Below, piece by piece: positions 1-64,000 of a stretch of DNA of 64,000 bases. The stretch covers positions 9,532 to 73,531 of the forward strand of contig CAYTZB010000006.1 in the NCBI GenBank assembly GCA_964442455.1, in the 5' to 3' direction. Within the stretch, counting starts at the first letter, position 1. Every line of letters starts with the position of its first letter. The stretch is from an uncultured Gammaproteobacteria bacterium. GTDB taxonomy: Bacteria > Patescibacteriota > Microgenomatia > UBA8517 > JACQJR01. The translations under genes and the position numbers were made by a program. The notes below the pieces were generated by a model. It worked only from the letters and a program-made list of their open reading frames with translations. It was not told the DNA's origin and did not search any database.

Positions 1-422
1 ACTAACAAAAATCCTGCTAAAACATTTGGATGAGGGAAGGTAGCGTAAGGACGAAGCAAATCTTGCCCATTAATATTAATAAGAGCAATTCCAGGCGTAT
101 TAGCGTCGAATGTCCGCTCTCCTAAAAACCAAAATAGACCACCCAAGGTGTGCTGCAGCGCAAATTGCCCCCAGGCAATTAAAGAAGAGTAAATAAGTGC
201 AATGCTTAGGGGAATAAAAAAATTGTGATTAGTAATTAGTAATTTGTAATTAGCGAAGACATAAAATCCAAACAGGGTAAATTCGATAAGCTTAACTAAC
301 TTATAAAGCGCAGCACCGCTATTATGGGCAACAAAAAGAGAAGTAATTAGTAAATAGAAAATAGTAATGAAAAAGAAAATAGTTGCATGGTTAAATGGTT
401 GAATAGTTGAAATCTTAGCCAT
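1..422 (-). CDS. Polytopic membrane protein, 3' part truncated by the window edge; possibly O-antigen-ligase-like (Wzy_C)
   Basis: Reverse-strand ORF starting at ATG 422 (MAKISTIQPFNHATIFFFITIFYLL...) and running off the window. Several hydrophobic helices. RPYATFPHPNVLAG loop resembles the conserved periplasmic motif of the Wzy_C/O-antigen ligase family. Not in the ORF track because there is no stop inside the window. Confidence 0.4.
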   Translation of the reverse strand, partial: MAKISTIQPFNHATIFFFITIFYLLITSLFVAHNSGAALYKLVKLIEFTLFGFYVFANYKLLITNHNFFIPLSIALIYSSLIAWGQFALQHTLGGLFWFLGERTFDANTPGIALININGQDLLRPYATFPHPNVLAGFLL

Positions 423-652
423 GTAGCCATGTAGCAATTTAACAATTACTTTTCTTCCTTCCCACCACCAGGTAACGATTACCCCAACCACCAAGATATC
501 TGTCAAATACACTGTGGGTGCTAAATAATCGACTCTAATCCCAAATACTGTTGCAAAGCTAGGCCAAAAGTGGAAACCGAGCTGTGTGGGAAGGAGAAGT
601 ATAAGAAGCCAAAAAAGCTTACTATGGAGCGGGGGGATTATTTTTTGACTGT

Positions 653-1132
653 TCACTGTTCACTGTTCACTGTTTTCGGTTTTACTACTATAAATCTCTC
701 TCTTCCTTCTCCTTGTGACTCGGTAGTCACCTCCTTATTTTCGGAGAGCGCGAGATGAACCAGGCGACGCTCATATGGGGTGAGATTATAAATTGGCTGG
801 GGAGCGCCAGTCTCTTTTGCCAGAGCGGCCGCGTGCTGCGCCAATTGAGTCACCACTTCATTGCGACGCTCTCGCCATCCGTCAACATCTACCACCAGAC
901 GCACTTTTTCACCATACTTTTTGTACGCAATCACGGAAAGTACGGTTTGAAGCGCTGCAAGTGTTCTACCATGATACCCTATGAGGAGGGCCGGGATTTC
1001 AGTCGAAACGTTTAAATGCACAACCCCTTCCGTATCCTTTTCCCCTCGTACCGTCCCTTTTACATCCACGAGTCTTAAAATTTCCTCTAAAACCCCTTTC
1101 ATTTGTGTAATATTGTCAGATGAACTTTGCAT
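653..1132 (-). CDS. jag: Jag/SpoIIIJ-associated RNA-binding protein (KH + R3H domains)
   Basis: KH-like IGYHGRTLAALQ and R3H-like LTPYERRLVHLAL motifs. Immediately downstream of yidC, as in the conserved rnpA-yidC-jag operon. Confidence 0.8.
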   Translation of the reverse strand: MQSSSDNITQMKGVLEEILRLVDVKGTVRGEKDTEGVVHLNVSTEIPALLIGYHGRTLAALQTVLSVIAYKKYGEKVRLVVDVDGWRERRNEVVTQLAQHAAALAKETGAPQPIYNLTPYERRLVHLALSENKEVTTESQGEGRERFIVVKPKTVNSEQ

Positions 1133-1136
1133 ACGC

Positions 1137-1943
1137 TTATTTTATCAGACCAAACCGACGGGCAAGGGGTGTCAATCCTCCCCATCCCGACATTAAGTAT
1201 TGCTGCACCATTTGGAAGGCAGAAAAGACAACCCAATAGAGAACCAGTCCTGAGGGAAATTGAAATCCAATGACCAGCGTCATAAGAGGGAAAATCCACA
1301 ACATCGACTGTTGCATGGAGACGGCGAGGTCATCAGCAGCGCCGGGGGTCTTTTTGGCAACTTTTGCTTCCTTTGTTACCTCGGGCATCATCATTTTTGA
1401 AGAGAGAAGTTGAACAACAGCAGAGAGGAAAAGAAAAATACCAGGGAGGGGGAGAGGAAGGAAAGAAAGACGGAATACATCAGGACGCAGGAGGTCGAGA
1501 TACAAAAATCGGGTACTCACGACTGCATCCTCGGGCAAACGCAATAACGGCCACAAGAATTCATTTATCTTTGTACCTACTAGGGAATCAGCGGCTAAAG
1601 TCTTTAAAAATACTTGGAAAAGTGCAATAAGAATAACTACCTGGATAATCTGCGGAAGACATCCTGCTGCAGGATTGACATTGTGTTGCTTGTATAACTC
1701 CATTTGCGCCTGGGCAAGTTTGGTCTTGTCATCCTTGTGTCGCTGTTTAAGGCGTTCAAGATAGGGAGCAAGTTCTCTCATTTTTTGTGCTGTGCGAAGA
1801 CTTGGAAGGGTAAGGGGAATAAGCAGAAAACGGATAAAAATGGTAAACAAAACAATTGCAACACCCAAGTTCCCACTTATCTTATAGAAAAGGATAAGGC
1901 CATTGAGGAGTGGATGTAAGAAAAGTGTATCCCAGATGTTCAT
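1137..1943 (-). CDS. yidC: Membrane protein insertase YidC/Oxa1 family (short form)
   Basis: Multi-TM 268-aa protein with a conserved YidC core (LLIPLTLPSLRTAQKMRELAPYLERLKQ..., NPAAGCLPQIIQ). Position matches the rpmH-rnpA-yidD-yidC operon. Confidence 0.85.
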   Translation of the reverse strand: MNIWDTLFLHPLLNGLILFYKISGNLGVAIVLFTIFIRFLLIPLTLPSLRTAQKMRELAPYLERLKQRHKDDKTKLAQAQMELYKQHNVNPAAGCLPQIIQVVILIALFQVFLKTLAADSLVGTKINEFLWPLLRLPEDAVVSTRFLYLDLLRPDVFRLSFLPLPLPGIFLFLSAVVQLLSSKMMMPEVTKEAKVAKKTPGAADDLAVSMQQSMLWIFPLMTLVIGFQFPSGLVLYWVVFSAFQMVQQYLMSGWGGLTPLARRFGLIK

Positions 1944-1948
1944 AGATT

Positions 1949-2224
1949 TTAGTGAATTGTTGAATGGTTTAATGGTTCAATAGTTCGCTTTCTAGGAACA
2001 GGATCATACCCGCCTTTTGCAAGAGGATGGCAGCGCCCGAGCCGTTTTATACCCAACCACACACCCTTTAGCCCATACATTTTTACTGCCTCCTCAAAAT
2101 AAACGGAGCATGTGGGGTTATATCGACAAGCCCAAGCAGTTCCAGTTAGGTAATTAATAACAGGAGAAATTAAACTTCTATAAAATTTTACTAAATACGT
2201 AATACTTGATACTTTATACTTCAT
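1949..2224 (-). CDS. yidD: Membrane protein insertion efficiency factor YidD
   Basis: YRSLISP...[10 protein letters not shown]...[15 protein letters not shown] matches the YidD/haemolytic-domain signature. Lies between rnpA and yidC. Confidence 0.8.
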
Positions 2225-2228
2225 ACTT

Positions 2229-2576
2229 TTACTTCTCTTTCAGTACTCCTGCACGCTGTAATGCCGAGTTCAGTTGTGTGCCAACTTCTTCATATGATGC
2301 ATGAAGCAGTGCTCTCTTTGCAAGTAGCACGCACAGCGTCCCCTTTTCTATCTTCTCAATCACGTGCCGTGTCGTCTCACGTAATAACCGCTTTGCCCTA
2401 TTGCGCTCATGTGCTTTTTTCGAAATTTTATTGGAAACAATAAACCCAAACCGGGGTACATCATCACCTTGTTTAAGGTGTGCTAATCCGAAGAGGGGAG
2501 TCTGCACTATTGTCCCTCTCTCTAACACTTGGACAAATTCTTGCTTTGCTCTCAACCTGCTCGTAGGAGGCAACAT
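2229..2576 (-). CDS. rnpA: Ribonuclease P protein component
   Basis: 115-aa basic protein with RnpA-like motifs ([33 protein letters not shown]). Directly downstream of rpmH. Confidence 0.8.
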
Positions 2577-2591
2577 GTGCGTGGAGGGAGA

Positions 2592-2729
2592 CTATACCGT
2601 GAGTTGATATCTTCCCTTTATTCTTCTCCTTTTCAACACATTCCTGCCGGATTTCGTTTTCATCCGAACCCTAAAACCGTGCGTTCTCGCGCGACGCCTC
2701 TTATGTGGTTGATACGTTCGTTTTGGCAT
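2592..2729 (-). CDS. rpmH: 50S ribosomal protein L34
   Basis: Manual translation of the reverse strand gives [45 protein letters not shown], a classical L34 sequence. Below the 60-aa cutoff of the ORF track. Divergent from dnaA. Confidence 0.85.
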
Positions 2730-2890
2730 ACAATAAATTGTACATTGTAAATTGTTAATTGTAAATTGTTAATTGTTTCGCCTTTTTTTCTTCTTGACTA
2801 AGTGTGGATAACTTCGTTGATAATAGTCTACGTTTACCCCTTCAACTGCTCCTCGCACAAAAGAAGGGATACTGCCTCATTTACTAAACC
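2730..2890. promoter_or_regulatory. rpmH-dnaA divergent promoter / origin-associated region with a perfect DnaA box
   Basis: Perfect TGTGGATAA (reverse complement of TTATCCACA) at 2803-2811. Upstream AT-rich tandem units (taaattgttaattg x2). Classical rpmH<->dnaA arrangement. Confidence 0.6.
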
Positions 2891-4291
2891 ATGAAAGAGT
2901 ATGAGTTGCTATGGAAACAGGTATTAGATGTCGTGCGAGTCTCGGTTTCGACCGCGGCATTCTCTACGTGGTTTGCACACACGTTTATCGTACACAACAA
3001 GGAAGTAACACCTGAGCGTCAATCTATTGAAATTGGTTGCCCCTCTCCCTATGTGCGCGATACCCTAGAGCGACGCTATTTTGGTATTATCCAAGACTCA
3101 CTGCAGCAAATCAGTGGAAAGATAAATGATGTTGTGTTCATAGTAAAACCCAAACCGCACACTTCCTCCTCACCACCAGATTTTTCTCCTTTATTTCATC
3201 ATAAAGAATACGACGAGAAGGAACTTGCTTCCCGTTTCACAAAAACAGGCTTACTTCCGGGATTTACCTTCTCAAACTTTGCGGTATCTCCCTCTAATCA
3301 ACTTGCCTGGGCAGCAGCTCAAGCTGTCGCGAAAAATCCCGGAAGAGCCTATAATCCTCTTTTTGTTTGGGGTGGAGTAGGGGTGGGGAAAACCCATCTT
3401 GCCTCTGCCATTGGGCATGAAATACTCAAAACCTCACCTGATATAAAAGTTCTTTATGCAACCGGCGAGGAGTTTATGGTAGGAATTATTGACGCAATTC
3501 GCACCAAAACCACAAATGAATTTAAAAAACGATACAGAAATATTGATGTTTTAGTGATAGACGATATCCAATTTATTGCCGGCAAACCAACCGTCCAGGA
3601 TGAATTTTTCCACACTTTTAATGTAATTCAACGAGCTGGCGGTCAGATTATTGTCACAAGCGACAGACCCCCCCGAGAAATCCCGAAGCTTGCCGACAGA
3701 CTCAAAAACAGATTTGAAGCAGGACTTATCGTCGATATTGCGCCCCCTGACTTTGAATTACGGTGTGCGATTTTTATTATCAAAGCAAAGGAGCAGGGAA
3801 TTGCACTCAGTATGGATACTATTCAACTCGTCGCCATGCATATTCTCTCGCCAAGAGAATTAGAGGGATTTTTAACTCGTTTACAATCACGCACCGTCCT
3901 TACAAATACGCCAATTACTGATACATTAATTAAAGAATTACTTAATATAAGAGGAAAAGCAACACAAGGGTTAACCTTTTTACTAGAAGAGGATGGGGTA
4001 GTACGGATTACTCCTCAAAATGTGGTATCTACCGTATGTACGTACTTTTCTATTCCTAAAAAAACTCTTGTTTCTCCAACACGGACAAAAACAATCGCGT
4101 TTCCTCGTCAAATTCTCATGTATTTACTTCGCACAGAACTTAAATTACCATTGGAAGAAATAGGAAAAATCTTAGGAGGAAGAGACCATACAACCATTCT
4201 TTATGGTGTTGAAAAAATAAATTCACTTTTACCAAAATCGAGTGAAGTTGAACAACATATTTTGGGGATTAAAAAACAATTGTGGGGATAA
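2891..4291 (+). CDS. dnaA: Chromosomal replication initiator protein DnaA
   Basis: Walker A GVGVGKTHL, AAA+ motifs and a C-terminal DNA-binding domain. 466 aa. Standard position. Confidence 0.95.
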   Translation: MKEYELLWKQVLDVVRVSVSTAAFSTWFAHTFIVHNKEVTPERQSIEIGCPSPYVRDTLERRYFGIIQDSLQQISGKINDVVFIVKPKPHTSSSPPDFSPLFHHKEYDEKELASRFTKTGLLPGFTFSNFAVSPSNQLAWAAAQAVAKNPGRAYNPLFVWGGVGVGKTHLASAIGHEILKTSPDIKVLYATGEEFMVGIIDAIRTKTTNEFKKRYRNIDVLVIDDIQFIAGKPTVQDEFFHTFNVIQRAGGQIIVTSDRPPREIPKLADRLKNRFEAGLIVDIAPPDFELRCAIFIIKAKEQGIALSMDTIQLVAMHILSPRELEGFLTRLQSRTVLTNTPITDTLIKELLNIRGKATQGLTFLLEEDGVVRITPQNVVSTVCTYFSIPKKTLVSPTRTKTIAFPRQILMYLLRTELKLPLEEIGKILGGRDHTTILYGVEKINSLLPKSSEVEQHILGIKKQLWG

Positions 4292-4438
4292 TATATGTTT
4301 ATTCTCCACAGTTTATTTATTAATCAACAATAATTATTAACAAATAGTTAGGCGTCCTATCCACAACTAAAAATGTGCGTAGATTGCGCTCACTTATCCA
4401 AATATCAACAATACCAACAACAATAACAATTAATATTT
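4292..4438. promoter_or_regulatory. Candidate oriC (dnaA-dnaN spacer) with DnaA-box cluster and AT-rich unwinding region
   Basis: TTCTCCACA (4302-4310), CTATCCACA (4357-4365) and TTATCCAAA (4395-4403) are each one mismatch from TTATCCACA. TGTGGGGATAA spans the dnaA stop (4281-4291). The spacer is very AT-rich. Confidence 0.55.
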
Positions 4439-5536
4439 ATGAAATTTTCAATATTACAAGAAGAATTTGAAAAGGGGATAAATACAGTATATCGTTTTAT
4501 AAACCCTCGTCCTCAACTTCCAATTCTTTCTCATATTCTTATGACATTAGAAAAAGGAAGAATGCGGTTGTGTACTACTAATCTTGAAGGGGGAATAAAT
4601 TATTGGTTAGGAGTAAAAATAGAAAAAGAAGGAAGTATTACTATACCTGCGCGAACACTTCTTGAGGTAGTAGGAAGTTTACCAACAGGAAAAATTGATA
4701 TAGAAGAAAATAATGGAGTACTTACTATTGCCTGTGCTGGTTCTTTAATTACCATTCCTACTACTCCTGCGAATGAATTTCCTAGTGTACTTTATACACT
4801 TCCAAAACAACACAGTACCTTTGAGAACGAATTATTTACTAAAATAACTCAACAGGTGGTATGGGCCGCTGGAGGAGATGAGACAAAACCAGTATTCACA
4901 GGGTTGTTATTTCTTCCGAGAGAAGAGGGAATAATGTTAGTCGCAACAGACGGGGTGCGTCTCTCTCGAAAAACAATTAAAACCTCAACTTCTCTCTCTA
5001 CTAAAATACTTATCCCCGCACGAATTATTGCTGAAATTCCAAAAATTTTTACCAACACGAAAGTTATTTCTCTTGCGCTTCAAGAAGAGGAAAATCAGGT
5101 TTTATTTGGAAGTGATGATGTAGTGGTTGCAGTAAAGTTACTCGAAGGCGAATTCCCAGACTTTGAAAAAATAATCCCTTCTTCTTGGAGTACGACTGTC
5201 CTCCTTGAGAAAGAAGAGTTACAGCGAGCACTTCGCCTTTCTTCAATTTTTGCAAAAGATTTTATTGTTAAGTTTCAATTTAATGCTCGGGAATGTACGC
5301 TTACATCCGAAGACGCTCAAACAGGTACACAAACAACCGCGTTATCAGGGAAGGTCGAAGGAGAGGAAATAAGTATTTCGTTTAATTGGAGGTTTATCCA
5401 TGAATTTCTTACGGCAGTAGAAGGAGAGGAAGTGCAGTTTCGTTTTGTCAGTCCCACCTCGCCTGGTGTGTTTGTTGACCCTAAAGACGAAAGCTTTCTT
5501 CATCTCATCATGCCCATTAGGACCAATAGCGAGTGA
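4439..5536 (+). CDS. dnaN: DNA polymerase III beta sliding clamp
   Basis: 365-aa protein with a three-domain clamp-like sequence. Immediately downstream of dnaA. Confidence 0.9.
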   Translation: MKFSILQEEFEKGINTVYRFINPRPQLPILSHILMTLEKGRMRLCTTNLEGGINYWLGVKIEKEGSITIPARTLLEVVGSLPTGKIDIEENNGVLTIACAGSLITIPTTPANEFPSVLYTLPKQHSTFENELFTKITQQVVWAAGGDETKPVFTGLLFLPREEGIMLVATDGVRLSRKTIKTSTSLSTKILIPARIIAEIPKIFTNTKVISLALQEEENQVLFGSDDVVVAVKLLEGEFPDFEKIIPSSWSTTVLLEKEELQRALRLSSIFAKDFIVKFQFNARECTLTSEDAQTGTQTTALSGKVEGEEISISFNWRFIHEFLTAVEGEEVQFRFVSPTSPGVFVDPKDESFLHLIMPIRTNSE

Positions 5537-6112
5537 CTAGAATTTTTGGGGATATGAGGTTGAAAATTCTTGTCCTAGCGACGCCTGGAATTGTTCAAAA
5601 CCCATTGGAGTAAAATACCATACCTCAAGTACTGTTCCATCAGTGGGATTTGCAAGGGCGGCCACGCCGCGAGAAGAAAACACATGGAGCGTAAACCCTG
5701 CGGTGGCGTGTGGACCATACAGGAGGGCTTCAGGCGCACCGTACGTATCAAGGTATGATGAGAGTGTTACTTCACTGCTTGTTATCTGTTCTTTAATCAA
5801 TGAGGTTGTTGTTCCGGTAAAAAATACTTCGTTGTTGCGTACTTTGCTTCCTGATGGATATATAAACACGGTAGAGGAATTTTCCGTTCTTGTTTCCCTA
5901 GGTTGACCTAGTTTATGTGCCACCTCTTCTTGTGAAGTTTGACCGGGGGTAATTCCTCTCCATGAGGGAGATTGAGAGATAGGACTGGGGGATGGGGCGA
6001 CTTCTCCACCCTTTTCTTGCGTAAAAAGGAAAATGCCGAGAAGGGCGAATGCGAGGGCAGCAAGAACAATAAAAAGCCAGTGTTTCTTGAAAAAGGAGGT
6101 AATGACTCCCAT
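5537..6112 (-). CDS. Membrane-anchored (N-terminal TM) extracytoplasmic protein, unknown function; first gene of the T4SS-like locus
   Basis: N-terminal hydrophobic helix (WLFIVLAALAFALLGIFLF) followed by a Ser/Pro-rich linker. Its stop and the start of the 6114-8390 gene are 2 bp apart. Confidence 0.45.
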   Translation of the reverse strand: MGVITSFFKKHWLFIVLAALAFALLGIFLFTQEKGGEVAPSPSPISQSPSWRGITPGQTSQEEVAHKLGQPRETRTENSSTVFIYPSGSKVRNNEVFFTGTTTSLIKEQITSSEVTLSSYLDTYGAPEALLYGPHATAGFTLHVFSSRGVAALANPTDGTVLEVWYFTPMGFEQFQASLGQEFSTSYPQKF

Positions 6113-6113
6113 G

Positions 6114-8390
6114 TTAATATTCTACTCCACCAAAAATAGTAGTGCGTGCAAATTGGTAGTGGAGAGGATATTCACTGGGGTAGGTAATAAAACAACCACC
6201 GCATCCACGAAACGCGAGATTCCCCCACACAGGATATATCCCTATCATCTCAGCAAAATCTTCATCAGTAGATTTGCCAAGCGGATAGCTCTTAATAAAC
6301 CCTTCTTGGGCAGCTATTCCTGAATCAATAAACTGTATGTATGCTCTCCCAAATCTGTTTGCATACGCGTGCCCCCCCTCATGCGCGAGGGTATAGGTCG
6401 CGTTCGTAGACCATAAAAGTCCTCGGTTATAAATTTTAATTGTTGAAGAACGTGCTTCAAATTCCCCGCCCCAACTCACATCTTCTCTACTCCGTACTAA
6501 GTGAATTATCGGTCCATTATTTTCTCCACAGAGTGCTTTAATAAATGTAGGAGCGCGCGCAAGATTAAAGATGGCTTCGGTCTCCATTGCTCTCTCATCA
6601 TCTGTCCATGGTCCCTCAAACGTAAAGCAAAAAGTGGGCGGAGAGCCAATTGTGACTGATGCTGCTCCTCTACTCGTTTCCCCTGAAAGGTTTACATCGG
6701 GAACATCGGCGGTGACGGTAACAATGTCGGAGAGGATGCTATCGATAAAGTCGGCAGTTACTTGGATAGTATAGGCGAGTGTGAACGACTCGCCGGGCTG
6801 AAGCTCCTTCGGATAGGAAGGGAGTGTCACATCCAACCCTAGGGATCCTCCGCTTTTTAAATGGGTTGTTTGATTAGTTACCGTAATATTAGTGAGTTTT
6901 TGCTCGGTTGCGGTTACTTTCACTTCAAAGGAAACCTCCCTTGGGAGATCGGTATTGGAGAGGACCGTTGGTGTGGCAGTTTTCTCAACATTAATAAATT
7001 GTGAGTTTTGTTCGGCTAAACCTAGTCCACCTTGTTCAAGGTACGCACCCTGGTGACTTATAGAGGTATTGAAGAAGGTGAGGATTACTGTTAGAAGTAT
7101 TGCAGCAACTGCAACCAACGCCACAACGGTACCTCCTGAGATTCCCACTCCCGCTGCTACTCCTCCAACCGCAGTAGTTCCACCGCCAACCCCTCCTACT
7201 CCAGCGAGTCTTCCTAAAAAACCAAAAGTGCCACGCCCAACACCTCCTAAAGCTCCGAACCCTCCACGCAGTCCTCCGCTCAGCAGTTGTTGCCCTGGAC
7301 CAACTGCCAACTGCGCTGTGGCTCTCCCGACCTGGGGGAACAAGGTTCGTCCCACATAATAGGGGAATTTCCGTGCCCAAATACTTACTTGTGAGATAAT
7401 GTTTTTGCGTCCAGAGATAAGTGTTTGTGCAACTTCTTTGGTGGCGCCAGAGACTGTAGGTTCTTTAGTAGGAGGTGGAAAGAATCGCTCAAATTTAGTA
7501 ATTTGCTGTGTTGCCCTCGAAATAACTACACGGAAAGTTTGTATGCCTTGTTCTTTTACTTCTACCTCGGGTTTTTCTGGTCTTGTCGGTGGTTCTTTTG
7601 AGATAACAACATGACTTACTTGGGTAATGGGCCCCAATTGCGCAAGAAGCGGCAAGATGCGAGGATGGCGTTCAATTTGGCGCAATACGGTTACCTGGTT
7701 GAGTAGGGCAGACACTACTGCCCGCTCACTCAAAGGGGTTGTTTTTTGAAAGCTCTCGACGGCGGCTTCCAGCGTTCCAGACGTAACCCCTATTTGTTCA
7801 AACACCAGAGCATTCGCTGTTTGTGGGGTTTTACCAAATGCTTCTTCACCTAACGCTTGTATGCTGCGCGCTGCTTGAGCGGGAAACGCTGAGACAACGC
7901 CGGAAATTCCTTTTGTAATGGGTGTTGTAGCCTGGATATAAAGCTCTGTAATTCCCTCTTCTGTTGTGGATACTGGGGGTTTCTCGGGTAAGGATGGTGT
8001 TACTCTTGCTGGTCTTGGCATTTCTGGTTGCTGCGCAACTTCGTTTACATACTGTTCTTTGAGTCGCTCTTTGGTTAGCAGTACTCGAATTTTTCTAATG
8101 GTTTCTTCTGTTTGTTCTTTTGCACGAGCACGCGCTCCCGCTACTTCTTGTTTTCGTTCTTCTAATGCTTCAACCAGTTCTTTTAAGTTCGGAGGAATAG
8201 TAAATGCGAGTTCTCCATTTGCAACTTTTTCAAGTACTTTTAATGCTTCTGTGATGTCTTCTTGGTTGGTTACTTGTGTAACAATCCAAAGGAATTCCCC
8301 CCTGGGTATTCCTTGCCATTCAAAGAGGCTCGAGTTAACTTGAAGCGCTTGTGTTCCCGCAATTAAAAACTGGGCAAGTTCTGGATTCAT
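6114..8390 (-). CDS. Bitopic membrane protein: about 400-aa cytoplasmic N-domain, Gly-rich segment, one TM, extracytoplasmic domain with HEGGH zincin-like motif
   Basis: 758 aa. TM helix GGTVVALVAVAAILLTVILTFF preceded by a Gly-rich low-complexity stretch. C-terminal HEGGHAY (HExxH) with downstream acidic residues (DEDFAE). Start overlaps the virB4 stop by 4 bp (ATGA), implying co-translation. Confidence 0.5.
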   Translation of the reverse strand: MNPELAQFLIAGTQALQVNSSLFEWQGIPRGEFLWIVTQVTNQEDITEALKVLEKVANGELAFTIPPNLKELVEALEERKQEVAGARARAKEQTEETIRKIRVLLTKERLKEQYVNEVAQQPEMPRPARVTPSLPEKPPVSTTEEGITELYIQATTPITKGISGVVSAFPAQAARSIQALGEEAFGKTPQTANALVFEQIGVTSGTLEAAVESFQKTTPLSERAVVSALLNQVTVLRQIERHPRILPLLAQLGPITQVSHVVISKEPPTRPEKPEVEVKEQGIQTFRVVISRATQQITKFERFFPPPTKEPTVSGATKEVAQTLISGRKNIISQVSIWARKFPYYVGRTLFPQVGRATAQLAVGPGQQLLSGGLRGGFGALGGVGRGTFGFLGRLAGVGGVGGGTTAVGGVAAGVGISGGTVVALVAVAAILLTVILTFFNTSISHQGAYLEQGGLGLAEQNSQFINVEKTATPTVLSNTDLPREVSFEVKVTATEQKLTNITVTNQTTHLKSGGSLGLDVTLPSYPKELQPGESFTLAYTIQVTADFIDSILSDIVTVTADVPDVNLSGETSRGAASVTIGSPPTFCFTFEGPWTDDERAMETEAIFNLARAPTFIKALCGENNGPIIHLVRSREDVSWGGEFEARSSTIKIYNRGLLWSTNATYTLAHEGGHAYANRFGRAYIQFIDSGIAAQEGFIKSYPLGKSTDEDFAEMIGIYPVWGNLAFRGCGGCFITYPSEYPLHYQFARTTIFGGVEY

Positions 8391-10912
8391 GGTTCCTCGG
8401 GTCTAGGGTTTCCGGTTTCGGTTTTTAGTTGTCGGTTTTCTGGTAAAGTTTCTGAGGGGCTTACACCTGGTACCTGATACCCTACTTGCGCAGGCAGGCC
8501 GACGCCTGATACCTGGGTTTGTGCCTGTTCTCTTGCTAAAACCTCTTCAGGTTTGGTTGTTACAAGTCCGTGTTCTTTATCTGAAGCGACGACTCGCATT
8601 GCGACATGGTGTGGCCCGGCAAAGAAAATTCCCTCCCCAATGTCTGAAGCAAGTATCAGTTGTTTTTCTCCTTCTGATAGGTGGAATACTTCGCCTACTC
8701 GGTCAAGCGCGCTCGGTGACTGTTTCATGAGGATACGAAGTGCTGCATTATTGACAATTGCGCGACCGATATCTTGAGAGAGAAAGTCTTCAACATCTTG
8801 AGTGATGGTTGAGAGTCCCAACCAATACTTTCTCGCGCGCTTGGCAATTGACCACAAAAAGAGGGCTGAGTCGGGGAAGCGCATGAGATGCCATGCCTCA
8901 TCCACTATAAGCAGTCGCTTTTTAATATCGCTCCTTATCCTTGTCCAAATAAAGTCAAGAACGATAAACATTGCAATGGGTCGGAGCGCTTCCTCTAAAT
9001 CACGAACTGAGAAAACAGTGAAGGGGCTTGTGATATCAACCGTGGTTGGTTGGTCAAATATACCCATAAAACTTCCCTTCACAAACTTCTCAATTCGGGC
9101 AGCAAGATTTGCGGCTTCCGGCTCTTCCATGCCAATGAATGCTTTATAAAGATCTTCCATAAGAGGAGGTTCTTTCGTGTGAGTTTCTGGGTCTGGGGTA
9201 ATGCCCTTTGCTTTATAGGTAAGTATCAGCGCTCGGTCTAATAGTGCTTCCTCGGTAGGAGCGAGCGCGCCCATAATGACCTTAAAGAGAGAGTGGAGTG
9301 AAAGCAGTTTGAGTGCCAGTTGATTTTCTCCAGGAGTTTGTACTGTTTGTGCCCCGAGCGCACTCATATCAAAGGGATTAATTTTACTTGGTGAACCAAA
9401 AGAGAAAGAAATAAACTGTCCGCCAACTGCGCCGCAGAGTGCTTTGTATTCGCTTTCTGGGTCAATAATAATAATTTCCGCTCCCAACATTAAGTAGCGC
9501 AGTGCTTCCAATTTAATAAAGTAGGATTTCCCACTCCCTGAAGTGCCAAAAATTGTAGCGTTGGGGTTCTCAAGCTTGAACCTGTCGAAGATAATGAGCG
9601 AGCCGTTATCCTCGTTAATACCATACATCACTCCTTCTTCTTGGGAAAGTTCTGCGGAGGTGAAGGGAAAGGTGGTGGCAAGAGAGCTTGTATCCATATT
9701 GCGGGTAATAGTAAGGGGATCAAACCCCAAGGGTAAGGTTGCAACGAGTCCGTCTTCTTGAGAAAGGCTTGCGGTCCTGACAGTGATAAGAAGAGCCCCA
9801 AGTGTTGATTGGACTTGTTTGGTAACGTTTTCGAGTTCTTCCAACGACGAGGCGGGAATGGTGATATAGAAGGCGAACTGAAAAAAACGTTCGGCGCCTT
9901 TCACTAATTGCTCCTGAAGTGAAAGTGCGTCTTCAAGTTTTGCTTGCGTGGAAGGATTTACGACGCGACCTCGTTGAACATCGGTTGAGATTTCCGCTTC
10001 CATCTCCGCAATTTTGCGCCGCAGGTCATCTAACACCGATTTCCCCTCAACAGGATAGATAAAGAGGGAAAGTGTTAGGGTATGGTCGAAATTGATAATG
10101 GGGTCAAGCCACCCCGCTGAGACAAAGCGGGGGTAACCGGAAACAAACAGTGTCCGATATAAGGTTCCATCTACAGTGAGGTGAGAGAAGTCGACCTCCA
10201 TTTGCGCAGGTGCGATAATGTCAATGACGCGTTCTCCCGCCGGAACGAGTGTTTCTACCTCGGATAACGTGGTTACTTTATATCTCGAAAGGAGTTTGTC
10301 TCGCTCGGCAGGATTATAAAGTTCAAGAAAAAGATCAATGAGTTCGTTGGTCGTCAATTGCTTAAGCTTTAAACCCAACCGTCCTGCTTGTCGAAGTATG
10401 TGGTCCCGTTTAGGATAGAGTGTTGTTTTCGCTTTTTTTATGATGTACGAGCGTGAATAGGGAAGTTGCTTTGACTTGCGTATGATGCCGCTCACCGCCT
10501 GTTTTACTCCTAACTCAAGCGACGAGAAGGGAATGACAATAAAGAATCGTTTGGACAGCACTCCCTTTTTTTTCACTGTTGAGGTGACAAATGCCTCATA
10601 TTCTTGCATCATCGCCAATATTCGAGGGTTTGTTTGCCGCGTGCGCGCTTCTTCTAGAAATGCAAGATAGCGCCCTATATCCTTTTTCTCGGAGCGCACC
10701 AGAATTTGTGCAGAAAATGAGAGAGAGTTTAGGAAAGCCGCGTACGCAAAGAGAATTGCTTCCTGCTCGCGTTCTGAAAGTAGAGAGAAGTTAAGCGAGG
10801 AGGACGCGAGAACGAGTGCCGCACCGCCATTTTTGAGAAGCACAATATCCTCAACAATGTCAGCAATAGGGAGGTGGTCTTGGGTTGTGGCAGTAATAGG
10901 TTGTATTTGCAT
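8387..10912 (-). CDS. virB4: Type IV secretion ATPase VirB4/TrbE/TraC family
   Basis: 841 aa. Walker A GTSGSGKSYF, Walker B LLIVDEAW. Size and domain order are typical of VirB4. Confidence 0.85.
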   Translation of the reverse strand: MQIQPITATTQDHLPIADIVEDIVLLKNGGAALVLASSSLNFSLLSEREQEAILFAYAAFLNSLSFSAQILVRSEKKDIGRYLAFLEEARTRQTNPRILAMMQEYEAFVTSTVKKKGVLSKRFFIVIPFSSLELGVKQAVSGIIRKSKQLPYSRSYIIKKAKTTLYPKRDHILRQAGRLGLKLKQLTTNELIDLFLELYNPAERDKLLSRYKVTTLSEVETLVPAGERVIDIIAPAQMEVDFSHLTVDGTLYRTLFVSGYPRFVSAGWLDPIINFDHTLTLSLFIYPVEGKSVLDDLRRKIAEMEAEISTDVQRGRVVNPSTQAKLEDALSLQEQLVKGAERFFQFAFYITIPASSLEELENVTKQVQSTLGALLITVRTASLSQEDGLVATLPLGFDPLTITRNMDTSSLATTFPFTSAELSQEEGVMYGINEDNGSLIIFDRFKLENPNATIFGTSGSGKSYFIKLEALRYLMLGAEIIIIDPESEYKALCGAVGGQFISFSFGSPSKINPFDMSALGAQTVQTPGENQLALKLLSLHSLFKVIMGALAPTEEALLDRALILTYKAKGITPDPETHTKEPPLMEDLYKAFIGMEEPEAANLAARIEKFVKGSFMGIFDQPTTVDITSPFTVFSVRDLEEALRPIAMFIVLDFIWTRIRSDIKKRLLIVDEAWHLMRFPDSALFLWSIAKRARKYWLGLSTITQDVEDFLSQDIGRAIVNNAALRILMKQSPSALDRVGEVFHLSEGEKQLILASDIGEGIFFAGPHHVAMRVVASDKEHGLVTTKPEEVLAREQAQTQVSGVGLPAQVGYQVPGVSPSETLPENRQLKTETGNPRPEEP

Positions 10913-10925
10913 ACTATCTGCTGTG

Positions 10926-12002
10926 CTATTGACTGGTCTCTACTGTCGGCTGAGTTCCTACTATACCCTGTAAACTGCCGACCGTTGACCCAGCGGCGCC
11001 TTTTGCCCTAATTTCAATTGGTGGGACAATTTCATTTTTTGCCATAAATTGGATAGGCTCAAATATTAATCCCTCCTTATCGGTAATAATCTCATACGTG
11101 CCCATGGGTAGGGGAGTTGCGGTTAAGAAATGACCAACTTTATTAGTGCGCAGTGCCCGCACCGGTCTTCCTTCACTATCTTTAATCTCGAGAATTGCTG
11201 CCTCAACCGTATTTCCCTCTGTATCAAGTACTTGTCCTACTACTACATTGGGGATTCTTGGCGCAGCAGGCGGTGCTGCTGAAATCTCAAATCGTGGTGC
11301 GTTTAAACGAGGGCGACCAGGACCTCTTTTCTGAGCGAAGATGGGGGTAACAGGGGTGGCAGGAGCGGGTGTAACCCCGGTAGTTGGAGGAGGCGTGGGG
11401 TAAAACAGTTGTGTAGGTGTTACCTGAGGGATGAGTTGGGGAGGTATCTCTTGCTCCACAATAATGCGCGGCCGCGCATTTGGTTGGGGTGTGGTTGGTT
11501 GTGCGCTCGGTTGCCCAGCTGTCTTTGTTAAATGAAAGAGAGAAAGCATCTTTTGAAAAAACGAGCGCTCTTCTTGTTCAAAAATTATTACTGCTTGCTC
11601 TTCCCCCTGGGCGGCACGAGCAAGGTACGCTTCTGCTGCTCCCTCTCCCTGCGGGGTGGCAGCGACCTCCGCTGCTCCCATTGGCGTTCCTTCTGGTGCA
11701 AAGAATTCCCGTGTCTTCCCCTGCTGCCATACGTACTTTGTCGGCGAATAAATAGCATGCAGAAATGCGAGAAACCACATAGAGAGCGGTCGTTCTTCAA
11801 TGGGAAGAAAGGCAAGTGCGACGCCCGCAAGCCCTGAAAACAGAATAAATGGCCACTTGATAATTCCAGGAAGCGGTGAAGCATAGAACAACAGTCCCAC
11901 GAGTGCTCCACCTGCAACCTGAAAGAACTGCCGCAACGTCATATCCCCTACGAGGTGGAATTCGTAGCTGGCGATATTTTGTGGCACGGGATGCTGTTGC
12001 AT
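10926..12002 (-). CDS. VirB3/PrgI-like two-TM N-terminus fused to a Pro-rich linker and C-terminal prealbumin/carboxypeptidase-regulatory-like beta-sandwich
   Basis: N-terminal roughly 100 aa with two hydrophobic helices, directly upstream of virB4 (VirB3 position). Pro-rich PTTPQPNARP...PPTTGVTPAPATP linker. C-terminal TDKEG..PMGTYEI resembles CarboxypepD_reg folds. Confidence 0.4.
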   Translation of the reverse strand: MQQHPVPQNIASYEFHLVGDMTLRQFFQVAGGALVGLLFYASPLPGIIKWPFILFSGLAGVALAFLPIEERPLSMWFLAFLHAIYSPTKYVWQQGKTREFFAPEGTPMGAAEVAATPQGEGAAEAYLARAAQGEEQAVIIFEQEERSFFQKMLSLFHLTKTAGQPSAQPTTPQPNARPRIIVEQEIPPQLIPQVTPTQLFYPTPPPTTGVTPAPATPVTPIFAQKRGPGRPRLNAPRFEISAAPPAAPRIPNVVVGQVLDTEGNTVEAAILEIKDSEGRPVRALRTNKVGHFLTATPLPMGTYEIITDKEGLIFEPIQFMAKNEIVPPIEIRAKGAAGSTVGSLQGIVGTQPTVETSQ

Positions 12003-12161
12003 AAATTTAAAATTTCTAATTTCTAATTATTCTAATTTCTAAAGAAGTCCCAATTTGTTAATTTCTTAAAATCTTAAAAGGATCCCTAAGAGTTTAGTTG
12101 TATTATTTAGGTCAATTAGAGCAATTAGGTTAATTAGGTCAATTTATTTATAACTTATCAT

Positions 12162-12785
12162 ATGAAACACAAGTTGCAAACCTGTCCTGCCATAGCCTTG
12201 GTAAAGGTGGGTTTTATATGGTTTCACACTATGCGGGCTGCATTATACAATAAAAGGGTGGTAGAGTCATTCCTTATACTTGCTCTTATGCTCCTTGCCC
12301 TCTTTTTTCTCCTTCCTTACCTTCGGAGTGGAGCAAAGTTTGGCGCACCGTTTGTACCGATGGAGCGGGAGGTGGTTAGTCGAGTGATGAAGTTGGCAGA
12401 AGTTGGTCCGGGAAAGACATTTTATGATTTAGGGTCAGGAGACGGGAGGCTGGTCATTGCGGCAGCGTTGCGTGGTGCGCGCGCAATTGGTGTTGAAATA
12501 GACGGGATCCGAGTTTTATATTCTCGGTTTTGGTTGAAAATTTTAGGACTACACAGCGCCAAAATTGTCAAAGGGAATTTGTTTGAGCAAGATTTGCAAG
12601 ATGCCGATATTGTAAGTTTGTACTTACTTGAAGGGACAAATGAGAAGTTAAAACCAAAGTTAGAGAAAGAATTAAAGCCTGGGGCACTTGTTGTTGCGAC
12701 AGGATTTAAAATCCCTGGTTGGAAGCCAATTAAGGTGGATCCCCGCGGACCGGTATATGGACCTATCTATCTATATAGAAGATAA
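12162..12785 (+). CDS. Class I SAM-dependent methyltransferase with N-terminal membrane anchor
   Basis: Motif I DLGSGDGRL, motif post-I IGVEID, and a hydrophobic N-terminal helix. Confidence 0.6.
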   Translation: MKHKLQTCPAIALVKVGFIWFHTMRAALYNKRVVESFLILALMLLALFFLLPYLRSGAKFGAPFVPMEREVVSRVMKLAEVGPGKTFYDLGSGDGRLVIAAALRGARAIGVEIDGIRVLYSRFWLKILGLHSAKIVKGNLFEQDLQDADIVSLYLLEGTNEKLKPKLEKELKPGALVVATGFKIPGWKPIKVDPRGPVYGPIYLYRR

Positions 12786-12908
12786 TTTTCAATTCTTAAT
12801 TTACGATTTTCAATCAAATTACAATGAGCCGATTTCCAAACAGATACGATTTAGAAGAGCGTACAGTAATTTTTCAAAAGATATCATCTCCTGGCTCAGA
12901 ACCGGAAA

Positions 12909-13670
12909 TTAACCCCTGACTAAAAGCTGGTTCCAAAAACTGGGTCTTTGGGGCACAGATGGAGAAGGTGGCAAAACCGGAGTTTCTTCTCCGCGGGCAA
13001 TTCTATCCCTTACCGCCTCTGCCTCCGGAACCCATTCGCTAAAAGGCCACCCTTCATTAAAACAATGATAATGCGAATCTAGGTAGGATGAGCTAATTAC
13101 TCTTTTTAAAACATCTGGATTCGTATACTCACTTTCAAAGAGGATGACAGGGTTAACCCGGGATTCAAGAGGGTTAGGGACAATTATTAATTTTTCTTCA
13201 TTATTTCCAACTATCTCTATTTGGTTGAATTCATATCCAGCTGGGAAACTAGGCCAGTCAACAGCGACCCGGCTAGAACCTTCGACACCTGGGCTGTAAT
13301 GAATTTTCCAGACAAGCGCTACACTTGCAACAACCATTTCTTTCTTGCCTAGAAATTGTTGACTATAAATATGACTTATGTATTGTCTAACAATGGTCCT
13401 GGCACTATAGAAATTACTCTCGCTAAGACTGGTGGTATTCGGAAAGGCATATTTAACGGTTGGTTTTCTCCAAAGCACATGAGCCCCTTCTAGCTGTTGT
13501 TCATCTATTATACTTTGTAGATATTCAGGGATTTTTAGTTCCTCAAGTAAGTGTCTATTTTCTTGCGCTTCCCTAGCCATTTTTTCTTGCTCGAGACGTT
13601 GGGCTTCTTCTGCTTTCAATCTTGCTGCTTCAGCCTCCTGTTCTCGTCTTTCTTTTTCTCTTTGAATCAT
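12909..13670 (-). CDS. Hypothetical protein with highly charged coiled-coil N-terminus
   Basis: 253-aa ORF. N-terminal EKERREQEAEAARLKAEEAQRLEQEKMAREAQE. No recognisable catalytic motif. Confidence 0.45.
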   Translation of the reverse strand: MIQREKERREQEAEAARLKAEEAQRLEQEKMAREAQENRHLLEELKIPEYLQSIIDEQQLEGAHVLWRKPTVKYAFPNTTSLSESNFYSARTIVRQYISHIYSQQFLGKKEMVVASVALVWKIHYSPGVEGSSRVAVDWPSFPAGYEFNQIEIVGNNEEKLIIVPNPLESRVNPVILFESEYTNPDVLKRVISSSYLDSHYHCFNEGWPFSEWVPEAEAVRDRIARGEETPVLPPSPSVPQRPSFWNQLLVRG

Positions 13671-13745
13671 ACGACCCAGATTTTACTCGCTTATAATTTT
13701 TAAGTCAAATTTTTGTAAGAAAAATGGTATAATGAGACAAATTAT

Positions 13746-16151
13746 ATGTCCGAGCCTGCCCAACCAGAAAATCCTATGAGTAACCCAGAAAGACCATTGG
13801 AGGGTGTTACTCCTCATGAGCAAGCAGTAGTTAAGCGTGCTGAAGAGGAAGCGCGCTCTTCTTCTGTTGAGGCAGTACGCCAAGCGGGTTATGTTGCCCC
13901 ACAAGTTTCTTCGCAAGAACAAACGGTAAGTACTCTTACCGGTCAAATTCCCGAAACAGCAAAAGTGATAAAAGAGGTAAAAGCGCAACTCGTAGGCGAT
14001 TTGTTAGACAGAGAACCAATAGGTGTATATCAAGAATTAGGAATAAGAACCGAAGGTGCTGCTATTCAGGAAATGGTTCCTCCTCAAGAAAGATTGCGGA
14101 TGGAGAGAGAGCGACAGGTTAAATACACGGAAGGTTCTTGGATTGCAGAAATGGTTAGAACTTCTGAAGACCCAGACACTATTCGTGCATTTACTAGAAA
14201 GTTTATGGCAGAGGTTGAACAATCATTGACAACTTCAAATCCCGGAATACATCGTTTAGAACAAGTCCGTAATTATCTTATTGATCGTGCTGATATGTTT
14301 AGAGCGGCTTTGAATCCGCAGGAATCTTGGGCTAAAGATATTAATCGGGTTACTGGTTTACTTGAGAAGATGGTTGAGAGAAGAGTGACGGTGACTAAAG
14401 CTCAAGAAGTTGCGGGAGGATTGGTGGAAGTAGAGTTAAACGAAGAAGAAAGAGATAGATTGGAATTGATCGTTCAAAAATTATTGGGGATGCGAAAATT
14501 AGGAATAGTTCCTCCAAAGAGAGAAGGTAAAACAAAGTATATAGCAGTTTTAGATCAACAAGCAGTATTAAAGCTTAGAAGAGATGATGAGGGTAGGGGG
14601 TTATTAGTGAGAGAAGAAGTAATACCAGCGACACTTACAAGAGGAAAACTTGAACGGCTTGTAATGGTCTTTGAGGAGATGAGAACAGAGCTATTGACAA
14701 GAGAACGCATCTTTGTCGCACGTTATCTTCGTAGAGTTCGAGAGGGTTTGTTGGATCAACTCACGAAGTTATTTGAAAGGCCAGAGTATGCTTGGCTTAA
14801 AACTGAAGACTTTAGGGCTATTTTTGAAGCAGGCCCACTTAAAGAAGGAGAAAGACCGTTCGGAGAAAAAATTGATATGGCAATGAGATTGTATACTCTT
14901 ATCGGAATTGGTGGAGGTCCAGAAAGAGATGAAGCTCAAAGAAAAACTGCTGCCGAGCAGAGAATTCAAATAGAGGCTACGAAACCATGGCTAAGAAAGT
15001 GGCTTGAACAAAATATTGGAGATACACAAAAACAGGCCCAGTTTTTAGGCAAATTAGCTGAATATGCCGCAAGAAATATTTTCTGCGATTCCCCTCCATA
15101 TGAGGAAGATACAGGTCGGGAGGAATGGATAAAGGAAGTAAGGGAATGGGTTGTTAGTGTAATTAATGGAGATAAAGGTGATAGAGAAGACACAAAGGCA
15201 GCAGAGGATTTAGGATGGGGTATTTTCTATATGTTTGGTTTTGCATCATATTTTGATAATAGAAGAGAAGGAGAAACGCCAAATGGATGGCCATCTTCGG
15301 ATGATACCATGAAGTTAATGCATCCAGAGGCTTATCGTGAACGGGAAAAAGGGGAAGGGCAATCACATAATTATGGACCACACGCAACTTTTGGTAAGTA
15401 TGATGAAATGGCAAGAGAGCATGGTGCCTTGAATGGTAAATTTATGATTATGGTTCCATTTCTTCATTGGGCATTGCCAACAAGAGATACTAGACTTGTT
15501 AGTCCAGATAACCCAAAGGGGGATATTAAAGTTAAGGACATGAAGACGTTTTGGGAGAGATGGTGGAATGATGGTACGGAAATGAAAGATTTACCATGGA
15601 GAACTATTCGAGAATATTCATGGTTTTATTACAATCTTGCTCTTTACTTTGCAGGAGGATACGGGAGAGAAGAAGAAGACAGGAGCCTTTGGGGATTGAT
15701 TAATAGAGACTTTTGGGAAAGAAGTAAGTTAATCAATATTCATACTTTGCAGGATATTAACAGAACTGTTGAGTATGCAGTTGGCGGTTGGTCATTGCAT
15801 CAGGGAGAGATTCAAAAATGGCTTCAATCACTTCCAGGTAATAAGAGGCGAGGAGTTGAAAATTTATCAGCACGTCAATTTACAGAACAATTTGTTGAAC
15901 CAGTTCGAAAAAGAATCCGCGAGCTCATATTAGTCGGAGCACTGACAAGTGCGTATCATGGTGGAGGAAGATGGGCGTGGACTGAGTGGGGAGAGTGGCC
16001 AATGGGAGGGGCGAGTTTAGAGGCGGGTGTGAAGGCAAGCGACGTTCGTAAGGAAATTCGAAGGATTCTTGAAGAAGCTGGTTTTAGTAAAGAGTGGGAT
16101 ACGGTGAAGAAGGAAACTGAGGCGTTTCTAAAATCCCGAAGGGTATTATAA
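13746..16151 (+). CDS. Large orphan soluble protein (801 aa), Trp-rich C-terminal half, no TM or signal peptide
   Basis: Long intact ORF inside the T4SS-like locus. No motif I could assign. Divergent from the 12909-13670 gene. Confidence 0.5.
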   Translation: MSEPAQPENPMSNPERPLEGVTPHEQAVVKRAEEEARSSSVEAVRQAGYVAPQVSSQEQTVSTLTGQIPETAKVIKEVKAQLVGDLLDREPIGVYQELGIRTEGAAIQEMVPPQERLRMERERQVKYTEGSWIAEMVRTSEDPDTIRAFTRKFMAEVEQSLTTSNPGIHRLEQVRNYLIDRADMFRAALNPQESWAKDINRVTGLLEKMVERRVTVTKAQEVAGGLVEVELNEEERDRLELIVQKLLGMRKLGIVPPKREGKTKYIAVLDQQAVLKLRRDDEGRGLLVREEVIPATLTRGKLERLVMVFEEMRTELLTRERIFVARYLRRVREGLLDQLTKLFERPEYAWLKTEDFRAIFEAGPLKEGERPFGEKIDMAMRLYTLIGIGGGPERDEAQRKTAAEQRIQIEATKPWLRKWLEQNIGDTQKQAQFLGKLAEYAARNIFCDSPPYEEDTGREEWIKEVREWVVSVINGDKGDREDTKAAEDLGWGIFYMFGFASYFDNRREGETPNGWPSSDDTMKLMHPEAYREREKGEGQSHNYGPHATFGKYDEMAREHGALNGKFMIMVPFLHWALPTRDTRLVSPDNPKGDIKVKDMKTFWERWWNDGTEMKDLPWRTIREYSWFYYNLALYFAGGYGREEEDRSLWGLINRDFWERSKLINIHTLQDINRTVEYAVGGWSLHQGEIQKWLQSLPGNKRRGVENLSARQFTEQFVEPVRKRIRELILVGALTSAYHGGGRWAWTEWGEWPMGGASLEAGVKASDVRKEIRRILEEAGFSKEWDTVKKETEAFLKSRRVL

Positions 16152-16168
16152 CTTACTCCCTTAATAGC

Positions 16169-17590
16169 TTATCCTCCTGCACCTGCCTGTCGAGCTCTCT
16201 GTACCAATTGCGCGAGATTGCCTAATGCTTGCTGTAACTGTGCTTGAACTTGGGGCAGTTGCAAAGGTACTCCCGCTCTTACTCCTAAGATTTGGTTTAT
16301 GAAATCTGGAATAGAAGGTAAAAGCATGACTGCACCTAATGCGATCATCCCTTTTATAATGTCGGCACCGCCCCCAATGTAAGGAGGTGCCCAAAGTGTT
16401 CCGCTTGCTTGGTCCACAAGCGTTATTAGTAAGTAAGTCAACCAAATAACAGTTCCTACAACAGGAAAAACCAAAAGATTCGCTGTTAACCCCCTTAACC
16501 ATCCACTCCAAATTCCCCCTCCACCAACGATGCCCCAAAGGATAAAAAGCGGTGCTAAAATTAAATGGAGTAAAAGGAGAAGATATGCTCTCGCGAGAGC
16601 AAAAAGCACACGAAAGAAGAAAAATATAATTGCGAGAATAAGACCAAGTAGGATTGGAAGTAAGCCAACTGCAACGCCTCCCAACGCTGCTCCTGGAACG
16701 ATGGCTATTAAAAGAGCTATGGCCCCCCCAATTATTCCACCTGTTGCAGCTGACAACACGGGTGCTGCTCCTGCTGCACCTTTAAGCAAATCCCATCCAC
16801 CAGTAAGCCCTTTACTAAATATAAATCCCGCTGTTTGACCAAATCCTGCTGTTGAGTATTCCTGATACCGAGCAACCGGGTCGTAGATACCTTGCAGGCC
16901 AAGTGAAGTAAGTCCAAACACTAATATTCCAAACCCCACATAGATGATGTCAATAAGAAAGCCAACGATTGCATAGGAAAAGGTTATTAGTATCAATGCT
17001 ATAATAATTCGTGGAAGTGCCGATTGAACCGTAATGACTGCTTGGGGCGAGATTCTGGTACGAAGCATGATAGCGAATCCAAATCCAATTGCTGCAAGGA
17101 CGAAGAGTAGGTAGGCTAAGTTTCTTACTGCCCGCCATGCCCGCAAGAATGGTTCAATCGCCCCAAATCCAAACCCTGCCTGTTGCGCATAGGCAGGTTT
17201 CACAATGTGAAGTCGCCCCCCAATATCAGCAAGATAGTTAAATCCTGAAGCCGGCGGATTGGTAATCATCCCCGCAATTGCAACACCCATTGTCGGAAGG
17301 GCACCTGTTGAAAAACTCGGGGGGCACGCTTCATAGTCAATTTTTCCATCACCATTGGTATCAATAACACAACCAAGTAACATTGTAGTTGCTCCTCCCA
17401 TTACTCCTGTCAAACTTTGAAAATCAAAACTTTCTTTATTATATTTATCTCCCGTGATGGCTTTTTGAAGGTCGCCTAAGGTTGGCGTAGGAGGCGTAGC
17501 ATAAGAGGGGGAAGTGGAAAAGAGAAAGAGAATTAAAAAAATGAGGGTTATAGAAAGTAAAACTTTCCAAATTTTGGGCAGGTTATACAT
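16169..17590 (-). CDS. VirB6/TrbL-like polytopic inner-membrane channel protein
   Basis: 473 aa. N-terminal signal/TM then an extracytoplasmic segment. At least 6 further TM helices rich in Gly/Ala/Ile. Sits between the lytic transglycosylase and the pilin genes. Confidence 0.55.
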   Translation of the reverse strand: MYNLPKIWKVLLSITLIFLILFLFSTSPSYATPPTPTLGDLQKAITGDKYNKESFDFQSLTGVMGGATTMLLGCVIDTNGDGKIDYEACPPSFSTGALPTMGVAIAGMITNPPASGFNYLADIGGRLHIVKPAYAQQAGFGFGAIEPFLRAWRAVRNLAYLLFVLAAIGFGFAIMLRTRISPQAVITVQSALPRIIIALILITFSYAIVGFLIDIIYVGFGILVFGLTSLGLQGIYDPVARYQEYSTAGFGQTAGFIFSKGLTGGWDLLKGAAGAAPVLSAATGGIIGGAIALLIAIVPGAALGGVAVGLLPILLGLILAIIFFFFRVLFALARAYLLLLLHLILAPLFILWGIVGGGGIWSGWLRGLTANLLVFPVVGTVIWLTYLLITLVDQASGTLWAPPYIGGGADIIKGMIALGAVMLLPSIPDFINQILGVRAGVPLQLPQVQAQLQQALGNLAQLVQRARQAGAGG

Positions 17591-17625
17591 AGATACTTAA
17601 GCTATAACTTATTTTATGAAATTTT

Positions 17626-19200
17626 TCAAGGGCTATTGTAATTTTCCCAAACGAATTCGCAATAAGTTCTATTACCTAATCTTGGGAAGCTGGTTTGGCA
17701 TTCTCCATAATAAGATTCAGCAGCTCTGGATACTTCCTCTTGAGTCCACTCTGCACCTATTGCTCCTGAGCTTGCCCCTAGCTTTTTACTTGCAGCATAT
17801 ACAGAGTCCTTTACATTACAAACATTTGATGTTCTATTTTCTCCTGCTGCCTCATTTACTGCATTGGCATAAGAAGACCAGACATCAGGCATGGGTTGGC
17901 CAGTATAATTTCCACAGCTTGCTGCAATACCATCATTGAGGAACTGCATTGGCCCTCGTGCTCCACAGCCGTTGGATTCACAATTGATTGGATCTTGACC
18001 TCCAGGTACAGAGTAGGTGGATATTTGGCCGTCAGAAAAACTCCACATGTGTCCTCCCTCAATCCACGCAACTGCTGCCAAAACACCCGCAGGAACATTA
18101 AAGGCGACAGAAGCTTGTCTTAATTGGGCTTCAAGTTGGGGAGATAGAGGATTACCGGTTAATTTAAAAATGCCTGTTCCTCCACTGGGGGGTAGAGGGG
18201 GTGTTTCGGGGATTGGGCGGAGAGGTTGTAATTCGGCAGGGTAAAGAGATTGTTGGAGGAGGACATAGCCCTTTCTCGCTCCAGCTACACCCAAGAAATT
18301 GAGTTCTTTTGTGGTTGAGGAACCATCGACAGCATAGGGAGTTTCTTCTTGTTCCCCTTCGCCCTTAGGGCAAATTTCTTCCGGACAAAAACTACGCAAA
18401 AATCCGGTTTCTTCTTTTGAGGCCTGCGAAAGAAATGCCCGCTCTCCCGGTAGAAATTTTTGTGGTTTAACCGTTACCGCAATTGTCGCTGATGCATTGA
18501 GAAGTTTACTCCACAGTCCGGTAAAAAAATCGACAATATTTCCTATAACTCCTGCCAGCGAGATGGTTGTGGTGTTTTGGGAAGGCGCGGGAACTATTTG
18601 TTTGCCCACTTGGCCCGTCAATTCCGGACAGTCAGGTAGTTGTTTATTCCCCTCCTCGTCCAGAGGAAGCGTTGGTTGAGGTGCGCTAAAATTGGTGCGC
18701 GAGGAGAAACCCGGAACTGCACTGGCTTGATTAAGCTTTGTCGCTCCCAAAAGTTTTGTCCAATAAGAGGGTGTCCTGACATCACTTGCGCCTTTCCCCT
18801 CTATTCTACCTGTCACTGAAGCACCTCCTGCATCAATATCGCAGACAGGATGAAATACTTTTCCGGAGAGTGTTGCTTCTGGGAGAGATAGGTTTTTAAG
18901 AAGTCCTTCGGGAAGGAGGTTGGGGAGGGCGTTCGTACTTACTTGCATTTCGCGAGTGAGGTTGGGAAATTTAAATTCATTTTGCACGACTCCTACATCA
19001 ATACCCTGCCCGCTTACATCTACTGCCCCACCAGTTTTGGTGACTTCCCGCGTCACATCAATGTCTTCTCCATAAGAGGGGTGTACACTGGTGTCGAGTG
19101 GTTCGGGAGTCGGAGTGGGCTCTTGGGCAAAGGCAGGAGCGGGATAAACAATAAACAATAAACAATAAACAAAAAATAGCGATAAGGGCAGGCGTAGCAT
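17626..19200 (-). CDS. Secreted protein with C-terminal lytic transglycosylase (SLT/VirB1-like) domain
   Basis: Signal peptide MLRLPLSLFFVYCLLFIVYPAPAFA. C-terminal AWIEGGHMW (catalytic Glu region), GARGPMQF (GxxGxMQ) and SYANAVNEAAG (AYNxG-like) motifs. Confidence 0.55.
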   Translation of the reverse strand: MLRLPLSLFFVYCLLFIVYPAPAFAQEPTPTPEPLDTSVHPSYGEDIDVTREVTKTGGAVDVSGQGIDVGVVQNEFKFPNLTREMQVSTNALPNLLPEGLLKNLSLPEATLSGKVFHPVCDIDAGGASVTGRIEGKGASDVRTPSYWTKLLGATKLNQASAVPGFSSRTNFSAPQPTLPLDEEGNKQLPDCPELTGQVGKQIVPAPSQNTTTISLAGVIGNIVDFFTGLWSKLLNASATIAVTVKPQKFLPGERAFLSQASKEETGFLRSFCPEEICPKGEGEQEETPYAVDGSSTTKELNFLGVAGARKGYVLLQQSLYPAELQPLRPIPETPPLPPSGGTGIFKLTGNPLSPQLEAQLRQASVAFNVPAGVLAAVAWIEGGHMWSFSDGQISTYSVPGGQDPINCESNGCGARGPMQFLNDGIAASCGNYTGQPMPDVWSSYANAVNEAAGENRTSNVCNVKDSVYAASKKLGASSGAIGAEWTQEEVSRAAESYYGECQTSFPRLGNRTYCEFVWENYNSP

Positions 19201-19203
19201 AAG

Positions 19204-19608
19204 CTATTGAGTTACTCGAAATATTGTTACATCAACGCCGGTAAAGACGCTCACAAAACGCAGAATTAAAAACGCGGCGACAACAACGACAAAACCAATG
19301 AGCGCATAAGTTAAGGTTTGACGGGCTCCCTGGACTGCCTGTTGGTCGCCGCCGGCAGTCAAGTATTTAAATCCTCCAATAACAAGTATGACAAACAGTG
19401 CAATTCCCGCGGCCGCAAGGGAAACTGCAACAATATTAAAGAAAATAACTTCTAACCCTTTTAGCGTAGCAACGCCATCAGAAACAGCACCCGGAACATC
19501 TTCAAATTTTTTGGTTTGCGCAAGAACCGGCGAAGCCCCCAATAGACCAATAGCCAAATAACCCAATAGCCAAATAATTCTCATAGCTTCAGTGTAGCAC
19601 GAGTTCAT
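19204..19608 (-). CDS. VirB2/TrbC-like pilin paralog 1
   Basis: Signal/TM plus a second TM hairpin. Conserved GGFKYLTAGGDQQAVQGAR motif shared with six neighbours. Confidence 0.65.
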   Translation of the reverse strand: MNSCYTEAMRIIWLLGYLAIGLLGASPVLAQTKKFEDVPGAVSDGVATLKGLEVIFFNIVAVSLAAAGIALFVILVIGGFKYLTAGGDQQAVQGARQTLTYALIGFVVVVAAFLILRFVSVFTGVDVTIFRVTQ

Positions 19609-19643
19609 TTATTGAAGCAAGGGATGTTCAGCCAGTCGGAGAG

Positions 19644-20036
19644 TTAGGGTTGGAATTTTGGAATAGTGAGCTGGAGGATGTCAATACCAAAGAGTACGTT
19701 AACAAGCTGAATAATTGCCCAAGCCGCAAAGACAATTACAAGTCCGACAAGTGCTGCAGTAATTTGGCTTCTTGCTCCTTCAGTTGCTGTTTTATCGCCA
19801 CCGGACAAAATCCAGCGGATACCACCAATAACCAAGATAAAAAAGAATATCAGTGCCGCAATGACTAGGACTAAACGAATGAGGCCTGAAACAATGCTTG
19901 GGACAGTTAAGTTACCCAATGCTTGGAACTGTCCGCCTGGTTTGATGTTAATCACGTCTCCCTGTGCCAAAACCGGGAGTGCGGTTAATAAAAGAGCCCC
20001 ACCGCTTGCTGCAATTCCCTGGATAATTCGCTTCAT
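19644..20036 (-). CDS. VirB2/TrbC-like pilin paralog 2
   Basis: IGGIRWILSGGDKTATEGARSQIT motif. Two hydrophobic segments. Confidence 0.65.
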   Translation of the reverse strand: MKRIIQGIAASGGALLLTALPVLAQGDVINIKPGGQFQALGNLTVPSIVSGLIRLVLVIAALIFFFILVIGGIRWILSGGDKTATEGARSQITAALVGLVIVFAAWAIIQLVNVLFGIDILQLTIPKFQP

Positions 20037-20044
20037 TTGTATAA

Positions 20045-20380
20045 TTATCTCAATATTAATTTCCCAATGTCAAGAGTGAGAATGTTTACGCCAAAAAGTC
20101 CCTCAACAAGGGTTGCAAGTGCAAAAGCTGCAAAGACTATAAAAAGACCAATCAGGGCATTGGTTATGCGGGAACGAGCCGCTTCTACTTGTGTTTTGTC
20201 CCCTCCGGCTGTCATCCAGGAGATTCCACCAAGAAGTAAAACAAATAAAAACACTACGCCTGCAACTACAAGCACAAGAGTAATAAGCATTGGCAAAAAT
20301 TGTGCAGCAAATGCTTGGCCTGTTAAGTCTTTTATTCTCGGAGAAAGTATTGGATTTTCTATTACTTGTGCTAACTTCAT
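20045..20380 (-). CDS. VirB2/TrbC-like pilin paralog 3
   Basis: LLGGISWMTAGGDKTQVEAARSRIT. Start overlaps the next paralog's stop (ATGA). Confidence 0.65.
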   Translation of the reverse strand: MKLAQVIENPILSPRIKDLTGQAFAAQFLPMLITLVLVVAGVVFLFVLLLGGISWMTAGGDKTQVEAARSRITNALIGLFIVFAAFALATLVEGLFGVNILTLDIGKLILR

Positions 20381-20739
20381 GGCGAAATTAAAGGTAGAAC
20401 CTTTTCGATATTGAATATTGTTTCTATTCCAAGAAGCGCAGTTATAAGTCGGATGAAAAAGATTGCCAGTGCCACAATTGCAAGTCCAACAACAGCACTG
20501 GTTAATTTTCCTCTCGCTCCCTCTAACTTTGTTTTATCTCCTCCCGCAGCAAGCCACTGAAAACCAGCAAGTAGAACTTGGAAGGTAAACCATATACCTG
20601 CAACAATAGTCATAAAACCGATAATATTAGAAATTAACCGTGCAAATGTTGCAGGAGCATTTGTCGGGTCTCCAAGTGGACCAATTCCCCTAAATTCTTT
20701 ACCCAGAGGAATTTCTCTAAGTTGTGCTAAAAAAATCAT
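20377..20739 (-). CDS. VirB2/TrbC-like pilin paralog 4
   Basis: LAGFQWLAAGGDKTKLEGARGKLT. Confidence 0.65.
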   Translation of the reverse strand: MIFLAQLREIPLGKEFRGIGPLGDPTNAPATFARLISNIIGFMTIVAGIWFTFQVLLAGFQWLAAGGDKTKLEGARGKLTSAVVGLAIVALAIFFIRLITALLGIETIFNIEKVLPLISP

Positions 20740-20749
20740 AATAATATAT

Positions 20750-21088
20750 TCATTGTGGGCCGAAAATTCTTGGTTTTATAAGTATGGTTGGATCTTTAAA
20801 TATAATTTGGCCAAAGATAGCAGCTAGTACAAAAGCCCCTGCGATAAACAAAAGCCCAATCAGAGATTGCCAAATTCGTGCCCACGCTTTTTGCATGTTT
20901 TCTGGATTTCCGCCGGCAGAAATAAATTGAAAACCGGCAATAACAATATTAAAAAGCGCATACACCCCACCCACAACAATCAAAAGAAGGAGTATTGCGT
21001 TTAAGAATGTTACTAGCCCACCGCCAGTTAGTGGGCCGTAACGTTCAACTCCTGGTGGTGGTGCAACTTTACCAAAAATTTGCAGCAT
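20750..21088 (-). CDS. VirB2/TrbC-like pilin paralog 5 (divergent motif)
   Basis: IAGFQFISAGGNPENMQKAWARIW. Stop shares a base with the start of the next gene. Confidence 0.6.
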   Translation of the reverse strand: MLQIFGKVAPPPGVERYGPLTGGGLVTFLNAILLLLIVVGGVYALFNIVIAGFQFISAGGNPENMQKAWARIWQSLIGLLFIAGAFVLAAIFGQIIFKDPTILIKPRIFGPQ

Positions 21089-21405
21089 TATAATCCTCTT
21101 CCTCCTCCGAGAATATTTATTCCCGTTATTGCTTCAACTGCTTGAATTATCCAGTAACTGGCGAAAATAATCAAGAAACCTATAATTCCCGCAGTAATTG
21201 CCTGCCTTCCCTGGCCTGTTTTTTGCTGATCTCCACTACCTGCACCAATAATTATTCCCAATCCTCCAAAGACAATTAAAAAGAGAACTACAACTCCAGC
21301 AATAATATAGGCATTTGAAAGAATGACAGAAACGAGAGAACCAAAGTCCGCAAAAGGAGTTTTAAATACTTCTTCGCCAATTTTTACTTGGGCTATTTCT
21401 CTCAT
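21088..21405 (-). CDS. VirB2/TrbC-like pilin paralog 6 (start placed at the internal Met MREIAQ...)
   Basis: The ORF-track version (to 21498) overlaps the upstream paralog by 97 bp. The Met at 21405 gives an ATGA overlap with 21402-21761. Motif GIIIGAGSGDQQKTGQGRQAIT. Confidence 0.55.
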   Translation of the reverse strand: MREIAQVKIGEEVFKTPFADFGSLVSVILSNAYIIAGVVVLFLIVFGGLGIIIGAGSGDQQKTGQGRQAITAGIIGFLIIFASYWIIQAVEAITGINILGGGRGL

Positions 21406-21761
21406 TCTTCTCCCACGGAGGATGGTGGTCCTCCAAATTGAAATATATCTTGGATTTCCTTTATGCCGAATGCTACCCCTACCAGTTGTACGAGCCAATA
21501 TGCAACGAAGATAATTACAAATCCGACAATTGCGTTGGTAATTTTAGCTCGTGCCTCTTTCAGTACTCCCGGATCGCCTCCTGAAGTCATGAGTTGAAAT
21601 CCACCATAGAGGAGATAGAGGAGGAGCGCAAGACCCGCGATGACGAAAATATATTGGGTGGCAAGGAAAAGTACATCTCCTACTCCACCAGTAAGAGGGA
21701 AGCGAAATCCCGGTAGGGCATCTTGCAATTGGTTGAAATCAATAGCTTGTGCAAGCTGCAT
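21402..21761 (-). CDS. VirB2/TrbC-like pilin paralog 7
   Basis: LYGGFQLMTSGGDPGVLKEARAKIT. Confidence 0.65.
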   Translation of the reverse strand: MQLAQAIDFNQLQDALPGFRFPLTGGVGDVLFLATQYIFVIAGLALLLYLLYGGFQLMTSGGDPGVLKEARAKITNAIVGFVIIFVAYWLVQLVGVAFGIKEIQDIFQFGGPPSSVGEE

Positions 21762-21764
21762 ACG

Positions 21765-22820
21765 TTAGCCCCCAAATCCTGGTAGTTGTAAAATATCTAC
21801 CCCTATTAATCTTAACAAAAAGACAGAGAAAATGAGAAACAATAGACCACCAATTGCAGCGGTTAGCTGTTCCCGTCCCGCTTTTAGGCGTTCAGGATTG
21901 CCCGCTGAGGTCATAATTTGAAACCCGGACCACAGGATTAAAAGAAATGCAATTCCTCCCCCAATCCCTATTGCCCATCCCAAAAACCATTTTACGAATT
22001 CGGTGGTGTTCTCTACCGGGATACATCCGAACGCAGTGTAAATTCCCCTAGTCCCATTTGGACAGGCGGTAATTTGTGGTCCCCTTCCTGGCTCTCCTAT
22101 TGGACCTGACCCCGGTTGAATTCTTGGAGTGCCGGGTGGTCCTACCTTAAGTGGTATAATGCCGCATTCTTGGTATCTTTCAACATCTCTTATATCGTAT
22201 CCAGGGAGCGGAGCTCTTACATTTAATCCTACCCATATTTGGTAATTATCACTTGCAGGGGTAATTTTCCCAATAGTCACACTGAAGTTTCCACTATTAT
22301 CCGGTCTTGCGGCAAATATTCTCGTTTGCGGTCCTTCAAGTACCACCACATTGTTTGCGTTCACCGGTACACCTGTTCCGCTCACTGCGATATCAGTAGA
22401 AGTGTCTATTTCGTTTGGACTTATACTCAAGGTACACACACTCGTTCTACTCACAGTATAGGTATTTTGACACTCGAGACCACGCGGACCATGCAAGCTT
22501 ATCTTATGGGTACCCGTGGCAAATACTTCCCTATTTTTGAATGTGTATTCAATAGGTCCCCCGTTTGAGGTAATCTTGGGAGACCAGATATTGGTAGGAT
22601 GGAGAGGATTGTTTGGGATATCAACCTCAATTTGGTATCGTTCACCTGTATTGGTTGGCCCCATTCTGAACGTTACTTCGTCGTGTGTAGTTAAGAGTGG
22701 CTTTGGCTCGTACTCGAAAGTGGGACAGAGGGAAATTTGAGCATTAGCTAAATTTATTTTTGGGAGAACCAATGCAAAAATTCCTAACAAAAAAAGAGCA
22801 GAGAGGAAAGGTCTTTTCAT
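21765..22820 (-). CDS. Secreted 351-aa protein: N-terminal beta-rich domain fused to a C-terminal VirB2-like pilin module (candidate tip/minor pilin)
   Basis: Signal peptide. C-terminal FLLILWSGFQIMTSAGNPERLKAGREQLTAAIGGLLFLIF matches the motif of the seven pilins. First gene of the pilin operon. Confidence 0.55.
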   Translation of the reverse strand: MKRPFLSALFLLGIFALVLPKINLANAQISLCPTFEYEPKPLLTTHDEVTFRMGPTNTGERYQIEVDIPNNPLHPTNIWSPKITSNGGPIEYTFKNREVFATGTHKISLHGPRGLECQNTYTVSRTSVCTLSISPNEIDTSTDIAVSGTGVPVNANNVVVLEGPQTRIFAARPDNSGNFSVTIGKITPASDNYQIWVGLNVRAPLPGYDIRDVERYQECGIIPLKVGPPGTPRIQPGSGPIGEPGRGPQITACPNGTRGIYTAFGCIPVENTTEFVKWFLGWAIGIGGGIAFLLILWSGFQIMTSAGNPERLKAGREQLTAAIGGLLFLIFSVFLLRLIGVDILQLPGFGG

Positions 22821-22930
22821 TTAGTTAAGTGTAGCATGGGGAAGCTGCAAGAGGCAACTTTATGAATTTTGATTAGAAATCAGATATTAGGAATTAGGTT
22901 AATTTTCCAAGGTTGTTATAATAGAGGAGC

Positions 22931-24607
22931 ATGAGTTTGCGCCACTTAATTTTTTTGTTTTTTATTCCGCTTACAATAGTTTTTGCTAGTAGCGCAGTCG
23001 CTTCGCATTGTGGCAGTGATTTGCAGTGCCAGATTGATGAGATTCAAAAAGAAATTGATACACTAAAACCTGCTCATGAACGGAATGAACAAGAGTTAGT
23101 AGATTTACGAAAACAGATAGCGAGTATAAAGGCGCGCATTAACGGGATTAATAGCGAACTTTTACAACTTGAGAAAAGTATTGCACAACGGGAAGAGGAT
23201 TTGGGAGTACAGCAGGAATTACTAGAAGTCCGGGTACGCGCGCTCTACATCAGAAGTCGGCTCTATTCGCCTCTCATGGTATTCCTTGCCTCAACTTCTG
23301 CTTCTCAATTTACAAGAGAGCTGGCGCTTAGGCAACAGGTAACCAATGAGGATAGACGTATTATCGATGAACTCTCAGCAGAACTTACAAAACTCAATGA
23401 GGACAAAAAGACACTCCAAACCTCGCGGGCAGGTTTGGCAAGGCTCCAGCAGCAACTTGATGAGCGGGCGGGATTTTTGGCAAAAGAAGTAGAAAAGGTA
23501 GAGAGTTATCTTTCAAGTTTAACGGCAAAACAGCAAGAACTCGAAGCCTTAAAAGCCGGAGGATTTCAAACTTCAGTCGGTGATACCCCTCCCACACTTG
23601 AACCATGCTCCGGTCCACCCGGCACATCTGCCTTCTGTGATCCAGGTTTTAAACCAGCTTTTGGCGCGTTTTCATTTGGCGCTCCCCACAGAACAGGCAT
23701 GAGCCAATTTGGTGCTTACGGAAGGAGCAAACAAGGGCAGTCGGCAGAGCAAATACTTGCTGCGTACTATCAGGGAGCAAGCTTGCAAAAAGACTATCCG
23801 TCTCCCGACACGATTGGTGTTAATGGATACGGAAGGATTCCTTTTGAAGAGAACTACCTTTTGGGAATTTATGAGGTTCCTGAAAAGTGGGGAGATAATG
23901 GGGGTTTTGAGGCGCTTAAAGCTCAGGCAATTGCAGCGCGAAGTTTTGCGCTTGCAGTTACGAGTGGCGGTGCTGGCTCAATTTGTACGACTGAAGCTTG
24001 TCAAGTCTACAAACCCCAGCTCAAGAGTGGGAAGTGGGCAGAAGCAGTTCGGGCAACGCGAGGATGGGTATTGATCCGCGACGGTGCGCCAGCCAAGGCA
24101 TACTATGCCTCAACATCAGGTGGCTATACAATTTCACAGTGGGGATGGGGTGGTATTAAAGATACCGCAGGTGAGTGGCCAGACACTGCCTATGAGAAGA
24201 GTTCTGGCTCACCTTGGTTTTACAAAGGATGGTACAGAACACGGAGTGGTGCCACATGCGGAAGGAGCAATCCATGGCTTACGTCAGAAGAAATGGCTGA
24301 TATTCTGAACGCGTGGCACGTACTTTACAAAGGAGGTGGTGATGTCTCTCGGATTAGTCCTGTGACGACAAGTTGTTTCTCGGGAAATCCCTACTCTGTT
24401 TCTGAACTTGCCGGAATTGGCGGATACACGAGTGCGTCTTCGGCAGCGGTTATCTACAGCAATAGTGGTTCAACGCAATCCGTGAGTTTTTCAACCAATA
24501 AAGGAACATTAACTTTGTCTGGGGAAGAGTTTAAAAAAGCATTTAACCTGCGCGCCCCGGGTTATATAGGTCTTAAAAGTAGCTTGTTTAATATAGTTAA
24601 GCTATAA
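22931..24607 (+). CDS. Coiled-coil plus SpoIID/LytB-domain protein (peptidoglycan lytic transglycosylase/amidase enhancer)
   Basis: N-terminal TM and long coiled coil. SpoIID signature motifs LKAQAIAARSFA, TTEACQVY and YYASTSGGYT. Confidence 0.65.
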   Translation: MSLRHLIFLFFIPLTIVFASSAVASHCGSDLQCQIDEIQKEIDTLKPAHERNEQELVDLRKQIASIKARINGINSELLQLEKSIAQREEDLGVQQELLEVRVRALYIRSRLYSPLMVFLASTSASQFTRELALRQQVTNEDRRIIDELSAELTKLNEDKKTLQTSRAGLARLQQQLDERAGFLAKEVEKVESYLSSLTAKQQELEALKAGGFQTSVGDTPPTLEPCSGPPGTSAFCDPGFKPAFGAFSFGAPHRTGMSQFGAYGRSKQGQSAEQILAAYYQGASLQKDYPSPDTIGVNGYGRIPFEENYLLGIYEVPEKWGDNGGFEALKAQAIAARSFALAVTSGGAGSICTTEACQVYKPQLKSGKWAEAVRATRGWVLIRDGAPAKAYYASTSGGYTISQWGWGGIKDTAGEWPDTAYEKSSGSPWFYKGWYRTRSGATCGRSNPWLTSEEMADILNAWHVLYKGGGDVSRISPVTTSCFSGNPYSVSELAGIGGYTSASSAAVIYSNSGSTQSVSFSTNKGTLTLSGEEFKKAFNLRAPGYIGLKSSLFNIVKL

Positions 24608-24614
24608 TTGGGGC

Positions 24615-25274
24615 ATGCCTGATATTTATGTTAATAAACAGTCATCAGTGAACAGTGATCAGTCAAAATCTGATAAACCACAAACCGCCGGTAACAAATT
24701 ACTTGACCACATACATAATCCTTTTACATCCTATTGCTACCAACCTGACAGTGTGCGTTTTGAGACGCAAGATGAGGGAGAAAAGATTATTCTCTTTTTG
24801 CGAAAACATCCCGTTACCAACATCCCATGGATTGTTATTGCCATGATTTTGCTTTTTGTCCCACCTTTTATCTTGCCCGTTTTCCCCATTCTTTCACTCT
24901 TGCCCGCTCAGTTTCAAACAGTGGGAATTGTGGCGTGGTATTTGGTGACCACTGCATTTATCTTAGAGAATTTCTTCTCCTGGTTTTTCAATGTACAAAT
25001 AGTAACTGACGAGCGTATTGTGGATATTGACTTTCATAATCTTATTTACCGAGAGGTATCGGAGACAAAAGTTGATAAAATTCAAGACGTGACGTACAAA
25101 GTGGGGGGAGTGGTACGGGCCTTGTTTAATTACGGTGACGTTTATATTCAGACCGCAGGAACTGTTCCTAACTTTGACTTTTTATCAGTGCCGCGGCCTG
25201 AACAGATAACGCGCGTCTTGCAAGAGTTGCGTACCCAAGAAGAGCAAGAAGCACTTGAAGGAAGGGTAAGATGA
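24615..25274 (+). CDS. Membrane protein with bacterial PH-like (YdbS/YdbT-type) domain
   Basis: Two adjacent TM helices followed by a roughly 100-aa domain. Architecture typical of bPH_2 proteins. Assignment by pattern only. Confidence 0.4.
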   Translation: MPDIYVNKQSSVNSDQSKSDKPQTAGNKLLDHIHNPFTSYCYQPDSVRFETQDEGEKIILFLRKHPVTNIPWIVIAMILLFVPPFILPVFPILSLLPAQFQTVGIVAWYLVTTAFILENFFSWFFNVQIVTDERIVDIDFHNLIYREVSETKVDKIQDVTYKVGGVVRALFNYGDVYIQTAGTVPNFDFLSVPRPEQITRVLQELRTQEEQEALEGRVR

Positions 25275-25474
25275 TTTCTTTGTGGTTCGTTGGAAAATTG
25301 TTTGCGCTTTTAGCATTTGCAATTTATGTGGCGTTTGCCGCGGTGGTCGTGCGCCAAGTGTATCTTATGACCAGGACTCTTGTGGTGGGAGCTGAAGTAC
25401 CCATTCAACTACTTGCGTGGGCTCATCTCGCGGGTGCTATTCTTGCGTTGTTGTTTGTGCTAGTGTATTTGTAA
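25271..25474 (+). CDS. Small two-TM membrane protein (67 aa)
   Basis: ATGA overlap with the upstream gene. Strongly hydrophobic. Confidence 0.35.
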   Translation: MISLWFVGKLFALLAFAIYVAFAAVVVRQVYLMTRTLVVGAEVPIQLLAWAHLAGAILALLFVLVYL

Positions 25475-27121
25475 ATGCTTGAAATACAGCGGTTACCTTC
25501 TTCGTCCACCACACCACGCTGGACTGCTATTCGTACGTTTGGACCGCCCGACATGGTGGTGGTCGCTGCTGCTCCCACAGAAGAGACGGGCAGTGCCGCT
25601 CTTTCGCAGCTTGGTAGCTCCTTCTCCGGGGAGCGGATTAAGAATGTTGCTCAGGAGTTTAAGGATACTCTCTCTCTTGTGGTGTTCTCGCGTGCTCGTG
25701 AGCATGCGTATATTGCTGTTATAGGAGAAGGGGAAGTTGAAATTGAGAGGGCTCAAACGCGAGGTGTTTTAGTTTCGGGAGAACGCGCAAGTATGCGGGT
25801 GATAACAGGGGTAATACGCCCCGGGGATGTATTTGTGTTGCGTACTCCTTCTGTAGCTCTATCTGTTCGCATTCCCGCTGTTTCTGACAAAGTAGTGAGA
25901 GAGAGATTAGGGGAGAAGTTTAAAAGAGTAGTTCGACGAGTGTTGTCTGAGGCAGGCATTATACGTACAGGGGTGAGTATATTCTTAAAGAAACTACGCC
26001 AGCGCGATATTTATCTTCACGAGACAAAACCACGTAAGGGAACACTCATAGTCGGCATTTTATTCCTTCTTATTCTTGTGACGGGGATCGTGTGGGGATT
26101 TGCTAAAAATGCGCAAAAGATACGCATTAAAGCATATGAGGAGCGGGTAGCGGAGGTACAGCATAATCTTGAAGAGAGCCGCGAGCTTGCCGATCTTAAT
26201 CCTCCCCGCGCACGTGAGCTCGCCCGTAAGGCAGCGGCCCAGCTTTCGCAGTTGATAAGTGAGGGAGTGAAAGATGAACGGGTGACACTGCTCGCCGAAG
26301 AAGTAGAGCGTGTTGTACCCGACATTCTGGGGGAGTATCACGTCGAGCCAAGACTTCTTGTTGATCTTGGTCTTGTTAGAGAGGGATTCACAACCCATGA
26401 TGTATACGCGAGTGAGGACCAGGTAGTCGTTTTAGATAAAGAGCACAGAATTCTTCTTTCATTTACTATAGAAGGCGGTGATATGCGTGTTCTGGCAGGG
26501 CCAGACACAATTCCCCAAGGGCGGCTTGTTGCGTTGTGGGACGGCCGACCGTATACCCTTGACGGCCAACGAGTTGCACTTGTTGAGAAGGAAGGTGAAG
26601 CGCGCACTGTCATACTTCCCGAGGGTACATGGGGGAGGGTTTCCCACATGGCGGCCTTTGGTGGGAATATATACCTTCTTGATGCGGGCAGAAACGAGAT
26701 TTGGCGCTACTCAGGGTTAGTGAGCAGATTCGGACAAGGTGAAGCATATTTCCGTGAGGGAGTGGATGCGGCGCTTGGGGATGTTGTAAGAATGGCTATT
26801 GATGGGTCGGTGTGGCTGTTGCGGGAAGACGGGAGGATTGCAAAGTATACACGAGGAAGACTTGACGGGTTTCGTATAGAGGGAGTCGAGAACGCGTTTA
26901 ACCACCCGCAGAGCATAACCACGGACTCTCGCTTTTCCAACGTGTATGTCTTAGATAATGGTAATAGCAGAGTTGTGGTGCTTGACAAGTCGGGTGTATT
27001 TAAGGCCCAATACGTGTGGGAGACTATAAAGGATGCTACAGGGATTGCGGTTTCCGAAGAAAAAAAGAAACTACTTATTTTTGTGGGGGGGAAGGTATAC
27101 GAGGTTGAGTTAAAAAATTAA
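25475..27121 (+). CDS. Membrane protein with C-terminal NHL/beta-propeller-like repeats
   Basis: Single TM (LIVGILFLLILVTGIVWGF). C-terminal NHPQSITTDS..NVYVLDNGNSRVVVLD repeats. The start codon may be downstream of 25475. Confidence 0.4.
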   Translation: MLEIQRLPSSSTTPRWTAIRTFGPPDMVVVAAAPTEETGSAALSQLGSSFSGERIKNVAQEFKDTLSLVVFSRAREHAYIAVIGEGEVEIERAQTRGVLVSGERASMRVITGVIRPGDVFVLRTPSVALSVRIPAVSDKVVRERLGEKFKRVVRRVLSEAGIIRTGVSIFLKKLRQRDIYLHETKPRKGTLIVGILFLLILVTGIVWGFAKNAQKIRIKAYEERVAEVQHNLEESRELADLNPPRARELARKAAAQLSQLISEGVKDERVTLLAEEVERVVPDILGEYHVEPRLLVDLGLVREGFTTHDVYASEDQVVVLDKEHRILLSFTIEGGDMRVLAGPDTIPQGRLVALWDGRPYTLDGQRVALVEKEGEARTVILPEGTWGRVSHMAAFGGNIYLLDAGRNEIWRYSGLVSRFGQGEAYFREGVDAALGDVVRMAIDGSVWLLREDGRIAKYTRGRLDGFRIEGVENAFNHPQSITTDSRFSNVYVLDNGNSRVVVLDKSGVFKAQYVWETIKDATGIAVSEEKKKLLIFVGGKVYEVELKN

Positions 27122-27123
27122 AT

Positions 27124-27564
27124 ATGAAGATTATAAATCGTCGAGCGCCTTATGAGTATCAACTACAAGACCGTATTGAGGCGGGTATTTCGCTCTTAGG
27201 TAGCGAAGTAAAATCAATTAAAACAGGAAGAGCAGACCTTTCAGCAAGTATTGTTCGTATGAAAGATGGACAGGCATATTTGTTAAATGCAAATATTCCA
27301 CCTTATCAAGGTGGAGTGCCACAAGATTATAATCCCACCAGAACCCGCAAACTTCTCTTGAATAAAAATGAATTAATCTTTTTAGAAACCAAGGTAAAGC
27401 AGCAGAAATTGACAATTGTGCCTACAAAAGTGTATAGTAAAGGGCAACTAATTAAGGTCGAGATAGCTTTAGCAAAGCCAAAGCGTAAGTTCGAAAAACG
27501 CGAAGCAAAGAGAAGAAAAGATGTTGAAAGAGAAATAGAGCGAGAGTTAAAACCAAGGGGATGA
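27124..27564 (+). CDS. smpB: SsrA-binding protein SmpB
   Basis: Conserved SmpB core (GSEVKSI, TRTRKLLLNKNEL) and a basic C-terminal tail. Followed by tmRNA. Confidence 0.9.
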   Translation: MKIINRRAPYEYQLQDRIEAGISLLGSEVKSIKTGRADLSASIVRMKDGQAYLLNANIPPYQGGVPQDYNPTRTRKLLLNKNELIFLETKVKQQKLTIVPTKVYSKGQLIKVEIALAKPKRKFEKREAKRRKDVEREIERELKPRG

Positions 27565-27914
27565 TAGGTTTCGACGGGAAGCACCTTAACACCCAGGCAA
27601 GCTGAGTTTGGCTCACACTCACTAAACATAAGCCAAAACAAAAACGTCAACTATCCAAGTGGACGTCTAGCGTACGCAACAGCGTAAGCGCTAGCATCTG
27701 TATTGCGTTCTCCTGCGGTGCATTATGGGTGTAAAATAGCAGGATGCTCTTTAACTCTGGTTGATCAGCAGAGGTAAAGAAAAGACCTTCTGGTCTTACC
27801 CTAAAGATTAGTGTCAGCTCTCAAACTTTTGGGGGACACAAACTAACTGACTAAGCTTGTAATACTTGGGTGCTTAGGACTTTTCGGATCCGGGTTCAAC
27901 TCCCGGCATCTCCA
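27557..27914 (+). ncRNA. ssrA: tmRNA (SsrA), CCA not encoded
   Basis: 5' GGGGATGATAGGTTTCGACGGG matches the tmRNA 5' consensus. 3' GGATCCGGGTTCAACTCCCGGCATCTCCA is the T-arm plus acceptor, complementary to the 5' GGGGATG. Candidate tag ORF ...NYPSGRLAYATA ends at TAA 27685-27687. Begins 8 nt before the smpB stop. Confidence 0.8.
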
Positions 27915-27924
27915 CTTAAAATTA

Positions 27925-27953
27925 AAAGCCGGCTTACACGTCGGCTTTTTTCG
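27925..27953 (+). terminator. Rho-independent terminator after ssrA
   Basis: AGCCGGC-TTACACGT-CGGCT hairpin followed by TTTTTT. Confidence 0.6.
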
Positions 27954-27964
27954 TATACTAAAGC

Positions 27965-28642
27965 GTGAACTTTCTTGACCTTCTTTTTCCCAAAAGATGT
28001 GCTGGGTGCGGGAAATTTGGAGCTTACTTGTGCGAGGGGTGCCGCCAGTCTCAACCTCTTCATTTTCCTCAAATCTGCCCCGTGTGCGAGCGGCCGGCGG
28101 TTGATGGCAAAACCCATCCTGGATGCAAAACTCCCTTTAGCTTTGATGGCGCAACTTTTGTTCTCGTTTACCAACCACCAGTTTCTTTACTTATCAGGAG
28201 GCTTAAATACAATTTTGTCCGTGATCTGGCAGAAGCAGTTGTTTCCTGGACTACTGATGAATTAAAAAAACTTCGTTTTCCACAAGATTCTGTTCTTATT
28301 CCTATTCCTCTCCATCGTCTGCGTCGCAATTGGCGCGGATTCAATCAGGCGGAGATTTTAGGCAGGAAAATTGCCAAGGAAATGGGTTGGAACTTTAGAG
28401 ATGATATCTTGGTACGTTCTCAATTCCGCAAACCTCAAACAGAAGTCAAAGAGGCCAAGAAACGTCGCGAAAATGTTCGAGGAATTTTTTCAATTTCACC
28501 TAATAACCCAGTTACCCAATTACCCAGTAACCTAATTTTATTCGATGATGTCTGGACCACCGGTGCCACACTGAAAGAAGCGACAAAGGTGCTTAAAAGG
28601 AATGGAGCAAAATTCGTACACGCGCTGGCAATTGCAAGATGA
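27965..28642 (+). CDS. comFC: ComF family protein (ComFC-type phosphoribosyltransferase with N-terminal zinc ribbon)
   Basis: N-terminal C-x2-C...C-x2-C. PRTase motif LILFDDVWTTGATL. 225 aa. Confidence 0.8.
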   Translation: MNFLDLLFPKRCAGCGKFGAYLCEGCRQSQPLHFPQICPVCERPAVDGKTHPGCKTPFSFDGATFVLVYQPPVSLLIRRLKYNFVRDLAEAVVSWTTDELKKLRFPQDSVLIPIPLHRLRRNWRGFNQAEILGRKIAKEMGWNFRDDILVRSQFRKPQTEVKEAKKRRENVRGIFSISPNNPVTQLPSNLILFDDVWTTGATLKEATKVLKRNGAKFVHALAIAR

Positions 28643-28672
28643 TAAGAAATTTGATACCATAGTCCTAGTTTA

Positions 28673-28758
28673 GGTGGGTTGGCTGAGTGGTCTAAAGCGA
28701 CGGTTTGCTAAACCGTTCTCTCGAAAGGGAGGCACAGGTTCGAATCCTGTACCCACCG
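28673..28758 (+). tRNA. tRNA-Ser(GCT)
   Basis: Cloverleaf with long variable arm. Anticodon loop TTGCTAA. T-loop GGTTCGAATCC. Acceptor GGTGGGT/ACCCACC with discriminator G. Confidence 0.8.
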
Positions 28759-28885
28759 CAGAAAACGAAGTTTTTGAGGATGGGGCAGGATGAGAATTTA
28801 TTCGACATCAAACCTTTAGGGCTTGATGATGAGCGAAGCGAATAATCCTGTACCCACCGCCTTCGGCAAGCGGAGTAGTAAACTT

Positions 28886-28969
28886 GGAGGGTTGGCCGAG
28901 TGGTTTAAGGCGCGAGTTTCGAAAACCCGTGGGAGCAATCCCTCACAGGTTCGAATCCTGTACCCTCCG
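28886..28969 (+). tRNA. tRNA-Ser(CGA)
   Basis: Near-duplicate of the 29739 gene. Anticodon loop TTCGAAA, with one A-C mismatch in the anticodon stem. Long variable arm. Confidence 0.7.
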
Positions 28970-28970
28970 C

Positions 28971-29516
28971 ATGGAGCAACAATCTGCCCAACAGCAAGAG
29001 GGGTTTGTTTCGAGTGAAGAAAGAAGCACTTTAATAAAAGAAGAGACTTTGTTTTCTTGGAAGGCACCGGTCAGGCCTTTTAAAGCAAGAGGTCGCCAAT
29101 TTTTCTCAACGGTTGCCTTAGTGGCGGCACTTCTTTCCATTATTGGGTTTGTGCTTGAGGGATTAATGGTGGTGTTTCTGGTCTGGGCTGTGGTATTTCT
29201 AGTATTTGTCTTGTTCTCTGTACCACCGGAAGAGATAGAGTACGCGATTACGAATAAAAACATTGTAATAGCAGGTAAGAGATATCCCCTGCAGGAAGTG
29301 AGCCGATTTTGGATAAGTGAGCGGTGGGGTCATACACTCTTGGTATTTGAAACGCCGCTTCGTTTTCCCGGCAGACTTGAGCTGGTGTTGGTTGGAATTG
29401 ACAAGGAGCAAGTGAAACAAAAGTTAGAAGAGAGAGTGCAGTATGAGGAAGAAGCACCAGGGTTTGCCGACAAGGCAGCCGGGTGGTTATCAAAACGGTT
29501 GTCATTAAACGAGTAA
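28971..29516 (+). CDS. Membrane protein (two TM plus PH-like C-domain), start immediately after the tRNA
   Basis: The ORF-track start (28884) lies inside the tRNA. The first Met after the tRNA (MEQQSAQQ) is at 28971. Central hydrophobic hairpin. Confidence 0.45.
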   Translation: MEQQSAQQQEGFVSSEERSTLIKEETLFSWKAPVRPFKARGRQFFSTVALVAALLSIIGFVLEGLMVVFLVWAVVFLVFVLFSVPPEEIEYAITNKNIVIAGKRYPLQEVSRFWISERWGHTLLVFETPLRFPGRLELVLVGIDKEQVKQKLEERVQYEEEAPGFADKAAGWLSKRLSLNE

Positions 29517-29528
29517 ATTTGCGCCCAT

Positions 29529-29625
29529 AAGAACCTGCTTCGCAGAACCTTGGCCTTTCAGGCTAAGAACCTGCTTCGCAGAACCTTGGCCTTTCAGGCT
29601 AAGAACCTGCTTCGCAGAACCTTGT
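29529..29625. repeat. 36-bp direct tandem repeat, about 2.7 copies
   Basis: aagaacctgcttcgcagaaccttggcctttcaggct repeated head-to-tail. Flanked on both sides by GCGCCCATA (29521 and the tRNA-Arg start at 29645). Confidence 0.85.
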
Positions 29626-29644
29626 GGACGCTTCGCTATCACTT

Positions 29645-29717
29645 GCGCCCATAGCTTAATTGGATAGAGTAGCGGCTTGCGGAGCCGCTGATCCCAGTTC
29701 GATTCTGGGTGGGCGCG
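29645..29717 (+). tRNA. tRNA-Arg(GCG)
   Basis: Acceptor GCGCCCA/TGGGCGC. Anticodon stem GCGGC/GCCGC with loop TTGCGGA. T-loop TTCGATT. Confidence 0.65.
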
Positions 29718-29738
29718 CAAAGGAGGAAGTATAAGTAG

Positions 29739-29822
29739 GGAGGGTTGGCCGAGTGGTTTATGGCGCGGGTCTTGAAAACCCGTGGGAGCAATCCCTCACA
29801 GGTTCGAATCCTGTACCCTCCG
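29739..29822 (+). tRNA. tRNA-Ser(TGA)
   Basis: Anticodon stem CGGGT/ACCCG, loop CTTGAAA. Long variable arm. T-loop GGTTCGAATCC. Confidence 0.8.
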
Positions 29823-29828
29823 CAGTTT

Positions 29829-29900
29829 GTCTCCGTAGTTCAATGGACAGAACAGGGGCTTCCGGAGCCTCCAATGTGGGTTCAATTCCCGCCGGGGACG
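29829..29900 (+). tRNA. tRNA-Arg(CCG)
   Basis: Acceptor GTCTCCG/CGGGGAC. Anticodon loop TTCCGGA. T-loop TTCAATT. Confidence 0.7.
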
Positions 29901-29909
29901 CAGGTATAT

Positions 29910-30347
29910 ATGGAAGATGAAGTACTTGTGGGCGGTGCAGTTGTCTTTAAGCAGAGAGACGGAAAAGTGTTGTGGCTTATTGCCAAGCCAGGGCAGGAAG
30001 ATGCATGGCAACTACCGAAAGGGGTCGTGCGTCGTGGTGAATCCTCGGTGCGAGGGACGCTGCGCATGGCAGAGGAATTGGCAGGATTAAGAGGTGCTGT
30101 TCTTGAGGAAGTAGGGAGAGTAAGTAACACTACTACTCATAAAGGTATGCCGCTCGTGCGTCGCATAATTTATTACTTAATGCAACAAAAAGGAAGGAAT
30201 GCTGCCCCTTCCTATGCAAAGACACAGTGGGCGGAATTTGCAACTGCGAGGTCACGACTTGCAACCGCTTCTGAGAAGAAGGTTCTTTCCCAAGCACGTA
30301 CACTGCTTACTACATGGCAAAAGCAGCGCACAAGCTTACCCCATTAA
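29910..30347 (+). CDS. NUDIX hydrolase paralog 1
   Basis: NUDIX box region GESSVRGTLRMAEELAG. Start placed at the first Met after tRNA-Arg (MEDEVLVGG), because the ORF-track start (29745) overlaps the tRNAs. Confidence 0.6.
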   Translation: MEDEVLVGGAVVFKQRDGKVLWLIAKPGQEDAWQLPKGVVRRGESSVRGTLRMAEELAGLRGAVLEEVGRVSNTTTHKGMPLVRRIIYYLMQQKGRNAAPSYAKTQWAEFATARSRLATASEKKVLSQARTLLTTWQKQRTSLPH

Positions 30348-30763
30348 TACGACAATTTTCAGCAGGCGGTGCTGTGTATAGAGAAGAGGGAAAAGCGCAC
30401 GAATGGTTGATTATTAGGCCTGCCGGCAGAGATTCTTGGAGACTTCCTAAAGGAATTATTGATAAGGGAGAAACTTCTCTTGAGGCGGCCCAGCGTGAAG
30501 TGCAGGAAGAAGCAGGAGTGGAGACAGAAGTGCTAGGCAAGATTGGACAGGATAAATATTTCTATCGCTTAGGGAAGGACCGTTTCTACAAAACAGTGAC
30601 CTATTTCCTCATGCGTTATCTTCAAGAAGCCAAAGGGCCAATAAGCTTTGAAACAGAAGAAGTAGCTTGGCTTCCGTTTGAGGAAGCTCAAACCAAACTT
30701 ACTTTTCCAGGAGAGAAGGGAATTTTACAAAAGGCTCACAAAATGGTAGAATTAGCCACATAA
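30314..30763 (+). CDS. NUDIX hydrolase paralog 2
   Basis: Canonical NUDIX box GETSLEAAQREVQEEAGV. Confidence 0.75.
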   Translation: MAKAAHKLTPLIRQFSAGGAVYREEGKAHEWLIIRPAGRDSWRLPKGIIDKGETSLEAAQREVQEEAGVETEVLGKIGQDKYFYRLGKDRFYKTVTYFLMRYLQEAKGPISFETEEVAWLPFEEAQTKLTFPGEKGILQKAHKMVELAT

Positions 30764-30765
30764 TT

Positions 30766-30849
30766 GGAGAGGTGGCCGAGTGGTTCAAGGCGTACGCTTG
30801 GAGAGCGTATGGGCGAAAGCCCTCGCAGGTTCGAATCCTGTCCTCTCCG
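30766..30849 (+). tRNA. tRNA-Ser(GGA)
   Basis: Acceptor GGAGAGG/CCTCTCC. Anticodon loop TTGGAGA. Long variable arm. Confidence 0.75.
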
Positions 30850-30855
30850 CTTGTA

Positions 30856-31368
30856 ATGGCACGACAAAAATACCCCATAATAAAAAATAGAGAACTTCAC
30901 AGAATTGTTGCTACAGCTATCATTTACAAAAACCATAAATTCTTAGTCACGCGACGTTCCCTCGATAAGAAACTATGGCCAGGACGCTGGACAGTCCCAG
31001 GGGGAGGAGTTGAAATTGACGATTATGTCACTACACCTCCTACTACCAAAAATGATATTTGGTATTTTGCGCTCGAGAATACGCTGCGGCGCGAGGTAAA
31101 AGAAGAGGTAGGACTTGAAATCGGTAACGTGAGTTACCTTCTTGATTTAGCCTTTATTCGTCCTGATAATACCCCGGTTATTACCTTAAGCTTCTATGCA
31201 CCCTGGAAAAAGGGGAGCGTCAAGCTTGACTCTGAGAGTATTGATTCTGCATGGATAACTGTCAAGGAGGCAGAAAAGTACGATCTTATCGAAGGGATTT
31301 TACAGGAAATACAAATGGTGGACAGGATTCTCCGTGGCAAAAATCCTCGCACCGTGCGTTTTACATAA
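30856..31368 (+). CDS. NUDIX hydrolase paralog 3
   Basis: GGGVEIDD...LRREVKEEVGLE NUDIX box. Start placed at the first Met after the tRNA (MARQKYP). Confidence 0.7.
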   Translation: MARQKYPIIKNRELHRIVATAIIYKNHKFLVTRRSLDKKLWPGRWTVPGGGVEIDDYVTTPPTTKNDIWYFALENTLRREVKEEVGLEIGNVSYLLDLAFIRPDNTPVITLSFYAPWKKGSVKLDSESIDSAWITVKEAEKYDLIEGILQEIQMVDRILRGKNPRTVRFT

Positions 31369-31520
31369 TCCTCTTCTTGTAAGTGTTACAATAGAACCAA
31401 AGTAAAATTAACCTAATTGATCTAATTATTCTAATTTCTAAACAAACCCCAATTTTTAAATTTTATACTTTGAGCATTCTTTAGGTTAATTAGAAATTAG
31501 TAATTAGAAATTTTCAAGAT

Positions 31521-33290
31521 ATGGATTCTCTTGAAGAAATTAAGCAAAAAGTTGATATTGTGTCCTTGATTTCTGAATACGTACAACTTAAACGTGCGGG
31601 GAGAAATTTCAAGGCCCTGTGTCCTTTCCATCAGGAGCGGACTCCCTCGTTTATCGTCTCGCCTGAGCTTCAGATTTGGCACTGTTTTGGAACATGCGGT
31701 GAAGGCGGAGATGTGTTTAAGTTTTTAATGAAAACTGAAGGGATGGAGTTTGGGGAAGCGGTGCGGACACTTTCCCAGCGCGCAGGAGTCAAGCTTACCC
31801 CTCGTTTCGGTCCGCCGCAAGGTGAAAAAGAGCTGCTCTACAAAGTGAATGCTGCTGCCGCTTCCTTCTATCACTACCTTTTAACCCGCCATTCGGTAGG
31901 GAACGTTGCTCTCTCATATTTAAAAAAAGAGCGAGGGTTACGCGATGACACACTTACACGGTTTGAGCTTGGGTTTTCTCCCGACAAACCAGATGCGATT
32001 GCGCAATTTCTTGTGGAAAAAAAAGGATATAAGAGAGAGGATGTGCAACGTGTGGGTCTTGTGGTCCAGAGAGAGAAAGGTTTGATAGATAGATTTCGCG
32101 GGCGGATTGTATTCCCACTGAAGAGTGAGCGAGGAAATGTGGTAGGCTTCTCGGGAAGAGTTTTACCCAAAGATGAAGGGAAAAACCTTGCAAAATATGT
32201 CAATAGTCCTGAAACCCCTGTCTATCAAAAACGTCGCCACTTATTTGGACTTGACGTGACACGCGAAGCGATTAAAAAAGAGGGGTCTGCACTTCTTGTT
32301 GAGGGTGAGTTTGATTTCTTAAGTTGCTGGCAAGCGGGGATACGCAATGTGGTTGCAATTAAGGGCACTGCTTTTACTGAAGAGCAAGCGCGATTGCTCA
32401 CACGATTCACTCCTGAGGCAGTGCTTGCGTTGGATAGCGACAGTGCGGGTTTGGAGGCAACCATACAGGGGATTGAAAGGGCGCTCGAGACCGGACTTAC
32501 TGTTCGTGTTACAACGTTAGGTGCATTCAAAGATCCTGACGAGGCAGTACGTGCGGACTCCGCCCGCTTCACGCAAAAAGTAAAGAGTGCAGTTGGCGCG
32601 TATGAATTTTTTATTGAGCGCGCATTTGCGCATTTTAATCCGCGAGAAGGAAGCGGAGTTGCGGCAATAAGTCGTGAGCTTGTTCCGCTCCTTGCACGCA
32701 TTCCGGATACGATTGTGCAAGCACACTATATACGGCTAGTTGCCGATAAACTGCGCCTTTCTGAGGATGCGGTTGCCAGTCAAGTAGAAAGGGTTCGGAC
32801 GAAGGAGTCTTCTCGTGCTGCGCAACCAAAATCCACAGAAACCTTGCCTGCCAAACCACGCCGAGAGTTGCTGGAGGAACAGTTAGTGAGCTTAGCACTC
32901 CAAACCAATGTTGAATTTCTCACAAGGAGTGAGGAGATGGAAGGGTTACTGCGCACGCCGATTATCTTGCGAATTCGGGAAGAATTAAAAAAGTTTTTTA
33001 CAGAAGGAGAAAAATTTACTCCCCGCCTTTTTATAGAGTCTCTGCCCCACGAATTGACAGAGAGTGCTGCGTCTTTCCTTCTCGCGCAGTTGCCTCCTCA
33101 AGAGGTGCGCAGTGCTCCGCGAGAGCTTGAGAGATTGCGTTTGGAGTTGGCAACTTTGGACCTCTCAACCCAGATTGAGGAACTCACCCAAAAAATTAAA
33201 GCACACGAGGAGAAAGGTACGGATGTAAGGCTTGAACAGGAGGAACTCGCACGACTGATTGCTCATCTTGGTGCGCTTAAAAAAGCGTGA
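31521..33290 (+). CDS. dnaG: DNA primase DnaG
   Basis: Zinc-binding CPFHQERTPSF...CFGCG, TOPRIM EGEFD, 589 aa. Followed by rpoD. Confidence 0.9.
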   Translation: MDSLEEIKQKVDIVSLISEYVQLKRAGRNFKALCPFHQERTPSFIVSPELQIWHCFGTCGEGGDVFKFLMKTEGMEFGEAVRTLSQRAGVKLTPRFGPPQGEKELLYKVNAAAASFYHYLLTRHSVGNVALSYLKKERGLRDDTLTRFELGFSPDKPDAIAQFLVEKKGYKREDVQRVGLVVQREKGLIDRFRGRIVFPLKSERGNVVGFSGRVLPKDEGKNLAKYVNSPETPVYQKRRHLFGLDVTREAIKKEGSALLVEGEFDFLSCWQAGIRNVVAIKGTAFTEEQARLLTRFTPEAVLALDSDSAGLEATIQGIERALETGLTVRVTTLGAFKDPDEAVRADSARFTQKVKSAVGAYEFFIERAFAHFNPREGSGVAAISRELVPLLARIPDTIVQAHYIRLVADKLRLSEDAVASQVERVRTKESSRAAQPKSTETLPAKPRRELLEEQLVSLALQTNVEFLTRSEEMEGLLRTPIILRIREELKKFFTEGEKFTPRLFIESLPHELTESAASFLLAQLPPQEVRSAPRELERLRLELATLDLSTQIEELTQKIKAHEEKGTDVRLEQEELARLIAHLGALKKA

Positions 33291-33341
33291 GTTTGCTAAA
33301 TTGAGGTATAATTAGAATCCGAGAGGATTGCCCAGAGTTTC

Positions 33342-34424
33342 ATGATGAAATTGCGCAAAGTAACACAAGAGCTGGTGAATAAAGGAAAGGACCAAGGGTT
33401 TTTGACAATTGAGGAAATCCTTGAAGTCTTTCCTGATGCCGAGGAACGCGTTGAAGAGATTGACGAGATGTTTCGGCGACTGGTAACTGAAGGCGTGGAC
33501 GTGTTTGAGTCGATGGCAGAAGAGGAATTTAGTGAGACTACATCCCAGGAAGAATTTGAGCGAGAAATCGAGGCTTTAGCAAAACTTGAGCAGGGAGAAG
33601 CAACCGACCCAGTACGCCAGTATTTACGTGAGATTGGTCGATACCGCCTTTTAATTCCAGAAGAAGAGGTAGAGTTGGCAAAACGCGTGGAGAAGCATGA
33701 CAAACGGGCAAAAGCCAAGCTTACCCAGTCAAATTTGCGTCTTGTAGTCTCTATTGCCAAAAAGTATGTTGGGCGAGGATTGTCGCTGCTTGATCTTATC
33801 CAAGAGGGAAATCAAGGGCTTATTCGTGCAGTCGAAAAGTATGATTGGAGAAGAGGATTTAAATTCTCAACCTATGCGACCTGGTGGATTAGGCAGGCAA
33901 TTACCCGCGCGATTGCTGATCAAGCCCGCACCATTCGTATTCCCGTCCACATGGTTGAGACGATTAATCGGCTCTTCAGAACCAGTAGGCGACTCATGCA
34001 AGAGCTGGGTCGAGAACCCACACCCGAGGAGCTTGGCGAAGAGTTGGAATTGCCTGCAGATAGGGTACGCGAAATCTTCAAAATCGCCCAAGAGGTGACC
34101 TCACTTGAAACGCCGGTTGGCGAGGACGAGGATTCACTCCTTGGTGATTTTGTCCATGATGTGACGACCCCCGGGCCTGAAGATGTTGCATCGCGAGAGT
34201 TACTCAAACAACAACTCGAGGAAGTGCTTGGTACCCTTACTCCTCGTGAGGCAGCGGTCGTGCGCATGCGCTTTGGGCTCAGTGGTGATAAGGCCCGCAC
34301 GCTTGAAGAAGTCGGTCGGGAATTCGGCGTTACGCGCGAGCGAATCCGTCAAATCGAGGCAAAGGCACTAAAGAAGTTAAAGCATCCAAGTCGTAGAAAG
34401 AAATTACAGGATTATTTGGATTAG
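33342..34424 (+). CDS. rpoD: RNA polymerase sigma-70 factor RpoD
   Basis: Region 2 ([29 protein letters not shown]), region 3 and region 4. 360 aa. Confidence 0.9.
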
Positions 34425-35302
34425 ACCTCTTTACGCTTATCTAGCCAATTTTGAAGAGCGTCCTGAGTTGAACTAGCTAGCTCTTTATAGTAGCCTCTAT
34501 CTTTTCCAGGTTCTGGCCTAAAAGGTGGAAGTATTCCTAATTCGTAACCAGATTCCGCACGGAAGTACTTTCCAACAGGAAGTATAGGTACTCCAAGGTT
34601 ACCTGCAATCACGAAAGCACCCGCATGGAATTCCTCTAAGTTGTAAGGGCCACCGCCATTTCTTTTTCCTGATGTTCCCCCTTCAGGAAAAACTACTAGG
34701 GCTGCGCGAGGATTATTTTCGAACAATGCTCTTGTGTCATTTTCCAAGCGAGCAAGTCCTCCACTTTGTACTGCGACGATTGTTATTAAGCCACATGCTT
34801 TTTGAATAGAGTAGAGTGGCTCTGGAAGCTCTACATGCGCATCAAAAAGTTCTACAGCAAGTCTTCTGGCAATAGGAGAATAAGGAGCGAAGTATATTGG
34901 AAATGGATGGATCTGATCGATGGGTAGTTCTAAACCTAATTCTTGAGGCTGAATTGGAGAAAGTTTATAGTCTCCTAAGTGATTAGATGCAATCATAATA
35001 GGTTTTCCAGGTTCTAAAGCAGCAAGGTGTTCTTCTCCTGAAACCATTCTTGCTTTTCCTAACTCTGAGATATATTTAAGTAATTCCTGATTTCTTTTAT
35101 GGACTGCTCCTTGGTTTTGTAAATGGGAGAGTGCAAACTTTAAAAATTCAATTTGAGCTTGTCGTGCTTGAGTGAAGAATTCTTGAGACCAGGGTGTAAC
35201 CAACAGTTCTTCTTGAAGCAGATTAACGATTTTTACTTCGTCAGGATCGGTAGCTTTGGGCAAACGAGCAAGAATATCTTCTAAATGACCCATTTGTTCC
35301 AT
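34421..35302 (-). CDS. Lysophospholipid acyltransferase (PlsC/AGPAT family)-like protein
   Basis: NHxxxxD motif (SNHLGD) and FPEGGTS motif. Confidence 0.6.
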
Positions 35303-35412
35303 TTTATTGCATTATTGTATCAAAGTTCATGTGATTGTAGAAGATAGTCAGGAAAATAATAAGCTGGATTTCTGCGTTATTTGATGGTAGAATTGAATCT
35401 GTACGTTGATAT

Positions 35413-35449
35413 TCCCCTGTAGTCCGCCAGCTGGCGGACGGCTCGCTGT
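35413..35449 (+). other. Degenerate copy of the tRNA-Asn 5' half (acceptor strand through anticodon stem) with remodelled D-arm hairpin
   Basis: TCCCCTGTAG and GGCTCGCTGT are identical to tRNA-Asn at 35707. The intervening D-arm is replaced by the perfect hairpin GTCCGCCAGCTGGCGGAC. Confidence 0.6.
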
Positions 35450-35460
35450 AAAATGGAAAT

Positions 35461-35706
35461 ATGAGTTGGTTTGTGTACGCTCTATATAATCAAGAGAGTA
35501 AAAAGATTTATATAGGACAGACCAATAATATTGGAAGAAGATTATTGGAACATAATCAAAAGAAAGGAAATCATTTTACGGCTAAAGTCCTAGGAGAATG
35601 GAAACTAGTATATAAAGAAGAATTTGAAATTAGAGAGGAAGCAATTAGGAGAGAAAAACAATTAAAAAGTTTTAGGGGTAGGGAGTTCCTTAAAAATTTA
35701 ATATAA
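35461..35706 (+). CDS. Small stand-alone GIY-YIG nuclease-domain protein (YhbQ/UPF0213-like)
   Basis: YALYNQESKKIYIGQTNNIGRRLLEHN carries the GIY-YIG core (Y..Y...YIG.T.N..RR..EH). 81 aa. The ORF ends exactly at the tRNA-Asn start. Confidence 0.7.
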   Translation: MSWFVYALYNQESKKIYIGQTNNIGRRLLEHNQKKGNHFTAKVLGEWKLVYKEEFEIREEAIRREKQLKSFRGREFLKNLI

Positions 35707-35779
35707 TCCCCTGTAGCTCAACTGGCAGAGCGGCTCGCTGTTAACGAGAAGGTTGTAGGTTCGAGTCCTACCGGGGGAG
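35707..35779 (+). tRNA. tRNA-Asn(GTT)
   Basis: U1-A72 acceptor (TCCCCTG/CGGGGGA) as in E. coli tRNA-Asn. Anticodon loop CTGTTAA. T-loop GGTTCGAGTCC. Confidence 0.8.
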
Positions 35780-35830
35780 CTGAATTGTTCTTAATCGACC
35801 CAAATTAAACTTACCATTAGTTACGTTTTT

Positions 35831-36613
35831 ATGAAATCGAAAAATAATATGTCGCAAGACAATTTACAAAAACTAAATAACTATTTTGAAAAATACATCG
35901 ACGGGATGATTATCAAGGATATCCAGCTATTAGAAGCGAGGAATGGTGAGCTAAAATTTTCCTACCCGTATATTTTATTAGTTTGTAGCTGTATTGATCT
36001 GTTCGGCGGTATCGAAAAGGGTTTTACTAAACCTAATGGACGGAGAAATTCGGAAAAGAGATTTAAATGGTTTATTACTGAATGGATGGGTTTAGTAAAT
36101 CCTCTATATAAGGAAAGTAGTCTTGCTTATTTAATTTATGATAGTTGGAGGTGTGGCATAGTTCATCAGGCTACCCTGAAAAAAGGATTTGAAACCTCAT
36201 CTTATATGTATCCCAGAGATAAACATTTGCATTATATTGAAGATAATGAAAGAATTTTTGTACACTCCTTGCAATTTGCAGACGATTTAATTGAAGCTCA
36301 AAAGTTGTATAGAAAACATATAAATGAGAACGCAACAGATACTGTTTACATAGACTCGTTGTATAACCACCTATTGAATATGATTGGTGAAAATAATGTT
36401 AAGACAAATCGAATTTATAACCAATTTATCCAATTTCTACAAAGAAACAATTTAGTATTTAAATCATTGAGTAGCACTTCTATGAAATCTTCTACCAAAT
36501 CAACATCGTCAACATCGTCAAGTTCTTATTCTCAAGAGAATATTACGCGCTTGCCGGATGAATTATTGCCTGCTGTCCCCTCTGCTGCGCCAGAGGAAGA
36601 TGATTTAGAATAA
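35831..36613 (+). CDS. Hypothetical protein (260 aa), AT-rich, first gene of island
   Basis: Intact ORF with island-like composition and a Ser/Thr-rich C-terminal tail. No motif assignable. Confidence 0.45.
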   Translation: MKSKNNMSQDNLQKLNNYFEKYIDGMIIKDIQLLEARNGELKFSYPYILLVCSCIDLFGGIEKGFTKPNGRRNSEKRFKWFITEWMGLVNPLYKESSLAYLIYDSWRCGIVHQATLKKGFETSSYMYPRDKHLHYIEDNERIFVHSLQFADDLIEAQKLYRKHINENATDTVYIDSLYNHLLNMIGENNVKTNRIYNQFIQFLQRNNLVFKSLSSTSMKSSTKSTSSTSSSSYSQENITRLPDELLPAVPSAAPEEDDLE

Positions 36614-36773
36614 CTGAAGAATTTACCATTTTAAATAATTTTATTTGCTTCAATCTTTCTCTTGCTTGTTCAGCTCATGCAGGATTTTGAAAAGCTTTGA
36701 TAATTGTGGTTAAACAGTCCTGTTTGATTATTTTTTCTTTATATCGTAAAGTTTGGGAGTATAATTCTAGTCT

Positions 36774-36944
36774 ATGCTCTTCGGCAAAAAGAAATGTTTA
36801 AAATGTGACAGTACAAACCTAAAGACTATTAGAACAAGTCTTTTGGGTAAATTATTTTGGCCATTAGGTCATCCATTCTGGACTAGGGCACCGCGACCTC
36901 TTAATGTTTGCAGAGATTGTGGATTTAGTTGGGAAGATAGATAG
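36774..36944 (+). CDS. Small double zinc-ribbon protein (56 aa)
   Basis: Manual translation MLFGKKKCLKCDSTNL...CRDCGFSWEDR with CxxC...CxxC. TATAAT at about 36751. Below the ORF-track cutoff. Confidence 0.35.
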   Translation: MLFGKKKCLKCDSTNLKTIRTSLLGKLFWPLGHPFWTRAPRPLNVCRDCGFSWEDR

Positions 36945-36953
36945 CACTAATAA

Positions 36954-38009
36954 ATGAAAAAACCTTGGTATAAAAAATGGTGGGGAATTTTAGCAATTAT
37001 TCTTTTTCTTTGGCCATTCTTCTTAACTTATTGGATTTGGAAGAAAAAATGGGATATCAAGCTAAGAGTTGGTTTAATCGCAGTTTTCTGGTTATTTGGT
37101 TTAATTATTCTAGCTTCCTCTGGTAGTAAGAGTGGTCAACAATCTCTTCAGGAAGGATATAAGGCAGGTAAAGGTACAGTTTCAAACTCCACATCCATTC
37201 CGACTCCTACCCCAACACCAACTGGAAAAGGAGCCGCAAAGCAAATAGCAGTTTGTCCTACCAAGACAACAGCTACATATAAAGTCATTAAATGTGTTGT
37301 TTTACTTGATGATACGAATAAACAATATAATGATTTAGAAGTAGTTATTAATCCCTCACTACGATCTCAGGAAGACAAAGTACGAGCCTTAGCAAATACA
37401 GTAAGAACGAACGAATGTCCAAAAGATTGCCTTTTAAATATTTGGGATGATGTAGATAGTGCGAATTTAGCATTCACCTATGATTTATTAAGCGAAGCAG
37501 ACCAAAACAAATGGAAACAAGATCATGCTTCTTTTTTTGCACCTGGTGGAGGATTAGAGATGCATTTTATTGCTACATTTGATACTGATGGAAATAAATT
37601 TGATTATATGGTGGAACCGCCAACTCCAGCTCCTAGAAAATTTGTTTACGAGCTGGAAAAACCATATTTTGTTGATGATGAGAAATGGCAAACAATAATT
37701 GTGCCAGATGATAGCACCATTGAAGAATTAACTAATTTAGCAAAAGATATGCACAAAAATAATCCTGAAGTTTATTATAATATTTTTGACAACAAGGATG
37801 AGTTTATAGCTTATCAAAAGTGGGCCATTTCCAAAAACGATCAGAGTGTTTACTTTCCCGATAAATGGGTAAAAGAACATTCTATAGGCATGATTAACAA
37901 AATGTTAACAACTAACAGAGGAATAAATAATAGGCTATTATGGCAATTCTATCCTACTCCAAGTGATTTCTGGGGTAATTCCGTGCCTGAAGCAGTGGAT
38001 TTGGAGTAA
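36954..38009 (+). CDS. Membrane-anchored extracytoplasmic protein (351 aa)
   Basis: Two N-terminal TM helices (WWGILAIILFLWPFFLTYWIW, VGLIAVFWLFGLIILA), then a Thr/Pro linker and a globular domain. Confidence 0.45.
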   Translation: MKKPWYKKWWGILAIILFLWPFFLTYWIWKKKWDIKLRVGLIAVFWLFGLIILASSGSKSGQQSLQEGYKAGKGTVSNSTSIPTPTPTPTGKGAAKQIAVCPTKTTATYKVIKCVVLLDDTNKQYNDLEVVINPSLRSQEDKVRALANTVRTNECPKDCLLNIWDDVDSANLAFTYDLLSEADQNKWKQDHASFFAPGGGLEMHFIATFDTDGNKFDYMVEPPTPAPRKFVYELEKPYFVDDEKWQTIIVPDDSTIEELTNLAKDMHKNNPEVYYNIFDNKDEFIAYQKWAISKNDQSVYFPDKWVKEHSIGMINKMLTTNRGINNRLLWQFYPTPSDFWGNSVPEAVDLE

Positions 38010-38089
38010 AATTTTTTGATCAAGTAGTTAGATTAATCCTAGGAATACGGAGCCAGTTGGCACTTAATATACCTAAATAAACATAAATT

Positions 38090-38485
38090 ATGACAGGTCA
38101 AACTGATCTTTCTGGGGTCCTAAAATCATTGCAGGTATCCTGCGACAATATTGAATATGGATTTGCTTCAGTCAAAGATAAACAAATAAATTTTGATGAT
38201 CAGGTTTTGGGAACATTCAAAGAAAATGAAGGTTTAACGATTATTGCGCCCAGAGAATACTTTGAAACAAACGATATTCAATACGAAGGGCCATACGCCA
38301 AGCTAACTATCGAAGTACACACATCCTTGGAACTCGTTGGCCTGACTGCTATTCTTGCTAGAAAACTGGCTGAGAATCAAATATCTGCAAATGTCGTGGC
38401 TGGATATTTTCATGACCATATTTTTGTCCAATATGCGGTTCGTCAAAAAGCAATAGAAGCCATCAATAACTTGAAGGAGAAGTAA
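38090..38485 (+). CDS. ACT-domain protein (ACT_7/DUF2241-like)
   Basis: N-terminal TDLSGVLKSLQ...YGFASV pattern and size typical of ACT_7. Pattern-based call. Confidence 0.4.
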   Translation: MTGQTDLSGVLKSLQVSCDNIEYGFASVKDKQINFDDQVLGTFKENEGLTIIAPREYFETNDIQYEGPYAKLTIEVHTSLELVGLTAILARKLAENQISANVVAGYFHDHIFVQYAVRQKAIEAINNLKEK

Positions 38486-38647
38486 TATTTACTTTTCCAA
38501 TTTCCTCTCTTATTTGGGCTACAAGCCTAAAGTCAGAGAAAGCCTTAATAATACTGGATAATTGAGTGGTTATATTACAGTTACGATTCTCGAGCACTTC
38601 GGCAAGCTCACATTTTAGCTTCAGGTTTCCTCTGGTATAATCATTCT

Positions 38648-39154
38648 ATGAAAGTAGTTCTTTACATGGCAGTAACAGGAAATGGATATATTGCTAAAGA
38701 AAATGATGATACAAGTTGGATTTCCAAAGAAGAATGGAATAGCTATAGTGCAATTGTCAGGAGGACGGGAAATCTAGTCATTGGCCATAGAACCTATGAT
38801 ATTATAACCAAACAGCCTGAGTTCAGTGAATTTGAAAAAGTTAAAATTATTATAGTTTCTCACAACGATTTCGACACTCTAAGCTTAAATCATGTAGCCG
38901 TAAAAACACCCGAAGAAGCGTTGAGTTTATTAAAAGATTTCAAGGAAGTGATAGTAGCAGGAGGAAGTAATCTAAATTCTTCATTTGTGGAAAAAGGGTT
39001 GATTGATGAAATTTATTTAGATATTGAGCCAATCATTTTTGGGAAAGGTATTAAACTTTTTACTGGCGACAATTTTGAAGCCAAACTTAAGTTGCTGGAA
39101 ACCAGAAAACTAACTGAAGATATTATTCAACTACACTATAAAGTATTAAAATAG
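38648..39154 (+). CDS. Dihydrofolate reductase-like (RibD C-terminal domain family) protein
   Basis: MKVVLYMAVTGNGYIA...LVIGHRTY...VAGGSNL pattern of YwjB/RibD_C family. Confidence 0.55.
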   Translation: MKVVLYMAVTGNGYIAKENDDTSWISKEEWNSYSAIVRRTGNLVIGHRTYDIITKQPEFSEFEKVKIIIVSHNDFDTLSLNHVAVKTPEEALSLLKDFKEVIVAGGSNLNSSFVEKGLIDEIYLDIEPIIFGKGIKLFTGDNFEAKLKLLETRKLTEDIIQLHYKVLK

Positions 39155-39243
39155 GTTCTGACCTCATCCATCTGGGGGAGCAAGGCATAAGTCTGCGTCT
39201 GGCTTCGCAAGAAGCCAAAGCAGAACTTGACTGAGGCAGGTTT

Positions 39244-39507
39244 TTAGGCTTGTAGGTTATCGCGTCGTAATATTGTTATGTCTTTTGGGATATTTTTAAG
39301 CAAAAAGTATGTAATACCCGCTGAGACAACGAAGATCACCAATCCAATGCTTGTTGTTTCAAGCTTATACCCACCCGCGGTCAACGTAAATACAGTAACG
39401 CCACTAAAACCAAATCCTGCTAATATCGCTCCCAAAAGAGATAAAATACCAAAAAGTGCGATAGCCAGTGAATAAATTATAGAAACGCGTTTTCTCTGTT
39501 TTACCAT
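39244..39507 (-). CDS. Small membrane protein (87 aa)
   Basis: Two hydrophobic helices. Convergent with the DHFR-like gene. Confidence 0.35.
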   Translation of the reverse strand: MVKQRKRVSIIYSLAIALFGILSLLGAILAGFGFSGVTVFTLTAGGYKLETTSIGLVIFVVSAGITYFLLKNIPKDITILRRDNLQA

Positions 39508-39566
39508 GTTTTATTAAATTGGGACATATTTAATACAAAATGTCAAGTTGAAAATATCCAGAATGC

Positions 39567-40991
39567 TTAATATGCAGAAGTACGGAATTTTGCCGGGTTC
39601 AGTCCCAAGAAAGTCCTAAAGTCCCGAACAGATGGATGATCGATCGGCGTATCGGAAGATCCAGAATCAGATCTCGGACCAATTTCTTCAAATGTTTCTT
39701 TATACATCGTATCCCCTTTACTCAAGAATACTTCGTAATTAACCCCTGGAAATGCTTTCTTAAACGCCGCCTCGAATATTTTTTCGTCATTGGCAAAATA
39801 CGCAGTCATAATTTCTTGTTCCGGTATCTTTTCCAATATGGCCATAAGAGCTTGGACCTCCTTAAAATATCCGGTAATATCGGCTATTTCGTAGTCGCTT
39901 AACTTAAAGCTTTTGAGCGCGGTATATTCAGTAATTCCTTCATTGATAAATACCGGTAGCGCTGATCCCTTTCTTGAGTAATGGTGAAGTGATTCGTGAA
40001 GCAAGTTGCTTAAATAGTTAAGCGCGACTTTGCCAGGAATTATCTTCATGTATATGGTTTGGGTATCATGAAGATACACACCGCCACCCAACTTCCCCTT
40101 TCCCGCTTCTAATAAATCATTTGATGTAAATTGTACGAACGCCTGGTCGTCAAGAAACTTAATGGTAGGTTTTTTAGATCTTTCAAAAGCGGAAACTACA
40201 GCCTGGTTTGAATGATGCCTAAGACGGTTAAAGGCCAATTCAATGATGAGCTTCTCTGTTCTATCTTTGCTGAAATTCCTAATGACAATGCTATTGGTGC
40301 TGGGGATAAAAAACGATCTACCCTCAGCGTCATTGCCCACAATTTCAACCAGTGATGGAAGCACGGCGCCCTCATAGACGGTCAGGGTGTCTTTCTTTTT
40401 AAGACCTCTCTTTGCTACTACTGTGCCGAATTCTCCTGCGGAATCATAGACTTCGACTATCGAGGGCGAACTCTGGATCAGTTGTATTATTTTTTCGTCG
40501 TTTGTAATGCTTCCGTTTATTGCTTTTTCGAGGCTAAATTTTAAATCGGCGTATCCGTATAAAAACGAGACCGCCAAAGAAACGGCGAATATAAAAAGAA
40601 AACTGAATACGAATACTCCCACCGCATTTACTTGTGCGACAAGAAAACGAAACAGCATTTTTAGAATTCCGCTCGCTTCTTTTTTGCGCAACTTAAATAA
40701 TCTGATGATGGAAAAAACTTCTACGATCAAGGAGTGGGCCAAGGAACACAAAAGAATGATTATGACCAAACCCTCGGAAGCCGCAGTCGCTTTTAAAAAT
40801 ACAAAGAGGATTCTTTCCCAAGGCCCTCCTTCGACTCGTGAAAATGCTGAGTTTAAGTACGTTATGTTCTTAACACCAAATATGTAAATTATTGAAACGG
40901 ATATTGAAACAATGGAGGCTATCGGCAACCAATGGGTAAATAATTTTTTTAGCGAATATCTAAAATTGTCGTCTAACGTGTTTTGTCCCAT
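39567..40991 (-). CDS. Polytopic membrane protein with C-terminal HExxH (HESLHH) zincin-like domain
   Basis: Four or more N-terminal TM helices. LLHESLHHYS motif in the soluble C-terminal domain. Confidence 0.45.
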   Translation of the reverse strand: MGQNTLDDNFRYSLKKLFTHWLPIASIVSISVSIIYIFGVKNITYLNSAFSRVEGGPWERILFVFLKATAASEGLVIIILLCSLAHSLIVEVFSIIRLFKLRKKEASGILKMLFRFLVAQVNAVGVFVFSFLFIFAVSLAVSFLYGYADLKFSLEKAINGSITNDEKIIQLIQSSPSIVEVYDSAGEFGTVVAKRGLKKKDTLTVYEGAVLPSLVEIVGNDAEGRSFFIPSTNSIVIRNFSKDRTEKLIIELAFNRLRHHSNQAVVSAFERSKKPTIKFLDDQAFVQFTSNDLLEAGKGKLGGGVYLHDTQTIYMKIIPGKVALNYLSNLLHESLHHYSRKGSALPVFINEGITEYTALKSFKLSDYEIADITGYFKEVQALMAILEKIPEQEIMTAYFANDEKIFEAAFKKAFPGVNYEVFLSKGDTMYKETFEEIGPRSDSGSSDTPIDHPSVRDFRTFLGLNPAKFRTSAY

Positions 40992-41125
40992 ACGATTGGT
41001 TTAATAATACATCACCATTTTACTGGTCACAAGATCGCCTCGGAAGCTCGTACTACCCGTTCCTTAAGTACAATATAATTTTGAAAAACTTGACAACTTG
41101 TTCTGAGACATCTTAACTGTAAGTA

Positions 41126-42217
41126 GTGGCTAAAAGAAAAATTCCTTTTATTCTCACAATAATCCTAGGAATCCTTCCTCTCCTGTTTTTTGCTTTTGCT
41201 TTTGATGCTCACGCTGAGTCTACAAGTGAAACTCCAAGGCAACTTTGCGATGATGCCCGAAGAGACGGCAGCTACACTATTCTCGAGGATACACAAGACA
41301 GGTGTGTTTATGTTCTCCCCGGCGTAATAAAACACGAGCATTTTTATCAAGGAAATCAGTTGTGTTATCGGGGAACTGGTTTTAAAGATGCTTTGACCTT
41401 TAGTTTGGATGCCGATGGAGAGGTAACGACGGAATGTTTTGACCGTGTGTATTTACCTGCACCTACTCAAGAAGTAGTCAAACAGCCATCTTCTAAACCA
41501 ACAACTGCACCTGAGAAGAGCGAAGTGCAAGAGACGGAAGCAAAAGTTTTGATTTTTGGCACAGATGTTAAAGCTGGCGATACTATCACTGCAGAAGGTA
41601 AATCCAAAATCGTTATCTTTATGCCGGACGGAGGAAAAATTGACCTAAAAGAAGGTGCGAAGATGAGGTTTTACTCGGAGGATGAGATAGAAGCCCAAAG
41701 TGGTATCTTTAGGTTTTTGATTAATCAGCTAACAGGGGGAAAGGTAAAGAAAGTAAGAACTGGAGATATGGCAGTTAGCATAAGAGGGACGGAATTTTTG
41801 GTAGAAGTTGGCAAAAATAGTACAGCGGTAAAGGTTATTGATGGTACGGTTGAGGCTTCCAGTGTTGACGGTAAAGGAACTGTCCAAGTAGCAGAAGGCC
41901 AAGAAACAAAAACTGTAAAAGGTGGACTTCCAGCAAAACCCAAGGTTTTTGACCTTAAAACTCTTGACCGGTGGTGGGAAGGATTACCCAATGAGGCGCC
42001 TTCAGATGATAGTGATCTTTGGGTAGGTCTGATTATTTTGGGGGTGTTGGGTGGAGGAATATATTGGATACTTAAAAAAATAATAAATGCACTGCGAGGG
42101 AAAGAAAAATCCAAAAAAATTGAGGCGCCCGTCAAGAACAAAAGAAGATTTTCTCCAATTTTTCTTTTAATTGTTGCCGCTCTCGCCATAATGGTAGTTT
42201 TTTTCCTCTTCTCATAG
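41126..42217 (+). CDS. Secreted/membrane-anchored protein with FecR-like beta domain and two C-terminal TM helices
   Basis: Signal peptide. FLVEVGKNSTAVKVIDGTVEA pattern resembles FecR/anti-sigma sensor folds. Weak. Confidence 0.4.
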   Translation: MAKRKIPFILTIILGILPLLFFAFAFDAHAESTSETPRQLCDDARRDGSYTILEDTQDRCVYVLPGVIKHEHFYQGNQLCYRGTGFKDALTFSLDADGEVTTECFDRVYLPAPTQEVVKQPSSKPTTAPEKSEVQETEAKVLIFGTDVKAGDTITAEGKSKIVIFMPDGGKIDLKEGAKMRFYSEDEIEAQSGIFRFLINQLTGGKVKKVRTGDMAVSIRGTEFLVEVGKNSTAVKVIDGTVEASSVDGKGTVQVAEGQETKTVKGGLPAKPKVFDLKTLDRWWEGLPNEAPSDDSDLWVGLIILGVLGGGIYWILKKIINALRGKEKSKKIEAPVKNKRRFSPIFLLIVAALAIMVVFFLFS

Positions 42218-42595
42218 CACAAAGTATAGTGTCGGGAATTGATTCGGACAACCGCTAGTAAAAAGTCGTTTCTCCGATAATCCTCCCATCGTTCGAGCCG
42301 GTGCTCTATAATATTGATTATTTTTATGGTATGTGCTATACTAGCAGCGTATCCGCAGATTGAAGCAATAGAACTGCTCGATTTTGTTTGAACCTACCCT
42401 TGAGTTTGTAAGATAAAGGTACTCCAATTTTTTACTACTAATTATCGTATCTTTTCTCCAATTTGAGAGTGATTCTTCATAATTTAGCAGTTTTATTGTT
42501 TTAATTTCCTCGTTGGATTGCTTCTAAAACTTCTAAACCTCAAAAATAGTTCCTCTTTATTACTTCTGCTATACTTTCCTCGTAACTGAAATTTC

Positions 42596-43165
42596 ATGAA
42601 CAAAAGAGTATTTCTAATACATGGTTGGGAAGGTCGGCCTGAAAATGAGTGGAGGCATTGATTAAAAAATGAACTGGAGGAACGGGGATTTCAAGTTTTT
42701 GTACCGGCAATGCCGGATACGATGAATCCTATACTGGATAAGTGGATGCCACATCTTGCACAAACAGTAGGAACTCCAGATGAAAATACTTACTTTATCG
42801 GTCATAGCGTGGGCTGTATCACTATTCTTAGATACTTAGAAGCATTGAAAAAAGGCGAGAAAGTCGGCGGGGTAGTATTAGTAGCAGGATTTGGTCATGA
42901 TCTGGAATACGAAGGGTATAAAGGTGAATTATCCAGTTTCTTTAAGACACCTGTTGATTGGGAAGAGATTAAGAAGCATTGTAATAAATTCATAGCTATT
43001 CACTCAGATGATGATCCCTGGGTACCTCTGGAACACAACAGTCTCTTTCGAGATAGGTTAGGTGCCAAAACAATCGTTGAACATAATATGAAGCACTTTA
43101 GCGAAGATGATGGGATTAATGAATTGCCCATAGCACTTGAATCTGTGCTAAAACTCGCCAAATGA
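42596..43165 (+). pseudogene. YdeN/RBBP9-family alpha/beta hydrolase interrupted by an in-frame TGA at a conserved Trp position
   Basis: MNKRVFLIHGWEGRPENEWRH-TGA-LKNELEERGFQVFVPAMPDT continues in frame into the 42710-43165 ORF. The TGA is at 42659-42661. Homolog N-termini read ...HW..WL..L. Confidence 0.6.
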
Positions 43166-43525
43166 TATTAAAATAACAAAGAGGGTGGGAATAAGCTCTA
43201 TTCATGAAGGATACGACTTGCCTTTACGCTATTTAGTAAACCCCAACTTGATAAACATACTTGATTTTTCCGATAAGAAATAGATTCTAAAGTTATCTAC
43301 CAAGCGGAGCAGATTAACTAAAAAACTTCCAGACAATAATAATTCCGGCTATTCCTCCAAGGCCGCTAAAAATAACCGAGGAAAACGAAAAGATGCCCGC
43401 CCCCCAAAGTGCCGGAATGTAGGCTCCGATAATCGAACCGATTATGGCGACTATATAAAAAAGAGTTTTTGAAGACACATTAAATTATTCTACACCCTTT
43501 GTTTTGATATACTTAAATTGCCCCG

Positions 43526-44038
43526 ATGAAAAAGATAATTTTAATTTTGTTGATAATTTTCGGAGCACTAATTGCGATTGGGGGAAAGGCAATCCAGTCA
43601 GGAGAATTAGGCAGATATTGTAAAACAAACCCTTCGTTTTTCCGACTTGGCTTTCTAAATAATCTTTGTACGAGCATAAACCTTAATTCTACCCTTAAAT
43701 GTAGTTATATTACTCATACTTGTGAGAACGTGATTTCCCAAAAAGATTCTGGTGATTATAAAATTACCATTACGGTTAATGGAAAACCTGGGAAAGGAAT
43801 CGAAGTTGACTTGGGAGTTAACTCAGGCCCCACAGGTGATTCATATGTAAAAACCACGGACTATAACGGCATCGCCGTTTTTAAAGGAATTCCCCCTGGT
43901 GTTTACTATCAAAGTGCGAACCTTTCGAATTTTCCCAAGGAATATGGGGATGCGTATAAAACCTGGAGTTGGGAAAATGTAGAAATTGTCGAAGGGAAAA
44001 CGACAGAGATGAAAATCGATTTGCATACAACTCCTTAA
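43526..44038 (+). CDS. Secreted protein with prealbumin/carboxypeptidase-regulatory-like domain
   Basis: Signal peptide. TDYNGIAVFKGIPPGVYY motif. Followed by hairpin terminator. Confidence 0.5.
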   Translation: MKKIILILLIIFGALIAIGGKAIQSGELGRYCKTNPSFFRLGFLNNLCTSINLNSTLKCSYITHTCENVISQKDSGDYKITITVNGKPGKGIEVDLGVNSGPTGDSYVKTTDYNGIAVFKGIPPGVYYQSANLSNFPKEYGDAYKTWSWENVEIVEGKTTEMKIDLHTTP

Positions 44039-44042
44039 TATT

Positions 44043-44066
44043 AGACTTGGATACTAAGTCTTTTAA
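44043..44066 (+). terminator. Rho-independent terminator
   Basis: AGACTT-GGATACT-AAGTCT followed by TTTTAAT. Confidence 0.5.
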
Positions 44067-44301
44067 TCTCCTCCCACCTCACTCTTATCAATTCCATTTG
44101 AATAACATTCTCAAAAGCTCTTAGAGTGAGGGTCATATTGACAAACTGTAGTACTTGCTGTTCACTGAAATAAGACCCTCTTTCGCGTAAAGCTTCAGAG
44201 GGCAGGGAGGAGGTGAATTGCCCTATGCCAAAGTTCTCTGAATGTACAAAGCCTCATGCACTCATTCATCTTGTTTCTGGTGCAGGAATTGGAATTTTGC
44301 T

Positions 44302-45117
44302 CTATAGTTTGATTCCCGGTCTTGCTGCCATGGGAGCAACGCTCGGAGTTATTTTAGTGGTAGCTGCGATTGCGGGAGAATTTGTCTGGAATAAGTAAAG
44401 GGAGTTTCTTGCCGTTCTGTCAACACGATATCCGAAGATGTCACGCAATTGCTGGAATCGTTGGACTCGCACTTGGCCTTCATAGTTATCCGGCCCCACC
44501 CCTAAATATGAGCGGATTGCATCCTCAAGAGTCCAGTAGGACTGTTGTGCTTCTTTCTCCGGATTTTTTCCATACGCGTCCAAGGCATCGCGGTCAAGCT
44601 TCCACGCACCCCAGAGGATTTCTCTCCAGTCGTCGGAGTTATCATACTGCGCAAGCCATTCGTGTCCTCTGACTGCTTTCTCAACTTCAGAATCAGGGTG
44701 GTCGGGGATATATCGTTGCATCGTGCCGTATTGTCCATTGCGGATTACATAGGTTCTGGGATCAAGGGAACATGTACTCTCTGCATCCTGAAGCATCCAG
44801 GGTAAATACCAAGGAACATAATAAGCGTCCTGTGCAACCCTATGAAACACATAATATGTGCGAAGAATATCGAGGTTTCCTAATACTCCACTGGGTCGTA
44901 ATTTTGCGATTGTACCATAATGCTCAAGGAAGAGTGGCACGACTACTTCCTCGAATTCTCTGCGATAATAAGCAAGTTTTTCCTCGTTTTCAAGAAACAA
45001 ACCAATGAGTTTACCTAATTCATGCGGAGCGAAGGCAGCCATAAGTGCACTTTTTTGCGCACTTTCAAACAACTGGCGGCGAGAGAGTCGCTGAGAAAGC
45101 AAAATTTCTATTCTCAT
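44302..45117 (-). CDS. Hypothetical protein (271 aa)
   Basis: Long ORF with host-like GC content. Its 3' end is ambiguous because it overlaps a plausible small plus-strand membrane ORF at 44213-44398. Confidence 0.45.
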   Translation of the reverse strand: MRIEILLSQRLSRRQLFESAQKSALMAAFAPHELGKLIGLFLENEEKLAYYRREFEEVVVPLFLEHYGTIAKLRPSGVLGNLDILRTYYVFHRVAQDAYYVPWYLPWMLQDAESTCSLDPRTYVIRNGQYGTMQRYIPDHPDSEVEKAVRGHEWLAQYDNSDDWREILWGAWKLDRDALDAYGKNPEKEAQQSYWTLEDAIRSYLGVGPDNYEGQVRVQRFQQLRDIFGYRVDRTARNSLYLFQTNSPAIAATTKITPSVAPMAARPGIKL

Positions 45118-45613
45118 AATAGTTTTTTAAAAGTTACCCGCAGGGTGCGAAAAAGCCGCGCCTGCCTGCCTCGCCTGCGCGAGCAGGGCAGACAGGCAAA
45201 AAAGCGCGAGATTGGAAAAGGGAAAAATACAAAATCTCTCAGGGTTTTGAGAGTGAAGAAAGATTTCCCCCTTCCTTGGCACCCAGTCCCTCGCCAAAAG
45301 CGTTAAGCATTTAGGCGGGCGGGTTGTCGGATGCTTGTTGTCTTGCGGCGGAAGTACCGCGCTTGCCCTTCTCCTTCGACTAGCTCAGGATCAGGACAGT
45401 CCTAGCATCTCTTGGCATTGTCAATTAGGGAGAGTATAATGTTATAAGCTTGTAGATGTCAAGTTTCTTGCAAAAACATATTTTTTGGTGTATGCTAAAG
45501 TAGTTCTGGTTTGTGAACTTTTCGTAAAGCCTCTTTTGCTTGCTACTTGGCTGGCTAGGGCCCCGTTAGTTTACTTTCACCAGAAAAATAAAAAAAGAAG
45601 GAGGTGAATGAGT

Positions 45614-45916
45614 ATGGCAAAAAACCTTTATGTAGGCAATCTCTCTTTTGATGTCGATACGACAAAATTAGGAGAAATCTTTGGTGCTGCGGGAACAGTT
45701 GTTTCTACACAAGTTATAACTGACCGATACTCTGGTCGTTCTCGAGGGTTTGGATTTGTTGAGATGTCGACCGATGAGGAGGCACAAAAGGCAATTGAAA
45801 TGTTCAATGGAAAAGATGTGGATGGAAGAGCGCTCGTTGTGAATGAAGCAAGACCTAGGGAAGAGCGACCAAGAGAAGATAGGCCACGTCGTTCATTTCA
45901 AGATAGGCGAAGATAA
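45614..45916 (+). CDS. RRM-type RNA-binding protein
   Basis: RNP-2 LYVGNL and RNP-1 RGFGFVEM. Strong SD AAGGAGGTG 7 nt upstream of ATG 45614. Arg/Glu-rich tail. Confidence 0.8.
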   Translation: MAKNLYVGNLSFDVDTTKLGEIFGAAGTVVSTQVITDRYSGRSRGFGFVEMSTDEEAQKAIEMFNGKDVDGRALVVNEARPREERPREDRPRRSFQDRRR

Positions 45917-45938
45917 TCAAATACGTTAAAATTAAGGC

Positions 45939-46928
45939 GTGAAGAAATTCTTTGTTGGCCTTTTTCTTGTGGCGGCTTTGCTGCTTGTTCTTTTACCTCA
46001 GCCGAAACTTTCCTATCAAAAACCTGTTTGGGGATTTTCCTATTCTCCAAAATATGCGAGTAGCTTGGGTTTGGACTGGAGACAAAGTTATATTTTTTTA
46101 TTGGATGAGTTAAAACCTGCAAGCGTTCGGGTACCTCTTTATTGGGATGAGACAGAAACCACGCCGAGAGTGTTTTCGTTTGAACCGCTAGAATTCTTGC
46201 TTGCGGAAGCGCACAAGAGAAATATTCCGGTGGTGCTCAATGTGGGGTATAGAGTGTTTCGGTATCCCGAGTGTCATGTACCCGAATGGGCAAAGACACT
46301 TTCTCAACACGAACTTGAGGACGCAGAACGTTCTTATTTGTCTCGTGTGGTACGATATCTTTCTGAAACTTCTCTTGCTGCCTCTCTTGAGGCAATTCAG
46401 ATAGAAAATGAGGCACGAAACCAGCTCCAAAAAAATTGTCCCCCAACCCCCTATACGCAGCTTGAGAGTGAAGGGGCGCTTTTTAGGGAGGCATTTCCGC
46501 ATATTCCGCTTGTGCTGACGTGGGCAGGAGATCTTCCGCCCTCTGACTACAGGGAATACATTCGATATGGGGATATCATCGCAGTGAGTTTCTTTCCGCG
46601 ACGCTGGAATCATGTACTCCATATCTATGACGAAGTCTTCAGCTGGGGGATTTTCTCAATTCGTCATATTGGTCGGGAGCGGGCAACGGCTGAGGCAGCA
46701 GGAAAACGGTTTTGGATTTCTGAATTCGAAGCCGAGCCCTGGGGAGAAGAAAAAGAAACAGCAACCCCCGAACGGCTCCTTGACTACAAAAAATTGCTTG
46801 ACTCATATGGAGGTGCAGAGCGTGTGTACTTGTGGGGAGCTGAATGGTGGGTATGGAAGGTACAACAGGGAGACTCAACAATCTTTGAATTCATTAAGGA
46901 GTTGACAAAAGGGAACGGGGTACAATAG
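45939..46928 (+). CDS. Secreted TIM-barrel glycoside hydrolase-like protein (GH5-like clan)
   Basis: Signal peptide. QIENEA (acid/base-like NEP region) and ISEFEAEPWG (nucleophile-like). Family not determinable by eye. Confidence 0.4.
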   Translation: MKKFFVGLFLVAALLLVLLPQPKLSYQKPVWGFSYSPKYASSLGLDWRQSYIFLLDELKPASVRVPLYWDETETTPRVFSFEPLEFLLAEAHKRNIPVVLNVGYRVFRYPECHVPEWAKTLSQHELEDAERSYLSRVVRYLSETSLAASLEAIQIENEARNQLQKNCPPTPYTQLESEGALFREAFPHIPLVLTWAGDLPPSDYREYIRYGDIIAVSFFPRRWNHVLHIYDEVFSWGIFSIRHIGRERATAEAAGKRFWISEFEAEPWGEEKETATPERLLDYKKLLDSYGGAERVYLWGAEWWVWKVQQGDSTIFEFIKELTKGNGVQ

Positions 46929-46940
46929 AGTTAAAGAGGG

Positions 46941-47147
46941 GTGAGAATGGTGGCAAAGAAAAGAGCGACAAGTGCCCGTTCTAGGTGGGAAATGTATTCC
47001 CAAGTGCTTATTTCAGGTGCAATTCTTGCTGTTTTTTTGGCGGCAGTAGGATATCTTGGTGCTGATATTTGGCTTGCTTCAACGCAGTGGCTACTGGTTG
47101 CGGCAGTTTTGGCAGCATTAGGAGTGTACGCAAAGCTTGAGAAATAA
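46941..47147 (+). CDS. Small two-TM membrane protein (68 aa)
   Basis: Hydrophobic hairpin. SD-like AGAGGGGTGAG upstream. Confidence 0.35.
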   Translation: MRMVAKKRATSARSRWEMYSQVLISGAILAVFLAAVGYLGADIWLASTQWLLVAAVLAALGVYAKLEK

Positions 47148-47244
47148 GCGAAGCTTGTTTCTCACAAGTTCGAAATAATAGTTTGCCAGGCACCATAAGG
47201 TACCTGATGCGGCCATTGTGCGGTAAAAATGCGGTGTTTTAATC

Positions 47245-47391
47245 ATGAATCCCTATCCCCAGAGTACAAGTCCATCTCAGAGTGAAGGTGTACAACAATG
47301 TCCCAACTGTGGATTTCCCATTGGCGCAGTTGCGGGGAGTAAAGAGGCCCTCTGTCCGAATTGTGGTTTTAAAGATCCGTGCTGTGAATAA
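47245..47391 (+). CDS. Small zinc-ribbon protein (48 aa)
   Basis: Manual translation MNPYPQSTSPSQSEGVQQCPNCGFPIGAVAGSKEALCPNCGFKDPCCE with duplicated CPNCGF. Confidence 0.35.
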   Translation: MNPYPQSTSPSQSEGVQQCPNCGFPIGAVAGSKEALCPNCGFKDPCCE

Positions 47392-47429
47392 AATAGTGGT
47401 GAGTAGAACAGTGACAACTGATTAGTCAA

Positions 47430-48374
47430 ATGAAGAAGATTCTAATTGCCAGCATTTTATTATTCCTTACTCTTATTGCATTTGCAAAAATTTCCCATGC
47501 TGCATTTCTAATAATTGATGAGCAGGGGAATCTCGTGTGGCAAGTGTTAAGCGAAGGAAGCGATGATGGTGATAGAGATAGAAGTGGTGAGTCGTCAAGT
47601 GGGTCAAGTAGTTCATCTTCTTCAGGTTCCGGATCTTCTGGAAGTTCAGACTCAAGTTCAAGCGTTTCTTCGACTCCCAAACCAGAAGAGGAAAATGAAG
47701 CAGAGGGAGGGGAGACGCGGATTGAGGTGCGCACGACCAACCGTGGCACAGGAACAGAAACGGGGACTGAAGTACGCATTCGCACAGAAGAAGGGAGGGT
47801 GAGACTTGAAGTTTCAACCCCCTCAGGCCAAACAGAGATGGATGTGACTGAAATGGAAGGAGATATCGTGCGAATTCGAGAGCGAGAAGAGGAGCAAGAA
47901 ATACGTATCAGAGCACGAAATGGACGAATTGAGATTAGACAACGTGGAGTTGGTGCACTCACCAATTTCCCGGTGAGTGTTAATCCCGAAACAAACGAGC
48001 TCACTGTAACTACTCCCTCTGGAACACGGGTAGTTACAATTCTTCCCAGTGTTGCCGTTGCCAACATACTTCAAAGTAACATCATGGACAGAATTCTTAC
48101 GACCTTGACGCCTACTCCCTCTCCGGCCACTTCGCCAGAACCAACAAGTGCAAGTGAAGCAGGAGAGCTGGAAGAAGCCGAGCAAGAAATTGAATTAGAG
48201 GAAGAAGGTGGAGTAGTTGTATTCAAAATTAGAGGTATAAAAGACGCACGTTTCCTAAACATCTTTCCTACTCAAACACCGGTTACTGCATTGGTTTCTG
48301 TGCAGACAGGAGAGGTATTATCTGTTGAGCGCCCTTGGTTTTTAAACCTCTTCGGCTTCCTTTTTGCGCAGTAG
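47430..48374 (+). CDS. Secreted low-complexity (poly-Ser then Glu/Arg-rich) protein
   Basis: Signal peptide. SSGSSSSSSSGSGSSGSS run followed by E/R/T-rich beta-like repeats. Confidence 0.5.
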   Translation: MKKILIASILLFLTLIAFAKISHAAFLIIDEQGNLVWQVLSEGSDDGDRDRSGESSSGSSSSSSSGSGSSGSSDSSSSVSSTPKPEEENEAEGGETRIEVRTTNRGTGTETGTEVRIRTEEGRVRLEVSTPSGQTEMDVTEMEGDIVRIREREEEQEIRIRARNGRIEIRQRGVGALTNFPVSVNPETNELTVTTPSGTRVVTILPSVAVANILQSNIMDRILTTLTPTPSPATSPEPTSASEAGELEEAEQEIELEEEGGVVVFKIRGIKDARFLNIFPTQTPVTALVSVQTGEVLSVERPWFLNLFGFLFAQ

Positions 48375-48398
48375 GGTATCACATGCTACACTAACTTC

Positions 48399-49142
48399 AT
48401 GAGCATTATTTTTCCTGTTTTTGGGCTGGCGTTTTTGGGTAGCATTGCAGGACTTCTTGGTGGAGTAATTCTTCTTACTAGCAGAAGGGCAGGAAAATTT
48501 CTTTCGGTTCACGCAGTCGCTTTTGCGGCGGGAGTACTCCTTACTGTAGCGCTCCTCGACTTGATTCCGGAAGCGTTTGAGATGGCAGGTGAAAATGCCC
48601 CTCTTATTATTCTTCTTGTTATGGTTGCCGCATTTTTGCTTGAACAATTTGTGGTCCATTTTCACCACCACGAAGAGCACAAACACAACGATTTGGAAAC
48701 AGCAATTCCTATAGTCCTTGTTGGTGATGCAGCGCACAACTTACTTGACGGCGTGGCAATTGCTGCTGCGTTTTTAACCGAACCACGATTGGGAGTATTT
48801 GTGGCGCTCGCAACGTTTTTGCATGAAGTTCCTCAAGAGATTGGTGATTTTGGAATTCTTCTTTCTGCTGGATGGGGAAAAATCCGTATTATTTTGTTTA
48901 ATCTTTTAACTGCCTTGACCACATTTTTAGGCGCTGGAATAACACTTCTTTTTGCGGAGTTAGTGAGTGGTATAACACAATATTTTTTGGCAATTGCTGC
49001 CGGACTTTTCTTATACATTGCTGCAACCGATTTATTACCAAAGATTGGAGGTCGTGCTCGTGATATCAGATGGCATCAATCCTTTTTGTTTTTAGCAGGA
49101 GTTTTAGTTATGTTTGCAGTTACCAGTATTTTCCCGGATTAA
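48399..49142 (+). CDS. zupT: ZIP-family zinc/metal transporter
   Basis: HEVPQEIGDFGIL signature, His-rich loop HFHHHEEHKH, 8 TM. Confidence 0.8.
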   Translation: MSIIFPVFGLAFLGSIAGLLGGVILLTSRRAGKFLSVHAVAFAAGVLLTVALLDLIPEAFEMAGENAPLIILLVMVAAFLLEQFVVHFHHHEEHKHNDLETAIPIVLVGDAAHNLLDGVAIAAAFLTEPRLGVFVALATFLHEVPQEIGDFGILLSAGWGKIRIILFNLLTALTTFLGAGITLLFAELVSGITQYFLAIAAGLFLYIAATDLLPKIGGRARDIRWHQSFLFLAGVLVMFAVTSIFPD

Positions 49143-49163
49143 GCATGTTCGAAAGAAACAAGT

Positions 49164-49913
49164 TTGTTTCTCGCTATGTTCGAAATTAGTTTTCCAATTG
49201 CGTTTGTTGCGGGCATCGTTTCATTCTTCGCACCCTGCGTAGTACCGCTTCTTCCTACCTATGTTGCCTATGTTTCAGGTGTTTCGCTTGGGCAGTTACG
49301 TGGAGGGATAACAGCATATCAAAGTAAACTTTTGGTTTCTTCCCTGTTTTACATTATTGGTTTCTCTCTCATTTTTGTATTGTTTGGAACAGCTGCAGGC
49401 AGTATTGGGAGTCTTTTGCGTCAATATCAGTTATGGATTCAAATAATCGGGGGATTGTTCGTTATAGTATTTGGGCTTGAATTTGCCGGATTTTTGCATA
49501 TACCGCTTTTAGCGCGTGGGGGTTCGGTTTCTCTCCCCGCCTGGACAGCAAAGCTTGGATATGCGCGTTCCCTCCTTATTGGAATCCTTTTTGCAATTGT
49601 ATGGACACCGTGTATTGGAGTAGTGCTGGGTTCAATTCTTACAATTGCAGCCGTCCAGGCAACAGCACTACAGGGCGCGCTACTCCTTTTTGTGTATTCT
49701 CTTGGCATTTCCATACCATTTTTAATTGTTGCGGCAACCCTTGCGCAGGCACCAAAATATCTTCAAACAATAGCACGGCATACCGGTCTTATTTCTCGCG
49801 TTGCAGGCCTTCTCTTAGTTGCTATTGGTCTCTTACTTGTCACCGACACGTACAAGTATGTGAACGGGTGGATTTTTGAGATAGCATTCAAATGGGGATA
49901 CCAAATCAGATAG
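49164..49913 (+). CDS. ccdA: Cytochrome c-type biogenesis/thiol-disulfide transporter CcdA (DsbD TM-domain family)
   Basis: SFFAPCVVPLLP and second Cys in WTPCIG. Six TM. Confidence 0.75.
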   Translation: MFLAMFEISFPIAFVAGIVSFFAPCVVPLLPTYVAYVSGVSLGQLRGGITAYQSKLLVSSLFYIIGFSLIFVLFGTAAGSIGSLLRQYQLWIQIIGGLFVIVFGLEFAGFLHIPLLARGGSVSLPAWTAKLGYARSLLIGILFAIVWTPCIGVVLGSILTIAAVQATALQGALLLFVYSLGISIPFLIVAATLAQAPKYLQTIARHTGLISRVAGLLLVAIGLLLVTDTYKYVNGWIFEIAFKWGYQIR

Positions 49914-50146
49914 TCGGGCGTCGGCCTGCCTGCGCAGGCAGGGTTTCAGTTGTCAGGTATGCAAAAGTCAAAGTTAAAAGAATTGTTATTTAGAATTACT
50001 GTTGTTATTTTGATTGGTGGAGCGACCCTTTTCATCTTTTGGTGGGGAGGACGGTTGGCAGGACAATAGTGGTAGACAGGAAAGAAGAGAAATAATACAA
50101 TTAAAAATAAACATGACTTTTTCTGGATTTAAGGAGGTGAGAACTA

Positions 50147-50614
50147 GTGGGTAACAAAGGACCGCTTATTGGACTTGGTATCTTGGTTGCGGTTGTGGTG
50201 GTAGGTGGAGGTTTTCTCCTCTTTGGAGGCAACAAGGGAACATCGACTTATACACAAACTACCAGAAGTCCATCGCCCGCCACCACCGTACAGTCTTCTC
50301 CCCAGGGTTCACCTACCAGTGGGAGTAGTGGACAAGAAGTTCGCGAGATAACTATTTCTGCAAGTGAATATAAGTTCACACCAGCAACCTTAAATATAAA
50401 AACAGGAGAGCGAGTGCGGATAACATTTCGCAACACGGGTCGTCTTCCTCACAACTTAACTATAGATGAACTTGATGTCGAAACCGATAATATTCCTGCG
50501 GGTAAAGAAACTACTGTTGAGTTTACAGCAAGCAAGGGAGGAACGTTTACCGCTTATTGTAGCGTGGGTAACCACCAAGCGCTGGGAATGGAAGTAAAAG
50601 TAGAGGTTAAATAA
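50147..50614 (+). CDS. Membrane-anchored cupredoxin-like copper protein
   Basis: GTG start after SD AAGGAGGTG. N-terminal TM. Copper-site residues H (LPHNL) and C-x4-H-x4-M (YCSVGNHQALGM). Confidence 0.65.
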   Translation: MGNKGPLIGLGILVAVVVVGGGFLLFGGNKGTSTYTQTTRSPSPATTVQSSPQGSPTSGSSGQEVREITISASEYKFTPATLNIKTGERVRITFRNTGRLPHNLTIDELDVETDNIPAGKETTVEFTASKGGTFTAYCSVGNHQALGMEVKVEVK

Positions 50615-50615
50615 A

Positions 50616-50856
50616 ATTAACCTAATTGACCTAATTTCTAATTTCGAGCAAAGCGAGAAACAAGCTCTGCTTATAACAGCATTCAAGAAAACTCCCGACT
50701 TTTATTCGGGTGATGAATTGAACGCTGATATGTCATTCTCCTTTAGAGGAGAAACCCCGCTCTTTAGAGCGGGGAGAATGTCATTGCTCTAAAAATTTTG
50801 GGCATTGGGACATTGAGATTTGATTAGGAATTAGAATAATTAGGAATTAGAAATTT
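50616..50856. repeat. Intergenic inverted-repeat element (CTAATTTCTAATT arm ... AATTAGAATAATTAGGAATTAGAAATT arm) with internal nested hairpins
   Basis: 44-bp core ctaatttctaatttcgagcaaagcgagaaacaagctctgcttat identical to 51889-51932. Right arm identical to 51988-52016. Related copies at 12008-12150, 31407-31514, 56785-56823 and 22881-22905. Confidence 0.7.
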
Positions 50857-50876
50857 CAACAAGGGGGTGATAGAGC

Positions 50877-51128
50877 GTGCAAGTAAAAATCTATTCGACC
50901 GTGACCTGTCCCTATTGCAAAATGCTCAAAGACTATTTAACCGAGCATGGCATTCCATTTGAGAACGTGTTTGTGGATCAAGATGAGAAGGGAAGAGAGG
51001 ATATGATGCAGGCATCAGGCGGATTTTTAGGAGTACCGTTTACCGTAATAACAAAAGATGATGGGACAAAGGAGACTGTACTTGGGTTTGACAAAAATAA
51101 GATAAATAGTGTACTCGGTCTTCAGTAG
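50877..51128 (+). CDS. Glutaredoxin-like protein (NrdH/Grx family)
   Basis: CPYC active site, 83 aa. Confidence 0.75.
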   Translation: MQVKIYSTVTCPYCKMLKDYLTEHGIPFENVFVDQDEKGREDMMQASGGFLGVPFTVITKDDGTKETVLGFDKNKINSVLGLQ

Positions 51129-51215
51129 GATGCTTGGTAAAATTTGTTTGCCAGATAACTCGCCTCCTGCCAATGATACTTGTGATACCTTTGATACTTG
51201 TGATACCTTTTAAAT

Positions 51216-51878
51216 GTGATTTTCGTTAACTTTAAAACCTACAAGGAAGCAACGGGAGCTCGGGCAGTTGATCTCGTCCGCACACTGCTTGAATGTGAGA
51301 CAGAAGCATCTATTCCTATAGTACCAGTTGTACAGGTTGTGGATGCACGAGAGTGTGTAAAAGTTTCAAAGAGCACGGTGTGGGTACAACATATTGATGG
51401 CGTGAAATACGGACAATTTACAGGATGGACGTTGCCTGAAGCAGTTGCTGAGACAGGAATAAAAGGCACTTTTTTAAATCATTCAGAAAACAAAAAGGAT
51501 ATGGCGGATCTTACTGCGATTGTTTCGCGATGCAGCGAAGTTGGCTTAAAAACGCTCATTTTCGCAGGTGATACCGATGAGCTCACACAAGTTGTCTCGC
51601 TTGCACCTAGCTATGTATCATATGAGCCGCCGGAACTTATTGCCTCAAAAGACACTTCAGTTGCTCGAGCAAAGCCAGAAATTATTGCTGATGCTGCAAA
51701 GATTGCAAAAACCGCTGGTGTTCCTTTAATCGTTGGGGCGGGAGTAAAGGATAGTGGTGATGTCAGACGAAGTTTAGAATTGGGTGCAGTCGGTGTGGCA
51801 GTTTCATCAGCGGTTGTTTTAGCAGCAAATCCAAAAGATGTGGTTTTGGGGTTAGCGAAAGGATTTAGTAAGAATTGA
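51216..51878 (+). CDS. tpiA: Triosephosphate isomerase, archaeal-type short form
   Basis: FLNHSE (GHSERR-like), YEPPELIA, IVGAGV motifs. About 220 aa as in archaeal TIMs. Confidence 0.75.
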   Translation: MIFVNFKTYKEATGARAVDLVRTLLECETEASIPIVPVVQVVDARECVKVSKSTVWVQHIDGVKYGQFTGWTLPEAVAETGIKGTFLNHSENKKDMADLTAIVSRCSEVGLKTLIFAGDTDELTQVVSLAPSYVSYEPPELIASKDTSVARAKPEIIADAAKIAKTAGVPLIVGAGVKDSGDVRRSLELGAVGVAVSSAVVLAANPKDVVLGLAKGFSKN

Positions 51879-52016
51879 CCTAATTAATCTAATTTCTAAT
51901 TTCGAGCAAAGCGAGAAACAAGCTCTGCTTATTGCTCTAAAGAATGTCCAAAATTTAGAAATTTCCCAAATTGGGATTTATTTAGGTTAATTAGAATAAT
52001 TAGGAATTAGAAATTT
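51874..52016. repeat. Second copy of the intergenic AATTAG/CTAATT inverted-repeat element
   Basis: See 50616-50856. Same left core and same right arm, shorter centre. Confidence 0.7.
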
Positions 52017-52484
52017 ATGAAGGTATTTATCGGGTCAGACCATGGTGGTTTTCAGCTTAAGGAGGAACTTAAGAGATACCTTGGAGACTTGGGGCATGAA
52101 GTAGAGGATATGGGAGGTCATGAATTAAATCCAGAGGATGATTACCCGGATTTTATATTTCCTGTTGCCCTTCGCGTTGCTCAGGATAAACTTCACGGCG
52201 AGAATGTCGTAGGTATTGTAATAGGAAGGTCAGGGAATGGAGAAGTAATTGCTGCCAACAAAGTTAAAGGGATACGGGCTGCGCTGTGCACAGATCAGGA
52301 GATGGCGCGGCATGCGCGTGAGCATAACGATGCAAACATTTTGTCCTTGGGGGCAGATGTTATAGACATAGAAAGTGCAAAAGAGATAGTAAAAGTATTC
52401 CTGGAGACTCCTTTCTCAAGTGAAGAGCGGCATAAAAGGCGTCTTGCCAAAATAGCTGATTATGAAACTGCCCACACTAAATGA
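52017..52484 (+). CDS. rpiB: Ribose-5-phosphate isomerase B
   Basis: GSDHGG, GNGEVIAANKVKGIRAA motifs. Confidence 0.85.
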   Translation: MKVFIGSDHGGFQLKEELKRYLGDLGHEVEDMGGHELNPEDDYPDFIFPVALRVAQDKLHGENVVGIVIGRSGNGEVIAANKVKGIRAALCTDQEMARHAREHNDANILSLGADVIDIESAKEIVKVFLETPFSSEERHKRRLAKIADYETAHTK

Positions 52485-53463
52485 GATACCCCTTAGAGAT
52501 AAAAGAGTACTTCTGCGTCTTGATACAGACCTTCCCGTTGAAGATGGGAAGATAATTGATGAGTACCGACTCAAAGCCAGTATTCCTACACTAGAGTTTT
52601 TACAAGAGCAAAAGGCAGAAATTATCATCTTAGGTCATAGAGGCCACCCAAAAGAGGAGAAAAAAGAGGATTTATCATTAAGACCTGTAGCAAATGCATT
52701 ATCAGAACTCGTAAATTATGAAATTCCTGTCATAAACGAGTGGCTCGATGGAGGATTTGAGGATAGAAAAATTGTAATGCTTGAGAACTTGCGATTCGAT
52801 ATTCATGAGGAAGAAAATGACCCAGAATTTGCTAAAAAGTTAGCACAATTGGGAGAAGTATATATCAATGAATCCTTTGCTGATAGCCATCGGGAGCATG
52901 CATCTATCATCGGACTCCCTCTCCTGTTGCCTCATGCCGCAGGGCTTCATTTAATAGAAGAGGTGGTACATTTAAGTCGAGTTTTTGATAATCCAAGAAG
53001 GCCTGTAGTAATTATCGTGGGCGGTGCGAAAGAAGAAAAAACGCAGTATATCCCGGCATTTGAGAATAGTGCTGACTGGATTTTAGTAGGCGGGCTGCTT
53101 CCTCGTTTTATCTCTCCATCGTTAAAAGTGAAAGTAGCCCAATTGATTCCTTCGGGAAGGGATATCACTTCGGCTGCTGCTCGCGAATTTGCTGCAGTTG
53201 TAGAAAAAGCAGGCACTATTGTATGGAACGGACCCCTGGGAATGTATGAGAAGGAAGAATATAGAGCGGGTACAGAAATAGTTGCACGAGCGCTCGTAGA
53301 AAGCGATGCGTATAAAGTTGTTGGGGGAGGCGATACGGTTGCTGCTTTGACAACTCTTAAAATTTTATCCACAATTGAATGGGTGTCAACAGGAGGAGGA
53401 GCAATGCTGGAATTTTTGGCAAATGGTGATCTGCCGGGACTCAAGGCATTAAGAAATGGTTAA
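52462..53463 (+). CDS. pgk: Phosphoglycerate kinase (short form)
   Basis: RVLLRLDTDLPV N-terminal motif. VVGGGDTVAA and STGGGAMLEFL C-terminal motifs. Confidence 0.8.
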   Translation: MKLPTLNEIPLRDKRVLLRLDTDLPVEDGKIIDEYRLKASIPTLEFLQEQKAEIIILGHRGHPKEEKKEDLSLRPVANALSELVNYEIPVINEWLDGGFEDRKIVMLENLRFDIHEEENDPEFAKKLAQLGEVYINESFADSHREHASIIGLPLLLPHAAGLHLIEEVVHLSRVFDNPRRPVVIIVGGAKEEKTQYIPAFENSADWILVGGLLPRFISPSLKVKVAQLIPSGRDITSAAAREFAAVVEKAGTIVWNGPLGMYEKEEYRAGTEIVARALVESDAYKVVGGGDTVAALTTLKILSTIEWVSTGGGAMLEFLANGDLPGLKALRNG

Positions 53464-53511
53464 ATGGTTGATTGTTAATTGTTAATTGTGTAGCCATTTA
53501 GCCATGTAACT

Positions 53512-54612
53512 ATGATCAATGTAGCTATTAACGGTTTTGGAAGAATTGGACGAATTGCCTTTCGGGTGGGGTTGCTGCGGCATACTAATGAGCTCGAGTT
53601 TGTGGCAATCAATACGTCTGGTTCAATGGATGTAGTAGGTTGGGCACACCTCACCAACTACGATACTATGTACCGGAAGTTTGAAAAAGAGGTAAAATGG
53701 GAAGAACTAAAGAAGGCAGCAGAGGCAAGTGATGAAGACCCGTTAATTGGCTATTTTCTCGTTGACGGCAAAAAAATTCCAATTCTTGCTCAACGTGACC
53801 CCTCAAAGATTCCATGGGGAAAGTTTCAGGTTGATGTGGTGATTGAATCAACTGGTAAATTTACTACCGAGGAGGATGCAAAAAAGCACGCAGCAGGCGG
53901 TGCCAAACGAGTGGTCATTTCGGCTCCCACCAAAGGCGGAAATGTCCCGACATACATCTTGGGTGTGAATGAGTACAGCGGAGAAACACAGGTACTTTCC
54001 AACTCTTCTTGTACGACCAACTGTGTTGCACCGGTTGTGGCAGTACTCCATGCAAAATTTGGGATTGAGAAAGCGGCGCTTACCACTGCACACGCCTACA
54101 CTGACGATCAAAATATTCAAGATAGTTCTCACAAAGACTTGCGCCGCGGCCGGGCGGCAGCAATGAATATTGTGCCCACTACGACTGGTGCAGCAGTTTC
54201 AACAACCGAGACTATTCCAGAACTCAAAGGTTTGTTTGATGGGATGGCACTTCGTGTGCCGGTCGTTACTGGTTCAATTTCTGATATCACGGCAGTACTG
54301 AAAAAGGAAGTGACCGCGGGAGAAGTGAACGAGGCATTCAAAAAAGCGTCACAAAATTCCCTCTATAAAGGAATTCTGGCTGTAACTGACGAGCCGCTCG
54401 TATCCTCGGATATTATTGGGAGAAGCGAGTCGGCGATTGTGGATCTGTCTTTAACGCAGGTGGTTGGAGGAAATTTAGTTAAGGTATTTGCGTGGTATGA
54501 CAATGAATGGGGATATGCGAATCGGCTGGTGGAACAAGTTATTCGAGTGGGCAAAACAGTGGGGTCTGACAAGGCGCCAACAGATCCACTTACCTTGACA
54601 TGGTCCAAATAA
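53512..54612 (+). CDS. gap: Glyceraldehyde-3-phosphate dehydrogenase
   Basis: INGFGRIGR and SNSSCTTNCVAPV (catalytic Cys). Confidence 0.9.
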   Translation: MINVAINGFGRIGRIAFRVGLLRHTNELEFVAINTSGSMDVVGWAHLTNYDTMYRKFEKEVKWEELKKAAEASDEDPLIGYFLVDGKKIPILAQRDPSKIPWGKFQVDVVIESTGKFTTEEDAKKHAAGGAKRVVISAPTKGGNVPTYILGVNEYSGETQVLSNSSCTTNCVAPVVAVLHAKFGIEKAALTTAHAYTDDQNIQDSSHKDLRRGRAAAMNIVPTTTGAAVSTTETIPELKGLFDGMALRVPVVTGSISDITAVLKKEVTAGEVNEAFKKASQNSLYKGILAVTDEPLVSSDIIGRSESAIVDLSLTQVVGGNLVKVFAWYDNEWGYANRLVEQVIRVGKTVGSDKAPTDPLTLTWSK

Positions 54613-55268
54613 TTCCAGCCATTTTGACCAATGACACCAAAGAATTAGAAGAAAAAATCAAAATTCTTGAGGAATTGAGGGTCAAAGACCCTGAGCTTTG
54701 TCGAAGGGTTCAAATTGATATTGTTGATGGAGTGTTTGCCAATAATAAAACGATTTTACCTGATGTTTTAGAGGGGATAGAGACAAATTTACTTATTGAT
54801 TTTCAACTGATGACTAAAGAACCGAAAGAGTGGGTTGAAAGGTGTGTTAGAGGTTTGGCTGACAGGATTTTTGGGCATGTTGAGCGGATGAGCTCGCAGC
54901 TTGATTTTATTGGTAAGGTACAAGAGGTAGGAGTAAAAGTTGGGTTAGCGCTTGATTTGGAAACTCCTGTTTCTGCCATTGAACGAGTGTTATTTAATAA
55001 TTTGGACGCAGTGCTTGTTATGTCAGTTAAGGCAGGATTTGGAGGAAATGAGTTTGACTCTCGCGTTTTGGAGAAAATTAGGCAGTTGGATGAGATTCGC
55101 GCGCGCGATGATACACCTTTTCGAATTTGCGTTGATGGAGGAATAAATGAGGAAAATATTGCGCGTATAGTCCAGGCAGGAGCGGATGAGGTTGCTGTGG
55201 GTGCACATTTATTCACTGAAGAGTTGGAGTCGCATATACGCAAATTACAGGAGATAGCCTATGGATGA
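54600..55268 (+). CDS. rpe: Ribulose-phosphate 3-epimerase
   Basis: DIVDGVF, MSVKAGFGGN and VDGGI motifs. Confidence 0.75.
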   Translation: MVQIIPAILTNDTKELEEKIKILEELRVKDPELCRRVQIDIVDGVFANNKTILPDVLEGIETNLLIDFQLMTKEPKEWVERCVRGLADRIFGHVERMSSQLDFIGKVQEVGVKVGLALDLETPVSAIERVLFNNLDAVLVMSVKAGFGGNEFDSRVLEKIRQLDEIRARDDTPFRICVDGGINEENIARIVQAGADEVAVGAHLFTEELESHIRKLQEIAYG

Positions 55269-55914
55269 TACGAATCCAAAAAAGGGGGAGTTGGAGGGGG
55301 CGAAGCCCTCTCCAATCATTAAACAAATTTCAATCTTTGGGTTTGCGGACGCAAAAAGAGAAGACCCTTTGTATAAAGAAGCATATGAGGCAGCTCAGGT
55401 GTTGGCTCAGCACGGGTACGTCGTTATTAACGGAGGGGGTCCCGGCGTGATGCGGGCGGCATCAGAGGGTGCAAAAGCAGTTGGAGGTCGAACCATTGGC
55501 GTAACCTTTTATCCCAAAGACATTGCACTCTTTGAAGGACGTGACCCTGAAAATCCACTGGATCAGGAGGTGGTGACACAAAATTATCTTGAAAGAACTT
55601 TAAAACTCTTGGAATTGGGCGATGCGTATCTTATCTTTAAAGGAGGAACAGGGACTATTTCTGAGTTTGGAATGGCATGGGGATTGGCACGACTCTACTT
55701 TGGACATCATAAACCTCTTATTCTCTATGGAAAGTTTTGGGAAGAAGTTATTGCAGCGTTTATTCGCAGTATGCGCATGCGACCAGAGGAGTTGAAGGTC
55801 TACCGAATTGCCACTAAACCCACTGAGGTGCTTGAGGCAATTGAGCTATTTGAGGATTTGCTTTCACACGAGGATCATCCGTTTAATCCGCCAGAACGGC
55901 CATTTGAGCTCTGA
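55261..55914 (+). CDS. LOG-family protein (cytokinin riboside 5'-monophosphate phosphoribohydrolase-like, TIGR00730)
   Basis: GGGPGVM and KGGTGTISE (PGGxGTxxE) motifs. Confidence 0.75.
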   Translation: MDDTNPKKGELEGAKPSPIIKQISIFGFADAKREDPLYKEAYEAAQVLAQHGYVVINGGGPGVMRAASEGAKAVGGRTIGVTFYPKDIALFEGRDPENPLDQEVVTQNYLERTLKLLELGDAYLIFKGGTGTISEFGMAWGLARLYFGHHKPLILYGKFWEEVIAAFIRSMRMRPEELKVYRIATKPTEVLEAIELFEDLLSHEDHPFNPPERPFEL

Positions 55915-55932
55915 AAGAGTCCTTTCAGGATT

Positions 55933-56784
55933 ATGAGACAGTTGACCATTAAACAGTTAGAAAAAAAAGCTAATGAGATTCGCCGAGACATTATTAAAAT
56001 GTTAGTTCGGGCAGGCAGTGGACACTCGGCAGGACCTCTGGGAATGGCCGATGTTTTTACTGCATTTTATTTCCATATTTTGAGTCACAAACCGAAAGAT
56101 CCCAACTGGGAAGAGCGCGACAGGTTGTTTTTATCAAATGGTCATATCGTACCTGTGCGCTACGTTGCGATGGCGCACGCGGGGTATTTTCCCAGAGAGG
56201 AGCTGTGGACGTTGCGCAAATTAGGAAGTCGCTTGCAAGGTCATCCAGAACGAAAAAGACTTCCGGGAGTAGAGACAACCTCGGGTCCTTTGGGAAGTGG
56301 ACTTGCACAAGCGGCAGGATATGCTTATGCTGCGCGAATGGATTCCCGGAAATTTCGAGTGTACTGCATTTGCTCTGATGGAGAGCACGATGCAGGAAAT
56401 CATTGGGAAGCGGTACTTTTTGCAGGAAAATATAAGCTTTCAAATCTTACCGCAATTGTTGACCGAAACAACATTCAAATTGATGGGCATACCGAGGATG
56501 TGATGCCCCTTGAACCACTCGAGGATAAGTACAAAGCATTTAACTGGCACGTACTCCATGTTGACGGCCATAATATTGAAGAATTTATTGACGCAGTTCA
56601 TCATGCCCAGTCAGTCTATGAACGTCCTACGGTAATCATTGCTCACACAATTCCTGGTAAAGGCGTAGATTTTATGGAGTGGGACCCTGCGTGGCATGGT
56701 AAGCCACCGAAGTCTGAGGAAGCACGGAAGGCATTGCATGAGCTACGGACTTTGGGTGGGAAGATACGAGGAGAACATGAGTAA
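55933..56784 (+). CDS. tkt: Transketolase, N-terminal (TPP-binding) subunit
   Basis: GSGHSAGPLGMADV and GDGEHDAGNHWEA motifs. Split-gene form. Confidence 0.85.
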   Translation: MRQLTIKQLEKKANEIRRDIIKMLVRAGSGHSAGPLGMADVFTAFYFHILSHKPKDPNWEERDRLFLSNGHIVPVRYVAMAHAGYFPREELWTLRKLGSRLQGHPERKRLPGVETTSGPLGSGLAQAAGYAYAARMDSRKFRVYCICSDGEHDAGNHWEAVLFAGKYKLSNLTAIVDRNNIQIDGHTEDVMPLEPLEDKYKAFNWHVLHVDGHNIEEFIDAVHHAQSVYERPTVIIAHTIPGKGVDFMEWDPAWHGKPPKSEEARKALHELRTLGGKIRGEHE

Positions 56785-56842
56785 AATTGACCTAATTTCT
56801 AATTAACCTAATTGACCTAAACAACTGTGAAATTTTAAAATT

Positions 56843-57844
56843 ATGCTAAATCCCAAAACCCATTTGTCTAAAAAACTTTTCTCAAAAGATATCGATATGG
56901 TCCCCACTCGCCAGGGGTACGGTGAGGGTTTGGTATTGGCTGGAGAAGCGGAAGAACGCGTTGTGGTATTGTGTGCTGACCTGACAGAGAGCACAAGAAG
57001 CATTCTTTTTCAAGAGAAATTTCCGGACCGATTCGTTGAGATTGGGGTGGCTGAGCAACTGCTGGCAACGGTAGCCGCTGGAATGGCAAATTACGGGAAG
57101 ATTCCCTTTATTTCTTCTTACTCTGCCTTTTCTCCAGGACGTAATTGGGAGCAAATAAGGACAACTATTGCATTGAATGACGTGCCGGTCAAAATTGGCG
57201 GAGCGCATTCTGGAATTTCTGTGGGGCCCGATGGCGCAACCCATCAGCAGCTTGAGGACATTGCGTTAATGCGCGCAATGCCTAACATGATTGTGGTGGT
57301 GCCAGCAGATAGTATTGAAGCAAAGAAAACAGCGGTAGCATTTGTAAAGAATGGAAAGCCGTCATATCTTCGGTTTGCGCGAGAGAAAACGCCTGTTTTT
57401 ACCACAGAGGATTCGCCATTTGAGGTTGGGAAAGCTGAAATCTTATGGGAGTCAAAAGATCCTCAAGTTGCAATAATTGCGTGTGGTCCACTTGTCCGTG
57501 AAGCACTTCTTGCCGCGCGAGAGCTTGAGAAAGGTGGAATAGAAACGATTGTGGTTAATAACCATACAGTTAAACCAATGGATGAGGTGACAATTACACG
57601 CGTGGCAAAACTAACAGGTGCAGTGGTAACGGTTGAAGAACATCAGATACATGGAGGAATGGGTTCGGCAGTTGCCGAAGTATTATCACGTAATTTTCCA
57701 GTCCCGCAAGAGTATGTCGGTATGCCAAATTCCTTTGGCGAATCAGGCGAGCCCGATGAGCTGTTAGAGAAATATGGGATGAAAGCTCACCATATAGTTG
57801 ATAAAGCCAAAATGGTCATTAAAAGAAAAACACAAAATGAGTGA
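56843..57844 (+). CDS. tkt: Transketolase, C-terminal (pyrimidine-binding) subunit
   Basis: Pyr-binding and C-terminal domains. Adjacent to the N-terminal subunit. Confidence 0.85.
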   Translation: MLNPKTHLSKKLFSKDIDMVPTRQGYGEGLVLAGEAEERVVVLCADLTESTRSILFQEKFPDRFVEIGVAEQLLATVAAGMANYGKIPFISSYSAFSPGRNWEQIRTTIALNDVPVKIGGAHSGISVGPDGATHQQLEDIALMRAMPNMIVVVPADSIEAKKTAVAFVKNGKPSYLRFAREKTPVFTTEDSPFEVGKAEILWESKDPQVAIIACGPLVREALLAARELEKGGIETIVVNNHTVKPMDEVTITRVAKLTGAVVTVEEHQIHGGMGSAVAEVLSRNFPVPQEYVGMPNSFGESGEPDELLEKYGMKAHHIVDKAKMVIKRKTQNE

Positions 57845-58871
57845 CATCGAGCAAACTGCCAAAATGCTTGTCTCCCTTGGTAAAGGGTTACTCGCCGCTG
57901 ATGAAAGTTTTCCGACAATTGAGAAGCGATTCGATGCAGTAGGAGTTGAATCGACGCCGCAGACAAGAGTGGCTTATCGCGAACTGTTGTTTACTACAGA
58001 GGGAGTGGAGAAATTCTTAAGCGGCGTAATTTTGTTTGATGAAACCCTTCGCCAAAAAACAACTCAGGGCAAGCTATTCGTGGAGGTTTTAAAGGAGCGG
58101 GGAATTTTTCCTGGAATAAAAGTTGATGAAGGCTTAGAAGATTTACCTGGCTCACCAAATGAAAAGATAACAAAGGGACTTAGCGGACTTGAAGCGCGTT
58201 TAAAAGAGTATAAGAATTTAGGTGCTCGTTTTACAAAATTGAGATGTGTATTTGTAATTGGGGATGGTTTGCCGACTCAAAACGCAATTAATAAAAATGC
58301 TGAAGTTCTAACCAATTATTGTCTTCTTTCTCAGAGGGTAGGATTAACACCAATTCCTGAACCAGAAGTTTTAATGGATGGAGACCATTCAATTGAAAAA
58401 TGTAAGGATGTTTCAACTTTGGTTCTTAAAACCGTTTTTTTATCTTTTAAAAAAGAAAATGTGAGTTTAGAAGGTATGCTTTTAAAAACAAATATGGTCT
58501 TGCCAGGGAGAGATAATCCAAAGAGAGCAACACCCAATGAGATTGCGGCAGCAACAATTGAAACGCTCAAAAATTGCGTCCCACCTCAAGTAACTGGTAT
58601 TGTTTTCCTATCAGGAGGGCAAGCGCCCGAAGAAGCAACTGCAAACTTAAATGCTATAAATGTACAAAAAGGATCCCTGCCTGCCGGCAGGCAGGCCTGG
58701 GAACTTAGTTTTTCTTTTTCAAGAGCACTCCAAGAACCAGTCCTTGAAGCGTGGCAAGGGAAAGAGGAAAATATAGCAAAGGCACAGAGTATTTTTTACA
58801 AAAGAGCACGACTTAATAGCCTGGCAAGAGACGGACACTATACACCGGAGATGGAAAATGAAAACTATTGA
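57837..58871 (+). CDS. fbaB: Fructose-bisphosphate aldolase class I
   Basis: LLAADES and IVFLSGGQ motifs. Start moved to MSDIEQ (57837) to avoid a long overlap with tkt. Confidence 0.75.
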   Translation: MSDIEQTAKMLVSLGKGLLAADESFPTIEKRFDAVGVESTPQTRVAYRELLFTTEGVEKFLSGVILFDETLRQKTTQGKLFVEVLKERGIFPGIKVDEGLEDLPGSPNEKITKGLSGLEARLKEYKNLGARFTKLRCVFVIGDGLPTQNAINKNAEVLTNYCLLSQRVGLTPIPEPEVLMDGDHSIEKCKDVSTLVLKTVFLSFKKENVSLEGMLLKTNMVLPGRDNPKRATPNEIAAATIETLKNCVPPQVTGIVFLSGGQAPEEATANLNAINVQKGSLPAGRQAWELSFSFSRALQEPVLEAWQGKEENIAKAQSIFYKRARLNSLARDGHYTPEMENENY

Positions 58872-59844
58872 CCTTGTCTCAATTGGCGATGCCTCATTTG
58901 ATGTTTTTATTGCTCCTACAGAGCACGAAGCTTTTTGTACCTTGGACCGCGAAAAGTGTTTAATTTGTTTTAACTATGCCGATAAAATTCCGGTTGAGGA
59001 GATTTATTTTACTCTAGGAGGAAATGCGGCTAATAATGCTGTGGGTTGTACACGGTTGGGTGTTCGAGCGGTAATTTTTGTAACAGTTGGTCAAGATAAA
59101 ACCGGAGAAAGAATTATCGAGTCTCTAAAACAAGAGGGAGTTGATACGAGTTTTATAAGGCAACAACAAGATTGCATTACTAACTACAACACTGCAGTTA
59201 TGTATAGTGGCGAGCGTACAATTTTTACTTACCATGCTCCTTACGATTATGAATTTCCCGAAAATCCACCTGTTGCCCCCTGGGCGTATCTTACCTCCAT
59301 GGGGAGGGGGTTTGAAGTATATTATGAACGAATGATTGAATGGACGCGGGCACATGCTGTCAAGATTGCATTCAATCCTGGGAGTTACCAGATGCGTGCA
59401 GGGATTGATGCTTTACGTAACCTGTTTCCTTTACTTGAAATAATTTTTGTGAATAAAGAAGAAGCAGCAAAGTTTTTGGGTGATAAGGTCAGCCAAGATG
59501 AAAAACAAATGTTGCTTGGCCTTGTTCAATTGGGGGTTAAGAAGGCAGTGATAACGGATGGCGCAAATGGCGCATTTGGATTTGATGGGCAAAGATATTA
59601 TCGCTCAACCGTTTTCCCGGTTGATGCTTACGAAAGAACAGGAGCAGGGGATTCGTTTGCCTCAGGTTGTTTGGCAGCGATGATTCAAGGAAAAGGCATG
59701 GACGAGGCACTTTTATGGGGTACAATTAATTCAGCATCAGTCATTGGGCGTATTGGACCACAAGCAGGACTTCTCAAGAAAGAGCAATTGCCCGAGTGGC
59801 TTGAGAGAGCAAAAAGCAGCGGGGTGAAGGTAAAGGAATTTTAA
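58858..59844 (+). CDS. PfkB-family carbohydrate/nucleoside kinase
   Basis: GGNAANNA and TGAGDSF motifs. Confidence 0.75.
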   Translation: MKTIDLVSIGDASFDVFIAPTEHEAFCTLDREKCLICFNYADKIPVEEIYFTLGGNAANNAVGCTRLGVRAVIFVTVGQDKTGERIIESLKQEGVDTSFIRQQQDCITNYNTAVMYSGERTIFTYHAPYDYEFPENPPVAPWAYLTSMGRGFEVYYERMIEWTRAHAVKIAFNPGSYQMRAGIDALRNLFPLLEIIFVNKEEAAKFLGDKVSQDEKQMLLGLVQLGVKKAVITDGANGAFGFDGQRYYRSTVFPVDAYERTGAGDSFASGCLAAMIQGKGMDEALLWGTINSASVIGRIGPQAGLLKKEQLPEWLERAKSSGVKVKEF

Positions 59845-59845
59845 G

Positions 59846-60826
59846 ATGAAGATTTTTGTTACTCGCCGTATTCCAGGTTCTGCCTTCGAGAAACTAAAAG
59901 AGGCAGGGGAGGTCGTAGTTTCGCCCAATGACCGACCGATTACTCTTGAAGAGTTGATTGTTGGGGTTCGCGATGCTGATGCACTTCTTTGTATACTAAC
60001 CGATCATATTGATGCGAAGGTGATGGACCAAGCGCCGAATTTAAAGGTTATTTCAAATTATGCAGTCGGGTTTGACAATGTTGATGTCACGGCGGCAACA
60101 GAGCATGGTATTGTGATTGTCAATACTCCGTCAGACGAAGTGTCAGAGGCAGTTGCCGAGTTTGCCTGGACACTTATGTTAACGCTTTCTCGGCGGGTCA
60201 TAGAAGGAGATGAATTTGGGAGAAAAGGTGCGTATAGGGGTTGGGAGCCGGATTTGTTTTTAGGACGAAATGTGTATGGTAAGACGTTGGGAATTGTGGG
60301 ACTTGGGAGAATCGGGACGATGGTGGCGCGGCGGGCAAAAGGTTTTAATATGAAAGTGCTTTACAATAAGCGTGAACGGGATGAGCGGGCAGAGCAAGAA
60401 CTGGGAATTCAGTTTGCAGATTTAGATACACTTCTGGCAGAGTCTGATTTCGTGACACTCCATGTGCCATTGACCGACGAGACTCGCCACATGATAAGTG
60501 AGCCACAACTTTCAAAGATGAAGCAGAGTGCATATCTTGTCAATACTGCTCGTGGCGGTATTGTTGATGAGCATGCGTTGGTGGCAGCGCTCAAGTCCGG
60601 GAAAATTGCTGGAGCAGCTCTCGATGTTCATGAAAATGAGCCGGAGATGAATCCTGAGCTTTTACTCATGGAGAATGTTATCCTAACCCCTCATGTTGCG
60701 TCAGCAACAGTTGAAGTTCGGGAGAAAATGACAGAGCAAGCAGTTGATGCAATTATCAAAAGCCTTAAAGGGGAAAAACCAGAAAATTTAGTCAACCTTG
60801 AAGTTTGGGAAAAGAGAAGGAAGTAA
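59846..60826 (+). CDS. D-isomer-specific 2-hydroxyacid dehydrogenase (glycerate/phosphoglycerate dehydrogenase-like)
   Basis: NAD-binding GIVGLGRIGTMVARRA. Catalytic His/Glu region. Confidence 0.8.
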   Translation: MKIFVTRRIPGSAFEKLKEAGEVVVSPNDRPITLEELIVGVRDADALLCILTDHIDAKVMDQAPNLKVISNYAVGFDNVDVTAATEHGIVIVNTPSDEVSEAVAEFAWTLMLTLSRRVIEGDEFGRKGAYRGWEPDLFLGRNVYGKTLGIVGLGRIGTMVARRAKGFNMKVLYNKRERDERAEQELGIQFADLDTLLAESDFVTLHVPLTDETRHMISEPQLSKMKQSAYLVNTARGGIVDEHALVAALKSGKIAGAALDVHENEPEMNPELLLMENVILTPHVASATVEVREKMTEQAVDAIIKSLKGEKPENLVNLEVWEKRRK

Positions 60827-60827
60827 A

Positions 60828-61073
60828 ATGTGGTTCTTTAGAAGAAATGAACCTCGACCACAGGAGACTTCGAGTATAAGAAGAGGAGAAAATCCTCCCC
60901 CCAGGCCTAAAAAAGAGGTTAAGCCGTGGGGTAAAAAGGAAAGACTTCTTGTGGCTGCTATTCTTTTAATAACCGTCTTGGCTGGTTTTATCTCTTGGCT
61001 TGGAGGTCGCGGAGTTTCGCTTCCCGATGTTTCACTAGAGGTTCCTTCAACTACCATTGAACTGGAAAAATAA
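60828..61073 (+). CDS. Small basic membrane-anchored protein
   Basis: MWFFRRNEPRPQ... then TM LLVAAILLITVLAGFISWL. Start set after the upstream stop. Confidence 0.35.
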   Translation: MWFFRRNEPRPQETSSIRRGENPPPRPKKEVKPWGKKERLLVAAILLITVLAGFISWLGGRGVSLPDVSLEVPSTTIELEK

Positions 61074-61174
61074 ACCGGGCTCAATGAGTTTGTTTCTTCT
61101 TTGCTTCATCCCCCGACTCGAGTCGGGGGATTCGCGAAGTGCAAAATAGCCTTCAACTTGCTACACTATAGCCC

Positions 61175-62074
61175 ATGAACTGTGAATTGAGTAATGTGGT
61201 AACAAAAGATGGGGTAAATCTTCAAGGATTGCTTTTTACTCCCACTCTTTCCACCGATACAGTTGGCATTTTGATTCATGGGCTGGGAAGTAATTTCTAT
61301 GGTGGATACACACGTCTTACTACTCTTGCTCGTTATTTTATGAGAAATAAATTAGCACTTGCGACATTTAATACAAGAGGGCACGATGTTGTTACCTTTG
61401 CCACAAAACAAGACAAAAGAAAGCAAAAGGGATACAGAGGGATTCGAGTGGGGGCAGCGTTTGAGAAGTTTACCGACAGCGTATTAGACCTTGAGGCAAT
61501 AGTTGAGGTGTTAGGGAAACGATACTCTAACGTAGTTCTTATTGGCCACAGTACAGGTGCAAATAAAGTAGTCTACTATCTTTCTAGAAGAAACGTGCAG
61601 AAAAAGATAGCTGGAGCAATTCTTATTTCTCCAGTGAGTGATGTACCTATGGTGCAAGAGAGATTAGGAGGGGATCTAGAAGAGGCGCTTAACGTTGCTC
61701 GGAAGATGGTGAAGAGTGGGAAGAGTAGTGAGTTAGTCAAGCAGATTTTACCCCAGTCAATTTACAGCGCCCAACGATTGGTTTCGCTAGGAGACCAGAG
61801 GAGTATTGAGCAGATGTTTCCGACAAAAGAATTTCAGGGACCGCTTCGCCTCGTCAAGAAGATTAAAATCCCCATCCTTGTTTTGTTTGGAGACAAAGAC
61901 GATTATCTTAGAGTTGATGGGGTATCTGTCAACGTACTTCTTGATGCGTTTAGAAGCAATACCGAAAGTCGCTCTTTCTCGACTCATGTTATGCCCCAAG
62001 CGGATCATAGTTTCAGTGGGAAAGAAGAAGAACTTGCACAAAACCTTGTTGAGTGGATTAAAAAGAACAACTAA
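61175..62074 (+). CDS. Alpha/beta hydrolase
   Basis: Nucleophile elbow GHSTG. Catalytic Asp/His region (DKDD, ADHSF). Confidence 0.7.
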   Translation: MNCELSNVVTKDGVNLQGLLFTPTLSTDTVGILIHGLGSNFYGGYTRLTTLARYFMRNKLALATFNTRGHDVVTFATKQDKRKQKGYRGIRVGAAFEKFTDSVLDLEAIVEVLGKRYSNVVLIGHSTGANKVVYYLSRRNVQKKIAGAILISPVSDVPMVQERLGGDLEEALNVARKMVKSGKSSELVKQILPQSIYSAQRLVSLGDQRSIEQMFPTKEFQGPLRLVKKIKIPILVLFGDKDDYLRVDGVSVNVLLDAFRSNTESRSFSTHVMPQADHSFSGKEEELAQNLVEWIKKNN

Positions 62075-63198
62075 GTTTTAATCATCATATAGCCAACCTT
62101 CTTGTGATTTTCGATGACATATCCCTGTTGTGCAAACGTTGGGTTTTTTCTCAACCGATAAATAAGAGCATTGAGTGCCCATTCTGATGCTTCAACAGGA
62201 TCTTCTGGCCACACCGTTTCAAATAGTTCATCTTTCGGTACCACTTTTCCGAGATTTTTCTTAAGAAGCCTAAAAAGCCATGCTTCTTTAACCGGGAGTC
62301 GTAGAGGAATATTTGACTGTACAAACTCGGTGAGAAGTGGTGTAAAGAGGTGATACGAATGTGAGTACTTGACGACTAACCCCACGTCTACAAGATACTC
62401 ATCTATAGTGGTTACCTTTTTCCGCAGCGCAATTTTTTGAACGATTTTTCTTTGATCATAGGTAAGATAATCATAGAAAAGTTTTAGTTGGGTTTTTACG
62501 AAATGATCAAAGAGTGGATTTTCAAGTCTTTCAGATTTAAGGAGCAACTGGAGCAGTTGATAATGGCCTCCACAAAGCTTTAGTGCTTTTTCCAGAGATA
62601 CTTTGTCTTTGGTTAGCTCTGGCGCATTTATAACGAGGAGCTTTCTGAGATCATGAGTGGAGTAGGGGATTAAGTACAATGTTTTTGAGTACATATTTAA
62701 GTTACCTTTATCAATAGCCTGGGGAGCAAGCATGTAGAGAGGTTTGTTTGCTGCAAAGATCATCACAATTTTTTCTCTGTCTACATCACGAAGTGTTCGT
62801 AAGTTATTAAAAAAACTAATATCAAACTCTTTGTGCATCTGATCAAAACGGTTGAAAATAATAACGACTCTTGTATGTGTTTTGGTCAAGTCCTCTAAAC
62901 GTTTTTGACATGCTTTGAGCAATTGTTCGTAATTTTTTGAACTTGAATGCGTACCCAGTTCTTTTAAAAGGAGCTTTACTAGTTCGATTCGAGTAAGCGC
63001 TGAGAGTTCATAAACATCTACATGTACAAAATGAGCAAAAGGTTGGGTTGCCACATATCGTAAAAAGATGGAGATTCCTAGTCCTGGCATCCCAACAGTG
63101 GTGAATGATATTGAAGTGTTAATTAATTTTTTAATTGCCACAACCCTTTTTTTACAAAATTCAGACCCCAAATGTCTCTCTTTAAAGTTGTATTTCAT
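62071..63198 (-). CDS. Protein with N-terminal NTPase-like domain and C-terminal OmpR/PhoB-type winged-helix DNA-binding domain
   Basis: C-terminal ELFETVWPEDPVEASEWALNALIYRLRKN matches the trans_reg_C pattern. N-terminal TTVGMPGLGIS is P-loop-like but lacks Lys. Confidence 0.5.
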   Translation of the reverse strand: MKYNFKERHLGSEFCKKRVVAIKKLINTSISFTTVGMPGLGISIFLRYVATQPFAHFVHVDVYELSALTRIELVKLLLKELGTHSSSKNYEQLLKACQKRLEDLTKTHTRVVIIFNRFDQMHKEFDISFFNNLRTLRDVDREKIVMIFAANKPLYMLAPQAIDKGNLNMYSKTLYLIPYSTHDLRKLLVINAPELTKDKVSLEKALKLCGGHYQLLQLLLKSERLENPLFDHFVKTQLKLFYDYLTYDQRKIVQKIALRKKVTTIDEYLVDVGLVVKYSHSYHLFTPLLTEFVQSNIPLRLPVKEAWLFRLLKKNLGKVVPKDELFETVWPEDPVEASEWALNALIYRLRKNPTFAQQGYVIENHKKVGYMMIKT

Positions 63199-63275
63199 TT
63201 TGAATTTATATTCGTCATGATTATATCATTTTTTAATCAAGCAAAAGATAACAAATCAATTATTATTATCTAAGT

Positions 63276-63869
63276 ATGCATCGAGAATTATATAGACATC
63301 CAGACGTGCGTAGAGGCATAGAGGATAGAAAATCAGAACTCACGTTTCAAAAAGGACAAGCGGAATCTGCTCATCAGATGTTAAGTCACACAGAGGAAAG
63401 GTACAACAGAGACCTGAGGGTGTATCTTGGCACACAAACGGATGATCCTTTAGCACGACGTACAGAATGGTTAGAAAATATTCTAGAGAGTGCTGAAAGG
63501 GAAGAAGTCGATTCGGAATGGCTTTATGCTGTGGTTAACAACGCAGCAATGCGTGTAGAAAAAGTGAGCGCAAGTCTTTATCCACGAGAATTGGGAGTAG
63601 ACAATGAGCATGAGAGTTTAAATGACGAGTATATTTCTTATGTGTATGCGTTACATTTAATAACCTTAGCAGAACAAAGTATCTATCCATATTACAGTCC
63701 CGTACAGGAAGTTTTGAAAGAAGTTGAACAGTTGGCTCAAGCTCGCGAAGCTTCGCAAGAAGTTCGTCGAGACAGAAGAATGAGTGTTGCTTATCGCTGG
63801 ATGCACCAAAATTTGGACGTTTTATTTAAAATTCATCATGATTATTGGTCTGCTCATTCTCCAAAATAA
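63276..63869 (+). CDS. Hypothetical protein (197 aa)
   Basis: Intact ORF. No motif. Confidence 0.4.
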   Translation: MHRELYRHPDVRRGIEDRKSELTFQKGQAESAHQMLSHTEERYNRDLRVYLGTQTDDPLARRTEWLENILESAEREEVDSEWLYAVVNNAAMRVEKVSASLYPRELGVDNEHESLNDEYISYVYALHLITLAEQSIYPYYSPVQEVLKEVEQLAQAREASQEVRRDRRMSVAYRWMHQNLDVLFKIHHDYWSAHSPK

Positions 63870-63885
63870 AAATCTATGGCTCTAG

Positions 63886-64000
63886 AAAGAAATGAAGAAT
63901 CAGAGGAACCTAAGGTTCCCGAAACAGAGGATGGAGGAATTGATTTAGATGATCCTTTTGTGAAGCTTTTTAGAAGATTTATGCTTGAGAGCATCGCGCG
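63886..64000 (+). CDS. Hypothetical acidic protein, 5' part only (runs off window)
   Basis: MALERNEESEEPKVPETEDGG... open to the window end. Confidence 0.3.

What the first reader, a model, noticed from the sequence alone, without database searches (positions are those of the whole stretch)
35413..35779. GIY-YIG nuclease ORF sandwiched between a degenerate tRNA-Asn 5' half and the intact tRNA-Asn
The upstream fragment reproduces tRNA-Asn positions 1-10 and the anticodon stem exactly but has a rebuilt, perfectly paired D-arm hairpin. The 81-aa GIY-YIG ORF then runs to the nucleotide before the intact tRNA. GIY-YIG domains are the catalytic modules of homing endonucleases. This layout is what a nuclease-mediated insertion or partial duplication at a tRNA gene would leave. 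The AT-rich island begins right after this tRNA.
Basis: partly seen in the sequence, partly recalled or inferred. Interest (0 to 1): 0.55.

Follow-up and report, generated by a model that had tools for sequence, protein, structure and literature searches.

The report
Selfish nuclease cassette at tRNA-Asn
A tiny GIY-YIG nuclease gene sits between a hairpin-disrupted copy of the start of tRNA-Asn and the intact tRNA, and the same layout with the same 16-base hairpin recurs in all 80 related loci examined from ultra-small (CPR/Patescibacteria) bacteria, so it looks like an undescribed family of tRNA-associated selfish genes, not a one-off scar.

Summary
tRNA-Asn(GTT) lies at 35707-35780. An 81-aa GIY-YIG ORF (35461-35706) ends one base before it. 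Upstream, 35413-35449 copies tRNA nt 1-10 and 25-35, with the D arm replaced by the palindrome TCCGCCAGCTGGCGGA.

It is not a local accident. In 80 related loci from Patescibacteria genomes (at least 548 hits), every ORF lies directly upstream of tRNA-Asn (71) or tRNA-Lys (9). In 52 of 78 the stop codon is a TAG inside the tRNA. A pseudo-copy of the local tRNA 5' end carrying this hairpin precedes the start codon in 81 of 82 loci, at a median of 23 nt.

The hairpin stem shows compensatory changes. Protein clades follow cassette architecture and mix bacterial classes. A syntenic relative carries a different GIY-YIG (39% identity) at the same site. Tandem copies, ORF-less remnants and group I introns, two with HNH ORFs, occur at the same tRNA.

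Best reading, confidence about 0.55: a homing-endonuclease-like selfish cassette that splits the tRNA gene and regenerates it. The protein is closest to UPF0213 and Slx1 nucleases. The hairpin's role and the cleavage target are inferred, not shown. I found no description in the searchable literature.

The parts
35365..35393 (+). Promoter-like TGGATT-N17-TAGAAT, about 20 nt upstream of the tRNA fragment. It is presumed to be the original tRNA-Asn promoter.
   Evidence: This is the only match to the pattern in the window. The same gcTGGATTT...TA(A/G)AAT motif lies upstream of the fragment in L007, L009, L014, L016, L028, L037 and L157. The generic sigma-70 scan does not call it. Its function is inferred.
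35413..35422 (+). Pseudo-tRNA part 1: a copy of tRNA-Asn nt 1-10 (TCCCCTGTAG), preceded by the same ATA(T/A) leader bases as the intact tRNA.
   Evidence: In 61 of 80 related loci the upstream fragment matches the first 10 nt of the local tRNA 10/10, across 30 different acceptor sequences. Non-local controls reach this in 0.6% of cases.
35423..35438 (+). Conserved hairpin (HP) TCCGCC-AGCT-GGCGGA, replacing D-arm nt 11-24. With G35422 and C35439 it forms a 7-bp stem.
   Evidence: Unique in the window. Present upstream of the ORF in 81 of 82 loci. Among distinct variants 98.6% of cells pair; 4 of 6 pairs show compensatory changes; 0 of 500 shuffles reach the observed covariation score. 90 of 91 copies in 372 kb of related loci lie within 500 nt of the GIY ORF.
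35439..35449 (+). Pseudo-tRNA part 2: a copy of tRNA-Asn nt 25-35 (CGGCTCGCTGT). It ends in the anticodon, at the position where group I introns sit in related tRNA-Asn genes.
   Evidence: The intron site between nt 35 and 36 is shown.
35449..35460 (+). Spacer containing a -10-like TAAAAT (35449-35454) 6 nt before the ATG. There is no clear Shine-Dalgarno sequence, so the mRNA is possibly leaderless.
   Evidence: 32 of 81 loci have a TAnnnT hexamer 10-12 nt after the hairpin. In most of those it lies exactly 6 nt before the ATG. Only 8 of 81 loci have an SD-like motif. Function is inferred.
35461..35706 (+). 81-aa single-domain GIY-YIG nuclease gene of the UPF0213/Slx1-like branch.
   Evidence: Pfam E 1.3e-17. 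Y6, Y17, R27, H31 and E65 are invariant across 21 diverse homologues. AlphaFold pLDDT is 88.9. Best PDB neighbours are 1ZG2 and 1YWL, then Slx1. dN/dS against L157 is 0.25.
35707..35780 (+). Intact tRNA-Asn(GTT). It starts one base after the ORF stop codon. No CCA is encoded.
35781..38009 (+). Strain-variable, AT-rich DNA beginning at the tRNA 3' end, with two ORFs that have no Pfam match. It belongs to the context, not to the cassette.
   Evidence: GC 0.33-0.36. Homology to L157 stops at 35781; L157 carries a second, unrelated GIY-YIG ORF there instead. No integrase was found and the tRNA 3' end is not repeated.

Best explanation
The segment 35365-35780 is one copy of a cassette found in all 80 related Patescibacteria loci examined. 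A minimal GIY-YIG nuclease gene has been lodged inside the transcription unit of tRNA-Asn.

The layout is: tRNA promoter and leader; a displaced 5' part of the tRNA whose D arm is replaced by a conserved hairpin; about 22 nt with a -10-like box; the ORF; and a regenerated full-length tRNA. This much is shown.

The rest is inferred:
- The cassette is a selfish, homing-endonuclease-like element.
- Its nuclease promotes breakage at or near tRNA-Asn (sometimes tRNA-Lys) genes.
- Repair copies the ORF in, using the tRNA sequence on both sides as portable homology.
- The essential tRNA is never lost, because a whole copy is rebuilt downstream and co-transcribed.
- The hairpin breaks the direct repeat. 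That would hinder deletion of the ORF and disrupt any target site in the displaced copy.
- Because the hairpin sits at the -35 position of the ORF-proximal promoter, it may also be the site through which expression of the nuclease is kept low.
- In most relatives the ORF reads into the tRNA, so RNase P processing would remove its stop codon. This would also limit nuclease production.
For: Recurrence:
- All 80 related genome loci have tRNA-Asn (71) or tRNA-Lys (9) on the same strand within 81 nt of the ORF end.
- In 52 of 78 loci the stop codon is a TAG inside the tRNA, at nt 8-10 or 20-22.

Fragment and hairpin:
- 81 of 82 loci carry them. The hairpin's 3' end lies a median 23 nt before the start codon, whichever tRNA position it interrupts (after nt 8, 10, 13/14 or 22/23).
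- The stem shows compensatory changes.

The ORF and its architecture travel together:
- Protein clades coincide with architecture types. The type A clade mixes Saccharibacteria, Levybacteria and this Microgenomates genome.

Mosaic fragments:
- In L009 the part before the hairpin is local, but the part after it carries the clade-typical CAGGAAGCTGT, not the local tRNA sequence.
- L011 and L054 have similar non-local post-hairpin sequence; L028 and L037 may too, though where the fragment ends is ambiguous in their architecture.

Turnover at the window's own site:
- L159 (neighbouring gene 70% identical) has a GIY-YIG only 39% identical, with a different fragment insert.
- Against L157, the flanking gene has dS 0.057 and the ORF dS 0.28, while fragment, hairpin and spacer are 49/49 identical.

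Life-cycle debris:
- Tandem ORFs occur in L026 and L030.
- ORF-fragment-hairpin-tRNA remnants occur in L014, L016, L018, L021, L029, L059 and L061.
- ORF-less fragment-plus-hairpin before the tRNA occurs in L216 and L243.

The same tRNA is a homing target for other elements:
- 7 of the 80 loci have an Rfam-confirmed group I intron between nt 35 and 36, and an eighth (L005) diverges at the same point. Two carry HNH ORFs.

Precedent:
- T4 SegB is a GIY-YIG homing endonuclease in a tRNA gene cluster. It recognises a tRNA T-psi-C motif (PMC2330249).
Against: - No ORF-free allele was found in relatives of this genome, so mobility is inferred, not seen.
- The protein is 81 aa with no DNA-binding domain. 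It is closest to UPF0213 and Slx1 nucleases; the I-TevI catalytic domain scores only E 0.4 by fold. TIGR01453 (group I intron endonuclease) is below its cut-off, 27 against 56 bits.
- The protein is under purifying selection (dN/dS 0.25) and is 55-70% identical among these loci. Many subclades follow taxonomy. This fits long vertical inheritance, or a host function, as well as it fits a selfish gene.
- The repeats flanking the ORF are only 10-13 nt, which is short for RecA-dependent repair.
- The intact downstream tRNA would still contain any target that lies wholly inside the tRNA.
- No close relative was found in viral contigs.
- The hairpin also occurs away from GIY genes in metagenome contigs.
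Confidence: 0.55

Rival explanations
1. Host-serving (domesticated) nuclease. A UPF0213/YhbQ-like enzyme has been inherited vertically with tRNA-Asn since early in Patescibacteria evolution. It is co-transcribed with the tRNA. The tRNA-like leader and hairpin act as a cis-regulatory RNA or operator, kept matched to the tRNA by selection or gene conversion.
For: - The arrangement is found in every related locus examined.
- The protein is conserved, with intact catalytic residues and dN/dS 0.25.
- Subclades in the protein tree follow taxonomy.
- Fragment, hairpin and spacer are more conserved than ORF third codon positions.
- The best structural relatives are UPF0213 proteins, not homing endonucleases.
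- No empty site was found.
Against: - A different GIY-YIG (39% identity) occupies the same syntenic site in L159.
- Synonymous divergence of the ORF is five times that of the flank in the closest pair.
- Tandem copies, ORF-less remnants and hairpin-riddled pseudo-tRNAs are present.
- The target switches to tRNA-Lys in one clade.
- Some fragments are mosaic or foreign.
- Only 831 clusters at 50% identity match at E<=1e-10, and genome hits show no sign of universality.
Confidence: 0.2
2. Hairpin-centred system. The 16-nt palindrome is itself a tiny mobile element that inserts at the tips of DNA hairpins, such as tRNA arms, terminators and other copies of itself. The Slx1-like, structure-specific GIY-YIG nuclease is the enzyme that moves it. 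This is analogous to REP sequences and their RAYT transposases. The tRNA-Asn locus would simply be where the nuclease gene resides.
For: - The hairpin replaces D, anticodon or T arms in pseudo-tRNAs, several per copy (L015, L051, L069, L084, L243).
- It occurs nested inside itself (L028, L048, L051, L073).
- In low-GC metagenome contigs it sits at the apex of longer inverted repeats (L171, L180, L193, L198, L229, L266, L274, L276) without a GIY gene nearby.
- Slx1, the second-closest fold, cuts branched and stem-loop DNA.
- Every GIY gene of this family has a hairpin next to it.
Against: - In GIY-bearing genomes the hairpin is almost confined to the cassette: 90 of 91 copies within 500 nt, and one copy in this 64-kb window.
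- A 16-mer is expected by chance hundreds of times in a collection of the size of the metagenome set (my estimate), and high-GC hits are plainly coding.
- No GIY-YIG transposase is known.
- No target-site signature was established.
Confidence: 0.13
3. One-off local scar. A nuclease-mediated insertion or partial duplication happened recently at this particular tRNA gene and left a decaying 5' half.
For: The layout in the window alone is compatible with this.
Against: - The same layout and hairpin occur in all 80 related genome loci from different classes.
- The fragment is perfectly conserved against a relative whose ORF is 10% diverged.
Confidence: 0.02
4. Toxin-antitoxin or defence module. 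The nuclease is a toxin, and the hairpin-bearing tRNA-like RNA is a decoy or antitoxin, as in type III systems. It might be linked to attack on tRNA-Asn or tRNA-Lys anticodons.
For: - There is a structured RNA-like element directly upstream of a nuclease gene.
- Tandem arrays of hairpin pseudo-tRNAs occur in L084.
- Asn and Lys tRNAs are classical anticodon-nuclease targets (my own knowledge).
Against: - GIY-YIG enzymes are DNases, and nothing here points to RNA cleavage.
- Most loci have a single fragment, not a repeat array.
- PADLOC was not searched, so this reading was not directly tested.
Confidence: 0.05
5. Remnant of an integrase-type genomic island that integrated into tRNA-Asn.
For: - Strain-variable AT-rich DNA starts at the tRNA 3' end.
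- A large serine recombinase lies next to the tRNA in L077.
Against: - There is no integrase in the window's downstream region.
- The tRNA 3' end is not repeated.
- The duplicated part is the 5' end, on the other side of the tRNA.
Confidence: 0.02

Closest known systems
Phage T4 SegB, a free-standing GIY-YIG homing endonuclease in the tRNA gene cluster (PMC2330249)
   Same: A GIY-YIG nuclease gene embedded among or next to tRNA genes. SegB's recognition site includes a conserved tRNA motif. The gene and the neighbouring tRNA DNA are inherited together.
   Different: SegB belongs to the multi-domain phage Seg family of endonucleases (my own knowledge). The protein here is an 81-aa catalytic domain only. 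SegB has no duplicated tRNA fragment and no conserved hairpin, and it acts in phage crosses. No cleavage was tested here.
UPF0213 / YhbQ-like small GIY-YIG proteins (PDB 1ZG2 BH0048, 1YWL EF2693)
   Same: Single-domain proteins of about 80-107 aa. They are the best sequence matches (E 5.8e-7 and 7.9e-5) and the best fold matches.
   Different: Those proteins have no assigned function, and I know of no reported link to tRNA genes or hairpins. Identity is only about 35%.
Slx1 structure-specific endonuclease (PDB 6SEH, 4XLG)
   Same: The GIY-YIG core has a similar fold (TM 0.64-0.67 over the query). Slx1 recognises DNA structure (branches, stem-loops), not sequence. That would suit an enzyme with no DNA-binding domain that is always found next to a hairpin.
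   Different: Slx1 has a C-terminal zinc-finger domain and needs Slx4. Neither is present here.
Collaborative homing of a free-standing endonuclease with an ORF-less group I intron (cyanophage psbA / F-CphI); intron-encoded I-TevI
   Same: An endonuclease gene lies next to a conserved gene whose intron insertion site is nearby. In 7 of 80 relatives the adjacent tRNA-Asn carries an Rfam-confirmed group I intron between nt 35 and 36, where the window's fragment stops matching the tRNA.
   Different: The window's tRNA has no intron. Introns occur with all cassette types. Two of them carry their own HNH genes. The comparison with F-CphI rests on my own knowledge.
Mobile endonuclease genes that carry a replacement piece of their target gene (Allomyces mitochondrial atp6 element; 3'-end duplications in fungal mitochondrial genes)
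   Same: The insertion splits the target gene. A complete gene is regenerated on one side and a displaced partial copy is left on the other.
   Different: Those cases involve protein genes and the 3' end. Here it is the 5' end of a tRNA gene in a bacterial chromosome, with a conserved hairpin in the displaced copy.
REP elements with RAYT transposases; GC-rich palindromes flanking tRNA genes in Neurospora mitochondria; yeast mitochondrial GC clusters
   Same: Short GC-rich palindromes in AT-rich genomes, associated with a nuclease gene or with tRNA genes. Insertions can be nested.
   Different: RAYTs are HUH enzymes, and REPs are dispersed in hundreds of copies. Here the hairpin is nearly confined to the cassette. 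This comparison is recalled from memory.

Membership tests
GIY-YIG nuclease superfamily (PF01541) | Profile match above the curated cut-off | tested here: met
   64.3 bits against a cut-off of 22.6, E 1.3e-17.
GIY-YIG nuclease superfamily (PF01541) | Catalytic residues present: Tyr of GIY, Tyr of YIG, Arg, His, Glu | tested here: met
   Y6, Y17, R27, H31 and E65 are invariant in 21 diverse homologues.
GIY-YIG nuclease superfamily (PF01541) | Three-stranded sheet with flanking helices | tested here: met
   The AlphaFold model has pLDDT 88.9 and order E-E-H-E-H-H. All top PDB hits are GIY-YIG domains.
Homing endonuclease gene (free-standing) | Site-specific cleavage of alleles that lack the gene | not testable with these tools
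   This needs enzyme assays.
Homing endonuclease gene (free-standing) | Presence/absence polymorphism at the same site in close relatives | tested here: inconclusive
   No empty site was found. However, L159 has a different GIY-YIG at the same site. ORF-less remnants also exist elsewhere (L216, L243, L014, L016).
Homing endonuclease gene (free-standing) | History decoupled from the host genome | tested here: inconclusive
   For: ORF dS is 0.28 against 0.057 in the flank. Protein clades mix classes. Some fragments are mosaic. Against: many subclades follow taxonomy, and other pairs are saturated at synonymous sites.
Homing endonuclease gene (free-standing) | DNA-binding module for a long recognition site (NUMOD, HTH or zinc finger, as in I-TevI and the Seg proteins) | tested here: not met
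   The protein is 81 aa and one domain covers residues 3-70. TIGR01453 scores 27 bits against a cut-off of 56.
Group I intron-encoded endonuclease | ORF lies inside a group I intron | tested here: not met
   There is no RF00028 match in window 26-38 kb. In intron-bearing relatives the GIY ORF lies upstream of exon 1.
UPF0213 / YhbQ-like small GIY-YIG proteins | Stand-alone GIY-YIG domain of about 80-110 aa, similar to BH0048 and EF2693 | tested here: met
   Profile against PDB gives E 5.8e-7 and 7.9e-5. Foldseek ranks them first and second. No curated family-specific model was available.
Slx1-type structure-specific nuclease | C-terminal RING/PHD zinc finger and Slx4 partner | tested here: not met
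   The protein ends after the GIY-YIG core.
Integrase-mediated tRNA-targeting island | Integrase gene, and a direct repeat of the tRNA 3' end at the far border | tested here: not met
   No integrase among nine downstream ORFs. No second copy of the tRNA 3' end at up to 3 mismatches.
REP/RAYT-like palindrome-nuclease system | Many dispersed copies of the palindrome in the same genome | tested here: not met
   One copy in the 64-kb window. Only 1 of 91 copies lies more than 500 nt from a GIY ORF in 372 kb of related loci. Whole genomes were not available.

The most novel reading that the evidence does not exclude
The 16-nt hairpin TCCGCC-N4-GGCGGA is a minimal mobile palindrome that invades the tips of DNA hairpins, including tRNA arms, terminators and copies of itself. 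The 81-aa UPF0213/Slx1-like GIY-YIG protein is its structure-specific nuclease. If so, this would be a new kind of nuclease-plus-palindrome mobile system. It would also give the first function to the widespread UPF0213 family.
Probability: 0.15. Interest if true: 0.85.

Novelty: new variant of a known kind. Interest (0 to 1): 0.66.

Why it matters
Small stand-alone GIY-YIG proteins (UPF0213/YhbQ-like) are common in bacteria and have no known role. Here one branch shows an invariant genomic link to tRNA-Asn or tRNA-Lys genes and to a specific hairpin. That turns 'function unknown' into a testable idea: what the nuclease cuts, and whether the hairpin is its substrate, its operator or its immunity site.

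It also shows how a selfish gene can live inside an essential single-copy tRNA gene without killing it. It duplicates the part it displaces and uses the universally conserved tRNA sequence as its own homology arms.

For genome annotation of CPR bacteria, it explains several things:
- recurrent pseudo-tRNA fragments;
- ORFs that run into tRNA genes;
- probably the frequent contig breaks at tRNA-Asn.

Together with the group I introns, HNH genes and recombinases at the same tRNA, it marks tRNA-Asn as a hub for mobile DNA in these reduced genomes.

Tried and rejected
- Empty sites. I used the neighbouring acyltransferase-like protein to look for relatives without the ORF. Syntenic relatives (L157, L159) all carry a GIY ORF. 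More distant ones have lost synteny. No empty site was found.
- Viral contigs. Only N-terminal motif matches to ordinary phage endonucleases were found, with no close relatives.
- Integrative island. There is no integrase and no repeat of the tRNA 3' end.
- Hairpin as an intrinsic terminator. No T-run follows it and the scan finds none.
- Hairpin as a -35 box. No spacing gives anything like TTGACA (read from the sequence).
- RNA or DNA level for the hairpin. Three U.G pairs against two mismatches is too few to decide. The fold of the whole leader is not unusual (z -0.29); only the hairpin itself is stable.
- Synonymous divergence in five other closely related pairs. The flanks are saturated, so the comparison is unusable.
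- Exact hairpin scan of metagenome contigs. It returned mostly sites without a GIY gene. Part of these must be chance or coding hits, so only the contexts were used, not the counts.
- P0165, a 4564-aa hit with 31 stretches in the representative search. It is an unrelated repeat protein and a false positive.
- Literature searches for the hairpin sequence, YhbQ or UPF0213 with GIY-YIG, and GIY-YIG with tRNA in CPR found no description of this cassette.
Full report
**What is in the window**

ARAGORN and Rfam place tRNA-Asn(GTT) at 35707-35780. An 81-aa ORF runs from 35461 to 35706, and its TAA stop ends one base before the tRNA. The ORF is a GIY-YIG domain (PF01541, E 1.3e-17).

Upstream lie three adjoining pieces:
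- 35413-35422 repeats tRNA nt 1-10.
- 35423-35438 is the palindrome TCCGCCAGCTGGCGGA.
- 35439-35449 repeats tRNA nt 25-35.

The palindrome is unique in the 64 kb. It folds as a 7-bp stem. There is only one copy of the ORF in the window.

**Where the window comes from, and how often the layout recurs**

The protein occurs unchanged in a Candidatus Microgenomates (Patescibacteria/CPR) assembly. A scan of one genome per species found at least 548 loci encoding relatives, and the best 80 were fetched. All are CPR metagenome-assembled genomes, though some are mislabelled.

- In all 80, a tRNA gene starts on the same strand within 81 nt of the ORF end. It is tRNA-Asn(GTT) in 71 and tRNA-Lys in 9.
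- In 52 of 78 loci the ORF's stop codon is a TAG that belongs to the tRNA: U8-A9-G10 in 39, and nt 20-22 in 11.
- In 81 of 82 loci the start codon is preceded by a pseudo-copy of the tRNA 5' end that carries the same hairpin. The one exception is masked by Ns.

**The hairpin**

Its consensus is a 6-bp stem, TCCGCC/GGCGGA, with a variable 4-nt loop. Among 23 distinct variants, 98.6% of cells pair. Four of six pairs show compensatory changes, and none of 500 shuffles reaches the observed covariation score. A folded structure is therefore selected, not only the sequence.

The hairpin interrupts the tRNA copy at different places:
- after nt 10, replacing the D arm (type A, which includes the window);
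- after nt 8 (type A');
- inside the D loop (type B);
- after nt 22/23 in the tRNA-Lys loci (type C).

Its 3' end nevertheless always lies close to the start codon: median 23 nt, and 96% of loci fall within 10-35 nt. In 32 of 81 loci a -10-like hexamer follows 10-12 nt after the hairpin, most often exactly 6 nt before the ATG. Shine-Dalgarno-like motifs are rare, 8 of 81. I infer an ORF-proximal promoter that gives a nearly leaderless mRNA, with the hairpin at the -35 position. This is inference only.

In 372 kb of related loci, 90 of 91 hairpin copies lie within 500 nt of the GIY ORF.

**The fragment tracks the local tRNA**

The first 10 nt match the local tRNA perfectly in 61 of 80 loci, although 30 different acceptor sequences are involved. 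Non-local controls reach 10/10 in 0.6% of cases. The part after the hairpin is usually colinear with the local tRNA as well. In L009, L011 and L054 it carries the sequence typical of its protein clade, not that of the tRNA next to it. L028 and L037 look similar, though their fragment end is ambiguous. L009 is a chimera: local before the hairpin, clade-type after it.

Against the closest relative, L157, the 49 nt from the fragment start to the ATG are identical. The promoter region is 81% identical and the ORF 90%.

**Signs of turnover**

- The protein tree groups loci by cassette architecture. The type A clade mixes Saccharibacteria, Levybacteria and this Microgenomates genome, while other Microgenomatia sit in type B.
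- At the window's own syntenic site (dnaG, rpoD, an acyltransferase-like gene), L159 has a neighbouring gene 70% identical. Its GIY-YIG is only 39% identical, and its fragment has a different D-loop insert.
- Between the window and L157, synonymous divergence is 0.057 in the flanking gene and 0.28 in the ORF, with dN/dS 0.25.
- Five other pairs show the GIY protein two to four times more diverged than a flanking gene, but their synonymous sites are saturated.
- Tandem ORFs occur in L026 and L030. ORF-fragment-hairpin-tRNA remnants occur in L014, L016, L018, L021, L029, L059 and L061. ORF-less hairpin fragments before tRNA-Asn occur in L216 and L243. Full-length pseudo-tRNAs whose arms are replaced by hairpins, some nested, occur in L015, L036, L051, L069 and L084.
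- In 7 loci an Rfam-confirmed group I intron splits the tRNA-Asn between nt 35 and 36; an eighth (L005) diverges at the same point. The 35/36 site is about where the window's fragment stops matching. Two introns encode HNH proteins.
- L077 has a large serine recombinase beside the tRNA.
- Downstream of the tRNA, the window and L157 are unrelated. L157 has a second, different GIY-YIG gene there.

**The protein**

Catalytic residues Y6, Y17, R27, H31 and E65 are invariant. The AlphaFold model is confident, with pLDDT 88.9. By sequence and by fold the nearest solved structures are the UPF0213 proteins BH0048 and EF2693, followed by Slx1. The I-TevI catalytic domain is distant, and TIGR01453 is below its cut-off. 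There is no DNA-binding domain. A profile search finds 831 clusters (50% identity) at E<=1e-10, nearly all 80-120 aa. No close relatives occur in viral contigs.

**Interpretation**

The shown facts are these: a conserved cassette of fragment, hairpin, ORF and tRNA; a hairpin structure under selection; constrained spacing to the start codon; co-inheritance of ORF and architecture; and local turnover.

The most economical reading is a homing-endonuclease-like selfish gene that resides in the tRNA-Asn transcription unit and regenerates the tRNA it splits. T4 SegB, a GIY-YIG homing endonuclease in a tRNA cluster that recognises a tRNA motif, is a direct precedent (PMC2330249). Group I introns in CPR tRNAs, and GIY-YIG genes in non-intron insertions of CPR rRNA genes, have been noted before (PMC8172020; PMC11270868).

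Several steps are inferred:
- that the nuclease cuts tRNA genes or their leader junction;
- that repair uses the tRNA repeats;
- that the hairpin protects the displaced copy, stabilises the insertion or regulates expression.

The weak points are as follows:
- no empty allele was found;
- the repeats are very short;
- there is no recognition domain;
- the protein is conserved and partly tracks taxonomy, which also fits a domesticated host function.

A third reading puts the hairpin first. It treats the hairpin as a tiny mobile palindrome handled by a structure-specific nuclease. Nested hairpins, arm replacements and hairpins at the apex of unrelated inverted repeats in metagenome contigs support it. 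The near-confinement of the hairpin to the cassette argues against it.

**Novelty**

Searches of the held literature found no description of this cassette. They covered the hairpin sequence, UPF0213 or YhbQ with GIY-YIG, and GIY-YIG with tRNA in CPR. I rate it a new variant of a known kind. It is a free-standing GIY-YIG gene at tRNA genes with three unusual features: a minimal UPF0213/Slx1-like enzyme, regeneration of the tRNA with a displaced 5' copy, and a hairpin conserved in all related loci examined.

Noticed in passing
window 29519-29653: A second partial tRNA duplication without an ORF. TTGCGCCCATA (2 leader nt plus tRNA-Arg(GCG) nt 1-9) occurs at 29519-29529. It is followed by 2.7 perfect copies of a 36-nt tandem repeat (29528-29624), and then by the intact tRNA-Arg starting at 29645.
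   Followed up: partly
window 28743-28860: The 17-nt 3' end of tRNA-Ser(GCT), AATCCTGTACCCACCGC, is repeated 84 nt downstream of the tRNA at 28844-28860. A sub-threshold RtT-like Rfam match covers 28769-28862.
   Followed up: partly
window 58676-58696: A different GC-rich palindrome, CCTGCCTGCCGGCAGGCAGG. A near-identical one (cctgcctgccggtaggcagg) lies next to a hairpin copy in metagenome contig L170.
   Followed up: no
window 27557-27915: tmRNA (Rfam 133.9 bits). ARAGORN reads its tag peptide as ASICIAFSCGALWV, which lacks the usual ...ALAA ending. The resume codon may be miscalled.
   Followed up: no
L157:3750-3850 and L157:4374-4589: The closest relative has a roughly 104-nt insertion with two hairpins (cctcgcagcttgctgcgggg, ctccgcagtttactgcggag) in the spacer before the cassette. 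It also has a second, unrelated GIY-YIG ORF (PF01541, E 1.6e-13) directly after tRNA-Asn, where the window has AT-rich DNA.
   Followed up: partly
L159:1-480 (minus strand): At the same syntenic site there is a different GIY-YIG (84 aa, 39% identity). Its upstream tRNA fragment (TCCGGGGTAGCTCAGTGG ... TAGAGCGGC) is interrupted in the D loop by about 70 nt with other hairpins and a TATAAT box.
   Followed up: partly
L043:2791-3096, L077:2801-3133 and L077:3372-4943: Group I introns in tRNA-Asn (between nt 35 and 36) carry 101-110-aa ORFs with HNH-type Cys/His motifs. L077 also has a 523-aa serine-recombinase-like ORF abutting the tRNA.
   Followed up: partly
L015:2849-2965, L051:2840-2945, L069:2870-2975, L084:2820-3005, L243: Full-length pseudo-tRNAs lie next to the intact tRNA. 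Their D, anticodon or T arms are each replaced by a TCCGCC-N3-4-GGCGGA-type hairpin. L084 has a tandem array. Hairpins are nested within hairpins in L028, L048, L051 and L073.
   Followed up: partly
L171, L180, L193, L198, L229, L266, L274, L276 (metagenome contigs): The exact 16-nt hairpin sits at the apex of longer, unrelated inverted repeats with no GIY gene nearby. In L273 it is flanked by an 11-nt direct repeat (tagtgtttagt). In L237 it is read in frame as NPPAGGE within a repeat protein.
   Followed up: partly
L285:1450-2680: Another small GIY-YIG (81 aa) lies about 140 nt downstream of tRNA-Met(CAT). Pseudo-tRNA pieces with other hairpin inserts (gggagtccactggactccc; atccgccaaaggcgta) lie on the opposite strand. 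L174 has a GIY ORF just after tRNA-Trp. Small GIY-YIG genes of several subfamilies therefore cluster at tRNA genes in these genomes.
   Followed up: no
L005, L010, L017, L027, L041, L052, L056, L068, L002-L004: Many assemblies break inside or right after the tRNA that follows the ORF. This hints at repeats or strain heterogeneity at this locus.
   Followed up: no

What the first reader, a model, noticed from the sequence alone, without database searches (positions are those of the whole stretch)
35780..44200. AT-rich genomic island of about 8.4 kb downstream of tRNA-Asn
Composition drops sharply. Genes here are visibly AT-rich, with Lys/Asn/Ile-rich proteins, versus about 50% GC on both flanks. 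The content is a set of orphan, secreted, membrane and decayed genes: a 260-aa orphan, zinc-ribbon micro-protein, membrane proteins, an ACT protein, a DHFR-like protein, an HExxH membrane protein, a FecR-like secreted protein, a broken hydrolase and a prealbumin-like secreted protein. It contains long non-coding stretches (42218-42595, 43166-43525). This fits horizontally acquired DNA integrated at tRNA-Asn and now partly degrading. No integrase remains.
Basis: seen in the sequence. Interest (0 to 1): 0.55.

Follow-up and report, generated by a model that had tools for sequence, protein, structure and literature searches.

The report
Composite AT-rich island beside tRNA-Asn
The AT-rich stretch after tRNA-Asn in this Microgenomates (CPR) genome is real, but only its first 3.8 kb is mobile-element cargo left at the tRNA end without its recombinase; the rest is native DNA with decaying genes, so this is an ordinary, if well resolved, genomic island.

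Summary

**Composition.** The tract 35780-44200 has GC 0.372, against 0.441 for the rest of the window (not about 0.50). It is not one block.

**Segment A (35781-~39556, GC 0.347, z = -5).** This segment starts exactly at the tRNA-Asn 3' end.
- A 94%-identical relative diverges from the window at that base.
- Its cassettes are 91-96% identical in nucleotides to low-GC contigs. One of these contigs carries a large serine recombinase, an excisionase-like HTH protein and a primase-polymerase/helicase. The end of its recombinase gene holds a 38-bp copy of the window's tRNA-end junction.
- The so-called 260-aa orphan belongs to a conserved family. This family recurs as terminal cargo of tRNA-integrated serine-recombinase elements.
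- No recombinase remains in the window.

**Segment B (39567-42217).** Its composition is close to native, and its HExxH gene has a probable ortholog in a near relative.

**Segment C (42218-44200).** This is ancestral DNA. The hydrolase (in-frame TGA) and a remnant of a deleted Mpg glycosylase gene are syntenic in relatives at 67-69% identity.

**Verdict.** A degraded integrative-element cargo array at tRNA-Asn, next to a native decaying region. It is a new member of a known kind, of moderate interest.

**Side observation.** A recurrent architecture of tRNA 5' fragment, GIY-YIG ORF and intact tRNA lies just upstream.

The parts
35411..35452 (+). Partial copy of the 5' half of tRNA-Asn: the acceptor 5' arm, a GC hairpin in place of the D arm, and the anticodon-stem 5' side up to CTGT. 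It lies upstream of the GIY-YIG ORF and outside the reported interval.
   Evidence: Repeat families D17 and D18 and the sequence itself. The same arrangement is seen in relatives L084, L085, L086 and L012.
35461..35706 (+). An 81-aa protein consisting only of a GIY-YIG nuclease domain. GC is 0.29. It is conserved at this position in relatives.
   Evidence: Pfam PF01541, E = 1e-17. Found in L084, L085 and L086.
35707..35780 (+). tRNA-Asn (GTT). Its last base is the left boundary of the mobile segment.
   Evidence: ARAGORN and Rfam, 64 bits. Homology to the 94% relative L084 ends at 35780.
35767..35804 (+). attL-like junction: the last 14 nt of the tRNA plus the next 24 nt. It matches 32/38 with the 3' end of the serine recombinase gene of element contig L095.
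   Evidence: blastn. The L095 recombinase ORF is at 7691-9223.
35831..36613 (+). 260-aa protein of a conserved, uncharacterised family (invariant D56, G64, R77, F81, Y93, Y103, R107, G109, H112). It recurs as terminal cargo of tRNA-integrated serine-recombinase elements, next to restriction-type genes.
   Evidence: AlphaFold2 model with pLDDT 87.8 and no Foldseek match in PDB or BFVD. No Pfam, PHROG, PADLOC or NCBIfam hit.
36722..38037 (+). Cassette holding a 56-aa zinc-ribbon ORF (36774-36944) and a 351-aa membrane-anchored protein (36954-38009). It is 91.5% identical in nucleotides to L095 9768-11072.
38026..38080 (+). Conserved intergenic linker J1 (50/55 identical to L095 12147-12201). Different genes lie beside it in the two sequences.
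38090..38485 (+). ACT-domain protein (131 aa). It occupies the slot held by a 346-aa TPR-like gene in L095.
   Evidence: Pfam ACT_3/ACT_7.
38499..38553 (+). Conserved intergenic linker J2 (48/55 identical to L095 13283-13337).
38592..38610 (+). GAGC|ACTTCGGCAAGCTCA. The 19-mer is identical to the end of tRNA-Asn plus its trailer in the 94% relative L084. It may be the right scar of a 2.8-kb insertion, but the motif is also a short dispersed hairpin in this clade.
   Evidence: the caveat comes.
38648..39154 (+). RibD_C/DHFR-like reductase (168 aa).
   Evidence: Pfam PF01872, E = 2e-18; NCBIfam and PHROG hits.
39167..39181 (+). Degenerate direct copy of the tRNA-Asn 3' end (TCCATCTGGGGGAGC, 12/15). 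Homology to element-like contig L104 starts here.
   Evidence: It is the best match in the whole window apart from the tRNA. The chance probability in 8.4 kb is about 0.026.
39168..39547 (-). Cassette with an 87-aa membrane protein (39244-39507). It is 86-96% identical in nucleotides to JGI contig L104 (GC 0.365), where the neighbours are different and include an HTH_3 gene. This is the right end of the compositionally anomalous segment.
39567..40991 (-). 474-aa membrane protein with a C-terminal HExxH...E (gluzincin-like) domain. Its composition is near native, and it has a probable ortholog in a near relative.
   Evidence: L100 is 88% identical in nucleotides to 40414-41003. L101 has a 55-64% homologue in a chromosomal cell-envelope context. 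Alignment A2. Model with pLDDT 88.6 and no PDB match.
41126..42217 (+). FecR-domain protein (363 aa) with a signal peptide and C-terminal transmembrane segments. Its composition is core-like. The neighbour at this position differs in relative L100.
   Evidence: Pfam FecR; composition.
42596..43165 (+). Ser_hydrolase (YdeN-like) pseudogene with an in-frame TGA at 42659-42661 where Trp is expected. The gene is ancestral: 82.6% amino-acid identity to the syntenic gene in L092.
43140..43290 (+). C-terminal remnant of a deleted 3-methyladenine DNA glycosylase (Pur_DNA_glyco/Mpg) gene. The gene is intact in relatives L092 and L094.
43526..44038 (+). 170-aa secreted protein with a weak CarboxypepD_reg-like match. 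It is absent from this position in L092 and L094, so it is a lineage-specific insertion.
44225..44398 (+). Conserved 57-aa membrane ORF. It marks the start of the syntenic right flank.

Best explanation
The tract is a composite of three parts.

**1. 35781 to about 39556 is an immobilised cargo array at the tRNA-Asn 3' end.**
- It comes from, or has exchanged DNA with, low-GC integrative elements of Microgenomates. These elements carry a large serine recombinase, an excisionase-like HTH protein and a primase-polymerase/helicase.
- *Inferred mechanism:*
  - The recombinase integrates the element with a crossover at or next to ...GGGAGC|, the last bases of the tRNA. The tRNA therefore stays intact and no long direct repeat is made.
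  - Later loss of the recombinase and replication module, together with repeated integrations, leaves cargo cassettes. These are separated by att-like scars and by conserved intergenic linkers, at which homologous recombination swaps cassettes.
- *Shown here:* the boundary at the tRNA end, the cassette homologies, the junction match to a recombinase-bearing contig, and the absence of a recombinase in the window.

**2. 39567-42217 holds two envelope-protein genes that are probably native.** Their neighbourhood is variable.

**3. 42218-44200 is ancestral DNA undergoing gene decay.** It has a hydrolase nonsense codon, a deletion of Mpg, and a small lineage-specific insertion.
For: **Composition**
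- Only 35781-39550 is anomalous (GC 0.347, z = -5.0).

**Left boundary**
- Relative L084 has 94% identity in the flanking acyltransferase protein and 87-92% nucleotide identity. Its alignment with the window ends exactly at the tRNA-Asn 3' end.

**Element link (L095/L103, GC 0.36)**
- The contig carries an HTH_3 repressor-like gene, a primase-polymerase/helicase (phrog_19930, 2e-39), an HTH_17 protein and a large serine recombinase (phrog_95, 3e-83).
- Directly after these it carries cargo collinear with the window:
  - a 38-bp junction (32/38) that spans the tRNA end;
  - 1.3 kb at 91.5% identity;
  - linkers J1 and J2, with different genes between them.

**Other cassettes**
- The 87-aa cassette is 96% identical to another low-GC contig, L104. 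That homology starts at a 12/15 copy of the tRNA 3' end (P about 0.03).
- Homologues of the 260-aa protein are the last cargo gene of an element integrated at tRNA-His next to a serine recombinase (L097/L098). Another follows an RM/SNF2-PLD pair (L096).

**Native parts**
- The hydrolase and 57-aa ORF are syntenic in L092, and the 57-aa ORF in L094. Mpg is intact in both, and only a remnant is left in the window.
- The 474-aa gene is 88% identical in nucleotides in L100. A homologue lies in a chromosomal context in L101.

**Assembly**
- The arrangement from the ACT gene (about 38.05 kb) to the right flank recurs in one to three further contigs from separate sequencing runs.
- The left junction is covered only by the window and by one independent MAG contig that is 99.96% identical.
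Against: - There is no recombinase gene, and no clear attR, in the window.
- The 19-mer shared with the tRNA trailer of L084 (38592-38610) could be an independent copy of a short dispersed hairpin motif. It also occurs, with one mismatch, at L084 5875 and L092 2201.
- The L095 contig is open at both ends and has no tRNA. It cannot be decided whether its cargo belongs to the element or to a resident island beside an integrated element.
- The right junction of the window does not resemble the recombinase-side arm of L095.
- Synonymous codon usage and dinucleotide signature of segment A are not distinctive.
- No homologues were found in IMG/VR or GenBank phages.
- The origin of the ACT, RibD_C and FecR genes was not tested in relatives.
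Confidence: 0.6

Rival explanations
1. Segment A is a long-standing chromosomal flexible island downstream of tRNA-Asn. Its cassettes are exchanged between strains by homologous recombination at conserved linkers. On this reading, L095 shows a serine-recombinase element that integrated next to such an island, with the 38-bp site being its attR. It is not the source of the cargo.
For: - Linkers J1 and J2 are conserved while different genes lie between them.
- The window's right junction does not resemble the recombinase arm of L095.
- The 346-aa gene of L095 is at least 90% identical to proteins on large Woesebacteria contigs, up to 750 kb.
Against: - The closest relative seen (L084) lacks the 24 nt that the window and L095 share after the tRNA.
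- The cargo side of L095 has the same low GC as the element.
- The 260-aa family is clearly inside recombinase-bounded elements in L097.
Confidence: 0.25
2. The whole interval 35780-44200 is one horizontally acquired island that integrated at tRNA-Asn and is now decaying.
For: - The whole interval is AT-rich: GC 0.372 against 0.441.
- It contains pseudogenes and non-coding stretches.
- It starts at a tRNA.
Against: - The hydrolase, the Mpg remnant and the 57-aa ORF are syntenic with the conserved right flank in relatives at 67-69% identity.
- The 474-aa gene is probably orthologous in a near relative.
- Segment B is compositionally unremarkable (z = -1.7).
- There are internal breakpoints at 36722, 38026-38080, 38499-38553, 39167, 39547 and 41003.
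Confidence: 0.07
3. There was no horizontal transfer. The tract is native, fast-evolving, weakly constrained DNA whose AT-richness reflects mutational bias and membrane or secreted protein composition.
For: - Codon bias and dinucleotide signature are not distinctive.
- Native dnaN has GC 0.38.
- Segments B and C behave this way.
Against: - Cassettes of segment A are 91-96% identical in nucleotides to contigs with entirely different neighbours, including a recombinase.
- Synteny with a 94% relative breaks abruptly at the tRNA end.
- GC of 0.347 is below every other window of the same length.
Confidence: 0.08

Closest known systems
tRNA-associated genomic islands and degraded integrative elements (classical GIs at tRNA 3' ends)
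   Same: - It abuts the 3' end of an intact tRNA gene.
- Its GC is lower than that of the host.
- It carries accessory genes and genes of unknown function.
- It is variable between close relatives.
- The mobility genes have been lost.
   Different: - The related elements use a large serine recombinase rather than the usual tyrosine integrase.
- There is no long direct repeat of the tRNA end.
- The truly anomalous part is only 3.8 kb. It is itself a mosaic of sub-kilobase to 2.8-kb pieces.
Tycheposons and the tRNA-linked genomic islands of Prochlorococcus (bioRxiv 10.1101/2020.12.28.424599)
   Same: - The host has a streamlined genome.
- L095 combines a site-specific recombinase, an excisionase-like gene, a primase/helicase replication module and cargo.
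- Cargo and partial tRNA-like scars are left next to a tRNA.
- There is evidence of successive events at one site (for the published features).
   Different: - The host phylum is different.
- The recombinase here is a large serine recombinase, which is the minority type in tycheposons.
- Homology to tycheposon hallmark genes was not tested.
- No excision or activity data exist.
- The window itself has no element, only the presumed remnant.
Large-serine-recombinase prophages and elements (phiC31, Bxb1 and A118 type; named from my own knowledge)
   Same: - L095 and L097 encode proteins of 510-546 aa with Resolvase and Recombinase domains (Zn_ribbon_recom also in L097).
- The att-like site lies next to or overlaps the end of the recombinase gene.
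- No long repeats flank the L097 element.
   Different: - No capsid or tail genes were recognised.
- The targets are tRNA 3' ends rather than sites inside protein-coding genes.
- The att sites are inferred only.
Phage 'moron'/mosaic modules with conserved boundary sequences (named from my own knowledge)
   Same: Different genes occupy the same slot between conserved short intergenic linkers (J1 and J2).
   Different: - No phage context has been shown.
- The function of the linkers (promoter, terminator or recombination site) is untested.

Membership tests
tRNA-linked genomic island / degraded integrative element | It lies directly next to the 3' end of a tRNA gene. | tested here: met
   tRNA-Asn is at 35707-35780. 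Homology to relative L084 stops at 35780.
tRNA-linked genomic island / degraded integrative element | Its composition differs from that of the host. | tested here: met
   This holds for 35781-39550 only (GC 0.347, z = -5.0). Segments B and C are not clearly anomalous. Codon bias is not distinctive.
tRNA-linked genomic island / degraded integrative element | It contains an integrase or recombinase gene. | tested here: not met
   No recombinase domain was found in the ORFs scanned from 34.4 to 48.4 kb. The L095 and L097 loci, which include their recombinase genes, gave no tblastx match to the window outside the shared cargo genes. It can therefore only be called a remnant.
tRNA-linked genomic island / degraded integrative element | It is flanked by direct repeats (attL/attR) derived from the tRNA end. 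| tested here: inconclusive
   No repeat was found with 3 or fewer mismatches in 16-22 nt. There is a 12/15 copy at 39167-39181 (P about 0.03). A GAGC+trailer 19-mer lies at 38592-38610, but it may be a dispersed motif.
tRNA-linked genomic island / degraded integrative element | Its presence varies among close relatives. | tested here: met
   L084 has a second GIY-YIG ORF instead. L092 and L094 share only the right 1.7 kb. The look-ups by exact protein sequence found the complete block only in near-identical assemblies.
tRNA-linked genomic island / degraded integrative element | Its cargo is shared with bona fide mobile elements. | tested here: met
   L095/L103 carries a serine recombinase, a primase-polymerase and a 91.5%-identical cassette. 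L104 has a 96%-identical cassette. L097 is a recombinase-bounded element with a 260-aa homologue.
Large-serine-recombinase integrative element | It encodes a recombinase with Resolvase, Recombinase and zinc-ribbon domains. | tested here: not met
   It is absent from the window. It is present in the related contigs L095 (510 aa) and L097 (546 aa).
Large-serine-recombinase integrative element | Its att sites have a short core and imperfect dyad symmetry, without long repeats. | tested here: inconclusive
   The L095 site shows a TTAG...CTAA dyad centred on GAGC|TG (my reading of the sequence). L097 has no long repeat. There is no functional test.
Tycheposon-like element | It is modular: a tRNA-specific integrase, an excisionase, a primase/helicase and cargo. 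| tested here: inconclusive
   The modules are present in L095 but not in the window. The tRNA specificity of L095 rests on a 38-bp match only.
Tycheposon-like element | Its hallmark genes are homologous to the Prochlorococcus tycheposon gene families. | not tested
   No tycheposon profiles were available. Only the paper was consulted.
Integron cassette array | It has an IntI tyrosine integrase and attC sites between the cassettes. | tested here: not met
   No tyrosine recombinase was found. No repeated attC-like inverted repeats were found between the genes. Linkers J1 and J2 are unrelated to each other. No attC covariance model was run.

The most novel reading that the evidence does not exclude
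Microgenomates (CPR) may have a tycheposon-like system. In this reading, small low-GC elements carrying a large serine recombinase, an excisionase and a primase-polymerase load and shuffle cargo cassettes at tRNA 3' ends. The cargo would include a new-fold 260-aa family associated with restriction-type genes. The same tRNA genes would also be targeted on their 5' side by minimal GIY-YIG cassettes that regenerate the tRNA. tRNA-Asn would then be a two-sided hotspot of genome plasticity in an otherwise streamlined genome.
Probability: 0.3. Interest if true: 0.6.

Novelty: new member of a known kind. Interest (0 to 1): 0.38.

Why it matters
- CPR/Patescibacteria genomes are small, and two full-text literature searches found no description of tRNA-linked islands in them.
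- This locus links an AT-rich island at a tRNA to a specific class of serine-recombinase/primase-polymerase elements.
- The locus is resolved to base-level breakpoints. It shows cassette turnover and separates acquired DNA from native gene decay.
- It yields two conserved uncharacterised protein families with confident models: the 260-aa cargo protein and a membrane HExxH...E protein.
- It reveals a recurrent architecture of tRNA fragment, GIY-YIG ORF and intact tRNA that could be followed up.
- As a genomic island as such, it is ordinary.

Tried and rejected
**Searches that found nothing**
- A search for direct repeats of the tRNA-Asn 3' end at 3 or fewer mismatches found none. A looser scan found one 12/15 copy.
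- The GTDB species representatives hold nothing close. The nearest RpoD is only 65% identical, and there is no synteny beyond dnaG-rpoD, so they were useless for presence/absence.
- IMG/VR scans with the 351-aa protein, the 260-aa protein, the L095 recombinase and the junction pattern found nothing.
- A GenBank phage blastn of segment A found nothing.
- Rfam at E up to 10 found no partial tRNA at the fragment or at the scars.
- PADLOC, PHROG, NCBIfam and Pfam gave nothing for the 260-, 351-, 474-, 87- and 56-aa proteins. The 170-aa protein gave only weak matches (Pfam CarboxypepD_reg below its cut-off; one NCBIfam match at E = 0.003).
- Foldseek against PDB found no match for either model, and Foldseek against BFVD found none for the 260-aa model.
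- A PDB sequence-profile search for the 260-aa family found nothing.

- I wasted the last homologous-protein search on a concatenation of orphan proteins. Low-complexity words saturated the 8000 candidates and not even the self-hits scored. That result is uninformative and must not be read as 'no homologues'.
I worked around it through the listing of cluster members.

**Tests that did not settle the point**
- The L095 contig shows no terminal overlap, so circularity is not shown.
- Codon usage and dinucleotide signature did not discriminate segment A from the core.

**Readings rejected**
- An integron-like cassette array: there is no IntI and no attC.
- A group I intron carrying the GIY-YIG ORF: only 294 bp separate the repeats, which leaves no room for a ribozyme.
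- UGA recoding of the hydrolase stop: Trp is expected at that codon, and the lineage otherwise uses code 11.

Full report
**Source and context**

The window is 99.96% identical to contig JACPFY010000006.1 of GCA_016182755.1, named 'Candidatus Microgenomates bacterium'. It contains dnaA-dnaN, smpB-tmRNA, a cluster of tRNA genes, dnaG-rpoD, an acyltransferase-like gene and then tRNA-Asn. The nearest species representatives in the genome collection have RpoD only 65% identical and share no synteny beyond dnaG-rpoD. Comparisons therefore had to rely on metagenome contigs of closer relatives.

**Check of the observation**

The window has GC 0.431, or 0.441 outside the tract. The interval 35780-44200 has GC 0.372, lower than any other 8.4-kb window (minimum 0.424, z = -6.7). 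The tract is real, but the flanks are about 0.44-0.49 rather than 0.50.

The drop is uneven:
- 35781-39550 has GC 0.347 (z = -5.0). No equal-length window elsewhere is below 0.395.
- 39551-42217 has GC 0.405 (z = -1.7). Seven per cent of windows are as low.
- 42218-44200 has GC 0.377 (z = -2.5).

Core genes such as dnaN (GC 0.38) and dnaA (GC 0.41) fall in the same range as segment B. Synonymous codon bias against the core is unremarkable (z 0.2-1.6), as is the dinucleotide signature of segments A and B. The signal lies in amino-acid composition: FYMINK is 0.31-0.40, against 0.247 +/- 0.035.

The 'orphans', however, are not orphans: an exhaustive HMMER search found 373 homologues for the 260-, 351- and 474-aa proteins together.

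**Left boundary**

A relative from Hainich groundwater (L084) has 94% identity in the flanking acyltransferase protein and 87-92% nucleotide identity. It aligns with the window up to the last base of tRNA-Asn (35780) and then diverges completely, with a second small GIY-YIG ORF in place of the 260-aa gene. No repeat of the tRNA 3' end was found at 3 or fewer mismatches in 16-22 nt.

**Link to mobile elements**

*Contig L095/L103.* A protein at least 90% identical to the 351-aa protein lies on a 20-kb Logan contig of GC 0.36. That contig encodes, in order:
- an HTH_3 regulator;
- an 813-aa primase-polymerase/helicase (phrog_19930, 2e-39);
- an HTH_17/MerR excisionase-like protein;
- a 510-aa large serine recombinase (phrog_95, 3e-83);
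- cargo immediately after the recombinase.

The contig matches the window in four places:
- A 38-bp stretch at the very end of the recombinase gene matches window 35767-35804 (32/38). This is the last 14 nt of tRNA-Asn plus the next 24 nt.
- L095 9768-11072 matches window 36722-38037 at 91.5% (the zinc-ribbon ORF and the 351-aa gene).
- Two short intergenic linkers match: J1 at 38026-38080 (50/55) and J2 at 38499-38553 (48/55).

The genes between these matches differ: AAA_33 in L095 against the 260-aa gene in the window, an extra SNase gene in L095, and a 346-aa TPR-like gene in L095 against ACT in the window.

*Contig L104.* The 87-aa membrane-protein cassette (39168-39547) is 86-96% identical to another low-GC contig, L104, which has an HTH_3 gene and otherwise unrelated small ORFs. 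That homology begins at a 12/15 copy of the tRNA-Asn 3' end (39167-39181). This copy is the best such match in the whole window, with a chance probability of about 0.03. The homology ends 20 nt before the stop codon of the 474-aa gene, where GC rises.

*The 260-aa family.* This is a conserved family with nine invariant residues.
- In L097/L098 a 57% homologue is the last gene of a roughly 10-kb element. The serine recombinase gene of that element abuts the 3' end of tRNA-His. Mrr-type and Zn-ribbon genes lie beside the homologue.
- In L096 a 63% homologue follows an SNF2/PLD protein and a type IIG restriction-modification enzyme.
- The L097 element has no long repeat of the tRNA end. The lack of such a repeat in the window is therefore not evidence against integration.

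*A possible right scar.* The 19-mer GAGC|ACTTCGGCAAGCTCA at 38592-38610 is identical to the end of tRNA-Asn plus its trailer in L084, and it is unique in the window. This would make 35781-38595 a precise 2.8-kb insertion. The motif also occurs with one mismatch at two other places in relatives. It may therefore be a dispersed hairpin, and I treat this point as suggestive only.

**Native parts**

*Right flank.* Two relatives (L092 and L094) have 67-69% identity in the right-flank 271-aa protein and keep the right-flank gene order. On the island side they have a conserved 57-aa ORF (window 44225-44398), followed by an intact Mpg DNA glycosylase. In L092 this is followed by the Ser_hydrolase, at 82.6% amino-acid identity to window 42818-43168.

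*State of these genes in the window.*
- The hydrolase has TGA where Trp is expected (42659-42661).
- Mpg is reduced to its last 40 or so codons (about 43140-43290).
- A 54-aa ORF and the 170-aa gene occupy the space.
- In L094 the hydrolase is the gene that has been deleted.

This part is therefore ancestral and is decaying in different ways in different lineages.

*The 474-aa gene.* It is 88% identical in nucleotides in a Hainich contig (L100), which is the same divergence as the core flank. The neighbour upstream differs there. A 55-64% homologue lies among signal peptidase, CAAX protease and lectin-domain genes at GC 0.43 (L101). The family has an invariant HExxH...E motif.

**Interpretation**

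The finding is a composite.
- The first 3.8 kb is mobile cargo left at the tRNA-Asn 3' end by serine-recombinase elements, or exchanged with them. It is now without a recombinase.
- The remaining 4.6 kb is native DNA, with two envelope genes and a decaying ancestral stretch.

L095 is open at both ends, shows no terminal overlap and has no tRNA. It is therefore undecided whether the cargo came inside an element of the L095 type, or whether it belongs to a resident flexible island beside which such elements integrate. The closest published parallel is the pairing of tycheposons and genomic islands in Prochlorococcus.

**Function of the genes**

None of the cargo genes could be assigned a function beyond its domains: ACT, RibD_C/DHFR-like, zinc ribbon and membrane anchors. 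The 260-aa and 474-aa proteins gave confident AlphaFold2 models (pLDDT 87.8 and 88.6). Neither had a Foldseek match in PDB, and the 260-aa model had none in BFVD.

**Side observation**

Directly upstream of tRNA-Asn lies a partial copy of the tRNA's 5' half with a GC hairpin in place of the D arm (35411-35452). It is followed by an 81-aa GIY-YIG ORF and then the intact tRNA. The same architecture occurs in:
- L084 and L085;
- L086, a 70% relative with a different GIY-YIG protein and a roughly 70-nt insert in the D-loop of the fragment;
- L012, at a tRNA-Ile(UAU) in a distant relative.

It looks like a minimal homing cassette that targets tRNA genes and restores them. I did not test this further.

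**Verdict**

This is a new member of a known kind, of moderate interest.

Noticed in passing
window 35411-35780; also L084 270-850, L086 1-480, L012 690-1200: A recurrent architecture: a 5' fragment of a tRNA with a GC-rich hairpin inserted in or replacing the D-loop, then a GIY-YIG-only ORF of about 75-84 aa, then an intact copy of the same tRNA. It is seen at tRNA-Asn in the window, in L084/L085 and in a 70% relative (L086), and at tRNA-Ile(UAU) in a distant relative (L012). L084 also has a second GIY-YIG ORF 40 nt downstream of tRNA-Asn. It may be a minimal homing cassette that targets tRNA genes and regenerates them.
   Followed up: partly
window 38592-38610; L084 255-273 and about 5875; L092 about 2201; window 50667-50773 against L092 5351-5457: Short GC-rich hairpin motifs recur in intergenic DNA of this clade. 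One is GAGC-ACTTCGGCAA-GCTC with a UUCG-type loop. Others resemble CCTCGCAGCTTGCTGCGGGG. They may be REP/MITE-like elements or RNA processing or terminator elements. One follows tRNA-Asn directly in L084.
   Followed up: partly
window 44302-44398: The 271-aa right-flank ORF is about 28-30 aa longer at its C-terminus than its 241-243 aa homologues. It overlaps the conserved 57-aa ORF on the opposite strand by 97 nt. The homologues in L092 and L094 do not overlap that ORF. A stop codon has probably been lost or shifted.
   Followed up: no
window 27557-27917: The tmRNA after smpB is confirmed by Rfam (134 bits). The tag peptide proposed by ARAGORN (ASICIAFSCGALWV*) is atypical and may be mis-called.
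   Followed up: no
window 2891-5536: A second AT-rich patch (GC 0.34-0.39 in 1-kb windows) is dnaA-dnaN, which probably marks the replication origin region. It shows that native genes here can reach GC 0.38.
   Followed up: partly
window 62000-64000: A further AT-rich patch (GC 0.36-0.38) lies at the window edge. It holds a 375-aa protein with a C-terminal Trans_reg_C domain. I did not examine whether it is accessory DNA.
   Followed up: no
L095 12209-13249: The 346-aa TPR-like cargo gene of the element contig is at least 90% identical to proteins in several Woesebacteria and uncultured MAGs (37 contigs, the longest 750 kb). This suggests a widely shared or mobile gene among Microgenomates.
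   Followed up: no
L085 1-60: In one Hainich contig the GIY-YIG ORF is followed by a tRNA-Asn with a different anticodon stem (GGGTCACTGTTAATGAC...). This hints at allelic replacement of the tRNA, or at strain heterogeneity at this site.
   Followed up: no
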